From NCBI GenBank assembly GCA_949358305.1, contig OX442314.1, positions 6,262,001-6,326,000 on the forward strand: a stretch of 64,000 nucleotides of DNA, written 5' to 3'. Each line of letters starts with the position of its first letter. Positions within the stretch are counted from its first letter, which is position 1. The notes under the pieces were generated by a model. It did not search any database, was not told where the DNA came from, and saw nothing but the letters and a program-made list of their open reading frames with translations. Below, piece by piece: positions 1 through 64,000 of this stretch. The stretch comes from Strigamia acuminata. Lineage: Eukaryota. The translations under genes were made by a program, and so were the position numbers.

Positions 1-3000
1 GCGTGTTTAGTAATACGCGGATCAAATGGCAAAGGAACGTTTCTTCCCGTATTAAGAATCATCGGTGAACAATTTGTTGCCTCGGACTTAGCGGTGCGCA
101 TCGCAAAGGCAAAAGAATTTAAATATTTTGGCCAGTGGGAGTGAATGTCCGAGTATAAAGCTAACATCATTTTTAAAGTCCGGTTAGCCCGCTCTGTAAT
201 ATTAGCGGCAGCGTGATATGGGCTAATGTGAGCAATATCTACGTGATTCTTTTGACAAAAATCATTAAATATTGTCGACACAAATTGTTTGCCGTTGTCG
301 GAGATTATCTTTTTTGGATATCCCCAACGGTGGAAAACTTCGCTCATTTTATTAACGATGCATTCACTTGATGCAGTCGCTAGTGGGAAGACTTCAATCC
401 ATTTTGTACAATTATCAATGATTACTAAAATCCATTTTAATTGTGAACGACCGGCTGGTTTTGGTCCCATCAGGTCAATGCTTACAGTCTCCCACGGGTT
501 GGTCATGTTGTGAGGTGTATAGCTTGCCCGATGCTTTTGGTGTTGACTAGGTTTGTATTGTTGGCAATGAGTGCAACTGCGAACGTAGTTTCGAGTGTCT
601 TTGCTCATTCTAGGCCAGAAATACATCTGTTTTGCTCTATCTAGGGTTTTGCTCATGCCGGCATGTCCTGTAAGTGGGTGGCCATGGCATGCGAATAATG
701 CACGTCTCACGAGTGAGCGTGGAATTACCGCCTTAAACCCGTTGCCAGAGTCGTTTAACTCTTCCTCATCGGTCGGAGCAAAATAAATTAGCATAACACC
801 TTTATTTTCTTCCGGTTCGTCGAGAGTGTAGCCACGAATCGCATTTAACCAATGTTTATCCGTGATACGATTTTTTAATTTTTCGTCTCCTTTTAGGTAA
901 ACAAGGATTTTACTACATGCTGGATCTTTAAGTTGCGCTTCGATAATTTCGTCTCGCGTCGGCGGAACTACTTTTATGATATCTGTTAGCGCAGTGTGTA
1001 CATTTTCGTGATTACAATTGTGGACATCTATATGTCTGCAATTTTCTCTCGTACATCCTTCTTCCTCCCCCTTTTCTCCAGAATCATGAAATCTAATTGG
1101 ATTATATGATTCTGAGAAAAAATCTAAACTAAGGCCAACATTTGTAAGAAAATGTTTGCGCTCAGTTTCCGTCACTTGTAAAGATGCACACCTGTTTCCA
1201 TTCCAAGTTGGATAGAAATGGGTGATTTCCTCTGGTTCGATATAATCATAATCCGGAGTGTCTAGTGCAGACAGTGGAGCGCGTGACAATGCGTCCGCTA
1301 CTTGGTTCATTGCACCGCGTCTAAAAATAATTTTAAACGCGCCACATTGTATTTTGACGGCCCAACGACCAAACCTTCCCGATGGTTCCGGCGTACTCAT
1401 CAACCAGCTAAGGGCCTTAGCATCGGACTCGAGAGTGAAAGTCGTGTATTCAATATATGGGCGAAATCTTTCGATTGCCCATACAACGGCCAAACACTCC
1501 AATTCCGGCGTAGAATACCTTACTTCGGCCCCGTGTAACACTCGACTGGCGTACGCGACTGCTTTCGGGACCATTATTAATTTCTGTTTCTTTTCACAGA
1601 ATAATTCTACGTCTTGACAGAGTACTGCACCTAAGCCTGAATGAGAAGCATCTGTCAAAATGACAAAAGGCTTATTCATATCTGGCATGTGGAGAAGGGC
1701 TTGGTCCTTGTCACACAAGATGTCTTTGATAGTTTCGAATGCAGTTGTTTGTGGTTCATCCCACACAAACTTTGCTTGATCATGCATAATATTGGTCAAT
1801 GGACGAGCAATATTTGCGATGTTAGGAATGAATTTTCGGAAAAAATTCGCAAGTCCTACAAATCTTTGTATGTCTTTAGAACAAGTTGGTTTGGGAAAAT
1901 TCCTTACAGCCGAGACTTTGTCAGGGTCTGGAAGAAGAGATCCCTCCGAAATTAAGTGGCCTAAAAATCGTAATGATGTTCGACCAAATTTTGACTTGTC
2001 TTTATTGATAGTTAGATTCGCGGCATCCAACTTCTCAAGTACGTCTTTAATATGTAATAAATGATTTTCCCATGTGTCGGAAAAAATAATTATATCGTCT
2101 AAATAAACTAGAGCATGTTTATATAGAGAGTCACCCAATACGGTAGTCATGAGGTGTTGAAAAGAACTAGGTGCATTACAAAGACCAAATGGCAATCTCT
2201 TGAATTGAAATTTGCCTTTTGGGGTGTAAAAAGCAGTTTTGCTCTTATCCTCCTCCTCCATTTCCATTTGATGATAACCTTTAGTTAAATCAATGGATGT
2301 AAAGTACTTGGCCTGATTAGTATGGTGAATTAATAGGTCAATACTTGGCATTTGAATTGCATCAACTTCTGTGATCGCATTCAACCAGCGGTAGTCGATA
2401 CATAATCGATACTTCCCGCCGGGTTTAGCCACTATGACGGGGTGACTTATATAGGGGCCGGTGGCAGGTTCGATTAACCCATCGGCCTCTAATTCCTCGA
2501 CCAATTCCGTCATAATCGCCTTCTTGGCCGGATTGTACATTCTATACGGCTGGTGTTTCCAAGTAGCACCAGGTTTAAACTTGATGCTGTGCTTGGCAAC
2601 CTTCGTACAGCCCAATTGGTCTCGAAATACGTTTTTTAATTGCAAAAGAACGTTTACGAGTAACTGTTTTTCTTCCGCCGAACTGTTGCAGCCTTTCACG
2701 AGTTTTTCTGCCCAGTCCGGTGAAGTGGGAGTTCCTTCACCTTGGAGACCCAAAGTCTTAATGCTTGCTAAGCAACAATTAAGTTCAGTGGTCTCGTACG
2801 GGGCTGTCCATCCGGGCATGTCATCACAGGTGAACACTGCTCGTTTTGGATTTAAGTTAACTCCAGTTCTACGCATAAAGTTGTGGCCTAAAATCAACCC
2901 ACATACATTCTTGTGTAGAATTATGAAGGTCATAGGTGTAACTCTCTTTTTATCGGCCCATTTGACACAAAGACAAACTTGACCGATAGGTCGGTGATCT

Positions 3001-3596
3001 ATTCCGACTGCGCAGACACGCATTCCTCGGGGACATTCTTGTATGAATTCCACCGGAATTTCTGTGTTTGAAAGGAGTTGTACTCCAATAAAACATTGGG
3101 TGGCTCCAGAATCCATTAATGCGTTGTAATCTAAACCTCCGATTTGGATATTCATACGCGGATCATCTTTGCCACCATTAATTAATTTGCTATTGCAAAG
3201 TTTGCCAAGAAATACTTTTCGTTCTTTCTTGTTCCATTTTTCAAGTTTAAGAATTTTCCTTAACTTGAAAACTTTGGGTACAAGCGGTTTTTTTGGTGCA
3301 TACCAGCTTCCACTAAAAATACTCAAATTTTCTAGTTGGTCTGTCATGACTTTTAAATTTTCATCGACACCGCCAGTAGAGCTGCTAGTCTTTCGACAGA
3401 CAGGTACTGCTTCGTAAGAAATGACCAACGATGGTGGTTTATTCTTCGAATCATCGACATAAGGTACTGTGAGATGACTAGGCTTATGTCTTAATTTAAA
3501 TTCATCTTTTCGTGAAAATAAATCATTTGACAATTCCGAGAGGGGAAACAACTCTTTAAGCGGGGGTTGGGCAACTTGAACAACCCCCTGAATCAG
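1..3596 (-). CDS. pol: Pol polyprotein, partial (runs off window)
   Basis: Same sequence as 12435-16030. Confidence 0.92.
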   Translation of the reverse strand, partial: MIQGVVQVAQPPLKELFPLSELSNDLFSRKDEFKLRHKPSHLTVPYVDDSKNKPPSLVISYEAVPVCRKTSSSTGGVDENLKVMTDQLENLSIFSGSWYAPKKPLVPKVFKLRKILKLEKWNKKERKVFLGKLCNSKLINGGKDDPRMNIQIGGLDYNALMDSGATQCFIGVQLLSNTEIPVEFIQECPRGMRVCAVGIDHRPIGQVCLCVKWADKKRVTPMTFIILHKNVCGLILGHNFMRRTGVNLNPKRAVFTCDDMPGWTAPYETTELNCCLASIKTLGLQGEGTPTSPDWAEKLVKGCNSSAEEKQLLVNVLLQLKNVFRDQLGCTKVAKHSIKFKPGATWKHQPYRMYNPAKKAIMTELVEELEADGLIEPATGPYISHPVIVAKPGGKYRLCIDYRWLNAITEVDAIQMPSIDLLIHHTNQAKYFTSIDLTKGYHQMEMEEEDKSKTAFYTPKGKFQFKRLPFGLCNAPSSFQHLMTTVLGDSLYKHALVYLDDIIIFSDTWENHLLHIKDVLEKLDAANLTINKDKSKFGRTSLRFLGHLISEGSLLPDPDKVSAVRNFPKPTCSKDIQRFVGLANFFRKFIPNIANIARPLTNIMHDQAKFVWDEPQTTAFETIKDILCDKDQALLHMPDMNKPFVILTDASHSGLGAVLCQDVELFCEKKQKLIMVPKAVAYASRVLHGAEVRYSTPELECLAVVWAIERFRPYIEYTTFTLESDAKALSWLMSTPEPSGRFGRWAVKIQCGAFKIIFRRGAMNQVADALSRAPLSALDTPDYDYIEPEEITHFYPTWNGNRCASLQVTETERKHFLTNVGLSLDFFSESYNPIRFHDSGEKGEEEGCTRENCRHIDVHNCNHENVHTALTDIIKVVPPTRDEIIEAQLKDPACSKILVYLKGDEKLKNRITDKHWLNAIRGYTLDEPEENKGVMLIYFAPTDEEELNDSGNGFKAVIPRSLVRRALFACHGHPLTGHAGMSKTLDRAKQMYFWPRMSKDTRNYVRSCTHCQQYKPSQHQKHRASYTPHNMTNPWETVSIDLMGPKPAGRSQLKWILVIIDNCTKWIEVFPLATASSECIVNKMSEVFHRWGYPKKIISDNGKQFVSTIFNDFCQKNHVDIAHISPYHAAANITERANRTLKMMLALYSDIHSHWPKYLNSFAFAMRTAKSEATNCSPMILNTGRNVPLPFDPRITKH

Positions 3597-5650
3597 TTTT
3601 TTGTCTCGTCGGGAGTGACTGACTCAGTGGCTGCTGGTAAATGCTTAATTAACAGGTCAACCATGTTTTTCTGGAAGTCAGTAAATTTGGAGTCTAAAGT
3701 TTCTGACGTAACCCAATTTTGTTTGGGTCGTTTAAACTCGGGGTTGGGAGCAGAGTGGTTAAATCTTTTATTTGCATTTAACGAGTCTGATTTCCCTGCT
3801 AATTTTTTGGCAAGAGCGGGACATTCTCTTTTAAAATGTCCAGGCTCGTGACAGAAAAAGCATTTTCCAGTAGTCTTTTCATACTGGGCGGCAAATAATC
3901 GCTCCATTGAACCATCGTCAGTTGAGTCGTCATTCTCCGACTCGTCTTCATTTTCAACTTCATCTTGTGTTTGCGTTAAACGTAGTGAAGTTTTAGATGG
4001 AAAAATCTTAGATTTTTCGTGAAGTTTGGGAGTAGGATGATTCTCTCGATTATCATACTCCAATTTTGCTGCAAGTTGAGAACTTTCAAACTTAGAGCAA
4101 TTTGCTCCTACATATTGTAGAATGTCATCTACTGTAAAGTTACCATACATTCCTTGTGTACATAACGCCGTGAAACTTTCTTGAGTTAAATTGTCGAATA
4201 ATTGCGCACGTCCAGTTTTATCACCTGGCGGCACTTCACCTTGTTCTTGCGTATAACGCAGAAGAAAACTATAAAGTGACTCGTCGGCTCGTTGTTTTAC
4301 ATTAAGAAGTCGCCTTTCTCTTGTAAGTGGAACGAGATCGAAGCAATCGAGAAAAGAGGCTTCGAAAGTTCGCCAACTGTTAAAAGTATGGCGTTGCTTA
4401 TGGAACCAACGTTGTGCATGGCCTAATAGTCGTCCAGGTACAGCAGTGTGTACCATGTCGTCTAAAGGGATGCCTTTCCCGAGTGCGACAGCTTTGACGA
4501 TTTCAAGGAATCGCGCAACCTCTGTCTGTTTCCCGTCAAAAATAGGAATCTCGATTCCTTTCCCAAAATTCTGACTGGGATTACTCGGGCTTCGGATTTG
4601 ACCAACTAAACCCTGAATAATTTGTTTTACATTTTCGTCCGACAAATTAGAAGCAGAGTTCGAATTGGGTGTAGACCGACTTTCTTGGTCTCTGGGTGGC
4701 GGATTTGGCTCTCCTTGAAAATTTTGATGTCTATCAGGTGGCGGTGGAGAATGCGAATTATTTCGTCGGTGGAAATTATTGTTATAATTTCCCCCTCTAC
4801 CAGCGTGAGATTCGTCACTACTCGAGTTAGGATCGGAGTCACGAGGATCACCAGGAGCTCCGGGAAATCGTTGATTTCTCGGCGGAGCTCGTCCACCTTG
4901 AGAGCGGGAATTTCTATAATTCCTAAAATCTCCATCAGATTGGGTGTGAGATTGAAAATTTTGATAATTTTCATTTCTCCCCCTTGGTTGGACCGACAGA
5001 TTAGTTCGAGGCTGTGGAACTCTGAAAGAATCATTCAAATTCCCAGTGGGAGCGGGTAAAATATTATTTACAGCCGTCGTACTTGGTAAATTTCGGGAAA
5101 TTGGCGCAGAAATATTTCCTTGTCCGGAATTTCCCATTCTTTCGGCCGAATTCGATCGCCAAGAACTAGTTGGTAACTGAATCGAAGGTTGAACAGATAG
5201 TGAAGAATTTAACTGCCCATTGTCGTCACGAGCAACATTCATTCGCCATCCAGGCAATTGCTGGTAGCGATATGTGGCCGGCGAACGAGGGCCAGTTCGA
5301 TCTACAGAAACACTTCGTTCGTTGGTTACAACTACATCGGGAGTAATTACACGATTTCTCTCGTGATGATTATTCGCCGTGTATTGTTGAGCTTCACACA
5401 AAGAGGAAAACTGCGTCACTTCCAATTGGTAATGGCGACAGTAAACTTCTAAATCATGTGGGACTGATAGTGGATCCGTTCGAGAACTACCTGGGTTGGA
5501 AACGTCTCTAGGAACATTTTCTTCCCCCTGGCTTTCTAGATCAGACTCCACAATTCCTCTTGGTGTTTCACACATACCACCACGTCGTCGTGCTCCACGA
5601 TTTCCTCGTGTTCCACGAACTCTTACAGGTCTACGGGCCATAATACTCAA
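3593..5650 (-). CDS. gag: Gag of element A (first ATG at 5641)
   Basis: Low-complexity N-half, capsid-like IPIFDG..AQRWF..W..FE segment, knuckle CFFCHEPGHFKREC. Confidence 0.92.
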   Translation of the reverse strand: MSIMARRPVRVRGTRGNRGARRRGGMCETPRGIVESDLESQGEENVPRDVSNPGSSRTDPLSVPHDLEVYCRHYQLEVTQFSSLCEAQQYTANNHHERNRVITPDVVVTNERSVSVDRTGPRSPATYRYQQLPGWRMNVARDDNGQLNSSLSVQPSIQLPTSSWRSNSAERMGNSGQGNISAPISRNLPSTTAVNNILPAPTGNLNDSFRVPQPRTNLSVQPRGRNENYQNFQSHTQSDGDFRNYRNSRSQGGRAPPRNQRFPGAPGDPRDSDPNSSSDESHAGRGGNYNNNFHRRNNSHSPPPPDRHQNFQGEPNPPPRDQESRSTPNSNSASNLSDENVKQIIQGLVGQIRSPSNPSQNFGKGIEIPIFDGKQTEVARFLEIVKAVALGKGIPLDDMVHTAVPGRLLGHAQRWFHKQRHTFNSWRTFEASFLDCFDLVPLTRERRLLNVKQRADESLYSFLLRYTQEQGEVPPGDKTGRAQLFDNLTQESFTALCTQGMYGNFTVDDILQYVGANCSKFESSQLAAKLEYDNRENHPTPKLHEKSKIFPSKTSLRLTQTQDEVENEDESENDDSTDDGSMERLFAAQYEKTTGKCFFCHEPGHFKRECPALAKKLAGKSDSLNANKRFNHSAPNPEFKRPKQNWVTSETLDSKFTDFQKNMVDLLIKHLPAATESVTPDETKN

Positions 5651-6499
5651 AGAAATACACGTACAACAAGAAAAAATAAGATTTTAACTGAACTAGCGTA
5701 AATGTAACACGCTTAATATTAAACTAAGAAATAATTTGAAAAAATACAACCTTAGCTGCTGAAACTGAAGTGGCTTCGGGAAAGAACTGTCCTGTTGCGT
5801 GGTCAAGAATGGTCCAAACGGGCACTGGTCACAACGGCACAACTGGATGGTCGCACTGTCGAAAAGCAAGTGTGGCTGAATATTGGTTGTCAAACTAGCT
5901 TCCGGAAAATCTCCTTTGTCAAGACAGTCTGCTGTGATTGGCGATGTTGAAAAATTCCTGATAATTTCTAACCCGAAATTCTCAAAAATGTCACATCTGG
6001 ATGACCTACTCTGAGCTGCATCGTGAGTGGCTCACTTTGTCACATTCTTTACCTTGTCAGGGATTAAAAATCATAATTCCTAACATTGACAGAACAATAG
6101 AAAAACTGGTCAAGTTTTCAACCAGTAAAATAAAATATTTTAACTTTTTATTTTTCAGTCAGCAGAATTTCTAGTCAAATTCGTTTTTTGATCGAAATTC
6201 AAGGTTTCGAAATTTTCCAGAATATAGCCGAATATTCTGGGAAACTCAATAAAATCATAATAGATTTTTCGTAAGAGATTCGGAATTATAATGAGTTTTT
6301 CAAAATAATCCAAAAATTCGAATTCAGATATTTCCAAAAGATAATGAGAATTTTTTGAAAACAAATGGATATTTCACAGTAAATTTATAGAGAAAAATCG
6401 GAAATTTTCTAATTATAATATCTATATAAAATAATCAAGAAAATTCATTTTTTCAATTTTACACTTGATCACAGAGTTCACTTCAATAAAATGCAACCT

Positions 6500-6517
6500 A
6501 TCTCGGTAGAACCTCCA
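6500..6517 (-). promoter_or_regulatory. Primer-binding site, tRNA-Gln
   Basis: Plus strand ATCTCGGTAGAACCTCCA matches the 3' 18 nt (with CCA) of metazoan tRNA-Gln as I recall it; 2 nt from LTR end. Confidence 0.88.
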
Positions 6518-6519
6518 CG

Positions 6520-8110
6520 TGTGACGATTACCTTCTGGAGATAGCAATTGCTAAACTAAAGTGTGAACTATCTGTGTGAAAATGTAAAATATGCAAACCT
6601 GATGTTTTCTCAAAACATATAACATTTATTCCGGTTTGAACCTTATATAAATACTATGCCTACAAGTGGCTAAAATGACGATAAGTTAAACTATACAGTT
6701 ATTTGGCAAAAGCCCTGAAATAATATCATTTGAAGGCTTCAGTCAGGCAATAAGAATTTGTAACGGTCTTATTGCTGTGACGTAAAAGATGTCATCTATG
6801 AATGGCTTTGGTTTCTAAATGGTCCGGGGTTTGGTTCTAAAAAGGCGTGTAAATGGTTAGGCTGGGTGGGTTATATCCGAGAGGTGCGGTTGACTTTTCT
6901 GTATCGTCACACACATCGCATCGCAGATAATTATTGTAATCAATAATTATCGCGAGATGTAACAATGTGAGAATAAATAGTCATATTAATTCTATGGAAT
7001 TAATCATGATATTTTAGAGTCACAAACTTAACTTAAACTGTGAAAATAAGTAAAATATATTAAAATAGCGCCGAGCTATTTTTTGCCCCGAGTGCAATCA
7101 ACATCTAAGTTAGACTTAAATGTTCCGTCAAACCAATAACGAATTGAATCGAAATATCTCGCAGGAAAGGTTATCCATCGCCGGGAAATTACTCCACTCG
7201 GTCCTGGCTGGCGGGAGAGTAACCGGGAAATTACTCCGCGTCGATTACTCTGATAATGCGTCTGTGAAATATAAATACTCCACTCTAGATTCTACATTAC
7301 CAATGCGTCTGTGAATTTTACTCCACTCTAGATTCTGCACTCTACAACGGAATGTTGGCATGAAGCTGGAGGGAGTGCGTCTGTGGGTTGTACCCCACTC
7401 TAGATACTACACTTAAATGTGTCTGTGAATTACTCACTCTAGTTACTACATTTCTACAACGGAATGTTGGCATGAAGAGGCGGGCAGTGTGTCTGTGAGT
7501 CTTCTACCCACTCTAGATACTTACACTAAATACAAAGTATTTCTACAACGGATTGTCGGAACGCAGAGAAGTATAATATGTGCTCAAGTAATATCAGTAT
7601 CAAACAAAAACAGAACAAGAGCGAGCTATATCCGTTTTGCAGGGGGATATATACTCGGTGAGGAGAATAGCTGTTCAGTGATCCAATGGGATCACTGGGC
7701 AGTCAAATCCATCCAATCCCAGATCATAGGAAGTGGATACTCAGGACATAGTCTTCTACTAGGTCCACTACAGGAACTGGATACGCAGGACACATTTTGG
7801 ATTAAGTCCCTTTGACTATAATCCAAAAGGAGTCCAACTCACAGTGGGTGATGGGGGGTGACTTCACCAGGTGTAGAGTTTGCACATAATTCAATAGAAT
7901 TATGTGACAAATAAATCAACTAGTTTTTAAACATCCAAAAGTATTTAAAAGTGTCTAAAGTTGCAGTGGAATAAAATATAAATAGTAATTTATATTTTAT
8001 TCACTCAAAAATTGTCGAAATTTGAATTTACCGCTAAAACGCATCAGCGCCATCTATTGGTGAAGTAATCGTCCTATACTAACAAAGTGTATGACAGTGT
8101 AACCGTCACA
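6520..8110 (-). repeat. LTR of element A (1591 bp), shared between adjacent units
   Basis: Inverted termini TGTGACGATTAC...GTAACCGTCACA; PBS on one side, PPT on the other. Confidence 0.93.
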
Positions 8111-8120
8111 AGTCCCCCTT
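8111..8120 (-). promoter_or_regulatory. Polypurine tract (copy at 20545-20554)
   Basis: Minus strand AAGGGGGACT directly before LTR start TGTGACG. Confidence 0.8.
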
Positions 8121-8772
8121 AAATATATGTTAATACCTGTATTAACATACTATTTATTCCGAATATCTTGAGGATCAAGACCACACTGTCATCTATGGAA
8201 CTGGAGCTGTAATCCTTGGTAAGTAAAAACCTTTATTTTATATCTTAATAGTATAAATAAAGAGTATTTCTTAATCAAATGCTTCAAAAAATATTTATTA
8301 GGGTTATAAAACTTTCAATTATCAATAATAACTTCCATCTCTCTTTACAGGTGGACTTACAACTGCATCAAGAAAAAGGCGATAACTTAAACTAACATCA
8401 AACTCTTGTACCAAACAAATGATTAATAAAATTTAACAATTATTTTCACAAAACTTAACTTCTCACTGGAAATATAATGATTTGCAAAATAACACTTTAC
8501 ACGTTAAAATTCAAGTATTAAAATTAGTATTCATATAAACAAACTCACATTGACTCGTAATCAAAATTTTAACAGAATGGTTAATTTAAATATTAAAGAT
8601 CTTTGAATTATTCACAAAAAAAATGGCATAAAATACACCTAAACCTGACTAAATCTTTGTTTCATCTCGGGTCAAGCAATGGAGATGGAGAAAATGGACT
8701 CGTTACTTCTGGTCTTGCCTTGAAAAGGGAAAATATCGGGAAAGTAACGGATCCCGACATCGTTGACGCTTT

Positions 8773-10440
8773 CTAGTCCAACTCTTCATCCTCAATAAAT
8801 CCTTCCATGGATGTAACAACTTCCGAGACGGCTGCGGGTGGAGAATTAAGTTGAATAGTTACCAATTCCGGTACTATATCTGGCTCAACGTCATGGGCCA
8901 GTGGGTTCAGGAGCATTCTGTGTTGTTCCTCGGTGAATACTTCCAGGGGATCAGGCCCTCCTAACGGAATGGTGTTAGCGCTGGTTGGCTCGGAAAAAAC
9001 CAAGTGATGGTCGGGTAAGCCGGAGTGCCATCCCTCACGAATCAACGGGTGTGCTGCTGCTGAGACCTGTTGCAAAATCTTACACCAAATAAAAGAGCGA
9101 GTTTGAAAAGATTCCGGCCGGGATGGATGAAAAATCCATTGGATCACGGCCAGTGGCACGCTCAAATCTGGAATTCGGTCGTTTGAAATCGACATGCTAA
9201 TACGCTTAGCTGCTTCCAATAAAATTGGGAAATAATGTTCCACTTCTGCCTTCGTTTGTTCCGTGAGTGACATGTCTGGTCTCGGCATATATGGGTGGAC
9301 CAGTAAAATAACCGGTTCAGCGGCGTTGTTTACTTCGGGGAGCGGAATAGTCGCTACAATCATGTTGTTAGTCGATGTTCCCTCTGGAGAAGCGGCGGCT
9401 TTTGGACCAGACTCAGAGGCAACCGGCGGAGAATCCGACGCAATAACTGACGTTGGTTCGTTCGTTGGGAGTTTTTCCGCCGAGACAACCGGAGTTCCAT
9501 CAATCGCAGGGGTGGGAGTTTCCGGCTCGCGTTGTGGCTCCGTAAATCCTCCTCGTGGAGTCGAGGTGCTGGACATTTGCGCCGGGTCTACATAAATAGC
9601 CTGCTCCGGGCCCTGGTGGATGAGGCCACATTCGCGACACATCGCCCAATTGCGTGCTGTCGGCGTACTTAGCCCCTTGACGATAAATGGAAGAATTTCT
9701 TCATTCCACATGCTGGATATGGCAACGCGTTTACCACCGTGACAGTTCACGCAGACTACGGCGTGAATGCCGGATAACAAGGACGACAACCATCCGCATC
9801 CTGCGCACAATGGGCAGAACATAAGTTTCGACTTTGGCATGATGTTAGTCCCCAAGGCGGCAGCTTCCATATCTCGAAATACGTGTTCTCTTCGCTGTTT
9901 CCGGTAACTTGGCAAATTTAGCTCCGATATCGAGCGAGCCTGCGATGTTGGGCGGGTCAGCGCTTCGGATGAAGATGCCAACGTGGACTTGGTGGGTCCT
10001 TTGGGCTTGCCGGTTTTGCCTCGACTAGCGGTATCGCGAGGATTTCGTGGTCGGGCAAACTGCCTGCTGGTGGACTGAGGTGGAGCTTCTTCAACCGATT
10101 CTTCTTCTTGTGAGAAGTCATCTTGGCGTCGCCTCCTTGAAGCAGAACGGGAGTATTGTGACGAGTCGTCAGAAAAATCCCAATTCGGAGTCTCGTGGGG
10201 CGCATCATAGGTTACGACACGCTGAATAGCTTGACGGCCTCTGGAAGGACGCGAGTCGTTCGGACTGACGCCCATGGCGGTCCGAATCCGTGGCGGTACG
10301 AGATCCGGGTTATCACGAGCCCAGTTGGCGACGAGCTCGGGGTCAGAGGAGGGATTAACAAAGCGATAATCCGTCTCTTCCGACTCTTCTGGATCCCAGT
10401 GCACGTATTGTCGCTTGCTAGCGCGACCTCGGCGACTCAT
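8773..10440 (-). CDS. ORF3 of element A, 555 aa, Cys-rich accessory protein of unknown function (not Env-like)
   Basis: Long ATG ORF between pol and PPT; CPLCAGCGW..CVNC..CREC domain shared with ORF3 of element B; acceptor-like tract 5 nt before ATG. Confidence 0.88.
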   Translation of the reverse strand: MSRRGRASKRQYVHWDPEESEETDYRFVNPSSDPELVANWARDNPDLVPPRIRTAMGVSPNDSRPSRGRQAIQRVVTYDAPHETPNWDFSDDSSQYSRSASRRRRQDDFSQEEESVEEAPPQSTSRQFARPRNPRDTASRGKTGKPKGPTKSTLASSSEALTRPTSQARSISELNLPSYRKQRREHVFRDMEAAALGTNIMPKSKLMFCPLCAGCGWLSSLLSGIHAVVCVNCHGGKRVAISSMWNEEILPFIVKGLSTPTARNWAMCRECGLIHQGPEQAIYVDPAQMSSTSTPRGGFTEPQREPETPTPAIDGTPVVSAEKLPTNEPTSVIASDSPPVASESGPKAAASPEGTSTNNMIVATIPLPEVNNAAEPVILLVHPYMPRPDMSLTEQTKAEVEHYFPILLEAAKRISMSISNDRIPDLSVPLAVIQWIFHPSRPESFQTRSFIWCKILQQVSAAAHPLIREGWHSGLPDHHLVFSEPTSANTIPLGGPDPLEVFTEEQHRMLLNPLAHDVEPDIVPELVTIQLNSPPAAVSEVVTSMEGFIEDEELD

Positions 10441-11749
10441 TGTGTCTTCAAAAAGAAATAAATTTTATTTGAGAACATGAATCAACCGTCGGAAATTAAT
10501 TTAATTTCAAATTAAATTAATTGTCGAACAACAACTGGATTAATTTCATAATTAATTCTTAAGTTCCCTTGTTAGCGTGTTTCCTCCATTTTGTCGAATA
10601 ATTATTAAGATTAATAATTATTCTCGACTTGGCATATAATTTCATTTTATCGTTTAAAACAATATCGCTGATAAAATATTCAAATTAGTGTTTATTTAAT
10701 GAAATAAACCTAATTTTTGTATCTACACGACATAATAACTAAAAAACATATAAAAATATTAAAAAAAAAAATATTTTTGTAAGTGTTTTTTAGCATCCGA
10801 CAATAGTCATTTTACATGGTTTTAATTGTACGAATAATTCCACAATTCGTCCGAGTAAATAATTTACTACCGACATCTGGTGGCGTTTGCCCCTATCATA
10901 CACGTGGCTTGTTAACACATGTCTGCTCACCAATTTCCAAGGAACTTAAGAGATATTTTATCTTTCATAAAATAAACACTTACTAACTAGGTGTAGTCCT
11001 AGAAGGGTATACTTGGCTAGTTTAATGTCTAGCTTCACGTATTTGCGAGGGCTGCTCGGTTCCGGCGATGTTGGCCGATAAAAACGTTGTGCGGCGCGTG
11101 CGAATTCTAAGTCCGCCGTAATGAACGCTTAACCAAAATAAATGTTGTCAATTAATGTCAAAATATTATAAATTTTGACAAAATATTGCTTAAATATTTA
11201 CCGGGAATTCACTTAGTGAGTTCGTGAAAGGCTTACTCGCGATTTGTCCACGAGATGGTTTCGATAATCAGCGTCGTGTCGATAATTTCTGAATTTGAAC
11301 TGATATTCGTCAAATGAAAAAATCAGTAAAATAAACGATAAGTGTTCAAAATCATCTAGATTTTAACTCACTAAATTTCAGCGAAAATCCGTTAAAGCGT
11401 CGAAGGGTCGAGAATAATCCTTGATTTCAGTCCAGTACAAAACTTGGCGAACAAGTGAGTGATAATCTCAAACCAGGGGTTAAGGGGAGTTTCGAGGAGT
11501 AATTTGATTGGTTTGTAATTACTCATCTCGAAGTTTCTATTAACCCAAAGGGGGAAACACAGTTTCAAGTAAATGTTTACACGTAGATTAATTTAAATAT
11601 AATCGGCCGTGTAAAAATAACTCAAACATTTGTTAGATTTTATTCATCCCAAAAAAAAATGTTTTTAACTAATAAAATTTAACAATCCTTCGTGAATATG
11701 ATTGGAAATATTTATTTTAAAATAAAATATTTTCAATATATTGTGTTTT

Positions 11750-14700
11750 TTAACCCAACTTGACTTGTTTTAAACAATTTATGAGTTGTACAAAATCGGT
11801 CACGTATTTTGTGTTCGGCTTGGGTCTACGTTTAGACTGTCGAACGGGAGATGGAAATCTTTTCCTCTTTTTAGATGGATTTTGAGGAGTTTCGTCCTCT
11901 TTAGAAGAAATCTGAGAAGTTTCCTCCTCTTTCTCTTCAACTAAATCCTCTGTTTCCATGGACACAGGTTCATTTATTAATTCTGAAGAATTAATAACTT
12001 GACCTGCCATCCAATCTGGAGTCGGGTGTGACTCGTTGGTACCGACTTTCTGATCTAATGTCCATTCCTCAATCGGGTAACTTGGGATATAAGGCATTAA
12101 ATCCTGTATGTTGATCGCTTTGGCTTTCGTGTTATCAGAAAGCTTCCGTAGTGTGTAGGAACCTCCGCCGAGAACAGCCGTAATTTCCCAAGGTCCATCA
12201 CGTTTCTCAGCGAATCCTGCCGAAATCCCTTTATCTTTATTCGATAAAATATGTGTGGCTTTCCACACGAGATCTCCTTTGGCAAATTGACAAATATAAT
12301 ATTTGTCTTTATGTAGTCGATCATGCTTTTCGTAATTCGATTGAATTTTCCGATGCATTTCGCTGTGTGCACGTCTAATTACGTCTAAAATGCTGTAGAC
12401 GTAGGCTTCGGGATTTTCTTTGTCGAATTTGATGGCGTGTTTAGTAATACGCGGATCAAATGGCAAAGGAACGTTTCTTCCCGTATTAAGAATCATCGGT
12501 GAACAATTTGTTGCCTCGGACTTAGCGGTGCGCATCGCAAAGGCAAAAGAATTTAAATATTTTGGCCAGTGGGAGTGAATGTCCGAGTATAAAGCTAACA
12601 TCATTTTTAAAGTCCGGTTAGCCCGCTCTGTAATATTAGCGGCAGCGTGATATGGGCTAATGTGAGCAATATCTACGTGATTCTTTTGACAAAAATCATT
12701 AAATATTGTCGACACAAATTGTTTGCCGTTGTCGGAGATTATCTTTTTTGGATATCCCCAACGGTGGAAAACTTCGCTCATTTTATTAACGATGCATTCA
12801 CTTGATGCAGTCGCTAGTGGGAAGACTTCAATCCATTTTGTACAATTATCAATGATTACTAAAATCCATTTTAATTGTGAACGACCGGCTGGTTTTGGTC
12901 CCATCAGGTCAATGCTTACAGTCTCCCACGGGTTGGTCATGTTGTGAGGTGTATAGCTTGCCCGATGCTTTTGGTGTTGACTAGGTTTGTATTGTTGGCA
13001 ATGAGTGCAACTGCGAACGTAGTTTCGAGTGTCTTTGCTCATTCTAGGCCAGAAATACATCTGTTTTGCTCTATCTAGGGTTTTGCTCATGCCGGCATGT
13101 CCTGTAAGTGGGTGGCCATGGCATGCGAATAATGCACGTCTCACGAGTGAGCGTGGAATTACCGCCTTAAACCCGTTGCCAGAGTCGTTTAACTCTTCCT
13201 CATCGGTCGGAGCAAAATAAATTAGCATAACACCTTTATTTTCTTCCGGTTCGTCGAGAGTGTAGCCACGAATCGCATTTAACCAATGTTTATCCGTGAT
13301 ACGATTTTTTAATTTTTCGTCTCCTTTTAGGTAAACAAGGATTTTACTACATGCTGGATCTTTAAGTTGCGCTTCGATAATTTCGTCTCGCGTCGGCGGA
13401 ACTACTTTTATGATATCTGTTAGCGCAGTGTGTACATTTTCGTGATTACAATTGTGGACATCTATATGTCTGCAATTTTCTCTCGTACATCCTTCTTCCT
13501 CCCCCTTTTCTCCAGAATCATGAAATCTAATTGGATTATATGATTCTGAGAAAAAATCTAAACTAAGGCCAACATTTGTAAGAAAATGTTTGCGCTCAGT
13601 TTCCGTCACTTGTAAAGATGCACACCTGTTTCCATTCCAAGTTGGATAGAAATGGGTGATTTCCTCTGGTTCGATATAATCATAATCCGGAGTGTCTAGT
13701 GCAGACAGTGGAGCGCGTGACAATGCGTCCGCTACTTGGTTCATTGCACCGCGTCTAAAAATAATTTTAAACGCGCCACATTGTATTTTGACGGCCCAAC
13801 GACCAAACCTTCCCGATGGTTCCGGCGTACTCATCAACCAGCTAAGGGCCTTAGCATCGGACTCGAGAGTGAAAGTCGTGTATTCAATATATGGGCGAAA
13901 TCTTTCGATTGCCCATACAACGGCCAAACACTCCAATTCCGGCGTAGAATACCTTACTTCGGCCCCGTGTAACACTCGACTGGCGTACGCGACTGCTTTC
14001 GGGACCATTATTAATTTCTGTTTCTTTTCACAGAATAATTCTACGTCTTGACAGAGTACTGCACCTAAGCCTGAATGAGAAGCATCTGTCAAAATGACAA
14101 AAGGCTTATTCATATCTGGCATGTGGAGAAGGGCTTGGTCCTTGTCACACAAGATGTCTTTGATAGTTTCGAATGCAGTTGTTTGTGGTTCATCCCACAC
14201 AAACTTTGCTTGATCATGCATAATATTGGTCAATGGACGAGCAATATTTGCGATGTTAGGAATGAATTTTCGGAAAAAATTCGCAAGTCCTACAAATCTT
14301 TGTATGTCTTTAGAACAAGTTGGTTTGGGAAAATTCCTTACAGCCGAGACTTTGTCAGGGTCTGGAAGAAGAGATCCCTCCGAAATTAAGTGGCCTAAAA
14401 ATCGTAATGATGTTCGACCAAATTTTGACTTGTCTTTATTGATAGTTAGATTCGCGGCATCCAACTTCTCAAGTACGTCTTTAATATGTAATAAATGATT
14501 TTCCCATGTGTCGGAAAAAATAATTATATCGTCTAAATAAACTAGAGCATGTTTATATAGAGAGTCACCCAATACGGTAGTCATGAGGTGTTGAAAAGAA
14601 CTAGGTGCATTACAAAGACCAAATGGCAATCTCTTGAATTGAAATTTGCCTTTTGGGGTGTAAAAAGCAGTTTTGCTCTTATCCTCCTCCTCCATTTCCA

Positions 14701-16030
14701 TTTGATGATAACCTTTAGTTAAATCAATGGATGTAAAGTACTTGGCCTGATTAGTATGGTGAATTAATAGGTCAATACTTGGCATTTGAATTGCATCAAC
14801 TTCTGTGATCGCATTCAACCAGCGGTAGTCGATACATAATCGATACTTCCCGCCGGGTTTAGCCACTATGACGGGGTGACTTATATAGGGGCCGGTGGCA
14901 GGTTCGATTAACCCATCGGCCTCTAATTCCTCGACCAATTCCGTCATAATCGCCTTCTTGGCCGGATTGTACATTCTATACGGCTGGTGTTTCCAAGTAG
15001 CACCAGGTTTAAACTTGATGCTGTGCTTGGCAACCTTCGTACAGCCCAATTGGTCTCGAAATACGTTTTTTAATTGCAAAAGAACGTTTACGAGTAACTG
15101 TTTTTCTTCCGCCGAACTGTTGCAGCCTTTCACGAGTTTTTCTGCCCAGTCCGGTGAAGTGGGAGTTCCTTCACCTTGGAGACCCAAAGTCTTAATGCTT
15201 GCTAAGCAACAATTAAGTTCAGTGGTCTCGTACGGGGCTGTCCATCCGGGCATGTCATCACAGGTGAACACTGCTCGTTTTGGATTTAAGTTAACTCCAG
15301 TTCTACGCATAAAGTTGTGGCCTAAAATCAACCCACATACATTCTTGTGTAGAATTATGAAGGTCATAGGTGTAACTCTCTTTTTATCGGCCCATTTGAC
15401 ACAAAGACAAACTTGACCGATAGGTCGGTGATCTATTCCGACTGCGCAGACACGCATTCCTCGGGGACATTCTTGTATGAATTCCACCGGAATTTCTGTG
15501 TTTGAAAGGAGTTGTACTCCAATAAAACATTGGGTGGCTCCAGAATCCATTAATGCGTTGTAATCTAAACCTCCGATTTGGATATTCATACGCGGATCAT
15601 CTTTGCCACCATTAATTAATTTGCTATTGCAAAGTTTGCCAAGAAATACTTTTCGTTCTTTCTTGTTCCATTTTTCAAGTTTAAGAATTTTCCTTAACTT
15701 GAAAACTTTGGGTACAAGCGGTTTTTTTGGTGCATACCAGCTTCCACTAAAAATACTCAAATTTTCTAGTTGGTCTGTCATGACTTTTAAATTTTCATCG
15801 ACACCGCCAGTAGAGCTGCTAGTCTTTCGACAGACAGGTACTGCTTCGTAAGAAATGACCAACGATGGTGGTTTATTCTTCGAATCATCGACATAAGGTA
15901 CTGTGAGATGACTAGGCTTATGTCTTAATTTAAATTCATCTTTTCGTGAAAATAAATCATTTGACAATTCCGAGAGGGGAAACAACTCTTTAAGCGGGGG
16001 TTGGGCAACTTGAACAACCCCCTGAATCAG
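11750..16030 (-). CDS. pol: Pol (protease, RT, RNase H, integrase), expressed by -1 frameshift from gag
   Basis: LMDSGA, YLDD, TDAS..ELECLA, H-H-C-C, IDLMGP/SDNG/ERANR, GPW; frame open back to the slippery site. Confidence 0.97.
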   Translation of the reverse strand: MIQGVVQVAQPPLKELFPLSELSNDLFSRKDEFKLRHKPSHLTVPYVDDSKNKPPSLVISYEAVPVCRKTSSSTGGVDENLKVMTDQLENLSIFSGSWYAPKKPLVPKVFKLRKILKLEKWNKKERKVFLGKLCNSKLINGGKDDPRMNIQIGGLDYNALMDSGATQCFIGVQLLSNTEIPVEFIQECPRGMRVCAVGIDHRPIGQVCLCVKWADKKRVTPMTFIILHKNVCGLILGHNFMRRTGVNLNPKRAVFTCDDMPGWTAPYETTELNCCLASIKTLGLQGEGTPTSPDWAEKLVKGCNSSAEEKQLLVNVLLQLKNVFRDQLGCTKVAKHSIKFKPGATWKHQPYRMYNPAKKAIMTELVEELEADGLIEPATGPYISHPVIVAKPGGKYRLCIDYRWLNAITEVDAIQMPSIDLLIHHTNQAKYFTSIDLTKGYHQMEMEEEDKSKTAFYTPKGKFQFKRLPFGLCNAPSSFQHLMTTVLGDSLYKHALVYLDDIIIFSDTWENHLLHIKDVLEKLDAANLTINKDKSKFGRTSLRFLGHLISEGSLLPDPDKVSAVRNFPKPTCSKDIQRFVGLANFFRKFIPNIANIARPLTNIMHDQAKFVWDEPQTTAFETIKDILCDKDQALLHMPDMNKPFVILTDASHSGLGAVLCQDVELFCEKKQKLIMVPKAVAYASRVLHGAEVRYSTPELECLAVVWAIERFRPYIEYTTFTLESDAKALSWLMSTPEPSGRFGRWAVKIQCGAFKIIFRRGAMNQVADALSRAPLSALDTPDYDYIEPEEITHFYPTWNGNRCASLQVTETERKHFLTNVGLSLDFFSESYNPIRFHDSGEKGEEEGCTRENCRHIDVHNCNHENVHTALTDIIKVVPPTRDEIIEAQLKDPACSKILVYLKGDEKLKNRITDKHWLNAIRGYTLDEPEENKGVMLIYFAPTDEEELNDSGNGFKAVIPRSLVRRALFACHGHPLTGHAGMSKTLDRAKQMYFWPRMSKDTRNYVRSCTHCQQYKPSQHQKHRASYTPHNMTNPWETVSIDLMGPKPAGRSQLKWILVIIDNCTKWIEVFPLATASSECIVNKMSEVFHRWGYPKKIISDNGKQFVSTIFNDFCQKNHVDIAHISPYHAAANITERANRTLKMMLALYSDIHSHWPKYLNSFAFAMRTAKSEATNCSPMILNTGRNVPLPFDPRITKHAIKFDKENPEAYVYSILDVIRRAHSEMHRKIQSNYEKHDRLHKDKYYICQFAKGDLVWKATHILSNKDKGISAGFAEKRDGPWEITAVLGGGSYTLRKLSDNTKAKAINIQDLMPYIPSYPIEEWTLDQKVGTNESHPTPDWMAGQVINSSELINEPVSMETEDLVEEKEEETSQISSKEDETPQNPSKKRKRFPSPVRQSKRRPKPNTKYVTDFVQLINCLKQVKLG

Positions 16031-16036
16031 TTTTTT
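15996..16036 (-). promoter_or_regulatory. -1 ribosomal frameshift signal (copy at 3562-3602)
   Basis: A_AAA_AAC before gag TGA, 7-nt spacer, stem GGGGGTTG..CAACCCCC; -1 frame reads into pol. Confidence 0.88.
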
Positions 16037-18084
16037 GTCTCGTCGGGAGTGACTGACTCAGTGGCTGCTGGTAAATGCTTAATTAACAGGTCAACCATGT
16101 TTTTCTGGAAGTCAGTAAATTTGGAGTCTAAAGTTTCTGACGTAACCCAATTTTGTTTGGGTCGTTTAAACTCGGGGTTGGGAGCAGAGTGGTTAAATCT
16201 TTTATTTGCATTTAACGAGTCTGATTTCCCTGCTAATTTTTTGGCAAGAGCGGGACATTCTCTTTTAAAATGTCCAGGCTCGTGACAGAAAAAGCATTTT
16301 CCAGTAGTCTTTTCATACTGGGCGGCAAATAATCGCTCCATTGAACCATCGTCAGTTGAGTCGTCATTCTCCGACTCGTCTTCATTTTCAACTTCATCTT
16401 GTGTTTGCGTTAAACGTAGTGAAGTTTTAGATGGAAAAATCTTAGATTTTTCGTGAAGTTTGGGAGTAGGATGATTCTCTCGATTATCATACTCCAATTT
16501 TGCTGCAAGTTGAGAACTTTCAAACTTAGAGCAATTTGCTCCTACATATTGTAGAATGTCATCTACTGTAAAGTTACCATACATTCCTTGTGTACATAAC
16601 GCCGTGAAACTTTCTTGAGTTAAATTGTCGAATAATTGCGCACGTCCAGTTTTATCACCTGGCGGCACTTCACCTTGTTCTTGCGTATAACGCAGAAGAA
16701 AACTATAAAGTGACTCGTCGGCTCGTTGTTTTACATTAAGAAGTCGCCTTTCTCTTGTAAGTGGAACGAGATCGAAGCAATCGAGAAAAGAGGCTTCGAA
16801 AGTTCGCCAACTGTTAAAAGTATGGCGTTGCTTATGGAACCAACGTTGTGCATGGCCTAATAGTCGTCCAGGTACAGCAGTGTGTACCATGTCGTCTAAA
16901 GGGATGCCTTTCCCGAGTGCGACAGCTTTGACGATTTCAAGGAATCGCGCAACCTCTGTCTGTTTCCCGTCAAAAATAGGAATCTCGATTCCTTTCCCAA
17001 AATTCTGACTGGGATTACTCGGGCTTCGGATTTGACCAACTAAACCCTGAATAATTTGTTTTACATTTTCGTCCGACAAATTAGAAGCAGAGTTCGAATT
17101 GGGTGTAGACCGACTTTCTTGGTCTCTGGGTGGCGGATTTGGCTCTCCTTGAAAATTTTGATGTCTATCAGGTGGCGGTGGAGAATGCGAATTATTTCGT
17201 CGGTGGAAATTATTGTTATAATTTCCCCCTCTACCAGCGTGAGATTCGTCACTACTCGAGTTAGGATCGGAGTCACGAGGATCACCAGGAGCTCCGGGAA
17301 ATCGTTGATTTCTCGGCGGAGCTCGTCCACCTTGAGAGCGGGAATTTCTATAATTCCTAAAATCTCCATCAGATTGGGTGTGAGATTGAAAATTTTGATA
17401 ATTTTCATTTCTCCCCCTTGGTTGGACCGACAGATTAGTTCGAGGCTGTGGAACTCTGAAAGAATCATTCAAATTCCCAGTGGGAGCGGGTAAAATATTA
17501 TTTACAGCCGTCGTACTTGGTAAATTTCGGGAAATTGGCGCAGAAATATTTCCTTGTCCGGAATTTCCCATTCTTTCGGCCGAATTCGATCGCCAAGAAC
17601 TAGTTGGTAACTGAATCGAAGGTTGAACAGATAGTGAAGAATTTAACTGCCCATTGTCGTCACGAGCAACATTCATTCGCCATCCAGGCAATTGCTGGTA
17701 GCGATATGTGGCCGGCGAACGAGGGCCAGTTCGATCTACAGAAACACTTCGTTCGTTGGTTACAACTACATCGGGAGTAATTACACGATTTCTCTCGTGA
17801 TGATTATTCGCCGTGTATTGTTGAGCTTCACACAAAGAGGAAAACTGCGTCACTTCCAATTGGTAATGGCGACAGTAAACTTCTAAATCATGTGGGACTG
17901 ATAGTGGATCCGTTCGAGAACTACCTGGGTTGGAAACGTCTCTAGGAACATTTTCTTCCCCCTGGCTTTCTAGATCAGACTCCACAATTCCTCTTGGTGT
18001 TTCACACATACCACCACGTCGTCGTGCTCCACGATTTCCTCGTGTTCCACGAACTCTTACAGGTCTACGGGCCATAATACTCAA
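16027..18084 (-). CDS. gag: Gag of element A (first ATG at 18075)
   Basis: Same translation as 3593-5650. Confidence 0.92.
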   Translation of the reverse strand: MSIMARRPVRVRGTRGNRGARRRGGMCETPRGIVESDLESQGEENVPRDVSNPGSSRTDPLSVPHDLEVYCRHYQLEVTQFSSLCEAQQYTANNHHERNRVITPDVVVTNERSVSVDRTGPRSPATYRYQQLPGWRMNVARDDNGQLNSSLSVQPSIQLPTSSWRSNSAERMGNSGQGNISAPISRNLPSTTAVNNILPAPTGNLNDSFRVPQPRTNLSVQPRGRNENYQNFQSHTQSDGDFRNYRNSRSQGGRAPPRNQRFPGAPGDPRDSDPNSSSDESHAGRGGNYNNNFHRRNNSHSPPPPDRHQNFQGEPNPPPRDQESRSTPNSNSASNLSDENVKQIIQGLVGQIRSPSNPSQNFGKGIEIPIFDGKQTEVARFLEIVKAVALGKGIPLDDMVHTAVPGRLLGHAQRWFHKQRHTFNSWRTFEASFLDCFDLVPLTRERRLLNVKQRADESLYSFLLRYTQEQGEVPPGDKTGRAQLFDNLTQESFTALCTQGMYGNFTVDDILQYVGANCSKFESSQLAAKLEYDNRENHPTPKLHEKSKIFPSKTSLRLTQTQDEVENEDESENDDSTDDGSMERLFAAQYEKTTGKCFFCHEPGHFKRECPALAKKLAGKSDSLNANKRFNHSAPNPEFKRPKQNWVTSETLDSKFTDFQKNMVDLLIKHLPAATESVTPDETKN

Positions 18085-18933
18085 AGAAATACACGTACAA
18101 CAAGAAAAAATAAGATTTTAACTGAACTAGCGTAAATGTAACACGCTTAATATTAAACTAAGAAATAATTTGAAAAAATACAACCTTAGCTGCTGAAACT
18201 GAAGTGGCTTCGGGAAAGAACTGTCCTGTTGCGTGGTCAAGAATGGTCCAAACGGGCACTGGTCACAACGGCACAACTGGATGGTCGCACTGTCGAAAAG
18301 CAAGTGTGGCTGAATATTGGTTGTCAAACTAGCTTCCGGAAAATCTCCTTTGTCAAGACAGTCTGCTGTGATTGGCGATGTTGAAAAATTCCTGATAATT
18401 TCTAACCCGAAATTCTCAAAAATGTCACATCTGGATGACCTACTCTGAGCTGCATCGTGAGTGGCTCACTTTGTCACATTCTTTACCTTGTCAGGGATTA
18501 AAAATCATAATTCCTAACATTGACAGAACAATAGAAAAACTGGTCAAGTTTTCAACCAGTAAAATAAAATATTTTAACTTTTTATTTTTCAGTCAGCAGA
18601 ATTTCTAGTCAAATTCGTTTTTTGATCGAAATTCAAGGTTTCGAAATTTTCCAGAATATAGCCGAATATTCTGGGAAACTCAATAAAATCATAATAGATT
18701 TTTCGTAAGAGATTCGGAATTATAATGAGTTTTTCAAAATAATCCAAAAATTCGAATTCAGATATTTCCAAAAGATAATGAGAATTTTTTGAAAACAAAT
18801 GGATATTTCACAGTAAATTTATAGAGAAAAATCGGAAATTTTCTAATTATAATATCTATATAAAATAATCAAGAAAATTCATTTTTTCAATTTTACACTT
18901 GATCACAGAGTTCACTTCAATAAAATGCAACCT

Positions 18934-18951
18934 ATCTCGGTAGAACCTCCA
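18934..18951 (-). promoter_or_regulatory. Primer-binding site, tRNA-Gln
   Basis: Same 18-mer next to LTR 18954. Confidence 0.88.
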
Positions 18952-18953
18952 CG

Positions 18954-20544
18954 TGTGACGATTACCTTCTGGAGATAGCAATTGCTAAACTAAAGTGTGA
19001 ACTATCTGTGTGAAAATGTAAAATATGCAAACCTGATGTTTTCTCAAAACATATAACATTTATTCCGGTTTGAACCTTATATAAATACTATGCCTACAAG
19101 TGGCTAAAATGACGATAAGTTAAACTATACAGTTATTTGGCAAAAGCCCTGAAATAATATCATTTGAAGGCTTCAGTCAGGCAATAAGAATTTGTAACGG
19201 TCTTATTGCTGTGACGTAAAAGATGTCATCTATGAATGGCTTTGGTTTCTAAATGGTCCGGGGTTTGGTTCTAAAAAGGCGTGTAAATGGTTAGGCTGGG
19301 TGGGTTATATCCGAGAGGTGCGGTTGACTTTTCTGTATCGTCACACACATCGCATCGCAGATAATTATTGTAATCAATAATTATCGCGAGATGTAACAAT
19401 GTGAGAATAAATAGTCATATTAATTCTATGGAATTAATCATGATATTTTAGAGTCACAAACTTAACTTAAACTGTGAAAATAAGTAAAATATATTAAAAT
19501 AGCGCCGAGCTATTTTTTGCCCCGAGTGCAATCAACATCTAAGTTAGACTTAAATGTTCCGTCAAACCAATAACGAATTGAATCGAAATATCTCGCAGGA
19601 AAGGTTATCCATCGCCGGGAAATTACTCCACTCGGTCCTGGCTGGCGGGAGAGTAACCGGGAAATTACTCCGCGTCGATTACTCTGATAATGCGTCTGTG
19701 AAATATAAATACTCCACTCTAGATTCTACATTACCAATGCGTCTGTGAATTTTACTCCACTCTAGATTCTGCACTCTACAACGGAATGTTGGCATGAAGC
19801 TGGAGGGAGTGCGTCTGTGGGTTGTACCCCACTCTAGATACTACACTTAAATGTGTCTGTGAATTACTCACTCTAGTTACTACATTTCTACAACGGAATG
19901 TTGGCATGAAGAGGCGGGCAGTGTGTCTGTGAGTCTTCTACCCACTCTAGATACTTACACTAAATACAAAGTATTTCTACAACGGATTGTCGGAACGCAG
20001 AGAAGTATAATATGTGCTCAAGTAATATCAGTATCAAACAAAAACAGAACAAGAGCGAGCTATATCCGTTTTGCAGGGGGATATATACTCGGTGAGGAGA
20101 ATAGCTGTTCAGTGATCCAATGGGATCACTGGGCAGTCAAATCCATCCAATCCCAGATCATAGGAAGTGGATACTCAGGACATAGTCTTCTACTAGGTCC
20201 ACTACAGGAACTGGATACGCAGGACACATTTTGGATTAAGTCCCTTTGACTATAATCCAAAAGGAGTCCAACTCACAGTGGGTGATGGGGGGTGACTTCA
20301 CCAGGTGTAGAGTTTGCACATAATTCAATAGAATTATGTGACAAATAAATCAACTAGTTTTTAAACATCCAAAAGTATTTAAAAGTGTCTAAAGTTGCAG
20401 TGGAATAAAATATAAATAGTAATTTATATTTTATTCACTCAAAAATTGTCGAAATTTGAATTTACCGCTAAAACGCATCAGCGCCATCTATTGGTGAAGT
20501 AATCGTCCTATACTAACAAAGTGTATGACAGTGTAACCGTCACA
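18954..20544 (-). repeat. LTR of element A (second copy)
   Basis: Copy of 6520-8110 at +12,434. Confidence 0.93.
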
Positions 20545-21657
20545 AGTCCCCCTTAAATATATGTTAATACCTGTATTAACATACTATTTATTCCGAATAT
20601 CTTGAGGATCAAGACCACACTGTCATCTATGGAACTGGAGCTGTAATCCTTGGTAAGTAAAAACCTTTATTTTATATCTTAATAGTATAAATAAAGAGTA
20701 TTTCTTAATCAAATGCTTCAAAAAATATTTATTAGGGTTATAAAACTTTCAATTATCAATAATAACTTCCATCTCTCTTTACAGGTGGACTTACAACTGC
20801 ATCAAGAAAAAGGCGATAACTTAAACTAACATCAAACTCTTGTACCAAACAAATGATTAATAAAATTTAACAATTATTTTCACAAAACTTAACTTCTCAC
20901 TGGAAATATAATGATTTGCAAAATAACACTTTACACGTTAAAATTCAAGTATTAAAATTAGTATTCATATAAACAAACTCACATTGACTCGTAATCAAAA
21001 TTTTAACAGAATGGTTAATTTAAATATTAAAGATCTTTGAATTATTCACAAAAAAAATGGCATAAAATACACCTAAACCTGACTAAATCTTTGTTTCATC
21101 TCGGGTCAAGCAATGGAGATGGAGAAAATGGACTCGTTACTTCTGGTCTTGCCTTGAAAAGGGAAAATATCGGGAAAGTAACGGATCCCGACATCGTTGA
21201 CGCTTTCTAGTCCAACTCTTCATCCTCAATAAATCCTTCCATGGATGTAACAACTTCCGAGACGGCTGCGGGTGGAGAATTAAGTTGAATAGTTACCAAT
21301 TCCGGTACTACATCTGGCTCAACGTCATGGGCCAGTGGGTTCAGGAGCATTCTGTGTTGTTCCTCGGTGAATACTTCCAGGGGATCAGGCCCTCCTAAGG
21401 AATGGTGTTAGCGCTGGTTGGCTCGGAAAAAACCAAGTGATGGTCGGGTAAGCCGGAGTGCCATCCCTCACGAATCAACGGGTGTGCTGCTGCTGAGACC
21501 TGTTGCAAAATCTTACACCAAATAAAAGAGCGAGTTTGAAAAGATTCCGGCCGGGATGGATGAAAAATCCATTGGATCACGGCCAGTGGCACGCTCAAAT
21601 CTGGAATTCGGTCGTTTGAAATCGACATGCTAATACGCTTAGCTGCTTCCAATAAAA
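20545..21657 (-). mobile_element. Truncated third unit of element A (PPT, 3'UTR, 3' end of ORF3)
   Basis: Matches 8111-9224, then homology stops abruptly at ...GCTTCCAATAAAA. Confidence 0.93.
21207..21657 (-). pseudogene. 3' fragment of ORF3 with 1-bp deletion
   Basis: CCTAAGG versus CCTAACGG in the intact copy; 5' part absent. Confidence 0.8.
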
Positions 21658-22073
21658 ATGTTACACCAAAATCATCACTTAATTTTGAATATTATACAAA
21701 AAACGACATTAAATTGAAAATTTTAAAATTATACGATAAATTTCATAAAATGGTGAATTTTAAATGTCTGATAGTTTTAATGTCTGATAGTTCTAGAAAA
21801 AAACTCTAAAGACTAGGTACCTCGCTAGACCGGGCACTTTCTACCGTATCCGCCTCTTTGGCCCTCAATATTTCTAAAGCTCATTGAGACAAGCACAATC
21901 ACATATTTATTCCCGTCACCCAAATGTTGCTACACCTTGAATATGGTACGTGGTGCTGTCGTCTTCGGACGAAATCAGCTCCACTCTGTCGTGATTATCT
22001 GGGTCTGTGTAACCTCATTGGGTGTTGTGTGTGGCCCCTATGTCCCTGCTTTTCCGCGGGGGGGGAGATGAGA

Positions 22074-22708
22074 TGTGACTGCTGGGCCACCCAAGGCTGA
22101 CCCGCTTCACTGCCGAAGTGCCATAGATGTACACGCAGTTGCACGCAGGCATCTTCCGAAATCCGAGTGACCGAAGCGTTTCGTCGAGCTTTTCGTACCA
22201 TTGCCGCAACCGAAAAGGAGGAGAAAAATACCTGGAAAAGGGACAAGGTCATCTCTTCTTTGCGGAGTGGTATGACCCAGTGAGGGAAGGAGGAAGCTGA
22301 GTGGTGTGGAGAGAAGAGAGTAGGAAAGCGACCACCGTAGAGTGAGGACACGAGGAAGAGTGCTTGGTCTCAACCAAGACAGCTTTATGTGTGAAGAAGG
22401 TCCTGAGCCAGCAGGAGCTGATGTGCTCCATGCTGACTGCTCTCCTTCCCATTCACCACTGCGACGGTCAGTATTGTGGTGATAAGCCCATTACAGCCTC
22501 CATGAGCAGTTAAATGGGTCGTACAGATAAGTACGACAGAATGATGTTTCACCCACCACGTCATACCTGGGGTTCGGTTGCCGAGTGATGGGAGTCTATA
22601 GACTAACGATTATAGACAAACAACCAACAATCTGTTATTACGTGAGTATGCGTCCCAAACCATGGTAACCTAACCCAGGCTTCCATGGCGAAGATCATAC
22701 CAGTCACA
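22074..22708 (+). repeat. LTR-like repeat, family C copy 1
   Basis: TGTGACTG...CAGTCACA termini, preceded by purine run GGGGGGGGAGATGAGA; similar to 37860-38235 (inverted) and 51897-52400. Confidence 0.7.
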
Positions 22709-22734
22709 GAAACAAGCACAATCATACATTTTAC

Positions 22735-23842
22735 CTGCAGGTTAAATTTTCCTTCAATTTCCGTAACAGGCAACTATTGTGGCATTCTCTGTATTCACTT
22801 TCACTGGAGCATAAATCCGAAGATGTATTGAGAAATATGTACTGAAATTTAAAATTAAATAAACACTGGAATAATTTAAATTTCTGAGTTTCAAACTGTA
22901 CTTTGCTGTAACTCAAACTAAATTTTGTTTTAGCCTTAAGATTTGTTCGAGCAATAAAAGTAATTTGTTTTCCAAAATCATTGGGTGACAGCACTAACTA
23001 AATATAGGAAAAAAGTAATAATAATTAGGTTTGTTTTGTTATGATGTTCTAGTTATGAACATTTACATGGTAAGAAGCTATACGGCAAACTTGATCGTCA
23101 GGTTTTTCAATATCCACTGTCAGTGATTTTCCGACAAAAGAGCTAATCGAATTCTTATCTGACCAAATAAAATTTTTATTTGCCACTTACTATTCACGAT
23201 TAATAACAACAATTTATTTACGAAATTGAAACGCTGAGCACATTCCTAAAGTGGAGTCAATTTCCTTACGGACAAAACTTTTGTTTGTAAATCCCTACGA
23301 AAAGAAACTTATAATTTCAAAACACAACTACGAATATTTCTTTTTACTTTCATGTCTACGCGAACTATCTGTTTGGCCACATTAGTCGCTTTCCAAAGTT
23401 CATCCACGTCATGAGTAGAGATATTCAACAAAGTTTTCACCATGTTTACGCATTTCAACATTCGGTCTCTAGGGTCTTTAAAGGTCTGGTGAGTTTTATT
23501 CCAAAGCCGGGCCATTTCGACTGTATTGCTACTACAGATCATCAAGTTTGGTGAAATGACATCATCTGATTGACTGGTTACATCGACCGCTTTAGGATAA
23601 CTTAAGTAATGCATTACTCTATTGTACGTCTGATAAGTGAGCATGCACGTGCAACATGAGAATAAAAGCAGCCAAAATACGTGGCAATTGCGCCAACTAA
23701 TTCTATTATTTACAAAATCATCCAAACCAATTAAATTGCATCTTGGCCGATTTGCGTCGTCTTTCATAAATTGATGAATTTTCAAGCGAAGTTTTCTCAA
23801 TCCTCGACCATTTTTCCTCATCACGTAAGTATTGCGCATCAT
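22735..23842 (-). CDS. DEG/ENaC-like gene 1, exons 1-5 only (23842-23348, 23294-23222, 23158-23067, 22997-22902, 22841-22735)
   Basis: TM1 plus YLSYP..V..PNLMIC; GT-AG exons of 73/92/96/107 nt as in gene 2; later exons not in window. Confidence 0.8.
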
Positions 23843-24123
23843 TTTTTAGGTTAAAAATGCCTCAGCTTTGTGGAAAGGAGCAGCTTGCCGTGTTTTGTCG
23901 CTAAATTCATAATCGACAAGCTTTTTTGTTTGCTCCCATAATATTTGTTCCCAAGCAACGCACTACTGCATAGAAAACTCATAAAATTATCCAAACTGCA
24001 AGAATATTGACATAAGATCCCATTGATTCACAAAGTTGAAGTTGTGTTTCAAAAATTGTTTTTAACAAAGATCTGCAAGAGAGAAATATAATGCAAGAAG
24101 CTAATAAAAACTTTCAAGTTACG

Positions 24124-24995
24124 ATTTTAAGAGATTGTCGGTGATAATAGCTTACGGTAGAGTCATAAGTAATAAATTAAACTACCATGTTTATGATTTT
24201 CCGAGAATGGTGTCACAAACGTTGGATTGCGTATGACATCACAGTAAGATGTGACTTGCTTGTTTCCATTGGTATTCGTTGCCATCATGATTTTCGTATG
24301 GTAAAGACATGTTTTATCAGTGGTAACTTCACACAAATTGAAGAAGGGAGCATTATCTGCAATAAAATTAATCGTAAATGAGTGTTTTGTGGACAATCAA
24401 CAATCTAAACATCATTGCGACTTACTGTACACAAGGCCATTATCCTCTCTACCTAAAATATATTAATTTCCATCACCATACGTCGCTGCGTATTAATACA
24501 CGCAGCGATTTTTTTAAACGAAGTAAAAAAATGTAAATAATTATTTTTAATTTGGTCGAAAACAGAGTTTAAAAAAACCAATCTATCCCAAAACATAAAA
24601 AGTGGATACATATACGCAGCGCCATTTGGTGATAAAAATGAATAGCGAGGATAATGGCGTCTTGTAGCCGTGAGTCGGAAATGATGTTTAGTTTGTTGAT
24701 TGTCGCCAAAATACTAATTTATGATTAATTTTATTCTAGATAATAATTTCTTCTTCAATTTGGGTGAGGCTACCACAGAAAAATGTCTTTGCCTATCGAA
24801 AATCAAGACGGCAGCTCGAAAATTATGATGGCTATGAAAAGCAATGGAAAGTAGCAAGTCACGTCTTATTAACGGTTGTAATAACGATGTCGTACGCAGC
24901 CCAACAACCGTGATAACATTCTCGGATCTCCATAAACATGGTATTTTTATTTATGATTTACGATTCTAAGCGATTATCACTGATAATCTTTTATA
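24124..24995. mobile_element. Foldback/MITE-like element with long imperfect inverted arms
   Basis: ~24124-24450 is an imperfect reverse complement of ~24640-24995; ends approximate. Confidence 0.7.
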
Positions 24996-25497
24996 GAATC
25001 ATGAATCAGCTTACTTGTTGTTCTCCCTTCACGGCGACCTGTGTATAACCACTTTCAGTCATACAAAACATTGAATGGGCCTATTATTATTTTTTAAATT
25101 TATTTTAAATATACTAATTCTAAAATCTGAATGGACAGATACACAAAACAGTTTTTGGATTTTGTTATCGAATTGTGTAAACAAAAATATTTTTAATCTC
25201 ATATGTAAAAATTAATTCTATATTTAATCAACATAAATTGTTTTTTTTTTTAAATTTTCATGTTTGAAATTTAATCTCATACTATAACTCAATTATTATT
25301 CTTGATTATAATTTGATATGACAAAATAAAAAAATAATTTATAAACATTAATATGTTGGGGTGCCGTTCCAACGGCGAATCGTCCAAGGGCGAATCTGGC
25401 CATTCGGACGAATGGCGAATTTCGACTTTATTCTGTCCAAAACAGTCCCAACGGCAAATTTCTCCCAATTCAGCATTGGGACTGCTTTTGGACCTTT

Positions 25498-25893
25498 CTA
25501 ATGGCGAATTGGTAAACGATTTGCCATTGGAAACGCAAAAACGTGACCAATGGCGAATATGTGTGTGCTGAATTTCGCCATTGGAAACGCAAAAACGTGA
25601 CCAATGGCGAATATGTGTGTGCTGAATTTCGCTATTGGAAAGGGTTTTGCGTTTCCAATAGCGAATATGTGTGTGCTGAATTTCGCCATTGGAAACGCAA
25701 AAACGTGACCAATGGCGAATATGTGTGTGCTGAATTTCGCTATTGGAAAGGGTTTTGCGTTTCCAATAGCGAATATGTGTGTGCTGAATTTCGCCATTGG
25801 AAACGCAAAAACGTGACCAATGGCGGATATGTGTGTGCTGAATTTCGCCATTGGAAACGCAAAAACGTGACCAATGGCGAATATGTGTGTGCT
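25498..25893. repeat. Subterminal 54-bp tandem array (~7 units), left arm
   Basis: Unit TTGGAAACGCAAAAACGTGACCAATGGCGAATATGTGTGTGCTGAATTTCGCCA. Confidence 0.93.
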
Positions 25894-28553
25894 CAGGAAC
25901 CCGAAAATTCTACAATTCATTAGTTCGAGACCAGCAGGACATGAACAGTGTTACACAACAATTTAGAACCCAAACGGACTCAGCATCGAACGGAATCACA
26001 TGTGCGAGGTCAAGTTAAACTTTCCATTCGATATCGATGCGAGTAACCTTGTATGTATATAAATATAACGCCTCACGCAGCACGTAAAACGTATTTACAC
26101 GACATTTTTACTGAAATAAAAGTTTGAAATTAAACAAAAAGCAATTTGAGGCACAAAACTGTGCATTTAAGTGCAAAAATTCATACTTTTGGCTTAAATT
26201 TTGAAACTTGTATAAACAATGCCGTGTGGGTCCAAAAAACGCTTAAATAAATGAAAAATGAATTTTAAAATGAATTTTTGTTACAGGCATCGAGTAACAG
26301 CACCGGACATTACGTTTACTTCACCAAACATAAAACGAAGATAGTACGACGGACAACGCACCCGAAATTTATGGAAGATACATATTTTTAATATTGTGTA
26401 AATTATTATGTCTATACATTAATGCTTCTTTTTGGAAAGGAGATCGAAAAAACCGTTAATAAAACTTCTGTTATTCTATATTATGGAATGGATTTTTTTG
26501 TGTTAATAAAATAAATTTTAGAAATTTTTCTAATATTTGAATTAATAATCATTTGGATTGAAATGAGCACGGTGCTTTTGTAGAAGCGCGCAAAGCATTG
26601 CGGAGTACCTGCTCTGCACGCAGGAGCAGCAAGCGGTACAGCCAATCTAGCTGCCTGATTTAACATTGTTGTCCCAAGAGCAGCAATCGGAAATGTAGAA
26701 AGCGGCGCCTAATCGCTTCAAACAACACGTTTTTGAAAAGTTTAATTCTTTTCATCACATATTGTCTATGTTATTATTCATTAAGCAGAGCCGGCTTGTG
26801 GGTCTTGCAAAAAATGTTTTTATTTTGGCAAAGTATTTTTTATCCCAAAAAGTTCATTTGTAAAGTAGATTGTCTCTAAAAAGAGTCTATTGCAGCACAT
26901 GATAATGCATTTATTTGCCTAAAAATGTCTAAAAATGCATTTATTTTCGCCAGGTCGCTTACTACGACAAGACTGAAACGTTGCAAATGAGATTGCACAA
27001 ATTTTGACAATTTTGCATTAAAATGACCCAAAAAAAATGCATTTTTACACGCAGATTGCAATTTGTCTGTCGAAAGAAACGTTTTCTAGTGGTTTCTGCA
27101 GATGATGATGTTAATCTGAGCCAGCCATTTGATCTCTCTCGTTTACAATGCTACATGAAATACGGATTGCCGAAACGGGACTCAATTTTAAGATACAATC
27201 GGACTCTCCAACCCAGCTGGGTTTTGGAACACTAAAAAAACAAAAGCCGCATTGAACTTTACAAGTGTAGGGCCATCCACGTATTTGAAATGTTTCGCAA
27301 CACCAAAATATAGTAGGCACTTGATTCAAAATTTGATCGTGAAGATGGTGATGAGGAAACTGAAGTGTTTCATTATTGAACATTGCAATTATTGCACTAG
27401 AATGCAGAGAATTCTCCGCATTCATCGAGGTTTGATAACCGATCGAATGATTTGATTTTTTGACGTTTTTGATGGATTTAAATGTGAAAAAAAGTTATTT
27501 TTGGTTGGAAAATATCGATTTGAGCTCGAATTTTGATGAATTTGTTATGAAAATGTGAATTTTTGATGGTTTTTAACACTTTTAACCGATTTACATTCTG
27601 ATTAATGTGGATACGTTTAGGAATTGTTCCATTTATGGTTTGTTTTGGCCAATCATGCGCTGTTTAGTTTCGTACTGACAATTTTGCATTAAAATAGCAC
27701 GAAAAAATGCATTTTTACACGCAGATTTCAATTTGTAAGTTTGCTTACTGTTAAAACTATTTATAGGAAAAGGCAAACTGTGTAAGATTTGTATTACTTT
27801 TCATTTTAATTTTTTTTTCTCAAATATACTTGTAGAAAGTACGATTGGGAGGACAGCAGTGCCTGCATATGGACATGATCAAGATCTATTTTGAAAACGA
27901 ATAATTATACAAAAAATATTTAATATTTTTGAGTTGTTACATTAGTGAGACGTCTGATAATATTAACTCAGAATCGTGTATTTTCTTGAATTCTCTTCGA
28001 ATTTAGGAATCTCAACCCCTTATTGGAGGCTTTGTAAACGCGCATCACAGTACTTCGTGATTCTTGTTATATATATATACATATATATATATTGGATATG
28101 GTTTTATTAGATTATTAATTAGTTCTTAATAAATATGTTTATCTCTTAAATGTCACACACTTGTGTTGGCTCAACATGTTATTTTGATCACATTCACCTA
28201 TCAAATCACATTGTCGATTGTTACGAAGTCGGATATTAATCCTTATTCACTTGTTTATTTCTTCTCTACACCTAAACTAATTTGTGGTCACATGTGCAGT
28301 GACCTCCCCTACCCCCCCTACCCCAGGCGCAAGGTCATCGCACAGACGTGAGGTCATCCTATGGCCTCACAAAAGTCTAAAAATATATTTTTTTGTTTCA
28401 TTTCTTCTGGTAGAACTTACTGCTGCTATTCTCTTGGTTATTTTCTACTTTAGTATAAAGAAATTCTTACAATTCATCCAGAATTGTATGTTAACTAAAT
28501 TTCACGTCATTATGACGTAATTGTAAACTCTGCCAACAGAATTTTTTCTTTAA

Positions 28554-29420
28554 AGATCATAGGAAAAGAAATAAAAAATTTCTCTCATAGCTTTGAAATA
28601 ACCATGTTAAATCAAAATAAATTAGGCGCATTCAATTCTAAATTACCAAATTCCGATTTCAAAAACTTGATTACAGAATCGGTTTTTAACTTTTAACGAG
28701 TTAAACAACTAAACATCTGTAATGCAGGGAAGCATTACATATTAGACTTCTAAATCCTGTCCCTCTGTCCCTAAATAAAACACCGAAATAAAAGAAGATA
28801 CAGTAATTAAATAAAAAATAAAATTTTTGGCCAAAATAGAGCAACAACAAACCAAATCCCGCCAAAATTCGATCAAAAATGATCAAATTCGCGTAAGATA
28901 GCTCAACAACAAAAATATAAAAATAAATAATACTGTAATTTGTATTAACGACAATCAAAAATCTAATAGTTTTGCATTTTCCGCTACAAAGCCGTCGCCG
29001 GTTGCTAGGAGACAGCGAGACGGCTGCACTGTAATGCGCGTTGATTCGTTCGTAAATTGGTTGTTTTTTTTTGTTTGATACATTTAATCGGAAAACTTTT
29101 TGATTTGATTTGATTTATTGAAAAGAGGAGCCAGGGCCGTTTCTACCTATGAGGCGAAGAGGCGGCCGCCAGGTGGCCATGCCGTGGTAAGTAACTTTAC
29201 CAAGGCCGCCTCTTTGCCTCATAGGTAGAAACGGCCCTGAGAGGAGCGAAAAGTGTATCTTAATTATGCGTTTTTAAGATTTTTCATTCGAAATTCGAAA
29301 GTTAGATTACATTGCATCTGCCATGCGGCTAAAAGTTATTCATTTAAAATGGGTACATAACCTTTTTTAAGGTTATTTCAAAGCTATGAGAGAAATTTTT
29401 TATTGCTCTTCCTATGACCT
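28554..29420. mobile_element. Nested non-autonomous TIR element
   Basis: ~50-bp imperfect TIRs AGATCATAGGAA..GAAATAACC / GGTTATTTC..CCTATGACCT, TAA on both flanks. Confidence 0.65.
29132..29239. mobile_element. 108-bp hAT-type MITE
   Basis: CAGGGCCGTTTCTACCTATGAGGC TIRs, perfect 8-bp TSD AGAGGAGC. Confidence 0.88.
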
Positions 29421-29680
29421 TAAAGGATTTTGAAGAGATTTGAATTTTTTTCCATCGTTTTTTGAATAAAACTCATTTTTTTGCGGTTTTTTTTAAAAAT
29501 AAAATTGAATTTTTCATCAATTTTGAATTAAATTGAGTTTTTAAAAAAATGTTTTTGAATCAAATTGAATTCTCAAAAGATTTACATGAGGCTTTGTGAT
29601 GTTATTTTGTAAATTTTTAATTTATTAATTCTTTATTAATTCTTTTAATTTTACAGCGGATATCAATATCAAATACAGAC

Positions 29681-31543
29681 ATGCAAGCCACTATCATCGA
29701 AGGATTCCGAAAGAATTCTAAGCTGTATTTAATAGATGATGGACTACTCTATAGGCGCGATTCCTCAAAGGACAATAAAGCATACCTGTCGTGCAATGAC
29801 AGAGCTTGTAGTGGAAGGGCGATTTTGCAAACAATCACAAATGAATCACTAATTTCAAAAGAACATAATTTAGCACATCTGGATGCACACGTAGATGTAG
29901 CAAACAGGCAGTTTGCAGTTGTCGTTAAAACACGTGCTGAAGAAGAACCTTCAGTTAGCTTACGCACCATTTACCATGCCGCTGGTTTAGAGATCCCTGA
30001 AGCAACGACATCATTCAGGTCTGCGGAGTCGGGAATGGCAAAGAGGCGGCGTCTGAATTTCCCAGTATTGCCTGACACTTCAGAGGAGTTAGCCCAGCTG
30101 TTACCCGAAATAATGCATGGCCAAACGATTGGAGAAGAGATTTTTTTTCGAGAGCGACTGGTTGCGGGTGATGTAGAGATGTTAGTTTTCGCAGGGCCTC
30201 GAATGGTCACTGCCGCGACGAATGCTACGCTTTACCAGATGGATGGGACATTTACAGTTGTTCCGTTACCTTATTACCAACTGTTCACCATATTCGCCAT
30301 TACGAACGGATTTGCACTGCCTGTTCTGTTTGTGCTTATGACAGGCAAGACCCAGGCTGCGTACGAGACTTTGCTACGGTATGCAAAGAGCCTTAACTTA
30401 ATGCGAGCTCAGGACCTAACCATTATCACCGACTTCGAGACAGGCTTGCTGCCAGCCATTCACCAACAGCTGCCTAATGCCCGGCACCACGGCTGCTACT
30501 TCCACTATTGCCAGGCTCTCTGGAGGAAAGTTCAAAGTCTGCGAATGATAAGAGAATACCGAACTGTGGTTGAGATCAAAAGCATCATTAAAAAAGCAAT
30601 GGCACTACCATTTCTGAAACCAGATGACATAGTCGAGGGTTACGAAATCATCCGACAAGAGTTCATCGAAACAGATCTCATAGAAGCTTACAATCGTTTG
30701 ATTTTCCTGTTCCTGGACTATGTAAACGACACGTGGATTCAGCGCGTGGGTGTTGAGCGAATTTCGGTCCACGGACAACACCGGCGTACAAACAATGCAG
30801 TGGAATCGTACCATGCTGCTCTTTATCGCCAAATCAAAACGAGCCATCCGAATTTGTGGGTTTTCTTAGATTTCATCCGACGTATCGAACATCAGGCATG
30901 CCGTGACTACGACTTGATCCATATGGGAAACTTGCCCAACCGAGATCGCCGCCTGAAGTATGCCTACACCGACCGCAGGATTCGCCGTGTAATTGCGCAG
31001 TATCGAGATAACCTGAAAACCATCCCAGAGGTGTTATCACATCTCATGAATGTCGCACCCCGGTTCGATGGCATGACGAGGGCGCAACAGCGCACCGCTA
31101 GGCGTAATGAGGTTCGTGCGAATGTTATTTTGCCAGCACCGATTCCTGTGCTCGCACCGATTGTTGTACCCGCACCGATTGTTGTACCCGCACCGATTGT
31201 TGTACCCGCACCAATGCCTGTTGCTCGGCCACGCCCAAACACGCGCGCCCGTGTGCGAGATGCAAATGTAGTACCACCTGTAGTTGCGCCACGAGATGCA
31301 AATGTAGTACCACCTGTAGTTGCTCCACGAGATGCAGACGACATGAACTGCATAATATGTCTAACTGCCAGAAAGAATGCCATTTTTCTGCCATGTGCAC
31401 ATGGCCACTGCTGCTTGCCTTGCAGTGAGCGGGTGATGCGTGGAGAATATACGGATGCCGCGGGAGTTCAGCGTGTGGGTAGAAGACCTCATTGCCCCTT
31501 CTGCCGTGGTCGCGTGGTTAGCGTGCTCAGAATTTTTCTCTAA
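29681..31543 (+). CDS. MULE transposase with N-terminal FLYWCH-like finger and C-terminal RING finger
   Basis: MDGTF, TDFE, CYFH, TNNAVESYH; CIIC..PCAH..CLPC..CPFCR at C-terminus. Confidence 0.92.
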   Translation: MQATIIEGFRKNSKLYLIDDGLLYRRDSSKDNKAYLSCNDRACSGRAILQTITNESLISKEHNLAHLDAHVDVANRQFAVVVKTRAEEEPSVSLRTIYHAAGLEIPEATTSFRSAESGMAKRRRLNFPVLPDTSEELAQLLPEIMHGQTIGEEIFFRERLVAGDVEMLVFAGPRMVTAATNATLYQMDGTFTVVPLPYYQLFTIFAITNGFALPVLFVLMTGKTQAAYETLLRYAKSLNLMRAQDLTIITDFETGLLPAIHQQLPNARHHGCYFHYCQALWRKVQSLRMIREYRTVVEIKSIIKKAMALPFLKPDDIVEGYEIIRQEFIETDLIEAYNRLIFLFLDYVNDTWIQRVGVERISVHGQHRRTNNAVESYHAALYRQIKTSHPNLWVFLDFIRRIEHQACRDYDLIHMGNLPNRDRRLKYAYTDRRIRRVIAQYRDNLKTIPEVLSHLMNVAPRFDGMTRAQQRTARRNEVRANVILPAPIPVLAPIVVPAPIVVPAPIVVPAPMPVARPRPNTRARVRDANVVPPVVAPRDANVVPPVVAPRDADDMNCIICLTARKNAIFLPCAHGHCCLPCSERVMRGEYTDAAGVQRVGRRPHCPFCRGRVVSVLRIFL

Positions 31544-32964
31544 GATGTCATTTTCTTTTTTTACATAATAAACATTATATTCCAATATTTTAAAACCGCA
31601 ATAAACAATTTAAAACTGCTAGAATTCATTCGAAATTGGAATAAAAACATGAAATTAGTGCATTATTTGCCTCTTTAACTTCCTTGACCGCAACACTCCG
31701 AAGTGCTTCAAATTTCCCACTCACTTTGTAAGCGTTTTAAATACACACTAGGCTCGTTTGAGAAAATGATTTGTCCGTGTCCTCGTTCACTTTTCGATCT
31801 GCGCGACGGTCGACAGTCGATGGCTGACGGCCGTCGGACGTCGTACGTCGACTGTCGACCGTCAACTGTCGAATGTCGTGGCCGTCAGCTGAAGACTGTC
31901 GCGTCCGTCGGATGACAACAGCTGACGGTCAATCATGCTTTATTAGTTCGTTAGTTCATTTTTAACTTTGCTAAATGTTTTTTCATTCTTGTACAGTCAC
32001 ATCTTATTATTTCATTCGGTTTTGTTCCAATCAATAAATAAATAAATACTCTTAATTTAAGAAAAAAAATTCAATATTATATTTATTCGCATTAAATTAC
32101 AATTTGTATGCAAATTAAACAATTTTGCTAGATGAGCAAAAAGACACTCAGATGTGCGATCACATACTATTTGCTATGGCGTATTGGCGAAGGAAATGCT
32201 TTTAACGACGATGGATTTAATTAAGCGTTGTTCAACAGCAAAAACAATTTTACAATGCTGGCATATGTGGATCTGTGTGGATGTTAAAGCAAATATCGTG
32301 TGTTATGTGAAAAATAGAAAATTACAGCAAATAATCCAAAATACCAGCATCCAAAAATTTTAAAAAATTAAAAAAAAAATAGCCGAAAATTATCAAAATA
32401 ACCTGAAGTAACACCAAATAACAACAAAAAAATTACCGAAAATAACAGAAAATAACAGAGAATCATCAAAAATTACCAAAAAAATAGAAAAAAAATTGAC
32501 GGTTTTAGGATTTAGTGTATTATTTTGGTGGTGATAAGTTGGCAGTAAAAACCTTAGCGGTTTGGAATGGGTGGTGGTGTTGTGCTATGCTATGCAGCTA
32601 AAACAGCTTTACATGACACTTTACAATAATTAAATGCACATATTTAAAATATTTAAAAAAAATTATAAGTACCGGTATACATTATAAATACACCATAATT
32701 TGTGATAAAAGATGTTGTAGATGTGTATGTTTTGTGATGTTAAACGACTTTTGAATGCAGCTATTGTGTACTTTTTAAAAATCTTCATAATAACCATGTT
32801 AAATCAAAATAAATTAGGCGCATTCAATTCTAAATTACAAAAATCCGATTTCAAAAACTTGATTACAGAATTGGTTTTTAACTTTGAACGAGTTAAAAAC
32901 CGATAATCAAGTTTTTGATTATCTATTTAAATTATTATTTATTTTTTAAAGACCTGAGAACCGA

Positions 32965-33245
32965 CCAAACACTGCCCGCATTTGCGCGATCGAATGCAGC
33001 CAAACATCCGCCGCATTCGATCGCCCAAATACGGCCGGTGTTTGGCTATATTCGATCGCCCAAATACGGCGGGTGTTTAGCTGTATTCGATCGCGCAAAT
33101 GCGGCGGGTGTTTGGCTGTATTCGATCGCCCAAATACGGCGAGTGTTTAGCTGTATTCGATCGCGCAAATGCGGCGGGTGTTTGGCTGTATTCGATCGCC
33201 CAAATACGGCGGATGTTTAGCTGTATTCGATCGCGAAAATGCGGC
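32965..33245. repeat. 35-bp tandem repeat (~6 units) with one inverted unit
   Basis: Unit GTGTTTGGCTGTATTCGATCGCCCAAATACGGCGG. Confidence 0.88.
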
Positions 33246-33526
33246 ATGTGTAAAAATCGATTGGTACTGTTGCGGATCAGCTAGCAATACGTTCTTGTAG
33301 CCTACCAATGTTAGGCCAATATTGGCTTTAGCACTGTGACATCCGGTCACCTCTCGCCTGGCATCACGTCCACAGTTCGTTTGCTTTAGGGAATCACGTC
33401 CACTCAACGTTCTGTTTAATTCGTCTTATTTAAACAGCAGAACTTCCTAAATAAATCAGTCGACCAGTTTAAACAAACCAAGCAAACCAAGCACTTTAAA
33501 TACACACTCGGCTCGTTCAATTTCAA

Positions 33527-34250
33527 TTCGCCATTGGAAACGCAAAACCCTTTTCAATGGCGAAATTCAGCACACACATATTCGCCATTGGTCACGTTTT
33601 TGCGTTTCCAACGGCGAAATTCAGCACACACATATTTGCCATTGGTCACGTTTTTGCGTTTCCAATGGCGAAATTCAGCACACACATATTCGCCATTGGT
33701 CACGTTTTTGCGTTTCCAATGGCGAAATTCAGCACACACATATTCGCCATTGGTCACGTTTTTGCGTTTCCAATGGCGAAATTCAGCACACACATATTCG
33801 CCATTGGTCACGTTTTTGCGTTTCCAACGGCGAAATTCAGCACACACATATTTGCCATTGGTCACGTTTTTGCGTTTCCAATGGCGAAATTCAGCACACA
33901 CATATTCGCCATTGGTCACGTTTTTGCGTTTCCAATGGCGAAATTCAGCACACACATATTCGCCATTGGTCACGTTTTTGCGTTTCCAATGGCGAAATTC
34001 AGCACACACATATTCGCCATTGGTCACGTTTTTGCGTTTCCAATGGCGAATTTCAACATGCACATATTCGCCATTGGAAGCGTAAAAACGTTCCCAATGG
34101 CGAATTTTACATTAAAAACAAATCTCCCACATTCGCCCTTGGAAACAGAAAATATCTTTCCAATGGCGAATGTGGGAAATAAAACATTCCTGCACTCAAA
34201 AAACGTTTCCAATGGCGAATTTAATAAAATTTGCCATTGGAAACGTCAAA
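33527..34250. repeat. Subterminal 54-bp tandem array (~9 clean units plus degenerate ones), right arm, inverted
   Basis: Reverse complement of the left-arm unit. Confidence 0.93.
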
Positions 34251-34679
34251 ATAGGTTTCTAAAGGCGAATTTCCAAAATTCGCCCTTAGACGATTCGCCG
34301 TTGGAACAGGTACCCAATATGTTCATTCAATGTATCAGTATGAAATGATAGAAACGTGTAAAGTAGTTGAATACAGGTTACACACACCAAAATAAGTCCT
34401 TGGAAGTTTAGTCAATTTACTATATTGAACGTAACTTTAGCTTTCTACATCGATGTGACATTACAGTATATCAATACACATTCACCTTTGGTAATTTTAT
34501 GACTTTTTTAGAACATTAACATGTTTCTAGGGAATAAACTGCAAGTAAACAAAAGCTTGTCGATTATTAACTTGGCAACAAATAAACAACAAGTTGTCTT
34601 TCTTTTCACTAGCAAACAAACGGCTCTCTAACTTACCTCTTATTAGATAAGGACAAGTTTGATTTGAATAACAAAAATC

Positions 34680-37600
34680 ATGCGCTATTATTATGTTCCG
34701 AGAAGAAATGGACGGGGAGTGAGAAAACTTCGTCTGAAAATACGTCAATTAATGAAAGATGATGCAAGTCGACCGATGTGCAATTTAATTGGTTTGGATG
34801 ATTTCGTAAATAGCGGAATTAACTGTGGCAAAAGGCAAGTCTTTTGGCTACTTTTATTCTCATTTTGCACGTGCATGCTGACTTATCAGACGTACGACAG
34901 AACAATGCATTACTTAAGTTATCCTACTGCGGTTGATGTGACGAGTAGATCGGAAGACGTAGTTTTACCCAACTTGTTGATCTGTGGTGGCAACACAAAG
35001 GAAATGGCTAAGCTTTGGAACAAAACTCAGCCAAAAGTTAAGCCTAGTAAAGAAGAATTCTTGAAATGCGCAAACATGGTGAAAACTTTGTCAAAAAAGC
35101 CAACCTACAATGTGGAAGAACTTTGGAAAGCGACCAATATGTCTAAAAACATAGTCCGCGTGGAAATGAAAGTAAAAGGAACAATTTGTTAATTTTATTT
35201 TGTTTTTAATTACTTGTATAGTAATTTCTTTTCTTATAGGGATATTCGGACAAAAGTGTTATTCAGACAGAAATTAACCATCCATTAGGAATGTGTTTAG
35301 CATTTCAATTCCGTAAATTAATTATTATCACTAGTGAAAAATAAATGGCAAATAAAATATTTTATAATTGGTCAGATAAGAATTCCAGTCGATCGTTCGT
35401 AGGAAAATTGCTGACCGTAGATATTGAAAAAACTGACAATGAAATTTGCTCTGACTCTCCTTACTATGTAATCGTAATTTAACCCTAGCAGCCCCAACCT
35501 AAAAAAAAATCCCTACTCACCCAACCCGGGTCATTTTTGACCCCAACAAAGATGGCCGCCGCAGCACATGAACGCGTGGAGCGTCCAACTTCATTCCATT
35601 AATTTTATGTTTATTTTGATTCTGATTGTAGTTTTTTTGTTGTTTTTGGATTTAGTGTGTTTAGATCATTAGAAATAGGGTTTGAAGATAAGGGTAAGTG
35701 GCAAAAATACCACAGTACGGTATACCGTAATCACGGCCATAATACCGACGGTACCGATCAGGCGGCCATGCACAAATTCGTCCTTGCGACGTAACGGAAA
35801 AAAACAAGTTTAGACCAAAAAATGACATTTTAGATTTAAAAATTGGCATTTTGGACCAAAAAAATTATGTTATTAGCCCAAAATCGATGTTATTAACCCA
35901 AAATTTTTTTTTAAAAATTATCAGTTCGTACATTTTTTTTATTGTTGCAAGTGACGAAAAAGCAAAATACGAAAAAAATCAGAAAAAAATACATTTATTT
36001 TGATAGAAAAAAAAATAAAAAACACTTTCTGGGGTCAAAATTGACCTTAGGTTGGGGTGGGGAGGGTTAATAAGTGCAAAACCATCCCCAAATCCCCATC
36101 CTAAATCCCAAACTTAATTATTTCTTTGGTCCATGTGTCTGTGTGTCTAATTATTTTTTTCTAATTTAGATTGTGTTGTCATCAAATGATTTTGAGAAAC
36201 AATTTAATTTCGTGACGTATAAATACCACAACACTAAGCCAAAAATAAATTTGAGTTTCAGCAAAGTAAACCTTGAATTTGAAAAGTTAAAATTTCTTGA
36301 AATGTTAATTCTGTTTAAATTTTCTCGCAGTACGTATTTCTCAATTCTTCAAAGTATCCATGCACCAGTGAGAGCGAATACAAAGAATGCTACAAAAGAT
36401 GTCTCTTAAAGAAATTAAGAAACACTCTGACCTGCAGGTAACCACTGTTTGTCTCAACTGGATTTAGTAGGAACTTGTGACCGGCTGCCCCTGCGCAGAT
36501 CACTTCCCTGCACGCCAGAATGTCCTTACGGCAGCTCCAAGCACTGCACGTTCGTCTGGCGCGGTGGAGCTGCGGACCATGGAAATGACCAGTGGGTCCA
36601 AATGACCATTCGGAAGTGGTGTGGGTCAATGGAGGGACCCACAAGTTGTTATTCCGACAGCAGAGCGAACTGTTGCATCCGACCACATGTGCAATGCTGT
36701 TTGCGAATCCGACTTGCAAGATCGGTGTGGTGAGTCTCTCGCCCTCCGGGACCTGAATGTTCAAGCGTGGTCACGTTCGGTAGACATTGCCCCTCAGTAA
36801 AGCCTCACCGACGTGACGGAGAAGGTGAAACCGACCACGGGTGTCAGAAAGACTCAATCGCTACACGCAGGCTGAGGGAAATGCATCTAAGACACTTAAA
36901 TCCCCTAGACCAGGGGTTCTCAAACTTTTTAGCATTGCGACCCATTTTTAAGTAAGGCGATCTTCCGCGCCCCACTTCATCATCGATGCATTAAATTTTT
37001 TCAATATGAACTATTAGTAACATAGGTTGTTACTATTTTTTTTTCCTACAAAATTCATCGCTTTGGGGAATTACAATAGCTACAAACTTCCACTTTTGGA
37101 AGTTTTGACTGGTTTCTGCTGGTTTTTGGAGAATTTTGGGTGGTTTATGTAGATTTTGAGAGATTTTTGTGAAAACCGACACGATTTTACACGTTTTAAT
37201 TATTATTGCCATTGTTTATTTGTTTTTTTTATAATAATGTGAAATTTTGATATATTGTTGATTTTAATTGTTCATTGGTTGTTGTAATAATTTGATTTTG
37301 ATGAGTTATTAATTTTGATTACACTTTATTTTAATTCCTTTGAAATTGTATTTTGTTCTTTTAGGAGTGATTAATTCACCTTGAACCGTTTTTCTCTCTC
37401 TTCCTAGAACTCTCCTAATTGCCAATGTGCCATCAATTATCTCGTGCTCCCCTTTTGGAGCTCGTCATTGCTTGTCCATGCGCTTTACCTTTTAGCATGG
37501 ACTTTTTAGTCATTTCACCTTTTTATTTTAATTGTCGTGTTTTACATAGAATAAACTTCGTCTTGAAGAAGTTTTGAACCAACAAGTCGACTTTTTTATT

Positions 37601-40421
37601 TCTCAAAATCTACATTATAATTTGAAGTCATTATTGTTATTCAGGGAACTAATTATCCGCAATACCTTATTGCATTTCAAAATTTTTGTGAGGTTAATGT
37701 GAAGATTTTAGAAGATCTTTGTCTAGCCTGTTGTGTATTGCAACCAACTACAGGCAGTAAGTTGGAATTGGAATTGGCAAAAAATTTAAAAAAAAATTGA
37801 ACAAAATAAATTTGGGCGACAAAGGTATTGAACGTTGTTGCACCCCACCAAAAATCAGCCCGCGCCCTACACATGACGTGGCCGGTTAAACATACCATTC
37901 TGCCGTACTCACCTGTACGGCCCATGCAACCGCTCATGGAGGCTGTAGTGGATCTATCATCACACTACTGAGTGTTGCAGTGGTGAATGGGGAGGAGAGC
38001 AGGGTCAGCACAGGGCACAACTACCATTGCTGGCTTCAAAACCTTTCTTCACACACCTGTATCGGTTGAGACCCAGCATCCTTCTCTCTCTGTCTCTCTC
38101 CCTCCACACCCCACACCACTCAGCTCCCTCTTTCCTATACTGGGTCATACCACTCTGCGAAGAGGGATGACCTTAGGAGCATTGGACGGCGGGTGGCAGT
38201 GACGCTGGTCATCCGTGGGTGGCCAAGCGGTCACAAGCTATAACAATAACCAGAACTCATGTATTTCTGGGTAAATCTTATACAAGTAGTGTGTGTCGCG
38301 TCAAGCGCCTAATGGTTCTCCCCTTGACCACATTGTATCCGTCTGAACACTCACAAACTGGCGCATCACCACTCAATTTGATACTAAATTTCTTTGCAGA
38401 TTTCCATTTATTGATATGAAGATAAATTTACCACTTTGTCAAGGTTCAAATACCACACACAAACAATACGGTGTGGCAAATGGATTAATTGAGAACACTG
38501 ATCCAATTGTTAATTGTTTATGCCACCGTCCATGTCACAAACTAATTTTCCAACCGTACATTGATAGAGAGGAAGAAAATGATGGAAAGATTATGTCTAC
38601 GTCTTTAGAAATAACCCATAAAGAAATCAATGTGTATGAAGAACGATGCACGTACGATGTTATTGCTTTACTCTCAGACTTAGGAGGCAATCTCGGCCTC
38701 TTTCTTGGTTTGTCCATAATCTCAATACCCGAAATCATTTGGTATGTGTATTGCATTCTATCAAAAATTTCTAAACATCGACCAGTTAATAAGATTCGTA
38801 CACTTTACGAGATCTGCAAGAAGAAATCAATTGCTAGCAATCAACAAATTAAAGCAAATGGACTCTTCGTAAAGCTCAAGTTAATACTGGTAATAATTAG
38901 TACAGGATTTACTTTATACTTGATGCAAATTCGTTTCAACTACTTCATTGATGAACCGGTAATAAGAGTCGTTAGTATAGTTCAACGTCGCATCACTGAA
39001 CTGCCCTCAGTGACTCTTTGTGGGGAAAAACAACATCCGTGGATGGATGAAGCTAGATTAAATTTGCTTAAACACTCGCACAAAACCTGCAGTGACATAC
39101 GGCCTTGGCAATTGTTCAGTAAGAAATTGTCAGTGGAAACAATATGGGATTCGTTGAACATCCATAGATATCTTAATGTTGAGGAAGACACAAGTGAGGT
39201 AAAACGGCTAAAGCACTTTTGTAAAATTTTTTTACAATTATTTTATATTTGTAGCACACGACTGGATATAAAGCAATGCAAATGGGTGTTACAAAAAGTC
39301 TTAATCCACTTCCTTTTGGCCATTGTTCACATGTAAAAGCAGGTAATTTATTCATTTAAGTTTCTGTAAGACACATCTTCAGCTTCTGTTCTGTGCGCTG
39401 GTTTTGTCTGTATTTGTGCTCATGCAATTGGGAGCTTGTGGTATTTGCCACTGTAAGGTTTCATGTTACAACAGGTCTTGTCTGAATGAAAGTTAAAACC
39501 TAACTATGAACGTTCTAATTTTTTAGACACGTCAACTCTGTTAACAGCTAAAATTGTCATCACTTTAGAATGGCTTTTTCCTCCAACTCCAGAAGTATGT
39601 GACCAGCATCTATGGGTACGACACAACCATTAGCACACCTGTGAACATAAAAGTTCTTACAATTTTTGTAGTTTGAATGTATAATCACTCAATAACTTTT
39701 AGTTTTACCTGAGCAATCCTGATGAGGAAATTAACATTTTGGCACCATCGATGGCAAAGTATGGATATATGAATTCAGTAATGCTTCAAACATTTAAGGT
39801 AGCAAACGTAAATCAAATAATAATTAGTAGTGAATCAATTTTCGAAAATAGATTGTACGAAGAGACACAAAGCATAATCCATGTGAAAGAAACAACAGTG
39901 CCTATGTAGAGTGTCAAAATGCATGCATTCAAAACAATTTATATCGCACGATCGACTGCAGGTACTCGTTGTCTCTCTTTGACCTATTCTTGCAACATTA
40001 CGTTCAAACATCTTATTGTTTTAGATTGCCTTATATGTCAGCACCAAATTTGTTACTTTGCAACACGACGGAAGACATCTCTTCAGCACATTCCACATAT
40101 TTAAACAACTATAATTCAAATCAAAAACGGTGCAAATGCAAACCCCCATGCGAAAAAATATTTTACCGAGCTCCTATGCATGAAATACAAATGAACTATG
40201 ATTTCTTCACAGTTCTGGAATTGAAATTTGCTGACAGTTTTATAGAGAGTACTGAAGAGAAACAAAAATATCCAATATCTCAATTATTAAGTGATGTTGG
40301 CAGCATTTTAGGATTAGCGTTGGGAATGTCGTTGCTCTCTTTTTACATTTGCATTTTAAACAGTTACAATTGGTTTCGAAATCAAAAAGTAACCAAATTT
40401 ATTAAAACTGTTTCTGCCTGA
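34680..40421 (+). CDS. DEG/ENaC-like gene 2, tandem two-subunit protein, 812 aa by manual splicing; exons 34680-35171, 35240-35312, 35376-35467, 36170-36265, 36331-36437, 38400-39198, 39255-39342, 39527-39615, 39703-39798, 39852-39961, 40025-40421
   Basis: All introns GT-AG, frame stays open; two TM1 segments, two GxC motifs, two CxCxxPC, two TM2 motifs (LSDLGGNLGLFLGLS; LSDVGSILGLALGMS). Confidence 0.88.
35483..36066. mobile_element. piggyBac-like MITE in intron 3 of gene 2
   Basis: TTAA|CCCT..CCCCAACCTAA ... TTAGGTTGGGG..AGGG|TTAA. Confidence 0.78.
36476..38235 (-). repeat. LTR-like repeat, family C copy 2, apparently interrupted by a hAT-like insert from 36911
   Basis: TGTGACCG...CGGTCACA termini; 37860-38235 similar to 22074-22570; CAGGGGTTCTCAAACT hAT-like end at 36911; left boundary uncertain. 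Confidence 0.55.
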
Positions 40422-41033
40422 AAGAATTGTTTAAAACCACTGTGTGCACCTATGGCAATAAATTTAATCGATTTTAGCACCATCTGGCGTACATTTTAAA
40501 CAATTTCAAATTGTAATGTCAAAATAAAACAAAACTTAGCAACAATTCAGATGCATGGTGAATTTACATCCCCTAGTCACATAGTCTGGTTTGGCACACG
40601 ACAAGCTAGACTAAATAAAAAATACAAATATTCTTTAGTGGTGATAGTTTTGTTGATAATCGAAATGAGAGGATTGCTTCGGATAAAGTTGATATAAAAG
40701 ATTTATTCACGTGAGATGCATGAACTCGAATCGCACGTTCGTGTAACGTGGCAGGAAGACCCCTCGTCACATGATTGGTCAGTCCGAATACAATTAACTC
40801 TCCCTGGCGGTGGGAGACCCTCATTCGGGTTTTAGCAATACGCATTGTCAGGTGACACAAAATAACATCACACACCTTCTTCACCTGATCAATGTGTAAA
40901 AACAAAAAGACAAAACCCATAAATGGCAAACCCAAAAACAAAATGCAAGTAAAATCAAAAACACACTAGTATTGCTGAAAATCTAAGAGATTAATAATAT
41001 ACTATTATTTTAAAACATATGACACTTGAAAAA

Positions 41034-42730
41034 TTAATCTAGTCCGCACAATTTAGAGCACCAGCACTGCTTCTGCAGCATGTCTGCGACCATCTTGTCG
41101 GTTCCCGCGTGCAGTAGCTCCTCTTCTCCATTTTCGACTTCATCCTTTATGAAACAATAACGTAAATTAATGTGCTTCAAACGCTGATGTTGCGCCAGTC
41201 CTCGCGCCAACATTTTGGCCGATTCGCTGTCGGTGTACAGTCTCGCAGCGACCCCCATCAGCTCGCTCAGCCCCAGCTCTTCCAGAAACTTCTTGAGCCA
41301 AAGTCCCTCTTTTACCGCCTCGCTAATGTCGATGAATTCGGATTCGCAGCTCGACATCCCGACACACGTCTGTTTCGATGATTTCCACACTATTCCGGCC
41401 CCTGAAAGTAAGAAAATAAATCTAGTTGTCGATTTTGCATCCTCAGTGTTGCAGTTCCAGCTCGCGTCCACGTATCCCGTCATCTGATCCTCGTTTCGCA
41501 TGAATCGCAACTTCTTTCCCTTCGTCCCTTTCAAGTAGCGCAAAATTCTTTTTCCATCTACCAATGAGACAAACCATGGCTGTGGTTGTATCTGCACAAG
41601 TAATGCGTTGCGTACGCAATGTCGGGCCTTGTTCCTTGTACGAGTTACATCAACGACCCCATCAGGCTCTGGTACTGCACCTCCTTGTTTGAGACTGTAG
41701 ATGGCTTTCAGAAGCTCGCACACCCATTTTTCTCGGTCAAGTTCCTCGTTCCCTGGTGGCTGCTCCATATACACCTTCTCAAGCAGTTTCCCGTGCAGGT
41801 ACGCCATTTTATGTCGTACTGTCGTATTCGTCATTTCATATAGACAGTGATGGCTAGAAGTAGTCGAAGGCTCGCGAGTCGCATCACTGGCGAATAAGTC
41901 TCCTCGTAATCCAGTCCCGGTCGTTGCCCGCATCCGACAGCTACCAATCTTGCTTTGTATCGCTCGATTTTGTCTTGCTGATTCTTTTTAATTTTGAAGA
42001 CCCACCTGGACTTCAGCACATTGATTGCAGCAGCTCATTTCACCAACCTCCACGTTTTGAATTGTTTGTGTGATTTTAGCTCGTCCTTGATGGCGTCTTC
42101 CTATTTCTTGTGCTCTGGAGACTCTCGTGCTTGGACCACGGTGTTCGGTTCGACGTGCTTCACGCTGTTGCCGTACGTTGCTCCTCTTGGTCGCACCACT
42201 AGCCAGTCTGGCTTCCTCTTGGTTTGCTTTGATTTGCGAGTTGGCATGTTTTTGTCTGCCTCTTCGTTGTCTCCGTCTCCGTTTCCGTTCATATATTCTT
42301 CTTCGTCGGTGGCATCGTCGTTCGTCTCGTTTGGCTCTGAGTTGTGTGTTGTCTGATCCCCAGTCTCTTGCTCGGCATTGTATGGCGACACAAAATTCGA
42401 ACCATGAGGTGAAGTCAGCATTTCTTCGCCCGATCTCGCCTCGTTGAATTTCAAGTCGCGTGTCAGCTCTAGTTTCTCGATTTTCGGGTCGTAAACACGG
42501 TAGCCCTTTCGGTTAACGCAGCACCCCATGAAGATAACAGGTTTTGACTTCGCGTCCAGTTTGCTGCGTTTGGAGTTGTGGATCCACATCTGCGCAGCAC
42601 AACCAAAAATTCGAAAGTAGCCAATTTGCTGCTTCCGACCGCTCCAAAGTTCCTCTGGAATTTTGTTCCCGTTTCCTCTCGTCAAGCATCGGTTGCGCAC
42701 GTGTGCGGCCGTCGCAACTGCCTCACTTGC
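41034..42730 (-). pseudogene. Decayed Ty1/Copia pol (integrase C-terminus, RT, RNase H)
   Basis: PEELWSG..FGC..SKLD..GYRVYDP, RWVFKIK..YKARLVA, YSLKQG, GYVDASW, SSCESEF, KHINLRY; frameshifts, stop and internal deletion. Confidence 0.92.
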
Positions 42731-44272
42731 TCACTTGCTCCTGGCATTTGTGTCAATTGCATGGAAGATGTAATCGTATTTCTTTGCAAAATATTATAAA
42801 TGTTTCCTGGAAAAAAAATAAAATATCATGTCGTAAAAATTTGAAAGTACCATATTGATTATTGAAACACCGGAAATATAATTCATGAATGATTTATGTC
42901 CTTTTTAAGTACAAACAAAAAACATCGTAAAATTCACTAACTTGTTTAAACTTTCATTGTAAAAAAAGCAATAGCATTCAGAATGGGCATAAATTGCCAC
43001 CCCTGCAGTGGGGACATGCAATTCCACAGCATTTTATGCTTAATTTCCGTGTCTTGAAACATGAGCAGTGCAGGGCAGCAATTACAGCTTTTGAATGATC
43101 TCGTTTCCCACACGCACATGATGTGTGGCACACACACGTATGCAAACGTAAATTTCAAAAGCTACGACTGCCACCCCCACCCATGTATTTGCAGACACAG
43201 ACGACCGGTAATCATAAATAACCAAACGTTATTTTAGTTTTTGAATTTAAAACTCTAATTTTGCCATCCTCCAATTTCGGTTGCCTAAAATGATTAATTA
43301 ATCGCTAATATTCTACAAAATTGGAGAAGGCAAAAAATCTGAATCTGAAATTTTAAAAATAAATTAAAATTGATTTTTCTTAAATTGGTTATTTTAAGGC
43401 ACCAAAACTCAAATTTTCCAAGCCCTGACAGCGCTGAGCACCTAAAACTACCCTTTTGGTGTGAGGTTGAAGGTGGTGGCATCTTCACTGCTTGCCTCAC
43501 ATAAAAATTTACCAAGAAATGGCCACACAAATGGAATAGCAAAATTTCAATGAACCTGGTCAATAAATTGATCGACCAGGAAAGGCTGCATTCAGTAAAT
43601 TATAATGTATATACAAATAATGAATTAATTAATGAGAAAATGGTTGTTTTCTACACATAACAACATAGTTTCTGAGAATCTTACTGCTGACATGTGATTA
43701 ACCAAACAAGCCTGAAGAAACCATTCTACACAATAATTGTAGTTTATTTCCTCAGTGTTCTGTCACTCCCAACAGCGGAAAAGAATTATAATGTTTAAAA
43801 CCAGAATTTTACAAAAATGTCATTTTATATTTTCCAAATAGCAGTTCTTGAGACGCAAACTGCTGACATGTGATTAACAAACAAGACTGAAGAAACCATT
43901 GAAATAGTATTCATTAAACTTAATTGTAATGTTTAAAACGAGACTTTTACAGAGCTGTCATCTTATATTTTTATCTGATGGTAATAAGCTTTCCATGTTT
44001 TGGTTAATGTTGATGTCAGTTTTGCATTGCCGTATGATTAAGTTTTGGTACGAGTCGGGCCACCATTGGTCAGAGCAGTGGCATGACCCGAGTGCATAAA
44101 ACAAGATTTTTCCGGGTTTAGACACAACTTAACAAAAATACGAGTCAACTAGTTCCGCACCCGTCAGGCCTTATCTGCACATAAAGAAAAGAGTGACAGA
44201 AGACATACAATTTGGTAAGAGTTATTCAAGCCTGCAGAACTAACTGCAATATCAAATAATATTACTAAGAGC

Positions 44273-45717
44273 TGTTGCGTTCCTGGATTCCCAAAGTAAT
44301 AATAATAAATATAATTGCACCGAATATTAATCTAATTAATTAACTAATTCAATGCATAAGGTATTCAACCTGTGGAAGCAGTTGAATGCCATTGTTAGGT
44401 CTTCTATCGGGTTTGGCTGTTGTTTTTATGTCTAGGAGTAATAAGGTAATAAATGTAATAATAACAAGTAATTTTAAATGGATAAACAGTTTTATTAATG
44501 TTAAAATTAAGGAGTAACTTAATACGAATACAAAGGATAAATAAATGATTAAATGAATATTGCTAAAGTAAAACAAAGAAAGAAGAGGAAGGCGCGAGAA
44601 CAACGGAGTTGTTCGCGCGCGCGAAAACAATAAGTTTGGAAAATGGCGGCAACGGATCGCCGCGAAAATCGGGCGCGGAATCGTGAGACTTCGCGAGTTG
44701 ATTCGGCTGTGGAGCCAGAATCGTAGCCAGCTAGATAGCCAGGCCAAAGTGGAAAATACGAGGTGTGAACCCTCGAGTCAAAACGGGAAATTCTCCGTTG
44801 AAAACTCACGAATCCAACGGTCGTGGTTCGCACTGTCGAATCCGGTCTTCAGGTGTCCGCTTCTTCTCGGTAAATTATCGTCGTCGGCAGGTCGAGGGTC
44901 GAGGTTTCGTCAGCTTTCGTGCATCGTCCCTCGTCGTCTCGGCGGCTGGCTGGAGTCAATCTACAACGTCTATCGCTCGAATTACCGTCGTCGGGTGGTA
45001 GCGTCGAGGTTTCGTCGGCTTTCGCGCGTCGTCCCTCGTCTGAATGGCGTCTTCCAGGCGTCGGTCTACGATGGCGCGTGTACGTCTGTCTTCGGGCGGC
45101 GGCGGAAACAACGAGTGTTCGGTTCGTTGCACGTCGACTTCGTCGTCCGGGAAGGATTCACTTGATGCGTGTTGGCATCAAGCAAATCAGTTGAAACTTT
45201 ACAATATCTCACGAATCACGGACAAAACAGTGTTTTGGGTTTGAACAAAGCTGTGCCGGTGTGAACAGTGTGAGGAAGAGGCAAAGAGTGAGTAATAAAC
45301 GACTTTATTACTCAAAATTTGGCCGGAAAATCGGCCGAGTGCGCATGCTTGGCATGCACCTGGCACACTTCGTGCCCGGCAACGGTGCAAATTAGGAGCT
45401 GGCCATAGCAACCCCCCAAATTGGCAGTTAGGTTGCCATGGCAGTCCTACCGGCTTCTGTTTAACAGCCGAAAGCACTTGGCAATTGCAAATAAAATGAG
45501 TATTTTATTTGCACAAGCAAGCAAAAATATGTAATTATTTTAACAAATAATTCATTAAAAACACTAAAATAAATTGAATCCTTAAATTACCTATTTCTAG
45601 TATTTCAAAATAATTAAAGAGACTGTAAAACAATTTATTTAACACATTGAATAAATTGGATTATTAATTTCTTGTACTCCAAATATTCCAAATTAAGGGA
45701 CATTTGGGGTCACAACA
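44273..45717. mobile_element. Probable solo LTR (1445 bp) of another family
   Basis: TGTTGCG...CACAACA termini, 4-bp TSD GAGC, CpG-rich core, no recognisable protein. Confidence 0.7.
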
Positions 45718-46279
45718 GAGCTTGTTGAGTTTTGTCCTAATGCGAGTGTTGAACCCAAAGCCTTTTAGGGAAAAAAAGTAGCATTTTTCTTGATTTTCGT
45801 ATTCTGCTGTTATTCAGTTTCAAATTATTTCAAAATTCCGCGCTTATTCATTCCGTGGTAGATCAATTTAGTGAAAATGGGTACCGTGAATTAAAATTCA
45901 TTCCGCGCTAATTATGAAACCCCCAGCTGTTATCGTTATCAATCGACTTCATCATTTCCTACAATGTATGTAACTATAATCCCCTCTTTAAGCGATTCAT
46001 GTTTGTGTTGACACAAAGTACACTTTAAAAACTTAATTCGAGTTTGTTACTTGATAACCATTAAGTGAAGATGTCTGCAATGTTGATAAGACCAGGATGG
46101 CCATGATGTATGCGACGAAACGCAGTACGACACTGCCAGACTTTTACAGTTCGCCAGTGGATGATTTATACAACCAATGTTAAAAAAATAATGATGATGT
46201 TTCGTTTTTCAGTTTGGCCGTCCCTGCGCATGTTTACTCAAGCAAACAAATACTTTGATCAAACTCATTCAGTAACTCT

Positions 46280-49200
46280 ATGAGTATAAATAGTTCCAAA
46301 ATAATGGAGAAAGATAATTTGATGTGGAGATACAGAAGAGCGAAAAAACAACTGTGTCTGACAATTCACCAATTAATGAAGGATGATGCCAACAAACCCA
46401 ACTGCGATATAATTGGCTTGGAAGATTTCGTCAACAGTAGGAAACATTGTAGCAAACATCACATCTTTTGGCTGCTTTTATTCACATTCTGCACGTGCAT
46501 GCTCACATATCAGACATACGACAGAATAATGCATTACTTCAGTTATCCTACAGCTGTCGACGTAACGAGTAGAACAGAAAATGTTACTTTACCAGACTTA
46601 ATGGTCTGTAGTTCAGATACAAAGAAAATGAATAGGCTTTTGGAAGAAACTAGCATAGCTAATAAACAAACACCAATACCCATTTCATGCAGTAATGAGC
46701 TTGAAACACTAATGACAATTAAAAACCCAACTTACGATATGGATACACTTTGGAAAGCAACTAACAATACTGATGACATCGACAGTGTAAAAATGAAAGT
46801 AAAAATTGAAATTAAAAAAAAACAATAGAGAAATGCAGTTAAAAACCACAATTTAAACTACATTTGCATAGGGATATTCAAATACTACTGTTGTTCAGAC
46901 GGAAACTGACAGTGGATTAAGAATATGCACAACATTTCGATTTGGTAACTACAAACAAGCATTTATCAATACGTACCTACATTAAGGAGTTTCATTAAAT
47001 GAGCGATTAATTGATTACTTTGATTACTTTGATTAGTCGATTACTTTGTCACGTCTTAAACTCAAATTGGTGTTGAATTATGGTTGACTGATAATTTACG
47101 CAAGTGTTTAGTTCGCGCGAATGGGTCGCAGGCTCGCGAGATCGTTTGTAACAAAGCCGCCGGGCAATACGGATGGTTGGCGGTGAAACGTTCTCAACTC
47201 GCTGTTATTACAACTATATATTTTTTAACGACAGGTCACTTTACTTACAGTTGATGTTGTTTGTAAAAATAAACGTGCACCGGGTCAATCTTTAACATGG
47301 GTGAAGAATGATGGCCAGGCATGATAAAAAATAGGAAAGGCATTGGGTTTGCGCGAAAGGACTAGTTTCAGTATGAATGCGGTGTTTAGGTGCAAAGAAA
47401 GATAGGTTTGACATTCTCATTCCACTGGACCAGGGTTAAAGCTGGTTGACAGTTTAGATGGAAGAGGAGAAGTGATGTTTTAGTGGTCAGCAAAGCTATA
47501 AGTAACCTCTGATCAGGTGATCAGAGGGCCAAACTATTTGTGTGAATAATTATTTCTAAGAGGAGGGGAAAGTAGAATTAAATGTGATTGTTGGAAATAA
47601 ATGAGATGCGCAAGAAACTTCATGTGCATATATTGAGTCGCATCAATGAGTCATTTAGGTTAAATAAAATAGGAAATAATATAAAATGTTGGAAAAGTTT
47701 AATCAGTTAGAAAAAGAGAGGGGCAAGGTAAAAGAAACAACGTGATGCGCAAATAATTATTCGCGCACACTCAAAGTAGAACAACTTAAAAACACTAAAA
47801 TGAAAGAACAGAGAGAATAAGGTAGAAATAGTATAAATTAAGAAAAATTAAGATGAGATAAAAACCATGCCCGAGACAACTTAATGTGTCATGTGACTGG
47901 ATTCAACCAATCCCGAGAATAATCATTTCATCAAATAAGTAACTAAGCAACTAATCAAGTAATCACCCCAAAGCATGATTTTCTGCTGATTTGGGCCGAT
48001 TATAAGTGCTCTCTCATCTGAAACCAACATGGCGGCGCCAGACCCGCTTCAACTACACAAGGTCATAATATAACAAAGTCTGCTCAGTTTAGGTTAAATT
48101 GAACACATGAAACGAGTTAGGTAGTTGCAATTATTATTTGTAGGAACTTTTTTTAAACAATTGCAACGTTTTTAGGTTAGAATTTAAACAAATCCGCCTA
48201 TCGGAGCAATAATCACATAATCAGATTTTTGTTGGGCCCTCAATAATTGAGTGATTACGATTTTTGCAATAATCAACTAATCACAATAATCGCTCATTTA
48301 ATGAAACCCCTTATTGTTACACTAATATTATTCATTGACATAGCTGAAGCTTCTAGCAAATCATTTGTCGGAAAGTTACTGACAGTGAATTTTAAAAAAA
48401 ATTACGACTTCATATGCAATATGCCTTTCTATTGGGTAACTTAATTAGATTACAATAGCAACTGCTACATTAATTTTTTCCTCTTTGTTCTTAGTTTTAC
48501 CTGACATTCAATAATGTTGGAAATCACTTTCTTGTATCAGCGATGTTTCCTGGTTCAACGTCCAAAATAAATTTTAGTTATAACAAAGTAAAGTTTTACC
48601 AAAGGACTTGAAATTCCTGAGCAACACCTTTTAATGTTTTCAATTGTAGTTTATATTGCAAAATTCACCGATCAGTCCATGCTCTAACGAAGACGAATAC
48701 AGAGAATGCTATCGGAATTGCTTACTTAACCGATTTAAAAAGCTAAAATGCAGGTAAGAACAAGTGTTGAAAATGCTTCTTGTTTGGTATCACATTTAAA
48801 CAGCTAATTTAATATATTCTATACAAGATTTCCGTTCATGAAGTTCGATTTGCCACTTTGCAAATTAGCAAATGATGCATATCAGGTGTATTCTGGTGTT
48901 CTGAAATTGGTTAGATATGCAGAACCAATTGCCGATTGCCAATGTCGATGTCCATGTCAACATTTAACTTTTACACCATATACTGATTTAAGCATGCCTA
49001 ATAATAATAAAACAATGACTGTATCATTAGCAATAACTAATGAGAAAGTCACTGTTTATGAAGAACGGTACACTTATGATGTTATTGCCTTACTGTCAGA
49101 TTTAGGAGGCAATCTGGGCCTGTTTCTTGGACTATCCGTAATCTCACTACCTCACATCATTTGGTATTTATATTATGTTGCATCAAACATTCATCAAAAA

Positions 49201-51177
49201 AGATCCGTCAATAATATTAGGCGTCTGTTTGAAACGTGCAAAAAAAAAGTTGATGAAACTGAGGAGCAAAGCAAAATACATACAATCTTAAAAAAGTTGA
49301 AGCTAATAATCATATTAGTTGTTGCAGGATTTACTTTGTATTGCCTGCACATTCGCGTCAATTACTACCTCGATGAACCGAGCACAACAATCGTTCGAAT
49401 AAGTCAACGACGTTACACCGAATTTCCTTCTGTCACAGTTTGTGGTGAAAAAAGAAATGAAGGAATGAGCAAAGCCCGATTAAACTTACTGAAACAACCC
49501 AATAAAACTTGTGGCAACATGTCACCCTGGCAATTGTTCCACAGCAAATTGTCATTGCAAAACATCTGGGAATCGCTCAATATCGACAAAACGTTTGCTA
49601 TTGAACTAATTGGGAATGATGTATTACAGTATAATCTTATTTCACTTCCATTTGGTAATTGTTCACAAATAAGAAATGGTAATACACAAAATTAATTTTT
49701 GATCTTAGTTAATTAATGGTTCTATTAAAAGTCTACTTTTTAGTTATGCTATTTTTCAATGTTTCTTTTTTTTCCGGAATTATTTAACTGCAGAAATTGC
49801 TTTCCTGCAGACTAATTTGAAAATTAATTCTGACCTTTTGGCTGTCTTATAGATAAAAGAAGCACAAACACAACTAAGCTTAGAATTTGGTTTAGTAGAT
49901 ATCTAACTCTTCCAGAAGCTTGTGATCCGCAGCTAAAGGTGTGTAAAAAAAATATTTTTACTTGAAATCACCTGACATTTTGCAACCACAATGGCATGTG
50001 TTAAATTGACAGTCTCGGTGTCTTTTTAAGCAGCATTCTGAAATAAGATAACGAGAAAGTCTGTTTATTCAAGCACAAAGAAGCAAAAAAGATTCTTAAG
50101 ATAATCTAAAGGTGAAAAAAATAACAAAAATGGTTTGTTTTTGTTTCGGATACACATGTATACCTAATAGAAAAATAAAAAAAATATTTTTTGTGCTAAT
50201 ACATATTAATTATTAATATAAATATTTTGGATTATAATAACACGCAGCTCATCATAAATAATCAGGAAGAGGAAGTTAACATTTTAGCACCATTTATCGT
50301 AAACTATGCGTGTGTTAACGAAGTAGTACTTCGAGACTTTCAGGTAGAAAATGAAATAAATTATATAAATGCTCATACTAAGATTTCTTTTACGAAATAG
50401 ATCATAAGAAGAAATACAAAGCGTAATCCATGTGAAGGGAACAAAAGTGCTTATCTCAAGTGTATTAGTGCTTGCTGGCATAACAATGTATTTCGAGGTG
50501 TTAACTGCAGGTATAGTTCAGATGTTTCATTTCTTTTCATACATCAGCATCAGTTTTATCACATTTATTCTCATTTTCGCTGTTCTTAACATCGACTAAT
50601 CAGCTAATTCGCAGTCAATTATGAGTTGGCAAAGGGTTATTGCCTTAGCTTTAACCGCACAGAAACTTGCAAGCATGTTTTGACATGATAGCCATTAAAT
50701 ATTCATTTGCGGCATCACCAGATTGAATTTGTCCAAAAAACACACCTAACCCTTTTCAGCAGATAAACTGCAACCATTTGCATCTTTGACCAATCTCCTC
50801 TTTGTTTCAGATTACCATACATGGGAAAACCTAATTTGCCAGTTTGTAACACTACAAGTGCCATAACTACCGCTCATTTCAGGTATTTAAGCAACCTTGA
50901 CTCGAATCAAAAACAATGCAAATGTAAACAACCTTGCCAAGTTATTTTCTACCAAACCAATTTTCGGGAGAATAAATTGCCAGAGGCCATTAATAACCAA
51001 CCATTACTAATATTCCAATTTGCTGATAGCTTTGTAGAGATTGTAGATGAGAAACAAGCATATCCAATATCTCAATTCTTAAGCGATTTCGGTAGCATTG
51101 TAGGACTGGGTTTGGGAATGTCACTTCTCTCTTTGTACGATTGGATTTTAAAAACTTATAATTGGTATAAGAATTAA
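46280..51177 (+). CDS. DEG/ENaC-like gene 3, tandem two-subunit protein, ~796 aa; exons 46280-46798, 46872-46944, 48344-48435, 48495-48587, 48650-48753, 48828-49678, 49853-49938, 50248-50343, 50401-50510, 50811-51177
   Basis: GT-AG introns, open frame, paralogous to gene 2 with the same doubled motifs; start could be a later ATG. Confidence 0.87.
46984..48312. mobile_element. Non-autonomous TIR element in intron 2 of gene 3
   Basis: TIR AAGG(A/G)GTTTCATTAAATGAGCGATTA, subterminal TGATTA repeats, ATT on both flanks. Confidence 0.78.
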
Positions 51178-51896
51178 GATATGGCTTGTTGATTTACACT
51201 CAAATGAGTGTAAATAAGATATTACTAATATTAGCTAAGCACATAAGAATATTTAAAATTTCTTTTGTCACAGACTAAAAAAATAAATCTACATTTAATC
51301 ATGACAAATTGTTAGTTCAACATGCACCAGCAAAAATCATTGTTGTCAAAGCCAGAGTCTCTCTCCAGTGCCCTTCGAACTCCTTACGAACTTTATACAT
51401 TGTATTTATAAATAAATTAAAAACACGTGTTTGCGACGTAATATATTCGTTTGAATGCACACAAAACTAAATCTATTTATGTTCCCAATATTATATTTAG
51501 TTCGGTAAATTGTGTAAGTTTGTACTTTTACCTATTGATGTAACTCATTTCAAATTATTGAGCAAAAATTGTTGTTAGGACTAAATTAGAATGTACACTG
51601 CACCTTTTATCTGCAAAAATAAAAAATAATTCATACACATTAATATGTTCATTCTACCGTAATTTACGTCACTCAGTCAAATTCTTCACCAAAACTTCTA
51701 ACACCATGAACTACAGATCAATAAAATTGTTAGAGAAAAAAAAATTGAACGGACCAAATTAAATTTCGATACAGTTATTACAACGTCTCGTGATTGACAT
51801 GTCTGGCTCCTCGACACTTTCTGCATGGTTGGTTCACTATATTAAAAGAAATTGTTATTTATCCGGTATTGTAATATTTTTTTTCATGGCATTTAC

Positions 51897-52638
51897 TGTG
51901 ACCGTTTGGCCACCCTAGTGGCCTACGTCATTCCACACACCGCCTGGTGGCCCCAAGCCATACCCCTCTTGGAGGAATGGACCGGCCTAGCAGGGGAGGA
52001 AACAGCTGAGTGGTGTGGTGAGAGAGAGACGTTGCTGAGAGAGCGGAGGGTAAAGACGTGTTAGGGAGAGCTGCCACGAGACTGACCACAGCAGAGATAA
52101 CTGCTGACTCTGCTGCTCTCACCATTCACTACTGTTACCCTCAGTAGCAGGAAGAAGTGTACCTGCTACAGCCTCTATGAGCAGCTAATAAGTTGTACAG
52201 GTGAGTACGACAGAATGTTCGTCCCATGCGACCGACTACGTCACCCCTGGGGCTCCCGCCCTGTGTGTGACAGGTCGGACGCAGGTATAGCGTGCCTAAT
52301 GGCACTACCGCACAGTAAGATAGGTGACCCAACCCCTACACAACGATTAAAGGCCAAAACCCAACAATCTGACTCCCTGTCTTATTACTACGTGATGCCT
52401 TTTTAAAGCCTAGTAGTCATAACACCATTCTGTCCTTGGAATGGTATCAGGAATCAAAGTCTTAAGTTTCCTGCCAAAAGTGGTACTCATAAAAATATTG
52501 TTTAGACTCTAAATCACCCTTGAAACGAATTGTTTCCGGCTCCGATGGTGCACGGAAAAATTTAATTGTTTCAGACTGAATAAATTTTGTTTACCCAGAA
52601 TTCCCTTGTTTTTCATCTAAAATTTGCTACTGGTCACA
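51897..52638 (+). repeat. LTR-like repeat, family C copy 3
   Basis: Starts TGTGACCGTTTGGCCACCC; similarity to copy 1 until ~52400; right end (GGTCACA) uncertain, no TSD seen. Confidence 0.6.
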
Positions 52639-52841
52639 ACCGGTTGCAAACCCAACTACAAACCCAACTACCCAACAACACAGCGAAAAGGCAGAAAACG
52701 GAGGGCACCATTGCATTTAAATGCAAGAATTCAATTGTGTAATGCAGTAAAAGAAAAGCCACAGAAATTACAAAAAAAATGACAAAACAAGCAACAATGG
52801 CTCACACAGTTTAAGAGTAGGGAAACTTTCGGGTGACAATT

Positions 52842-54598
52842 TGTGACGATTCTACTTTTGGCTGATTTAATAGCCATTTAAGATAGATAAATAATCGGTT
52901 TAAACAAGACGTTGCTAGGAGTAGCAACAACCTAATCGAGATAAGCTTACAGAAGTCTGTGTAAAAATAAGAACTCATGACTGAGCAGAAATAACTTACA
53001 GTTTCCTTAGTGTGACATAACATATTTATTACTAAATATTAATGATAACAAAGATGGGTTCTGACGCGTGTAAACGGGCGGCATCAACTGGTTGAGGATC
53101 CGGGCGAAGCCAGAGTGATACGGCTGACTTGCGGCATCGTCACAAATATCGCTACGGAGACGTATTTGATCCGCAGCATCGAGTATCTAATAATGCGAAG
53201 AGTCCTTCTTCGCATAAGTAGGAATATTCAGCAGAATATTCCATGTTCCAAATGAATAAAAGTAAAGTAATTAGTGGAATACAACAAATGAATTATTGTA
53301 TAAATATTAATTGGGCGGGGACCGTCACGACAATTGAGAGAACGTCGCGGGAGTTGTTGGGACTCCATCCGCCAGCATGCCTTACGACGACAAGATCTCG
53401 TGATCAGGCGCCGAGTATTTAATTGTGTGCTTTAACTCGCTATCGGTGGTACCAACCACCAGGTAAACATTTCTATGGACTTACCGGGTTTGAAAGATAT
53501 TGCCAATACAGGATTACCAATGCCCGAGTAATTTGTTTAGCACAGTGTTGTTCAACTCCTGTTCACGGGTTACTAACCCGGAGGGTACGATGGGGCGGGG
53601 ACCGTCACGACGGTCGAGAGAACCATCGCGGGAGGATTTGACTCCTCCATCCGCCAGCATGCCTTACGATGACGGGATCAGCAGATCGAGCACCGGGTAA
53701 AATATTATTTGGCCACTGCCGTTGGATTACCATTATCCAGGTAGTTATTTTATCGCAACATCTTTAGATATTACTCACGGGCTACCAACCCGGCGTGTTA
53801 CCTGTGCATTAGGCCTTTACCGACTTTTAACGAGCGGAAGGACCAATCGTAGAAAGACGGGAACCTGCGTGGGTTGTTTACAACAACCATCCTGCAGCGG
53901 ACTGTGGCCAGTTAGCTGAGGGACCTACTTTCATTTAGCAAGGTCGTACTGTATACGACCGTTATATTAAGCCACCGTACGAAGTCCTACTGTCCCGTAG
54001 AACAGCTGGCTAACGTTACGGGGCCATTTCATGCGAATGCATGTCTATTACCGGAGTTAGCCTTCCCGAAATAGCCCTACAACAGCAATAACAAAATAGT
54101 AATGAATACTAACTGTGGAGAGCTGAGGTGGCCTGATGTGTCGATAGAGAATAATGAAATCAAACGATAACAATTCAACTACAGACAATATACAAGTTCA
54201 GTTATCAAGCCAGGGGGTTAGTGGGTGAGAAACTGGAGCTTATATAGTTCTGTAGAACTACTAGATTGGCGACAGCCAATCAGCGTACGAATCGGCGGAT
54301 TCGTGGGTCACTAGTCCGGACCTAATATATGACTATGTCCAGATGGGCCCAGTTGGGGTCCGGAAGGGTCCGATTGGTTCCCTTCGACAGGTAAGTAATG
54401 TGGATATTGATTCAATAGAACCAACTTTGTCAAGTAAATAATACTTAGTTTATATCGAATAAAATAGTTATATTTTATTCACCGTGTCCAAGTAATAATT
54501 TATTACGTTTCTAGTTTCATCGAGTTTGAATTACGCGCGTTTGGTAAACAGCGCCATCTGTTGTGAACATTGATAAATACTGATTTGTAATCATCACA
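52842..54598 (-). repeat. 3' LTR of element B (~1757 bp)
   Basis: TGTGACGATT...AATCATCACA termini; PPT-like GGGGGATG at 54599-54606; partner LTR not in window. Confidence 0.75.
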
Positions 54599-55344
54599 CA
54601 TCCCCCGGTGACAAGCATAGAGTTTACTAACTCTCGATTGTCATTCTTAATGGATAAGAATGTTCACCTAATTCTATCGAATTAATCCACTTGGTAAGTA
54701 TTTTATTAACTTAATCACGTTATTTCTTTCAGAAACTTCGTCACCCGATTAGACTAATCGGCTTCTCTGTACAGCGCAACTCCCGGTTGCTAAGCGACGG
54801 AAATGAACTCGTCCGAACATGGATACATGTTCGAGAAAATACAAATTTCGATAGAAATTTTATTTCTCCGTCAAATAAACTTATTCATAGCTTATTAATC
54901 AACAAGATAATCAATAAAAATAAATTTATGCAAAACTTTATTTATTGAAAATCTAAACTACTAATTTTTATTACGGTTGTCATAAAAATTATTGAATTTC
55001 AACTTGAAATTCTTCAATACTTCGATCAAAGCAAAATAAACACAATTTCCACAAATAATTATGAAATTCGTAAATAAATCAAACAAACATATATTAATAT
55101 GATTAGTTCAAATAAACATTCAAATTGAATTCGAAAAACAAAACAAATTAAATTGAATCCAATTTTAAATCAAACTATATTCTTATGAATATTTAAAATA
55201 ATTAGTTCAAGATCTTGAAACCAAACAAACACAACACTCATGAGAATATTTCTTAAGTAATTTCAAATAACACAACAAACACTTGGAGTATTTTTTAGTC
55301 AAAAAATATCCACTCGGAAAATAACGAATGTTAATTTGTCCCTT

Positions 55345-56862
55345 CTATTCCTTCTTTTCGACATCAGTCGAATCTTTCTCTTCCTTCTTCTCGACTTCAG
55401 TAGAAGTCAGGAGATCGGACTCTTCAGTCGCTTCAGTCAAAGCGGCAGAAAACACAGCTTCTACGGAAGCTTCCATTTCGTCCGGGCTCGGCGGCGGAAA
55501 CGGCATGTCGTCGAAAAACTCGGCCACGAAATCGACGACTGAAGGTAGTTCTTCAGCATCCTCGAACTGTGCCTCGTCCGAAGTTTCAGACTTAGGTGCG
55601 ATAGGAGCGCTCGACACGTCGATTACGACCGCTGGAGGATCCTCCACGGGTTTAGACGACGCTTCTACAGCCTGTTGAAGCTTACGAGCTCGCCCTCGTG
55701 CCAAGATATTGGTTCGCTGAACCTTGGCAATTTCCTTGGCTCGGTCGAGCGTGAGGCAGCCTCGACCACGCGACATCGTTCTTGGTCGAACGAATTCTTC
55801 TTGCACCTCGCTTCCAACGCTTTCAGTGGCCTGGACAGTTTCAGTAGAAACTTCGGAGTCCTCGGACAGTGGTGGCGATTGTCGAAGGAGTTCGACTCTT
55901 ACGCCGGCGTTGGCTTCAGCACGGGTCCAGGTGAGGAAACGCGGGTCGATGTACACAGCCTCGCCACGGCTGTTTAGAAACAATCGGCACTTGGGGCAGT
56001 GAGCCCAACATCGCTTCTCGTTCGGCTTAATGCCTTTCACCACGTGGGGTTGAACCTCCTTGCGCCACGGCTCCGAACGCGGTCGCGTTTTCCTTCCACG
56101 GCAGTTTGGACAACGCATTAAAGAAGAACCTGCGGATGCACCGCAGCACCACCCACAGCCGACGCAAAATGGGCAGATCGTCTCTGTTGCCTGGTCCGTC
56201 ACGATGTTATCGTGAGGTATTCCGGCTGCCATGTCTCGTTCGCACTGCTCCTTGCGCAGGCGGGCCTTCTCGTCCTTCTTTCGTGCCTTATTGGCCGCTC
56301 GGTACTCGCGGTTGCGAGAAACAGGCTCCGAAAAACGCAAAGCGCCCGGCGGCGGCTCATTCCATCCGTATTCTGATGCAGAAGACTCAGCACCAGCAGG
56401 AAGATGCGTAACAGACGCTGATTGTCCCGTCACAGTCGGTGCAGCCGCATTCGACGTGTTGGCGACGGTGGGTGCCACGCTTGCAGTTGGCGGCCGAAAT
56501 TCTGGCGAATGTGGGGCCAACGGGACGTTGATAACGTTCGCAGGCGGAAATGCTACCTGGGCCAACGGGGCCAATTGCGCCGACTCATAAACAGTTGGCT
56601 GCGCAGAAGTGGACGGGGCCTGCATCATCGCGTTTAAGTCGAGCGGAAATCCGTCCGGATGGACACTGAGCCAATTAAGCGTTGCGAGTTGCAGCGGCGT
56701 CAGGGCGTACATCGAGGCGGGCGCCGTCGGTATCGGTTGGGCCCTCATGTAAGCACGTTCCGCTGAACGGCGTTGCTCGTCACTAGACGAGGTGGACGAG
56801 CTGGAGCTTTCATGACGGTGTCGTCGATGACTCCGTTTCGAACGGTGTTTACCGCTTCCCAT
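55345..56862 (-). CDS. ORF3 of element B, 505 aa from ATG 56862, Cys-rich accessory protein
   Basis: CPFCVGCGW..CPNC..CPKC domain homologous to ORF3 of A; TTTGCGTCTGCAG|ATG acceptor context. Confidence 0.88.
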   Translation of the reverse strand: MGSGKHRSKRSHRRHRHESSSSSTSSSDEQRRSAERAYMRAQPIPTAPASMYALTPLQLATLNWLSVHPDGFPLDLNAMMQAPSTSAQPTVYESAQLAPLAQVAFPPANVINVPLAPHSPEFRPPTASVAPTVANTSNAAAPTVTGQSASVTHLPAGAESSASEYGWNEPPPGALRFSEPVSRNREYRAANKARKKDEKARLRKEQCERDMAAGIPHDNIVTDQATETICPFCVGCGWCCGASAGSSLMRCPNCRGRKTRPRSEPWRKEVQPHVVKGIKPNEKRCWAHCPKCRLFLNSRGEAVYIDPRFLTWTRAEANAGVRVELLRQSPPLSEDSEVSTETVQATESVGSEVQEEFVRPRTMSRGRGCLTLDRAKEIAKVQRTNILARGRARKLQQAVEASSKPVEDPPAVVIDVSSAPIAPKSETSDEAQFEDAEELPSVVDFVAEFFDDMPFPPPSPDEMEASVEAVFSAALTEATEESDLLTSTEVEKKEEKDSTDVEKKE

Positions 56863-57914
56863 CTGCAGACGCAAATAAATTATTTTATTAAAAATAATTC
56901 CACTCTAAATAGCCATTCCTTGAGTCCAAAGAATTAAAACGTATTGTTCGCAACGAAAAATACACAACTCGAGTTATTTATAACCCTTAACACGTGACAC
57001 TAATGAGTCACATTCCCCTTGTGTTTATGACACGAGAATGGACTCGCCGGCAAAGATTTTCATCGAAAATCGCAACTTGTTGATTTTTCAAAAGAAAAAA
57101 TCCCCTTAGTTTTGTAAACTATTTAACCCAACTTCCGAGTATCAAAGATAACTTTTCGTATTAATTAATTAACACTTAGTCTAATAAATATCTTACATCG
57201 AAAATTCATCGCCAAATAATTTATGCAAGCCTCGACCGCGACTTGATTTAAATAATTAGTGCCTACGTACTTAAATTTAATAATTCATTATTAAAATTTA
57301 ACCCAACTATTCGACTGAATAGTTAAACTTCCAAGGTGATTTAATGCCGATTCACGCTTATAACAACACGTGAATTTCTAACTCTTATCGGGACGCCGAT
57401 ATTTTCAATTGTTGCGAACAATTTTCTAATTCTTTAGTCAAAGAATATTAACGAAAACTACTTACAATTAGGAGCTAGTTTTCCTGGTTTGAAGTCGGCT
57501 AAATGAATTAGCGTCGAAAATTCTCGAGTCGAAAAGTGAAGACGGGTCGAAGGGACGAAGTCACTAGTATCCGTGTGTATTACGAAGTGTTTGTGTGCAA
57601 TGAACCCTGGGAATTTTATTCCCTATTAATTGTCGGGTTCGAGGTTTAATCACACCTCGTAAGTCTCGTACCTTCGTAATTACGCGAGATTATCACTTTT
57701 CAAAGTAATTCTCTGTATTTTGGTTAAAATACATGTAAATACGACCAAAAATTAAAATATTCTATCGAATATTTAATTCATCGCAACAAATTCATATTTT
57801 AATATAAATTTCAATAAATATCGTAATATCTTGTCCCCCGGTGTTGAGATTATAAATCACTACACCTGTCAGACATGTAAATAATTACAGTCTTCAAGTT
57901 TTGAATAAAACTTA

Positions 57915-60900
57915 TTAATTCCAACAGAACTTTGAGGCTTTTCCTCGTTGTTGATATGGTTTTTTAAATACTGCAGTGATGTTTCGTACGAAATTTTCAT
58001 CTGCATATTTAGGATTTGGCCTTCGCTCTCGTCGAGGACGAAGGCTAGTTCGCGGAACTACCGGTTGGGGTTTGCGGGGTTTCCGAGGTGGTTTCTTTGG
58101 AGTTTCACCTCTTTTCAACGCCGCTTTCCTTTCCATAGCAGTTAAGCGTTGTCTATGTCTATGTTTAGACTTTGAGGGCGCAGATTTGTCAATCTGCACT
58201 GAAGTTGAGTCGGATAATTCCATTGGAATTTCTGAGGAAATTTCAGGAATTAATTCCATTTCCTCAGCATCCGGAAGTTGATTACTTTCGTCCATCCATT
58301 TAGGATTTTCTTGAGGCGAGTAAGAGGCGGACTTTTGTCCTACTTTCCAAGTCTCAATCGGGTACGAAGGCGTATAGGGGTACAACGCTTTAATGTTCAC
58401 TGATTTTTCGATCGAACCATCAGATAATTTGCGTAATTTATACGCTCCGCCTGGAAGTACTTTAGTAATCTCCCACGGGCCATCTCTCTTCTCCGCGAAA
58501 CCAGCAGAAATATTTTTATCTGCGCACGAGAGAATGTGAGTTTGTTTCCAAACTAAATCTCCAACTTCGAACTCCGTAATTACGAACTTTTGTTCGTGTA
58601 TTTTTCTATGCCGCTCAAAATTCAGTTGAATTCTACGATGCATCTCTTGATGCGATCTGCGCAATACATCCAATAGTACTCTGACATATTTTTCTGGGTT
58701 TTCTTTGTCAAATGGATTGGCATGTTTGATAATCCTTGGATCGAAAGGTAATGTTACGATTCGTCCCGTGTTCAGTAACATCGGGCTTGAGCCCGTTGCC
58801 GCTGAGACATTATTTCTCATCGCGAACGCGAATTCGTCTAAATATCGTGGCCATTGCGTGTGCACATCTGTGTACAGGGCCAGCATCGTCTTTATATCTC
58901 TATTGGCTCGCTCTGTCGGGTTCGCCTGGGCATGATACGTGCTCGTATGAGACGGGCGAATGTTGTACATTTCGCAATACTCATTGTAAATATCGGAAAC
59001 AAATTGTTTTCCGTTATCGCTCACAATCTTTTTGGGGTGTCCCCATCTGTTTGTAACAGATCTTAATTCTTGAACGCAGTTAGCGCTCGTGGCTTTGGTC
59101 AAAGCCTTAATTTCAACGAACTTGGTACAATTGTCAATAATGACAAAAATATACTGGTTTTGGGACCTTCCCGCGGGTTTTGGGCCCATCAAGTCCATGT
59201 TAATACATTCCCAAGGATTGGTCATGTTGTGTGGTGTGTAAGGAGCCGCGTGCCTTTTCTGTTGAATAGGCTTGTACTGAGCACAGTGCGTGCAGCTTTT
59301 GACGTAGTTCCTGACACTTCTACTCATACCAGGCCAGAAATATATTAAACGAGTTTTCTCAAGCGTCTTACTCATCCCAGCGTGACCGCTTAGGGGGTGG
59401 CCGTGACAAGCAAAGAGTACTCGTTTTACGAGTGAACTGGGTACAACGGCTTTAAAGCCATTTCCCGAATCGTTTAATTCCTCTTCGAACGAAGGGTTAA
59501 AATAGATGATCATTTGATCACCATCAACTTCTTTTTTGTCCAAACAATAGTTTTTGACTTTGTTTTTCCATTCTTTTATTTCAGATTGTGGTATCCCAAC
59601 AACCTTGTCATTCAATAAATATTCTCGAATGCGTTTGCATTCAATATCTAGTAACTGAGCATCTATTATTTCTCTCCTTGTAGGAGGGACTTCTTTAAGT
59701 ACTTCAGTCAACGCACTGTACAAGGTTTCTTGTACTTCCTCCCCCTCCTTTTCTTCAGAACATTCTTTAGAATTTTCTGAAAAATAGGAACGCACACTAG
59801 CCAAATATTCTCGTTTCTCCGGGGCACGATTTAATGAAACAGAAGGATTTCCGTCCCACTCAGGCCAGTATTGTTTAATTTCAACAGGTTCCACATGATC
59901 ACGAAGAGGAATGTCTTCCTCTGTTAGTGGGGCTCTAGAAAGTGCATCTGCAACTTGGTTAGCAGCACCCTTTCGAAAAACAATTTTAAAATTTCCACAT
60001 TGGATTCTTAAGGCCCATCGGCCAAATTTCCCAGATGGTTCAGGCGTTCGCATCAACCATTTCAGTGCTTCTGCATCTGACTCTAAAGTGAATGTACCAT
60101 ATTCGAGATATGGTTTAAATCGATCAATAGCCCACACGACTGCGAGACATTCGAGTTCCGGCGTTGTATAACGCTTCTCCGCTCCACGTAAAACTCTGCT
60201 TGCATAAGCTACAGGTCTGGGTACAGAAATGTTTTTCTGCTTCTTTTCATCGAATATATCGACGTCTTGGCAAAGGACAGCTCCTAAGCCTTCATGTGAA
60301 GCGTCAGTCATGACAACAAATGGCAAAGTCATATCTGGTTTGTGTAGACAATTGTCGCCACAAAGTAGCTCTTTAATTTTATTAAACGCTTCTGTCTGCT
60401 CATCTCCCCATTCAAATGGAGTTTTCTCATTCATCATACGTGTGTATGGTGCGGCAATAGTTCCGTGATTTGGAACAAACTTCCTGAAGAAGTTAGTCAT
60501 GCCGTGAAAGCGCTGAATGTCTTTAGCACACGTGGGGGTCGGAAATTTCATGATCGCCGATATTTTATCGGGATCACCGAAGAGACCTTCGGGTTTAATC
60601 CAGTGGCCCAAGAATTTTAATTCTGTACGCCCAAAACGAGATTTCGCTTTATTTATTGTCATGTTGGCTTGGTTAAGCCTTTCCAAAACATCTCGAACAT
60701 GTTTGAGATGATCATCCCAATTATCTGAATATACAATTACGTCATCCAAATAAACTAACGCGTAGTCTTGTAAAGCTGAGCCTAAAATGCCTTCCATCAG
60801 ACGCTGGAAAGTACAAGGCGCATTGCAAAGGCCGAACGGCATTCGCACAAATTGATAAGGGCCGTTTGGCGTATAAAACGCCGTTTTTGGACGATCTTCC

Positions 60901-62114
60901 TTACACATTTCGACTTGGTAGTAACCTTTAACAAGGTCAATAGACGTAAAATACTTTGCCGGACCAGTATTATGCAACAAAAGGTCAATACTTGGCATTT
61001 GTATTACTTCGACTTCAGTGATGGCATTTAGCCACCGGTAGTCAATGCACATCCTATACGAGCCGTCAGGCTTCGCAACAATGACGGGATGACTTATGAA
61101 GGGCCCTTTGGCCTTTTCAATGAGTCCATCCTGTTCCAATTCTGCAGCTAGTTTGGTCATAATGGCTCTCTTGGCCGGGTTATACATTCTATACTGCATT
61201 TTGGGCAATGAATGCCCTTCTTTGAACTTAATACGATGTTGGGTCACGTTAGTGCACCCAACTTGATCACGAAATACATTCGGTATCGAGTTAACCACTT
61301 CGCGAAGTGCTAGTCTTTGTTCTGGAGTGCAGTCGCTCTCCTCAACTAATTTTTCATCCCAAGTTAATACAGGGGTGTCTGTTAACTCAATCGAGTTGAG
61401 AGTGGACGACAGTCCTAAATAATCGAAAGTAATTCGATTTAACGGGGCGAGGGCCAAATTGGCTTCCTCCGATTCATAAGGAGCGGACCAATTAGGTTTA
61501 TCTGCACAAGAGAACTCTTGTAAATGTGGATGCGGACTAATTTTCTGTCTGCGCATGAAATTGTGACCAAGTATCAAGCCACAAACTCGTTTTGCTAAAA
61601 CGATGAAATTCATTGGTGTAAATTCATCAGCCCATTGTACGCACAAAGTTATTTGTCCGACAGGCTTGTGTGCTACGCCTACAGCATTAACCATCATATT
61701 TCTGGGGGCCTCTTGCAAAAATTCTGGCAAAGCCTGAGTTTCAGACAAGAGTTGTTCCCCAATGTAACATTGAGATGCTCCTGTATCCATGAGCGCGTTG
61801 TAGGTGAGCCCACCAATTGTGATCTTCATTCGAGGATCATCTTTATTATTACCTAAAGTAATATTGTGCAAATTATTACCACCTATGACTCGATTGAGTC
61901 GGCGGAGTCTACAGAATTTCTTCGTGTAGCACTTGTGTGGAAACAATGTCAGATTTTTTAATTGTTCTGTCATTTCTTGCAGATTTTCCTCTACTCCGCC
62001 ACTATGACTAGTGGCTATGTCTAGACAAACAGTGTCTACATCCATAAATAAAGTCTCCGATGTAGCATTAGCTACTTCTGGGGGATGGAATAAACCTTCG
62101 TCCCCCGGATCTAG
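57915..62114 (-). CDS. pol: Pol of element B (frameshift-expressed)
   Basis: LMDTGA, YLDD, TDAS, HHCC, DLMGP/SDNG/ERANR, GPW. Confidence 0.97.
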   Translation of the reverse strand, partial: LDPGDEGLFHPPEVANATSETLFMDVDTVCLDIATSHSGGVEENLQEMTEQLKNLTLFPHKCYTKKFCRLRRLNRVIGGNNLHNITLGNNKDDPRMKITIGGLTYNALMDTGASQCYIGEQLLSETQALPEFLQEAPRNMMVNAVGVAHKPVGQITLCVQWADEFTPMNFIVLAKRVCGLILGHNFMRRQKISPHPHLQEFSCADKPNWSAPYESEEANLALAPLNRITFDYLGLSSTLNSIELTDTPVLTWDEKLVEESDCTPEQRLALREVVNSIPNVFRDQVGCTNVTQHRIKFKEGHSLPKMQYRMYNPAKRAIMTKLAAELEQDGLIEKAKGPFISHPVIVAKPDGSYRMCIDYRWLNAITEVEVIQMPSIDLLLHNTGPAKYFTSIDLVKGYYQVEMCKEDRPKTAFYTPNGPYQFVRMPFGLCNAPCTFQRLMEGILGSALQDYALVYLDDVIVYSDNWDDHLKHVRDVLERLNQANMTINKAKSRFGRTELKFLGHWIKPEGLFGDPDKISAIMKFPTPTCAKDIQRFHGMTNFFRKFVPNHGTIAAPYTRMMNEKTPFEWGDEQTEAFNKIKELLCGDNCLHKPDMTLPFVVMTDASHEGLGAVLCQDVDIFDEKKQKNISVPRPVAYASRVLRGAEKRYTTPELECLAVVWAIDRFKPYLEYGTFTLESDAEALKWLMRTPEPSGKFGRWALRIQCGNFKIVFRKGAANQVADALSRAPLTEEDIPLRDHVEPVEIKQYWPEWDGNPSVSLNRAPEKREYLASVRSYFSENSKECSEEKEGEEVQETLYSALTEVLKEVPPTRREIIDAQLLDIECKRIREYLLNDKVVGIPQSEIKEWKNKVKNYCLDKKEVDGDQMIIYFNPSFEEELNDSGNGFKAVVPSSLVKRVLFACHGHPLSGHAGMSKTLEKTRLIYFWPGMSRSVRNYVKSCTHCAQYKPIQQKRHAAPYTPHNMTNPWECINMDLMGPKPAGRSQNQYIFVIIDNCTKFVEIKALTKATSANCVQELRSVTNRWGHPKKIVSDNGKQFVSDIYNEYCEMYNIRPSHTSTYHAQANPTERANRDIKTMLALYTDVHTQWPRYLDEFAFAMRNNVSAATGSSPMLLNTGRIVTLPFDPRIIKHANPFDKENPEKYVRVLLDVLRRSHQEMHRRIQLNFERHRKIHEQKFVITEFEVGDLVWKQTHILSCADKNISAGFAEKRDGPWEITKVLPGGAYKLRKLSDGSIEKSVNIKALYPYTPSYPIETWKVGQKSASYSPQENPKWMDESNQLPDAEEMELIPEISSEIPMELSDSTSVQIDKSAPSKSKHRHRQRLTAMERKAALKRGETPKKPPRKPRKPQPVVPRTSLRPRRERRPNPKYADENFVRNITAVFKKPYQQRGKASKFCWN

Positions 62115-62120
62115 TTTTTT
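62080..62120 (-). promoter_or_regulatory. -1 frameshift signal of element B
   Basis: A_AAA_AAC before gag TAG, 7-nt spacer, stem GGGGGA..TCCCCC; -1 frame joins MDVD of pol. Confidence 0.88.
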
Positions 62121-64000
62121 GGACTAGTCGCACTTGAATCAGCAGATTCGGGTTTGGTCAAAGTCTTGACCATTTCTGCCAACGAGTTAGTCAGCGAAGT
62201 TTGTAACTTATTTTCAAAAGTATTAAATTTAGCATCTAGTGTTGCATCCAACACTTCTTGAGTTATCCATCTGTTATTAGGACGTTTAGAAGTAGGATCC
62301 ACAGTCGGGGAATCCGGCGTACTTCGTTTTTGCAACTCTTCAGAGTTGAAATTTGCACGTGGTTTTAAATCGGGACATTCTCGACGCATGTGTCCTGGTT
62401 TCTTACAGTGGTAACAAACTAATTGACCACGTCTGGTCTGATCCACTACTCCATTTATTAAATAAACGGCCTCGCATTCCTCAGGTAACTCTTCTTCACA
62501 AATATTAAGTTGTTCTTGTGAATCCAAAGTTAAAGATTTAACATTTGTCTTCGACTGAGGACGTGTGTCAGTTTTCCGAGGTGGGAAAACGACTGGTTTG
62601 GAAATATTTTCCCTTGCTCCATTCGCTGTACGACTGTACAAGCCTTTATTTTTTGTTATGACGGTATAAATCTCTGTCAGAGGTAAATCCGCTATGCCTT
62701 GCGTATGCAAAAGCAAATCATTAGCAGGAGTTACACTCCCGATAAAAAGACAACCAGCCCCTTTTGCATCAAGACTGTCTTGTAATATCCATAACTGGTA
62801 ATATTTGTGCATAAAGTCGTAAAGACTTTCTGTTTCCAGTTGTTTCAACTTAGTTAGTTGGTTCGTCCGCTCTTGTCGAGTGGCTACAAACCGTTCTTTG
62901 AACGCCTGTTCAAATACTTCCCAAGATATGAAATCTTCTCTCCTTTCGTGAAACCAACCATGCGCTTGCTCGGTTAAATAACCGGCCACGCCTTTAACCA
63001 GCATGTCATCGAGTGACATGTTTCGCAGGAAAGCGACATTTTTTACAATATTGAGAAAGCGTTCGCTTTCTTCTGCTTTTCCGGAGAATACCGGGATATC
63101 TGGTGGTTTCAAACAGTTAGTTTGAGGGACAGCGGCGGAACTTTTTCCTGCCTGCATCAACTTGTGCATGGTCGTGGCAATTGACGCGAGGTCATCAGCC
63201 GTCATTCCAAAGCTACTGGGGGGGCGTGAATTGTCATTTGACGATCCGCCATTATTTGGTTGACTCGAGTTATTTTGACTTGAGCCACCACTATTGGGGT
63301 TGAAATTATTCGACCCTCCTTGATTTGACCTGCTGTGGTTACCAAGGTTCGAATGGTTATTCGAATTGCCTTGGTTCCCATAATTCGAATGATTATTAGA
63401 ATTACCCTGATTGTCAAAATTCGGACGGTTGTTCGAACTTTCTTGATTACCAAAATTCGGACGATAGTTCGAATTACCTGGTGTACCTCGATTCAAATAG
63501 TTATTTGAATTTCCTGGAGTTCCAGTAGAAGGATTATTTGGGTTATTCGAGTTCGGAGGAACTGGGTGACCCCTTTGCATGTTAGGTGCTGGACTAGAAT
63601 TGTTTGCAAATCTAGAGTTTGGGTCAAAACGACGGTTTGGACCTCTTGTCGCACCTGAATTTGGGTTCAAATTTCCAGCGAGATTCGGACAACTATTTGA
63701 TCCGTTTGGAAAACTTGGATTAGGGTTGGCCATATTAGGCGGACCCAAATTCGCTCTGTTGAACGTATTTTCAAAGTTCTCTGGATTTGTAAATCCTCTT
63801 TGTTGATTGCGAGCGAAGTTATTCGCTCGTAATCGTTGTTGGAAAGCACGATTAAAATCTCCTGGTGTCAAATTCGACTGATCTTGACGAGGAGGTTGTG
63901 CATTTTTATTTCTATATCTAGAAATAGGCGTCGAAGGAGTGGGACTAAAATTATTTAATCTTTGGCTGGCTGGGGAATGGGTTTGCTCCGACGTAGCACG
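62111..64000 (-). CDS. gag: Gag of element B, 5'-partial
   Basis: Frame open to window edge; Asn/Gly/Ser-rich N-half, IPVFSG..AHGWF..WEVFE, CYHCKKPGHMRREC. Confidence 0.92.
   Translation of the reverse strand, partial: RATSEQTHSPASQRLNNFSPTPSTPISRYRNKNAQPPRQDQSNLTPGDFNRAFQQRLRANNFARNQQRGFTNPENFENTFNRANLGPPNMANPNPSFPNGSNSCPNLAGNLNPNSGATRGPNRRFDPNSRFANNSSPAPNMQRGHPVPPNSNNPNNPSTGTPGNSNNYLNRGTPGNSNYRPNFGNQESSNNRPNFDNQGNSNNHSNYGNQGNSNNHSNLGNHSRSNQGGSNNFNPNSGGSSQNNSSQPNNGGSSNDNSRPPSSFGMTADDLASIATTMHKLMQAGKSSAAVPQTNCLKPPDIPVFSGKAEESERFLNIVKNVAFLRNMSLDDMLVKGVAGYLTEQAHGWFHERREDFISWEVFEQAFKERFVATRQERTNQLTKLKQLETESLYDFMHKYYQLWILQDSLDAKGAGCLFIGSVTPANDLLLHTQGIADLPLTEIYTVITKNKGLYSRTANGARENISKPVVFPPRKTDTRPQSKTNVKSLTLDSQEQLNICEEELPEECEAVYLINGVVDQTRRGQLVCYHCKKPGHMRRECPDLKPRANFNSEELQKRSTPDSPTVDPTSKRPNNRWITQEVLDATLDAKFNTFENKLQTSLTNSLAEMVKTLTKPESADSSATSPKN

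Follow-up and report, generated by a model that had tools for sequence, protein, structure and literature searches.

Element A, on the minus strand of the 64-kb window (the whole stretch of DNA analysed here), is a Ty3/Gypsy LTR retrotransposon in which gag is followed by protease, reverse transcriptase (RT), RNase H and integrase, and which has LTRs of the form TG...CA, a primer-binding site and a polypurine tract. A sister element, B, occupies the end of the window, and each of the two carries a third reading frame, ORF3.

6500..6517 (-): primer-binding site of element A, starting with TGG two bases past the LTR
6520..8110 (-): LTR of element A, 1591 nt, TGTGACG...CGTCACA, common to two tandem copies
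8113..8120 (-): polypurine tract preceding the LTR of element A; element B has a similar tract
8773..10440 (-): ORF3 of element A, 555 aa, with a candidate acceptor (by consensus alone) immediately before the ATG
9583..9894 (-): seven-cysteine domain of ORF3, in common with ORF3 of element B
11750..16057 (-): pol of element A, with protease, RT, RNase H and integrase in Ty3/Gypsy order
16027..18075 (-): gag of element A, with one CCHC knuckle
18954..20544 (-): second, identical copy of the LTR of element A, with the same array (units at 19685-19962)
52842-64000 (-): element B, sister to element A

Positions 1-9227 recur at 12435-21660 with 99.97% identity, and so copies of element A stand in tandem and have LTRs in common; the two LTRs are letter-identical. 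The tandem copies fill 1-21660, the first being broken off within ORF3 at 21660, and reflect either a very recent duplication or a duplicate in the assembly. In three of four sequencing runs the contig depth forms a plateau at ~6500-8110 that matches the LTR. The primer-binding site is presumably of the tRNA-Gln type. Elements A and B are 68.6% identical over 430 aa of RT-RNase H and come out as sisters, with a support of 0.994, in a tree built from 117 of 122 sequences (the other five had aligned over <=350 aa and were excluded); the nearest outside proteins are one at 47% and a protein of the centipede Strigamia that reaches 61% in the integrase. The host would be an animal and is probably an arthropod. 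A search of viral contigs with pol gave no match.

Elsewhere in the window are a frame of 640 codons encoding a MULE transposase and a RING finger (29621-31543, +) and amiloride-sensitive sodium channel genes with duplicated exons (34668-51177, +) and inverted pieces (22245-23846). Repeats at 25467-25893, 33418-34173, 32938-33251 and 44895-45069 comprise two inverted tracts of a 54-nt minisatellite, a repeat of 35 nt, and a pair of GC-rich 70-nt sequences that lie 105 nt apart.

The initial annotation had described five bulged hairpins on the minus strand of the element A LTR, and all five are found as written:

7485..7528 (-): unit 1, AGA-bulge hairpin; pairing with the downstream linker is predicted to outcompete it
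7415..7453 (-): unit 2, AGA-bulge hairpin, the weakest unit, with one A.A mismatch
7374..7413 (-): unit 3, AGA-bulge hairpin, from the RNAalifold fold and pairing count
7302..7341 (-): unit 4, AGA-bulge hairpin, from the RNAalifold fold and pairing count
7251..7302 (-): unit 5, AGA-bulge hairpin, the sole unit predicted to be completely folded in context

All ten stems that it quoted are present, among them the lower stems UAAUGU/GCAUUA, AGUGC/GCAUU, AGUGU/GCACU, AAAUGU/ACAUUU and UAGUGU/ACACUG and the upper stems GUGGA/UUCAC, GUGGG/CCCAC, GUGA/UCAC and GUGGGU/ACUCAC. Its plan of a unit (lower stem, internal loop, CU/AG, AGA bulge, upper stem, variable loop) stands overall, with the middle helix corrected to UCU/AGA in four of the five units and an A.A in unit 2. 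The core CUAGAGUG...CACAGAC occurs ten times in the 64 kb, five times in the array and five times at +12,434; the second array reported there is indeed present, and adds no evidence because that LTR is letter-identical. A relaxed, stem-aware scan of the 64-kb window found no AGA-bulge motif outside the two LTR arrays, nor did a covariance model built from these five units, run over the same window with filters off, reveal a further site (the next match has an E of 0.75). The Rfam search that had been proposed was run, and no family fits the array: there are seven matches up to E 10, none of which reaches its gathering score. A single-unit pattern matched 120 stretches in viral contigs, each of the 80 listed having one match only, and these are read as chance; a two-unit pattern gave zero matches in metagenomes. 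A literature search, which took in few subscription journals and no supplements, found no paper on the AGA-bulge hairpin motif or the ORF3 domain. A k-turn and hairpin-ribozyme loops were rejected for the units by eye, against consensus sequences, as was a sarcin-ricin loop, the third loop base varying among A, U and C.

The position of the array in the transcript can be estimated from signals in the LTR:

7647..7653 (-): TATA-like box, with ATTGG boxes at 7717 and 7687 and a putative start near 7620-7625
6625..6630 (-): AATAAA followed by a GT-rich run, with a putative end of R near 6605
6526..6534 (-): candidate splice donor AAG/GTAATC near the LTR end, by consensus match alone
54246, 54280 and 53030 (-): TATA, ATTGG and AATAAA of the element B LTR, in the same order as in A

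The TATA-like box that had been placed near 7650 is found at 7653, 125 nt before unit 1. In both elements the order is ATTGG, TATA, an interval of ~1.0-1.2 kb, AATAAA with a GT-rich run and a candidate donor. Because the array lies between the TATA box and the AATAAA, both of which are shared with element B, it is probably downstream of the start site and within R, which would extend from ~7620 to 6605 and place the array at ~+65 to +445. A conserved trait of LTRs is an AATAAA with GT-rich sequence, and fixing the borders of U3, R and U5 requires RNA data (PMC3601003, in part). The putative leader ahead of gag, 5642-7620 (-), is 1979 nt long and contains 21 ATGs. Both U3 regions also contain a strong AT-rich hairpin with an AATAAA (7968-8004 and 54456-54482, -; in A the AATAAA is at 8001, upstream of the TATA box), and this conserved hairpin could hide a poly(A) signal. 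Close to the start of both LTRs, AGATGGCG is conserved (8048-8055 and 54552-54559, -), which in our judgement resembles a CTCF site.

When the five units are aligned on their anchors, giving 13 pairs in each, the sense strand can form a pair in 64 of the 65 stem cells and the opposite strand in 57, which bears out the claim that changes between units are compensatory or G-U on the minus strand. Four of the 13 pairs are double-changed among units, every one of them including a G-U or U-G state; with a tool alignment instead of the anchor alignment, 63 of 64 cells pair and there are three double changes relative to the commonest pair. RNAalifold, applied as a check, recovered for the sense strand the fold initially described (-8.44 kcal/mol, covariation -0.92) and gave -3.52 kcal/mol and +0.32 on the opposite strand. 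The individual stability of the five units is unremarkable (z -0.29, -0.43, -1.52, -1.23 and -2.97).

How often such pairing arises by chance was assessed in several ways. Shuffled 3' letters matched the observed pairing in 16 of 500 trials (exact p 0.043). In neutral simulations with the fold held fixed (72 settings, 20,000 runs each), at most one break together with four double-changed pairs was reached in <=0.0008 of the runs per setting, and at most one break alone in 0.0006-0.17. When RNAalifold was left to choose the fold for each simulation (16 settings, 400 runs apiece), a covariation term equal to that observed was reached in 0-7 of 400 neutral runs at 69% transitions, the share seen in run X1 (43/62), and in 6-41 of 400 at 90% transitions, the other setting used; an equal total energy was reached in 0-152 of 400. 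In the runs with a fixed core, the covariation was matched in 0-4 of 400 (69% transitions) and 6-41 of 400 (90%). The covariation of the units is thus real but modest, with moderate significance, and there is support for a repeated RNA structure on the sense strand that has a fixed core.

Contigs from four runs on the same organism supplied other copies of the region 7240-7545; the stretch is present in three of six runs listed, from two studies and none of them an RNA run, and the best-matching run may be the window's own source. The contigs show 25 substitutions, nine of them within the 13-pair stems: G-U becomes A-U in three cases, G-C becomes A-U through two joint changes (at 7305 and 7338, in X6, from the same run and at the same depth), and four substitutions break pairs (7383, 7433, 7442 and 7449, in one contig each, a contig with 17 gaps apparently accounting for two). 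A further substitution, at 7301, falls in the extended stem of unit 5. G>A changes affect three of seven G-U guanines and one of 26 G-C guanines (p 0.023), the G-C case being listed with a partner change, and core sites are variable at 2 of 75 positions as against 22 of 203 other sites (p 0.021); since many variants may be misplaced sister units and so not independent, the support is weaker than these p values suggest.

The predicted folding of the surrounding RNA competes with the array. Forcing all five hairpins in context costs 17-30 kcal/mol relative to the predicted optimum (nine settings, 15-37 C); unit 5 alone is complete, the upper stems of units 2-4 are partly formed, and unit 1, like the lower stems of units 3 and 4, has a pairing probability of 0.00. 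In local predictions the hairpins of units 3-5 are optimal and those of units 1 and 2 are not: unit 1 favours its linker (-16.7 vs -9.7) and unit 2 another fold (-8.9 vs -4.8). Folds stronger than the array occur elsewhere in the LTR (z -5.5 at 8030 and -4.6 at 6990). Either the hairpins are held by a ligand or by non-standard pairs, or some of the units are idle.

The array is also larger than the five units initially described, and comprises several further structures:

7546..7558 (-): small hairpin 1, CGAC/GUUG, at the start of block 1
7528..7542 (-): collapsed unit 0, AAAUAC/GUAUUU, lower stem alone, with two pairs double-changed relative to unit 2
7457..7469 (-): small hairpin 2, CAAC/GUUG, at the start of block 2
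7345..7357 (-): small hairpin 3, CAAC/GUUG, at the start of block 3
7216..7251 (-): second-type bulged hairpin a, with a long stem, 4-nt bulge, GGAG/UUCC and UAAU loop
7181..7201 (-): second-type bulged hairpin b, with CCG/CGG, 3-nt bulge and GGAG/UUCC, its tip as in hairpin a

Three blocks can be recognised, each made up of a small hairpin (CAAC/GUUG, or CGAC/GUUG in block 1) followed by two units, and they have plainly arisen by duplication (81.5% over 146 nt). Unit 0, the first in block 1, is reduced to its lower stem, in which pairing is retained after the two double changes. The original reading of a repeated sense-strand structure therefore stands, as do its five units, and what it overlooked are the competing folds, the blocks with their small hairpins and collapsed unit, and the two downstream hairpins. 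Of these two, hairpin a is stable (-14.5 kcal/mol, z -3.54; 1 of 200 shuffles equally good) and hairpin b is not significant alone (z -0.67). Low-depth contigs in three of four runs contain a unit, identified by eye and with uncertain flanks, that has AGA after the middle stem and a tip of the second type; this combination suggests that AGA-bulge units and second-type hairpins are one family. Skips of 47, 75, 133 and 153 nt in contigs across the array indicate that copies of element A differ in number of units. A donor-like GTAAGT lies within unit 1, at 7524 (-).

Element B provides a second LTR and a second ORF3 for comparison:

55345-56862 (-): ORF3 of element B, 505 aa, with its domain at 55942-56256 and a candidate acceptor CAG/ATG
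53588-53682 and 53308-53400 (-): two copies of a 90-nt module in the element B LTR, 82% identical, predicted to form a multi-helix junction

The ORF3 domains of A and B are 36% identical over 105 aa (E 1e-20) and have seven conserved cysteines. ORF3 of element A is open across 555 codons and carries basic patches (5 in 12 residues) at its start and adjoining the cysteine domain; the highest 19-residue Kyte-Doolittle mean is 1.55 and the first 30 aa are hydrophilic, with no signal peptide, membrane helix or hydrophobic segment. It has no Pfam family, and on these grounds (no signal peptide, membrane helix or Pfam family) an env-bearing errantivirus was rejected. Below the Pfam cut-off the best match is Anti-TRAP (E 0.0013), in ORF3 of element B alone, and the PDB gave one match, at E 2.4. 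A pattern search for a leucine-rich export signal found none in ORF3 of A and one weak match in that of B. Relatives of ORF3 were sought among 7997 and 1651 candidates, in 350 and 52 stretches and in the Atlas, and none was found; these searches point weakly to a candidate orphan confined to elements A and B. An AlphaFold model of the domain, from two sequences, was unusable (pLDDT 45.9).

The LTR of element B has no match to the covariance model of the AGA-bulge units, and Rfam offers no fit to it (one match, E 2.6). Its duplicated module was not shown to covary (of 21 pairs none is double-changed and three are changed on a single side), and the z-scores of the two copies are -1.85 and 0.21. 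A small hairpin is repeated near 53793 and 53581 (-) in the same LTR, and the pol-ORF3 spacers of both elements contain a 27-nt motif in opposite orientation (A 11454-11479, B 57835-57861; E 0.004). That B keeps the ORF3 domain and has other modules suits, weakly, an element-specific ligand better than a shared host protein; an ORF3 without the AGA-bulge motif is also compatible with a ligand other than ORF3.

Taken as a whole, the array is a real feature and likely a selected RNA structure, with a putative ligand and role; that it functions as an RNA structure we hold to be highly probable. Fixed letters around the bulge, free loops and stems that are constrained only to pair would give it the look of a protein-binding RNA, a pattern familiar from TAR, the RRE and phage operators, and the many copies suggest several bound proteins. 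The chances that the ligand is encoded by the element itself appear about even, and ORF3, judged by its sequence, is a fair candidate. More specifically, and tentatively, the array may be a docking RNA for ORF3 with a role in export or stabilisation. Transcription would then start near 7620 and end near 6605, so that the array would stand at both ends of the genomic RNA, and ORF3 would be translated from a spliced RNA. Its cysteine domain and the flanking basic stretch would read the AG loop, CU/AG and AGA-bulge core, while the outer stems would just have to pair, and binding would draw the weak hairpins out of their competing folds. Multiple bound ORF3 molecules could bring in factors for export or stabilisation, much as Rex acts on the RxRE and as has been proposed for CERV in Cer1, and unspliced element A RNA would thereby leave the nucleus. 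Counting against an export role for unspliced RNA, an array in R is present on both spliced and unspliced RNA.

A Rex- or CERV-like role is our best guess, since the array would lie far from the cap, which argues against a Tat-like role, and before the candidate donor, which argues against psi. It remains a tentative choice, followed in decreasing order of probability by a host factor, Gag, a by-product or DNA site, a Tat-like activator and a ribozyme. A site for a host protein, whether an export factor, a germ-line transport adaptor of the Egalitarian/BicD or Staufen type, or a translation factor, is rather unlikely. The structural evidence would apply to it equally, and a leader of 1979 nt with 21 ATGs would need some translation aid; yet the motif is missing from element B, which has the same host, and there is neither an Rfam match nor an identified host-factor motif in the array. 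An export factor has a precedent in the constitutive transport element (CTE) of MPMV, which binds host NXF1 and sits in all viral mRNAs (PMC12789967, in part). The next reading, also unlikely, is a multi-copy packaging or dimerisation signal for Gag, in which RNA molecules could begin to pair at the UCUAGA palindrome found in four of the five units. In keeping with this are the repetition of weak, purine-bulged hairpins, a Gag with a CCHC knuckle, a flexible number of units and the presence of a 6-nt palindrome in the element B module as well; but half of the UCUAGA palindrome is paired inside the unit, and retroviral psi usually lies past the splice donor, whereas the array precedes the candidate donor and so would not set unspliced RNA apart.

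Placed just below Gag is the possibility that a hairpin was tandemly duplicated and homogenised by exchange between units, or that the array is one of DNA sites. The blocks are clear duplications, the array fold is not the predicted optimum, free-fold simulations match the covariation in up to 10% of runs, and the five CAGAC of the LTR, a sequence familiar as a Smad site, are all within units. Set against this are the core-fixed simulations, in which the core is conserved as expected of a DNA site, with matches in 0-4 of 400 runs (69% transitions) or 6-41 of 400 (90%), the bias of G-U pairs toward one strand and the survival of the unit 0 stem through two double changes. More doubtful is that ORF3 binds the nascent hairpins and releases a paused polymerase as Tat does. 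TAR starts at +1 and has a pyrimidine bulge and a fixed loop read by cyclin T1; here the loops are free, unit 1 would lie at ~+95 and the last unit end at ~+370, and the TAR-like label of the initial annotation fits least, the array being at ~+65 to +445 from the putative start. Neither a match to a TAR family nor a sequence link between ORF3 and Tat (Pfam and PDB searches) was found. In favour of a Tat-like role are the bulged hairpins in the putative R and the cysteines and basic stretches of ORF3; TAR too is located in R (PMC12789967, in part). Least probable by far is a self-cleaving ribozyme, as in retrozyme LTRs: the internal loops are conserved and ribozymes are known from LTR elements (PMC4918200, in part), but none of the seven Rfam matches up to E 10 is one, and cleavage in R would sever the genomic RNA at both ends.

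Among known systems, the Rex- or CERV-like reading draws on two. HTLV-1 has its RexRE in the 3' LTR, and Rex, made from spliced RNA, exports unspliced RNA (PMC12789967, in part). Element A would resemble it in its structured LTR RNA, a candidate element-encoded partner, a putative spliced RNA (donor and acceptor by consensus alone) and the proposed export of unspliced RNA; it differs in having a row of small separate hairpins in a Gypsy retrotransposon without env, and an ORF3 with a seven-cysteine domain, no export-signal match and no homology found. CERV of C. elegans Cer1 is a cysteine-loop protein of 517 aa from a spliced RNA that is required for export of Cer1 RNA (PMC10309623, in part), and ORF3 is likewise a third gene that is not env, of ~500 aa and with a cysteine-rich part. 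CERV has cysteines at C193, C195, C200 and C269 and exons shared with gag (PMC10309623, in part), whereas ORF3 has the spacing CxxCxGCG, CxxC, CxxC, the comparison being with the published description of CERV alone. The main text of the Cer1 paper, as searched for stem-loop, response element, cis-acting and RRE, contains none of these terms and names no RNA element (PMC10309623, in part). None of the tests applied makes the array and ORF3 a member of either system.

Other likenesses are more distant. TAR/Tat of HIV also has a bulged hairpin in R with a fixed core; element A would have five to seven hairpins from ~+95, with a purine bulge and free loops. The CTE of MPMV is likewise a structured RNA at the 3' end, in all the RNAs of the element (PMC12789967, in part), but it is one long stem-loop where the array has many short ones, and there is no Rfam or sequence match between the two. 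Ogre and Burro are Ty3/Gypsy elements with long LTRs and extra genes without known role (PMC6431247, in part), and the part of that source that was covered describes no repeated bulged hairpin or ORF3-type domain. Stem-loops have been noted in long R regions of LTR elements (PMC3601003, in part).

Should ORF3 not be the ligand, the array is still an RNA structure absent from Rfam, chiefly of specialist interest. Complex retroviruses are the textbook case of RNA response elements served by a dedicated protein. A more speculative possibility, less probable than the docking role itself, is an undescribed invertebrate Gypsy lineage with its own switch of this kind, in which ORF3 and family-specific RNA modules diverge together and binding flips the fold; if so, the AGA-bulge hairpins of A and the multi-helix modules of B would each respond solely to their own ORF3, within a kilobase-long R. 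CERV is the sole LTR-retrotransposon regulator that we found in print, with no RNA element named in the searched text. A covarying repeated motif beside a candidate-orphan third gene would thus offer a protein-RNA pair ready for testing, with element B, in the same window, as a specificity control.

What the first reader, a model, noticed from the sequence alone, without database searches (positions are those of the whole stretch)
8773..10440. Non-Env third ORF with an unrecognised three-CxxC domain conserved between two Gypsy families
Seen: in the env position both elements encode ~500-550 aa proteins that I cannot align except for ~100 aa (A ~9582-9900; B ~55942-56260): RDM..NI..CPxCxGCGW-x12-CxNCxGxK-x6-WxxExxPxxVKG..RxWAxCxxCxL..AxYxDP. 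Both have Arg/Lys/Ser-rich N-termini and acidic C-termini, with no obvious signal peptide or TM helix. Known: CxxCxGxG resembles DnaJ-type zinc fingers, and complex retroviruses use Cys-rich/basic accessory proteins. Inference: a nuclear Zn-binding regulator (transactivator, RNA-export factor or silencing suppressor) of a 'complex' retrotransposon lineage.
Basis: partly seen in the sequence, partly recalled or inferred. Interest (0 to 1): 0.88.

Follow-up and report, generated by a model that had tools for sequence, protein, structure and literature searches.

The report
New zinc-domain gene in Gypsy retrotransposons
Two related jumping genes in this animal genome carry, where retroviruses keep their envelope gene, an intact and strongly conserved third gene whose cysteine-rich, predicted zinc-binding domain matches no catalogued family and was otherwise found only in centipede proteins; it likely acts as the element's own nuclear on-switch, which is untested.

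Summary
Confirmed. Both Gypsy elements carry an intact ORF3 after pol (A 555 aa, B 505 aa). The two share one 105-aa Cys-rich domain (36% identity, E 1e-20) and have no transmembrane segment. The domain is under purifying selection: 35 of 40 listed variants among family copies are synonymous, and none changes a Cys. Its only credible homologues are four Strigamia maritima (centipede) gene models, three of them joined behind pol fragments, so it marks a lineage of at least three families. Six Cys (three CxxC) are invariant in all five full-length sequences. The first two pairs resemble DnaJ/anti-TRAP CxxCxGxG knuckles, and a variable loop pair suggests two zinc sites. It is not Env. Best guess (0.4): a spliced-mRNA nuclear activator or anti-silencer of the element's own LTR. 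RNA export (CERV/Rev-like) is the main rival. Function, expression and zinc binding are untested. Non-Env ORF3s are a known kind; this domain family appears undescribed.

The parts
8773..10440 (-). Element A ORF3, 555 aa, intact
9583..9894 (-). Cys-rich domain of A ORF3 (aa 183-286): CxxC at 209/212, 230/233, 268/271; further candidate ligands C215, H226, H275
   Evidence: purifying selection
9022..9315 (-). Second conserved domain of A ORF3 (aa ~376-473), predicted four helices; shared with Strigamia P0132/P0124, absent from B
8776..9015 (-). Acidic C-terminal tail of A ORF3 (net -16, 12 W/F/Y/L in 80 aa); candidate activation region (inferred)
10446..10465 (-). Candidate 3' splice acceptor ending 5 nt before the ORF3 ATG (inferred; no RNA evidence)
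10441..11749 (-). 1.3-kb AT-rich non-coding spacer between pol and ORF3
11750..16057 (-). Element A pol (PR-RT-RH-IN), overlapping gag in the -1 frame with an A-run at the junction
16027..18075 (-). Element A gag (Retrotrans_gag, CCHC knuckle)
18954..20544 (-). 5' LTR of element A (1591 bp), identical to the 3' LTR
18934..18951 (-). Primer-binding site; its first 12 nt equal a PBS assigned to tRNA-Gln in PMC13524379 supplement 1
8111..8122 (-). Polypurine tract of element A
6520..8110 (-). 3' LTR of element A, shared as 5' LTR with the next tandem copy (PBS, gag 5641-3593, pol running off the window start)
7260..7551 (-). Five-copy motif array inside the A LTR (an 8-mer x5 and a 7-mer x5); candidate family-specific cis array
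21207..21660 (-). 3' fragment of ORF3 from a 5'-truncated upstream tandem copy; holds all 3 differences of the 9.2-kb duplication, one a 1-nt indel
55345..56862 (-). Element B ORF3, 505 aa, intact; a CAG directly precedes the ATG
55942..56256 (-). Cys-rich domain of B ORF3 (aa 203-307)
57915..62123 (-). Element B pol, 55% identical to A pol
62111..64000 (-). Element B gag, cut by the window end; 31% identical to A gag over 335 aa
52842..54600 (-). 3' LTR of element B (about 1.76 kb) behind its PPT

Best explanation
ORF3 is an intact, selected, non-envelope accessory gene of one Gypsy lineage, and it likely encodes a nuclear, predicted zinc-binding activator that would keep the element's own LTR switched on against host silencing. 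SHOWN: position after pol, intact frame, purifying selection, six invariant Cys, no TM segment, an acidic tail in A and B, and presence in at least three families. INFERRED: (1) ORF3 is translated from a spliced subgenomic mRNA, with a donor at the LTR end or leader and an acceptor just before the ATG. (2) The domain holds two Zn ions: one in the DnaJ/anti-TRAP-like pair of CxxCxGxG/K knuckles, one between the third CxxC and a variable Cys/His pair in the loop. (3) Basic patches take the protein to the nucleus, where the Zn domain docks on the LTR directly or through a host factor, and the acidic-hydrophobic tail recruits activators or opposes silencing. (4) The rest is fast-evolving low-complexity linker, with an optional helical interaction domain (A and the centipede family, not B).
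For: Selection within family A: 35 synonymous and 5 non-synonymous among 40 listed variants (41 found), against an expected synonymous share of 0.22-0.29 (ratio about 0.05, p <1e-13); the one variant in a Cys codon is synonymous; no indels listed. Between families the domain keeps 36% identity, more than gag CA-NC (31%), while third positions are saturated (identity 0.51/0.59/0.29 by codon position; 4 of 16 four-fold sites). Homologues: P0123, P0124, P0128 and P0132, all named Strigamia maritima; three follow pol fragments in their gene models. Every full-length domain has at least 8 Cys/His; P0128 lacks both the loop Cys and the third CxxC. The basic tip, central Cys/His finger and acidic tail repeat the layout described for geminivirus AC2, a transactivator and silencing suppressor (PMC8062710, passages). 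Strigamia methylates its LTR retrotransposons (PMC6673714, passages). The A LTR holds a five-copy motif array (5 copies against at most 3 in 200 shuffles; 0 in 31 kb of other window DNA), like the repeated motifs on which VANC depends (PMC6719617, passages).
Against: There is no direct functional evidence. Acidic tails and basic patches are common in disordered proteins. The acidic-tile criterion was met strongly only by B; at the strict setting A met it only near its N-terminus. B's LTR has no comparable array (top k-mer count 2, within shuffles). The domain matches no known DNA-binding fold, and its model is unreliable (pLDDT 39 and <50). The splice acceptors were only 5th (A) and 4th (B) in a crude pyrimidine ranking of their spacers. 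The host of the window is not identified, so TE methylation in this host is assumed. The elements show no CpG depletion (o/e 0.8-1.7), which does not point to long-term methylation.
Confidence: 0.4

Rival explanations
1. ORF3 is a Rev/CERV-like post-transcriptional factor: it would bind the unspliced genomic RNA through the Cys domain and promote its nuclear export, or block its splicing.
For: The only tested accessory protein of an animal Gypsy-type element that I found, CERV of C. elegans Cer1, does this, is 517 aa, comes from a spliced mRNA and needs a Cys loop (PMC10309623, passages). Candidate donors and acceptors would make the genomic RNA intron-retaining. There is a 1.0-1.3 kb non-coding spacer in the RRE position, and diverged contigs still align at 11022-11360 (table 8). 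B and the centipede family share an Arg/Ser-rich N-terminal tip (score 70 against shuffle maximum 68, low complexity).
Against: CERV's Cys spacing (C193, C195, C200, C269) and H/M/G domains differ from this domain. The A and B spacers share no significant sequence (score 49, shuffle maximum 50) and hold no Rfam match. A conserved export signal was not found: NES-like patterns fall at unrelated places in A and B.
Confidence: 0.25
2. ORF3 is a protein-binding adaptor that would disarm a host defence in trans, for example small-RNA (piRNA/siRNA) factors or a ubiquitin ligase, without acting on the LTR itself.
For: DnaJ/anti-TRAP-type Zn knuckles, the nearest look-alikes (Anti-TRAP in 4 of 5 members, best E 0.001, below the curated cutoff; hhalign 91% to a DnaJ-repeat protein), bind proteins rather than nucleic acid (recalled). 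The long divergent linkers and an optional helical domain suit an adaptor.
Against: The review passages read state that known TE anti-silencers are narrow and family-specific, because broad suppression harms the host (PMC6719617). Cullin and CNOT1 rows in the fold search are unspecific (best Z 6.6).
Confidence: 0.17
3. ORF3 is a particle-associated or integration-targeting protein that would tether the integration complex to chosen chromatin.
For: Strigamia Copia elements captured an MBD proposed to steer integration (PMC6673714). Element A sits in a near-identical tandem array.
Against: Known targeting domains (chromodomain, MBD) are fused to integrase in the same ORF, whereas ORF3 is a separate gene 1.0-1.3 kb behind the pol stop.
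Confidence: 0.08
4. ORF3 is an unrecognised or degenerate envelope or cell-cell fusogen.
For: It lies in the env position, is of env-like length, and is probably spliced like env.
Against: No TM or signal segment, a single N-glycosylation sequon each, low-complexity charged sequence, CxxC (metal-type) spacing, and no Env family or fold hit.
Confidence: 0.03

Closest known systems
CERV of C. elegans Cer1 (Ty3/Gypsy), nuclear export factor; PMC10309623 (passages read)
   Same: Roughly 500-aa non-structural accessory protein of an animal LTR retrotransposon, lineage-restricted, with essential Cys residues proposed to form a C4 finger.
   Different: CERV overlaps gag exons, has H/M/G domains and a CxC-x4-C...C loop. 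This ORF3 lies in the env slot, has three CxxC plus a loop pair, and has no G domain. No sequence comparison with CERV was possible.
Non-Env ORF3s of bdelloid rotifer LTR elements (GDSL esterase, DEDDy exonuclease, CC, TM); PMC5408684 (passages read)
   Same: A separate third ORF after pol that is not Env; the paper notes that such ORF3s are typically expressed from spliced messages.
   Different: Those are recognisable captured enzymes or TM proteins. This one has no catalytic family match and is mostly low-complexity around a Zn-type domain.
VANC anti-silencing proteins of Arabidopsis VANDAL DNA transposons; PMC6719617 (review passages read)
   Same: Possible working analogy: a TE-encoded accessory protein acting through repeated motifs in its own family.
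   Different: Plant MULE system; no sequence relation tested or found; the motif array here is seen in family A only.
Geminivirus AC2/TrAP; PMC8062710 (passages read)
   Same: Same order of parts: basic N-terminal patch, central Cys/His finger, acidic C-terminal region.
   Different: A small plant DNA-virus protein with a CCHC finger; analogy only, no homology.
DnaJ central CXXCXGXG domain (PF00684) / Anti-TRAP (PF15777)
   Same: The first two CxxC pairs follow CxxCxGxG/K and align to such repeats.
   Different: All scores are below curated cutoffs. Only about 40 of 105 residues align. The helix, third CxxC and YxDP end have no counterpart, and there is no J domain.
Errantivirus Env (F-type or HSV gB-type); PMC13524379 (passages and supplement rows read)
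   Same: Position after pol; a tRNA-Gln PBS also occurs in a few such elements.
   Different: No signal peptide, ectodomain, TM anchor or Env family hit.

Membership tests
Ty3/Gypsy LTR retrotransposon (Metaviridae) | LTRs, PBS, PPT, gag with CA/CCHC, pol in the order PR-RT-RH-IN | tested here: met
Named Gypsy clade (e.g. Osvaldo, Gmr1, errantivirus) | RT groups with reference members | tested here: inconclusive
   A+B (99/94) and P0008 (100/99) form their own clade in a tree of 45 of 142 RT rows; no named reference elements were available
Env / fusogen ORF3 | Signal peptide and C-terminal TM anchor | tested here: not met
   hydropathy maxima 1.55 and 1.14, charged termini; SignalP/TMHMM not run
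Env / fusogen ORF3 | Homology to F-type, gB-type or retroviral Env | tested here: inconclusive
   no Pfam hit and no Foldseek hit at E <=0.001, but most of the model is low-confidence
DnaJ CXXCXGXG / Anti-TRAP zinc domain | Score at or above the curated Pfam cutoff | tested here: not met
   Anti-TRAP 13-15 bits against cutoff 32 for P0002 and P0128; DnaJ E 1.1 at best
DnaJ CXXCXGXG / Anti-TRAP zinc domain | A pair of CxxCxGxG-like motifs | tested here: met
   both motifs fit CxxCxGx[GK] in A, B and P0128; only the second fits in the centipede family C
DnaJ CXXCXGXG / Anti-TRAP zinc domain | Same fold | tested here: inconclusive
   domain pLDDT <50 in both models
CERV-like export factor | CERV Cys-loop spacing and H/M/G domains | tested here: not met
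   spacing in PMC10309623; no Rossmann-like domain predicted
CERV-like export factor | Needed for nuclear export of genomic RNA | not testable with these tools
   needs experiment
VANC-like anti-silencer / viral transactivator | Repeated family-specific cis motif in non-coding DNA | tested here: inconclusive
   present in the A LTR, not in the B LTR
VANC-like anti-silencer / viral transactivator | Raises transcription or lowers methylation of the cognate element in trans | not testable with these tools
   needs experiment
Rotifer enzymatic ORF3 (GDSL, DEDDy) | Catalytic family match | tested here: not met
   0 families for A and only weak Anti-TRAP for B in Pfam at E <=1

The most novel reading that the evidence does not exclude
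A centipede-associated lineage of 'complex' Gypsy retrotransposons encodes its own family-specific anti-silencing factor, built on a new two-zinc fold, that recognises motif arrays in its LTR and keeps the element active in an arthropod group that methylates its transposons: an animal retrotransposon counterpart of plant VANC.
Probability: 0.15. Interest if true: 0.87.

Novelty: new variant of a known kind. Interest (0 to 1): 0.62.

Why it matters
Few accessory proteins of animal LTR retrotransposons have a tested function (CERV is the one I found), and the review read lists TE-encoded silencing suppressors from plants only. This lineage has kept a non-Env third gene under strong selection across families whose silent sites are saturated, so the gene does something the element needs. 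It gives a compact target (a 105-aa domain, six invariant Cys, young near-identical copies, an LTR motif array) for asking whether animal retrotransposons carry their own activators or counter-silencers, as complex retroviruses do. It also adds two domain families that the Pfam, PDB and Atlas searches run here did not recognise.

Tried and rejected
No whole genome is held for this window, so genome-wide copy counts were not possible. Word-index search with the A domain: 0 of 49 candidates at E <=0.1. ESM Atlas: no usable hit for either domain; this shows neither absence nor novelty. PDB sequence searches: best E 1.8, 0.89, 0.2. Viral contigs: 0 of 52 stretches for the domain and 0 of 58 for pol. 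Metagenome contigs: 0 of 350 for the domain. The 80 loci found with pol are distant Gypsy elements (best segments 26-50% identical), and none holds the domain (best E 0.26). Of 8 hits, four (P0125, P0126, P0127, P0129; 6-13 weak stretches in repetitive proteins) were rejected as artefacts, and P0130 is a generic DnaJ-repeat protein. NCBIfam: 0 for A and B. PHROGs: only weak hits to unknown-function families (best E 2e-4). Foldseek PDB and BFVD: none at E <=0.001. VIA-align: best Z 6.6 for the helical domain, within the common range; the Cys domain was barely tested. No RNA holder was listed, which says nothing on expression. The pol-ORF3 spacers and 3' UTRs of A and B share nothing above shuffles. 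The LTR-internal element folds no better than shuffles (z 0.07 and -0.85). An intersubunit zinc site (homodimer) was considered and dropped once at least 8 ligands were counted per chain; it was not modelled. The idea that the 9.2-kb repeat is a giant LTR holding the end of ORF3 was rejected: PPT, TG..CA ends and PBS define a 1591-bp LTR. Earlier-scan look-ups by sequence, words and genome gave nothing.

Full report
Anatomy. All parts lie on the minus strand. Element A runs 5' LTR 20544-18954, PBS, gag 18075-16027, pol 16057-11750, a 1.3-kb spacer, ORF3 10440-8773, 3' UTR, PPT and 3' LTR 8110-6520. That LTR is followed by a PBS and another gag-pol, and the 5' LTR is preceded by the 3' end of another ORF3: bases 1-9227 equal 12435-21660 with 3 differences. 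So A is a very young head-to-tail array with shared LTRs; an assembly artefact cannot be excluded from one window. Element B has the same layout (gag to 62111, pol 62123-57915, ORF3 56862-55345, LTR about 54600-52842). Pfam finds PR, RT, RNase H and integrase in Gypsy order and CCHC gag in both. The first 12 PBS bases equal a PBS assigned to tRNA-Gln in supplement 1 of PMC13524379. A and B pol are 55% identical. In an RT tree of 45 of 142 rows (a hand-picked subset) they are sisters (99/94) and group with one unnamed protein, P0008 (100/99); no named clade could be assigned. The host is an animal, judging by a cluster of amiloride-sensitive channel exons and a FLYWCH-MULE.

Observation. The shared domain is real: 38 of 105 identical, E 1e-20, and the only significant segment. 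It occurs nowhere else in the window. Outside it A and B align no better than shuffles. Neither protein has a TM-like window (1.55, 1.14), and each has one N-glycosylation sequon. The last 80 residues are acidic (-16, -22), while only the N-terminal tips are basic.

Selection. Between A and B, codon positions 1, 2 and 3 are 0.51, 0.59 and 0.29 identical, and 4 of 16 four-fold sites match, so silent sites are saturated while the protein is better kept than gag. Three public runs of one coded organism (two studies) hold the family, and their contigs cover all 30 bins of the element, ORF3 included. Over the domain, 40 of 41 variant rows were shown: 35 are synonymous and 5 are not, against 0.22-0.29 expected, a ratio near 0.05. 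Two rows in one Leu codon have equal depths and are probably linked, which would make it 36 to 4 (by eye). The single variant in a Cys codon is silent, which alone has little power; no indel was listed. Of 10 ORF3 rows shown, all outside the core domain, 7 are synonymous. Caveat: contig variants mix alleles, copies and subfamilies. One contig in each of the three runs fits only 9644-9681 and runs on unlike at both sides, a hint of a more diverged family (table 7).

Relatives. Full HMMER over 1.84 billion representatives gave 8 hits at E <=0.001. Three are genuine (P0123 7e-29, P0124 9.5e-27, P0128 5.4e-9), four are repeat artefacts, and one is a DnaJ-repeat protein. A five-sequence profile added P0132 (3 hits among 4643 candidates of 208-2000 aa). 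All four genuine hits are named Strigamia maritima. P0123, P0124 and P0132 are gene models in which pol pieces of the same lineage (38-62% identical to A or B) run into an ORF3-like part, so the domain follows pol in a third family, C. I saw only the predicted proteins, not their DNA. P0128 is shorter and more distant, and its context is unknown. No database protein is near-identical to A or B, so the window's host may be another centipede, or these families were not annotated; the host is inferred, not shown.

The domain. C-x2-C, G-W, C-x-N-C-x-G and W are invariant in all six sequences, and the third CxxC in all five full-length ones; the Cys in 'GCGW' is T or S in the centipede proteins. 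The first two pairs resemble CxxCxGxG knuckles: Anti-TRAP matches 4 of 5 members weakly, DnaJ 1exk at E 1.1, and hhalign to P0130 gives 91% over 40 columns (a partner chosen after the search). Each full domain has further ligands in the loop: C215/H226 in A, C236/C239/C240 in B, a fourth CxxC in family C. P0128 lacks both these Cys and the third CxxC. I infer two zinc sites. AlphaFold2 could not model the domain (mean pLDDT 39; <50 in the second run).

A second domain. A aa ~376-473 aligns with the C-terminal part of P0132 (score 89; 0 of 2000 shuffles reach it, maximum 66) and P0124 (63; maximum 59), but not with B. It is predicted as four helices, with block pLDDT 60-83 over aa 380-459, and has no Pfam, PDB, Atlas or specific fold match. 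ORF3 is therefore modular: B is closer to C in the Cys domain (44-48%) yet lacks the helical domain that A and C share.

Expression. An AG after a T-rich run ends 5 nt before the ATG in A and a CAG directly precedes it in B; donor-like sites lie at the LTR end and in the leader of A. These acceptors were not the top-ranked ones, and no RNA run was available, so splicing is inferred. The centipede gene model P0124 also enters ORF3 two residues before a Met whose sequence resembles B's start.

Mechanism. I commit to a nuclear activator or anti-silencer of the element's own LTR (0.4). The grounds are the basic tip/Cys finger/acidic tail layout (as described for AC2, PMC8062710), methylation of LTR elements in Strigamia (PMC6673714), and a five-copy motif array in the A LTR. 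Against it: B has no such array, the elements are not CpG-depleted, and nothing was tested functionally. Export of unspliced RNA as by CERV (PMC10309623) is the main rival (0.25), then a host-protein adaptor (0.17), integration targeting (0.08) and Env (0.03).

Literature. Nine full-text searches were run. None listed a paper describing this ORF or domain; the search for retrotransposon + DnaJ-like zinc finger + gypsy returned 0. The library lacks most subscription papers, and Repbase, Dfam and GyDB were not searchable, so a database entry may exist. Seen as passages only: PMC10309623, PMC7998251, PMC5408684, PMC13524379 (supplement rows 56, 59), PMC6673714, PMC6719617, PMC13269885, PMC8062710, PMC6338049. 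Other papers were seen as search listings only; other supplements were not read. The TM threshold, slippery-site and splice consensus, and the protein-binding role of DnaJ/anti-TRAP fingers are recalled.

Verdict. A real, selected, non-Env third gene with an apparently undescribed Cys domain (and a second new helical domain), so far seen only in this window's lineage and in centipede proteins. Extra non-Env ORF3s are a known kind, so this is a new variant; its function is open and testable. Interest 0.62.

Noticed in passing
window 1-21660: Head-to-tail array of element A with shared LTRs (period 12,434 bp, 3 differences in 9.2 kb, all in the truncated ORF3 fragment). It could be a recent tandem insertion, unequal recombination or an assembly artefact.
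   Followed up: partly
window 6911-6776 and 53144-53008: Both LTRs hold an internal ~136-bp stretch bounded by copies of the LTR's own terminal inverted repeats. This is the best A/B LTR alignment (score 51, shuffle maximum 46) but it does not fold better than shuffles.
   Followed up: partly
window 8055-7975 and 54559-54460: The 5' ends of the A and B LTRs share an 11-mer AGATGGCGCTG (YY1-like, recalled) and a 15-mer holding AATAAA only ~110 bp from the LTR start.
   Followed up: no
window 16027-16060 and 62111-62125: Both gag/pol overlaps have an A6-C run, a stop and a G5 run, which suggests a conserved -1 frameshift signal.
   Followed up: no
window 11022-11360: Diverged contigs (about 85% alike) still align in this part of the pol-ORF3 spacer, a possible conserved cis element within family A.
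   Followed up: no
window 29621-31543 (+): Intact 640-aa MULE transposase with FLYWCH at the N-terminus and a C3HC4 RING finger at the C-terminus behind Pro/Val repeats (Pfam E 7e-9).
   Followed up: no
window 22200-52200: Cluster of at least three paralogous amiloride-sensitive (DEG/ENaC) channel genes, one inverted, 68-78% alike.
   Followed up: no
window 25519-25893 and 33551-34077: Two arrays of a 54-bp hairpin-like repeat in opposite orientation, plus a 35-bp array at 33015-33245; they flank the MULE region and may be a transposon's subterminal repeats.
   Followed up: no
window 41034-42730 (-): Decayed Copia remnant (RVT_2); no MBD-like ORF was evident by eye in six-frame ORFs.
   Followed up: partly
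P0008: Unnamed 1328-aa Pol, 56% identical in RT-RH and sister to A+B; whether its element has ORF3 is unknown.
   Followed up: partly

Follow-up and report, generated by a model that had tools for sequence, protein, structure and literature searches.

Gene B, a centipede gene on the + strand of the window (the whole 64-kb stretch of DNA that was analysed), is a member of an old, expanded family of fused two-subunit DEG/ENaC genes. It occupies positions 34680-40421 in 11 exons and encodes 812 amino acids, with a stop codon only at the end, such that two DEG/ENaC modules, and with them four transmembrane (TM) helices, lie in one unbroken frame. DEG/ENaC/ASIC/PPK subunits have two TM helices per chain and assemble as trimers. 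The four-helix chain may fill two adjacent, unequal seats of such a trimer while a separate single subunit fills the third, a reading to which we assign a probability of about one half. The relevant features are as follows.

34680-40421, + strand: gene B, with exons 34680-35171, 35240-35312, 35376-35467, 36170-36265, 36331-36437, 38400-39198, 39255-39342, 39527-39615, 39703-39798, 39852-39961 and 40025-40421
34680-35171, + strand: exon 1, with the start codon, N-terminus and TM1 of module 1 (Pfam ASC, E 1.8e-9)
35240-36437, + strand: exons 2-5, extracellular domain of module 1, with sizes and phases as in paralogues A and C
38400-39198, + strand: exon 6, the junction exon, with the module 1 end, linker and module 2 start (two ASC stretches)
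38659-38763 (bounds approximate), + strand: TM2 of module 1, DLGGNLGLFLGLS, with an acidic residue at 18'
38767-38871, + strand: cytoplasmic linker of 35 aa with a net charge of +7, predicted to be helical and free of stops and in-frame ATGs
38872-38937 (bounds approximate), + strand: TM1 of module 2, from hydropathy
38998-39021, + strand: ELPSVTLC of module 2, in exon 6
39255-39961, + strand: exons 7-10, extracellular domain of module 2
40025-40421, + strand: exon 11, with TM2 of module 2 (DVGSILGLALGMS) and the stop (ASC, E 6.3e-15)
46304-51177, + strand: gene C, also an intact fusion of two modules, with 10 exons encoding 788 aa
22735-23839, - strand: gene A, a third paralogue, exons 1-5, 286 aa open

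All ten introns of gene B have GT-AG boundaries and each is at least 53 nucleotides long. There are five introns per module, located at matching anchors in both, and the phase series 0-1-0-0-2 occurs twice. Internal exons measure 73/92/96/107 nucleotides in module 1 and 88/89/96/110 in module 2, and the modules are 24% identical. An earlier note on this DNA had described the repeated sizes and phases, the succession of TM2, a stop-free basic linker, TM1 and ELPSVTLC within exon 6, and a second TM2 at the gene end. Each of these elements is present as it described, and the shared intron anchors add to them.

Both modules carry DEG/ENaC hallmarks (LPNLLIC and LPSVTLC, GLS and GMS, matched cysteines), judged against a set comprising TM1, the post-TM1 P-x-x-T-x-C, the cysteine-rich extracellular domain and TM2 with G-x-S. 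The Pfam scan that the earlier note had proposed returned more than one ASC (PF00858) region, with bit scores of 37.6 for exon 1, 66 for exon 6 (two stretches, E 4e-18) and 55.6 for exon 11, all above the curated cut-off of 23.6 bits. The frame departs from the canonical one-module, two-TM subunit in having two modules and four helices. It also departs from it at the pre-TM1 HG re-entrant loop, wherein module 1 has LIG in exon 1 at the motif's likely place, which we take to be a remnant of the loop, and module 2 is without the segment. An AF2 model of T1ITL7, a stand-in from Strigamia maritima, has both modules folded (pLDDT 70.8, pTM 0.67) and a helix-loop-helix linker, and matches the centipede channel BRTNaC1 in Foldseek (E 1e-16; TM-score 0.64-0.70 by target). 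The ESM Atlas model of the same protein reaches a pTM of only 0.53, and a complex prediction of this chain with one extra extracellular domain, run without an alignment, gave no usable answer (score 0.01). Exon 6 of gene B alone gave a low-confidence AF2 model (pLDDT 61) with the TM2 helix broken at G-L-S. Among ESM Atlas clusters of at least 50, the nearest are single-module ASC proteins.

The sequence of the junction suggests that gene B is very probably translated as one chain through the linker. Stops are present in the other two frames, and exon 6 has in-frame ATGs only at residues 293, 352, 462 and 502, with none between TM2 and TM1. A hidden intron or a separate start for module 2 was considered and rejected. 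Shuffled versions of the 108-nucleotide linker stay open in 5.6% of 20,000 cases, which is weak evidence alone. The frame is also open, at equal length (113-114 residues between anchors), in gene C and four S. maritima relatives. An assembly slip is unlikely because positions 38700-38900 are covered by one contig from each of two DNA runs with no differences, both runs belonging to one study that may be the assembly's source. These runs also contain a closer copy with 19 letter differences and no gaps; of the 17 differences that could be assigned, 8 are silent, 9 change an amino acid and none creates a stop.

Gene C has its junction exon at 48828-49678 and is missing the first intron of module 2, and the junction exon of gene A is absent from the window. 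Between genes B and C the linker aligns over 36 codons without an indel, with dS 1.47, dN 0.53 and a dN/dS of 0.36, a value from few codons and near saturation but similar to those for the rest of the protein (module 1, 0.36; module 2, 0.45). Whole comparisons give 0.32-0.38, and TM2 of module 2 gives 0.35. Transposons abound in the region: some lie within introns of both B and C, and gene A is interrupted by them. No further ASC exons occur near gene B, and the idea of a third, flanking module was rejected on that ground.

The TM2-to-TM1 junction is found in 33 of the 155 proteins fetched. Of these 33, 20 are named S. maritima, and 16 of the 20 are database models of the gene B family, at 19-59% identity. 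T1JEH2, T1JEG4, T1JGJ4 and T1IYF0 are close to gene B (T1JEH2 is 58% identical to exon 6 over 97%), and T1ITL7, T1JD34, T1IPM9, T1J963, T1JBK6 and T1JF12 are among the distant ones. These models share the TM2-linker-TM1 junction and module order of gene B but, unlike it, they are automatic, as the S. maritima gene models are reported to be (PMC4244043), nearly all named 'uncharacterized protein' and often partial. Their junctions are known from protein models, many of them partial or garbled; T1JEH2, for example, repeats its own N-terminus. In the literature searched there is no paper remarking on the two-module architecture in S. maritima and no description of a natural DEG/ENaC concatemer. 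The junction is also present in ENA protein P0051 (~25% identical). A word-based search with a 24-sequence alignment returned 3 proteins, and a metagenome scan with exon 6 of gene B gave 253 pattern matches, none of which was confirmed. Matches of ~900-980 amino acids from molluscs and nemerteans were rejected as concatemers because each has one TM1 and one TM2. Three-module models were seen in shrimps.

The first modules and the second modules each represent an old lineage of their own. A tree of modules unites 10 first modules in one clade (98/93) and 15 second-type modules in another (98/98); the tree excludes the chimeric-looking T1IS61 and the T1IQZ3 first-module fragment, and the single-looking P0059 and P0066 were assigned to the second-module group after sight of an earlier, larger tree. 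In that larger tree the two T1ITL7 modules paired together and the T1IQZ3 first module fell outside. When modules were held out, profiles of the other subfamilies placed 15 of 15 at their own position, with thin margins in two cases (169 versus 164 and 113 versus 104 bits). Because the two kinds of module form separate clades, one ancient fusion probably multiplied as a unit, and accidental merging of tandem genes is very unlikely. A recent local duplication was rejected in view of the 24% module identity and the reciprocal clades. The duplication and fusion put forward in the earlier note are borne out by sequence, selection and relatives. The fusion is ancient and family-wide, rather than a one-off in gene B, and the consequence for stoichiometry that the note drew is still a proposal.

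A single merger would have produced this fusion, with the final coding exon of a gene joined to the initial coding exon of a tandem neighbour from which it was already diverging, either at an early stage of this centipede lineage or before it. The fused pair would then have been amplified and have diverged as one block, much as happens in families of sensory receptors. TM2 of module 1 and TM1 of module 2 are both predicted to end in the cytoplasm, and therefore the 35-residue helical linker could join the modules with topology unchanged. Module 1 keeps the canonical pore helix, with G at TM2 3' in 24 of 24 first modules. Module 2 carries a consistently altered one (S or N at 3' in 8 of 9 second modules, Ser at 6' in 4 of 9), and in the gene B subfamily it lacks the pre-TM1 loop. 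Such unlike pore helices and loops would make an asymmetric pore of fixed composition and order. A Gly-to-Ser change at 6' is reported to raise Na+ selectivity in PDPNaC1 (PMC12714832). All 9 second modules retain D0', G2' and G10', and with its dN/dS of 0.35 TM2 of module 2 is likely still part of a pore.

Provided that gene B is translated as one chain, the odds that its two modules are completed by a separate subunit are slightly better than even. No dedicated single-module partner for the gene B chain was identified, and a partner may not be strictly required, because engineered two-subunit ASIC1a chains are reported to give currents without one (PMC4529235). Kinship with BRTNaC1 and PDPNaC1 points to a probable sensory function, with protons, heat or chemicals as candidate stimuli.

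One possibility, rather unlikely but the most serious rival, is that the whole chain assembles only with itself. Two chains per trimer would leave one module dangling, or three chains would form two cross-linked trimers with unlike pores (1-2-1 and 1-2-2) and so cluster the channels. The expansion of the family as fused units and the lack of an identified dedicated partner would fit. However, unassembled modules are usually retained by ER quality control. There are also many single-module relatives among the matches, centipede single-module channels are described (PMC9974506, PMC12714832), and the ASIC1a current may, according to its authors, have come from cleavage products (PMC4529235). Slightly less likely again, and tentative, is the broader proposal that the two-module family builds a new assembly, in which three chains would make two trimers that differ in their pores and are tethered to each other, or two chains a four-module pore, and that other arthropods independently reached three-module chains. 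Its four-module form, in which two chains make a two-fold symmetric pore as in K2P and two-pore channels, has the slimmest chance of all the readings considered. An even number of modules would tile a tetramer with nothing left over, and the case for a tetrameric ASIC1a has been made in one biochemical study (PMC4529235). Against this, the closest relatives were solved as homotrimers, with three chains per entry (PMC12714832), and the three-module models of other arthropods fit a trimer.

The linker itself raises the improbable case of a co-expression device, wherein cleavage within the basic linker, or splicing at GT 38742 that ends module 1, would leave separate subunits to mix freely in ordinary trimers. 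All 21 junctions that were measured have a K/R-rich linker (net charge +2 to +11), and a possible donor (TG/GTATGT) at 38742 is good, with a weak acceptor 43 nucleotides on. However, the positive-inside rule predicts basic residues beside TM helices, and a cytoplasmic linker is beyond the reach of luminal convertases. Trp-Tyr codons account for the donor, the 43-nucleotide intron would be shorter than all ten in gene B, there is no Met before TM1 of module 2, and within the subfamily linker sequence varies while its length is held. Engineered concatemers are also reported to yield lower-order products (PMC10329638, PMC4529235), which would suit such a device. There is even less reason to expect that this copy is silent or decaying, or that read-through between two tandem genes gave rise to the fusion by accident. 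The transposon insertions would suit decay, but all 11 exons are open with canonical splice sites and whole-comparison dN/dS indicates constraint. As for read-through, the first/second order is fixed across subfamilies at ~20-28% identity, and accidental merges, as in Helobdella and Centruroides models, pair sister modules.

Two modules in a three-seat channel pose a sharp assembly problem, here set by a natural, old and expanded family. The family shows which positions diverge under fixed composition, namely TM2 3', 4', 6' and 18' and the pre-TM1 loop. If the new-assembly proposal were true, DEG/ENaC evolution would have resorted to concatenation repeatedly, by a route not yet described. Curators should be aware that not every long multi-ASC arthropod model is an annotation error, and splitting such models should not be the default.

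In K2P, two-pore and Nav/Cav channels, internal duplication fixes subunit composition and lets repeats specialise. Those tetramers are tiled exactly by chains of two or four repeats, whereas the two modules of gene B cannot tile a trimer. The nearest channels by sequence and fold, standing outside the module tree, are BRTNaC1 and PDPNaC1, centipede antennal channels of 431 and 421 amino acids that are described as homotrimers with two TM helices (PMC9974506, PMC12714832). They are the best sequence matches among solved structures for exon 6 of gene B (E 3e-11 and 1e-9) and the best fold matches for the T1ITL7 model; T1JD34 matches them at E 6e-20. They share with gene B a compact extracellular domain and, as stated for PDPNaC1, the absence of a canonical HG motif. 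Their structure entries hold three chains each; gene B, by contrast, joins two dissimilar modules and their four TM helices in a single frame. Artificial concatemers are the usual means of probing the order and stoichiometry of subunits in heteromers. Engineered ASIC/ENaC concatemers resemble gene B in their head-to-tail subunits and cytoplasmic joint, and are reported to be functional (PMC10329638, PMC4529235), those of ASIC with 19-residue added linkers forming functional trimers (PMC10329638). They are, however, artificial, with full N- and C-tails plus a spacer, whereas gene B is natural and old, with trimmed tails and diverged modules.

The 812-residue frame of gene B, the fused two-module DEG/ENaC gene at 34680-40421 on the plus strand, runs through 11 exons without an internal stop, and all ten introns have GT-AG boundaries; the gene model of the earlier note holds exactly. 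The repeated intron phases described there also hold, in that each module is interrupted by five introns with phases 0-1-0-0-2 at matching anchors, for example C|RFPF in the N-terminal module 1 and C|RLPY in the C-terminal module 2. Because these phases and anchors match, exon 6 (38400-39198), which carries the junction from TM2 of module 1 through the linker to TM1 of module 2, has the appearance of two coding exons fused, the last of one gene and the first of the next. The two halves are 24% identical over 371 alignment columns (E 8e-19), and the Pfam ASC scan proposed earlier gives matches in exon 1, exon 11 and two stretches of exon 6. The linker is basic and free of stops, as had been claimed, with about 35 residues and a net charge of +7; it lacks an in-frame ATG, and both other frames contain stops. 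In each of two DNA runs, 38700-38900 is covered by one contig with 0 differences; both runs come from the same study and may be the assembly source.

Two paralogues and several transposons lie near gene B in the window:

46304-51177, plus strand: gene C, a second intact fused gene (10 exons, 788 aa), with a junction exon 52% identical to that of gene B
23839-22735, minus strand: gene A, a third paralogue, of which exons 1-5 are present
16027-18117 (gag), 11750-16057 (pol) and 8773-10464 (third frame), minus strand: Ty3/gypsy-type element within a direct repeat
55345-64000, minus strand: another Ty3/gypsy-type element, diverged in sequence, comprising gag, pol and a third frame of 519 aa
29621-31543, plus strand: intact-looking Mutator (MULE) transposase frame, opening with FLYWCH and closing with a C3HC4 RING finger
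41034-42730, minus strand: remains of a broken Ty1/copia-type element, located between gene B and gene C

Intron 5 of gene A is filled by LTR elements, and the rest of the gene is outside the window. This intron holds the direct repeat (1-9227 / 12435-21660, 99.97% identical), which is either a tandem insertion or an assembly duplication. There is no Pfam match for the third frame of either Ty3/gypsy-type element. Introns 5 of genes B and A also have in common a stretch that is 75% identical (37873-38174 / 22564-22245); in gene B it lies shortly ahead of the junction exon, and in gene A the similarity ends there and other insertions follow. Upstream of these divergently oriented genes, one 54-bp tandem repeat occurs in opposite orientations (25519-25893 and 33551-34077). 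In gene C the first intron of module 2 is missing and a short deletion marks its site; the junction exon (48828-49678) has an AAG acceptor.

The linker is under selection. Between genes B and C its 36 codons contain no indel, with dN/dS of 0.36 (dS 1.47) compared with 0.36 in module 1 and 0.45 in module 2, all from a simple counting method with values near saturation. A closer gene copy, on a contig from the DNA runs, differs by 19 letters and 0 gaps across the junction; 17 of these are assignable, giving 8 silent differences, 9 amino-acid changes and 0 stops. Per DNA run, 30 of the 32 contigs placed on the 261-nt junction are less than 95% identical, which hints at more members of the fused family in the S. 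acuminata genome.

Over exon 6, the closest named proteins are Strigamia maritima models (54-59% identity). In a full HMMER search, T1JEH2 matched 338 representatives with E no higher than 0.001. Small profiles of TM1 and of TM2, made from the matches, detected TM2-then-TM1 order in 33 of 155 fetched proteins, namely the 150 matches listed and five cluster members. Species are named for 26 of the 33 (20 from S. maritima and six from a leech, a midge, two shrimp species and a scorpion), and there is one ENA protein. Sixteen of the 20 S. maritima proteins group with the window genes, at about 19-59% identity in exon 6. In the 21 junctions measured, 109-137 residues separate the TM2 aspartate from the post-TM1 cysteine, and in the six closest the spacing is 113-114. 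Some subfamilies retain a linker that is longer and includes a loop-like FPG segment, which the gene B subfamily has lost.

If tandem genes had been merged by accident, each module should have its nearest relative within the same model, as is seen in the FastTree analysis described below for the leech and scorpion models and for S. maritima T1IU28, T1IZL2, T1ITG7 and T1IL99. In an IQ-TREE analysis of 46 modules chosen for completeness, ten first modules instead form one clade (98/93) and 15 second-type modules another (98/98), with no resolution of whether these clades are sisters. Because modules cluster by position and not by model, the window gene family points to one ancient fusion, the opposite of the tandem-merge pattern. 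Two results in a FastTree analysis of 136 modules, made after removal of 10 short fragments, run against this pattern: the two T1ITL7 modules grouped with each other and with the chimeric-looking T1IS61, and T1IQZ3 had its garbled first module placed outside. The rows for T1IS61 and for the T1IQZ3 first module were excluded from the IQ-TREE set, and two single-looking models were scored there as second modules, as decided after the FastTree result. In an independent check, each of eight subfamilies was left out of profile building in turn, and all 15 modules of at least 330 residues were still assigned correctly by position, two of them narrowly.

The younger S. maritima group named above (P0006, P0007, P0008 and P0019) has two or three similar modules per model, all with a canonical GGN pore helix; a near-identical junction common to three models argues against random merging. 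Proteins P0022 (Polypedilum vanderplanki, 1460 aa), P0149 (Centruroides vittatus) and P0021 (Helobdella robusta), whose modules are mutually close kin, may be real multi-module chains or merged tandem genes. Two Halocaridina rubra proteins, P0094 and P0102 (1244 and 1289 aa), each contain three modules, which pair by position in the FastTree analysis. They are matched module by module by a six-member Penaeus vannamei cluster (P0130/P0156-P0160) with a strongly shortened middle module, consisting of one RefSeq model and five proteins from Logan contigs (3.4-4.0 kb, 1001-aa frame) whose size suggests transcripts. Position by position, the modules are orthologous between the two shrimps. The shrimp chains are likely real and of separate origin from the centipede fusion, and are candidate single-chain trimers.

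Judged by sequence, the centipede genes constitute a genuine family of naturally fused two-subunit DEG/ENaC genes that is both old and expanded. We found no description of natural multi-module DEG/ENaC proteins in the open-access literature searched. Term searches turned up no mention of them in two surveys, one of insect PPKs and one of mites, in a DEG/ENaC phylogeny or in a review, and they are absent from the ENaC passages of a decapod study. The insect survey, in the passages concerned, counts 46 PPKs as having between three and five predicted helices without naming fusions, and cites Vizueta et al. 2020 for S. maritima PPKs. The main text of the S. maritima genome paper does not mention ENaC, and the S. 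maritima sequences have long been in UniProt as uncharacterised models.

Among solved structures, those nearest in sequence are two channels of centipede antennae, BRTNaC1, a two-helix, 431-aa cation channel dependent on heat and protons (PMC9974506), and PDPNaC1, a 421-aa proton-gated homotrimer without the canonical HG motif (PMC12714832). Both are also the top Foldseek matches when T1ITL7, a complete two-module protein of S. maritima, is modelled with AF2 (pLDDT 70.8, pTM 0.67). Both modules are folded in this model, and at the junction an extended TM2 helix is followed by a short loop and a helix passing into the next TM1. The Atlas model of this protein is less confident (pTM 0.53), and a weak model of gene B exon 6 alone (pLDDT 61, pTM 0.32) has the same helix order with a break at G-L-S.

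The modules are asymmetric in their pore helices, numbered here with primes as in work on ASICs. First modules have G3' (24/24), N4' (22/24) and an acidic 18' (17/24). In second modules 3' is S or N (8/9), 4' is variable and 18' is acidic in 2/8, yet D0', G2' and G10' are retained in 9/9.

One four-helix chain would presumably supply two adjacent subunits of a trimer. We favour a separately encoded single subunit for the third seat, because single subunits exist in centipedes, both pore helices are still constrained, and heteromeric assembly is described as common among DEG/ENaC channels (PMC8438182). Kinship and family expansion would suggest a sensory role. Self-assembly of the fused chain is a real rival, since engineered two-subunit ASIC1a chains are reported to conduct by themselves, although they also give lower-mass products (PMC4529235). 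Short linkers are compatible with function, because ASIC concatemers with 19-residue spacers are reported to assemble into working trimers (PMC10329638).
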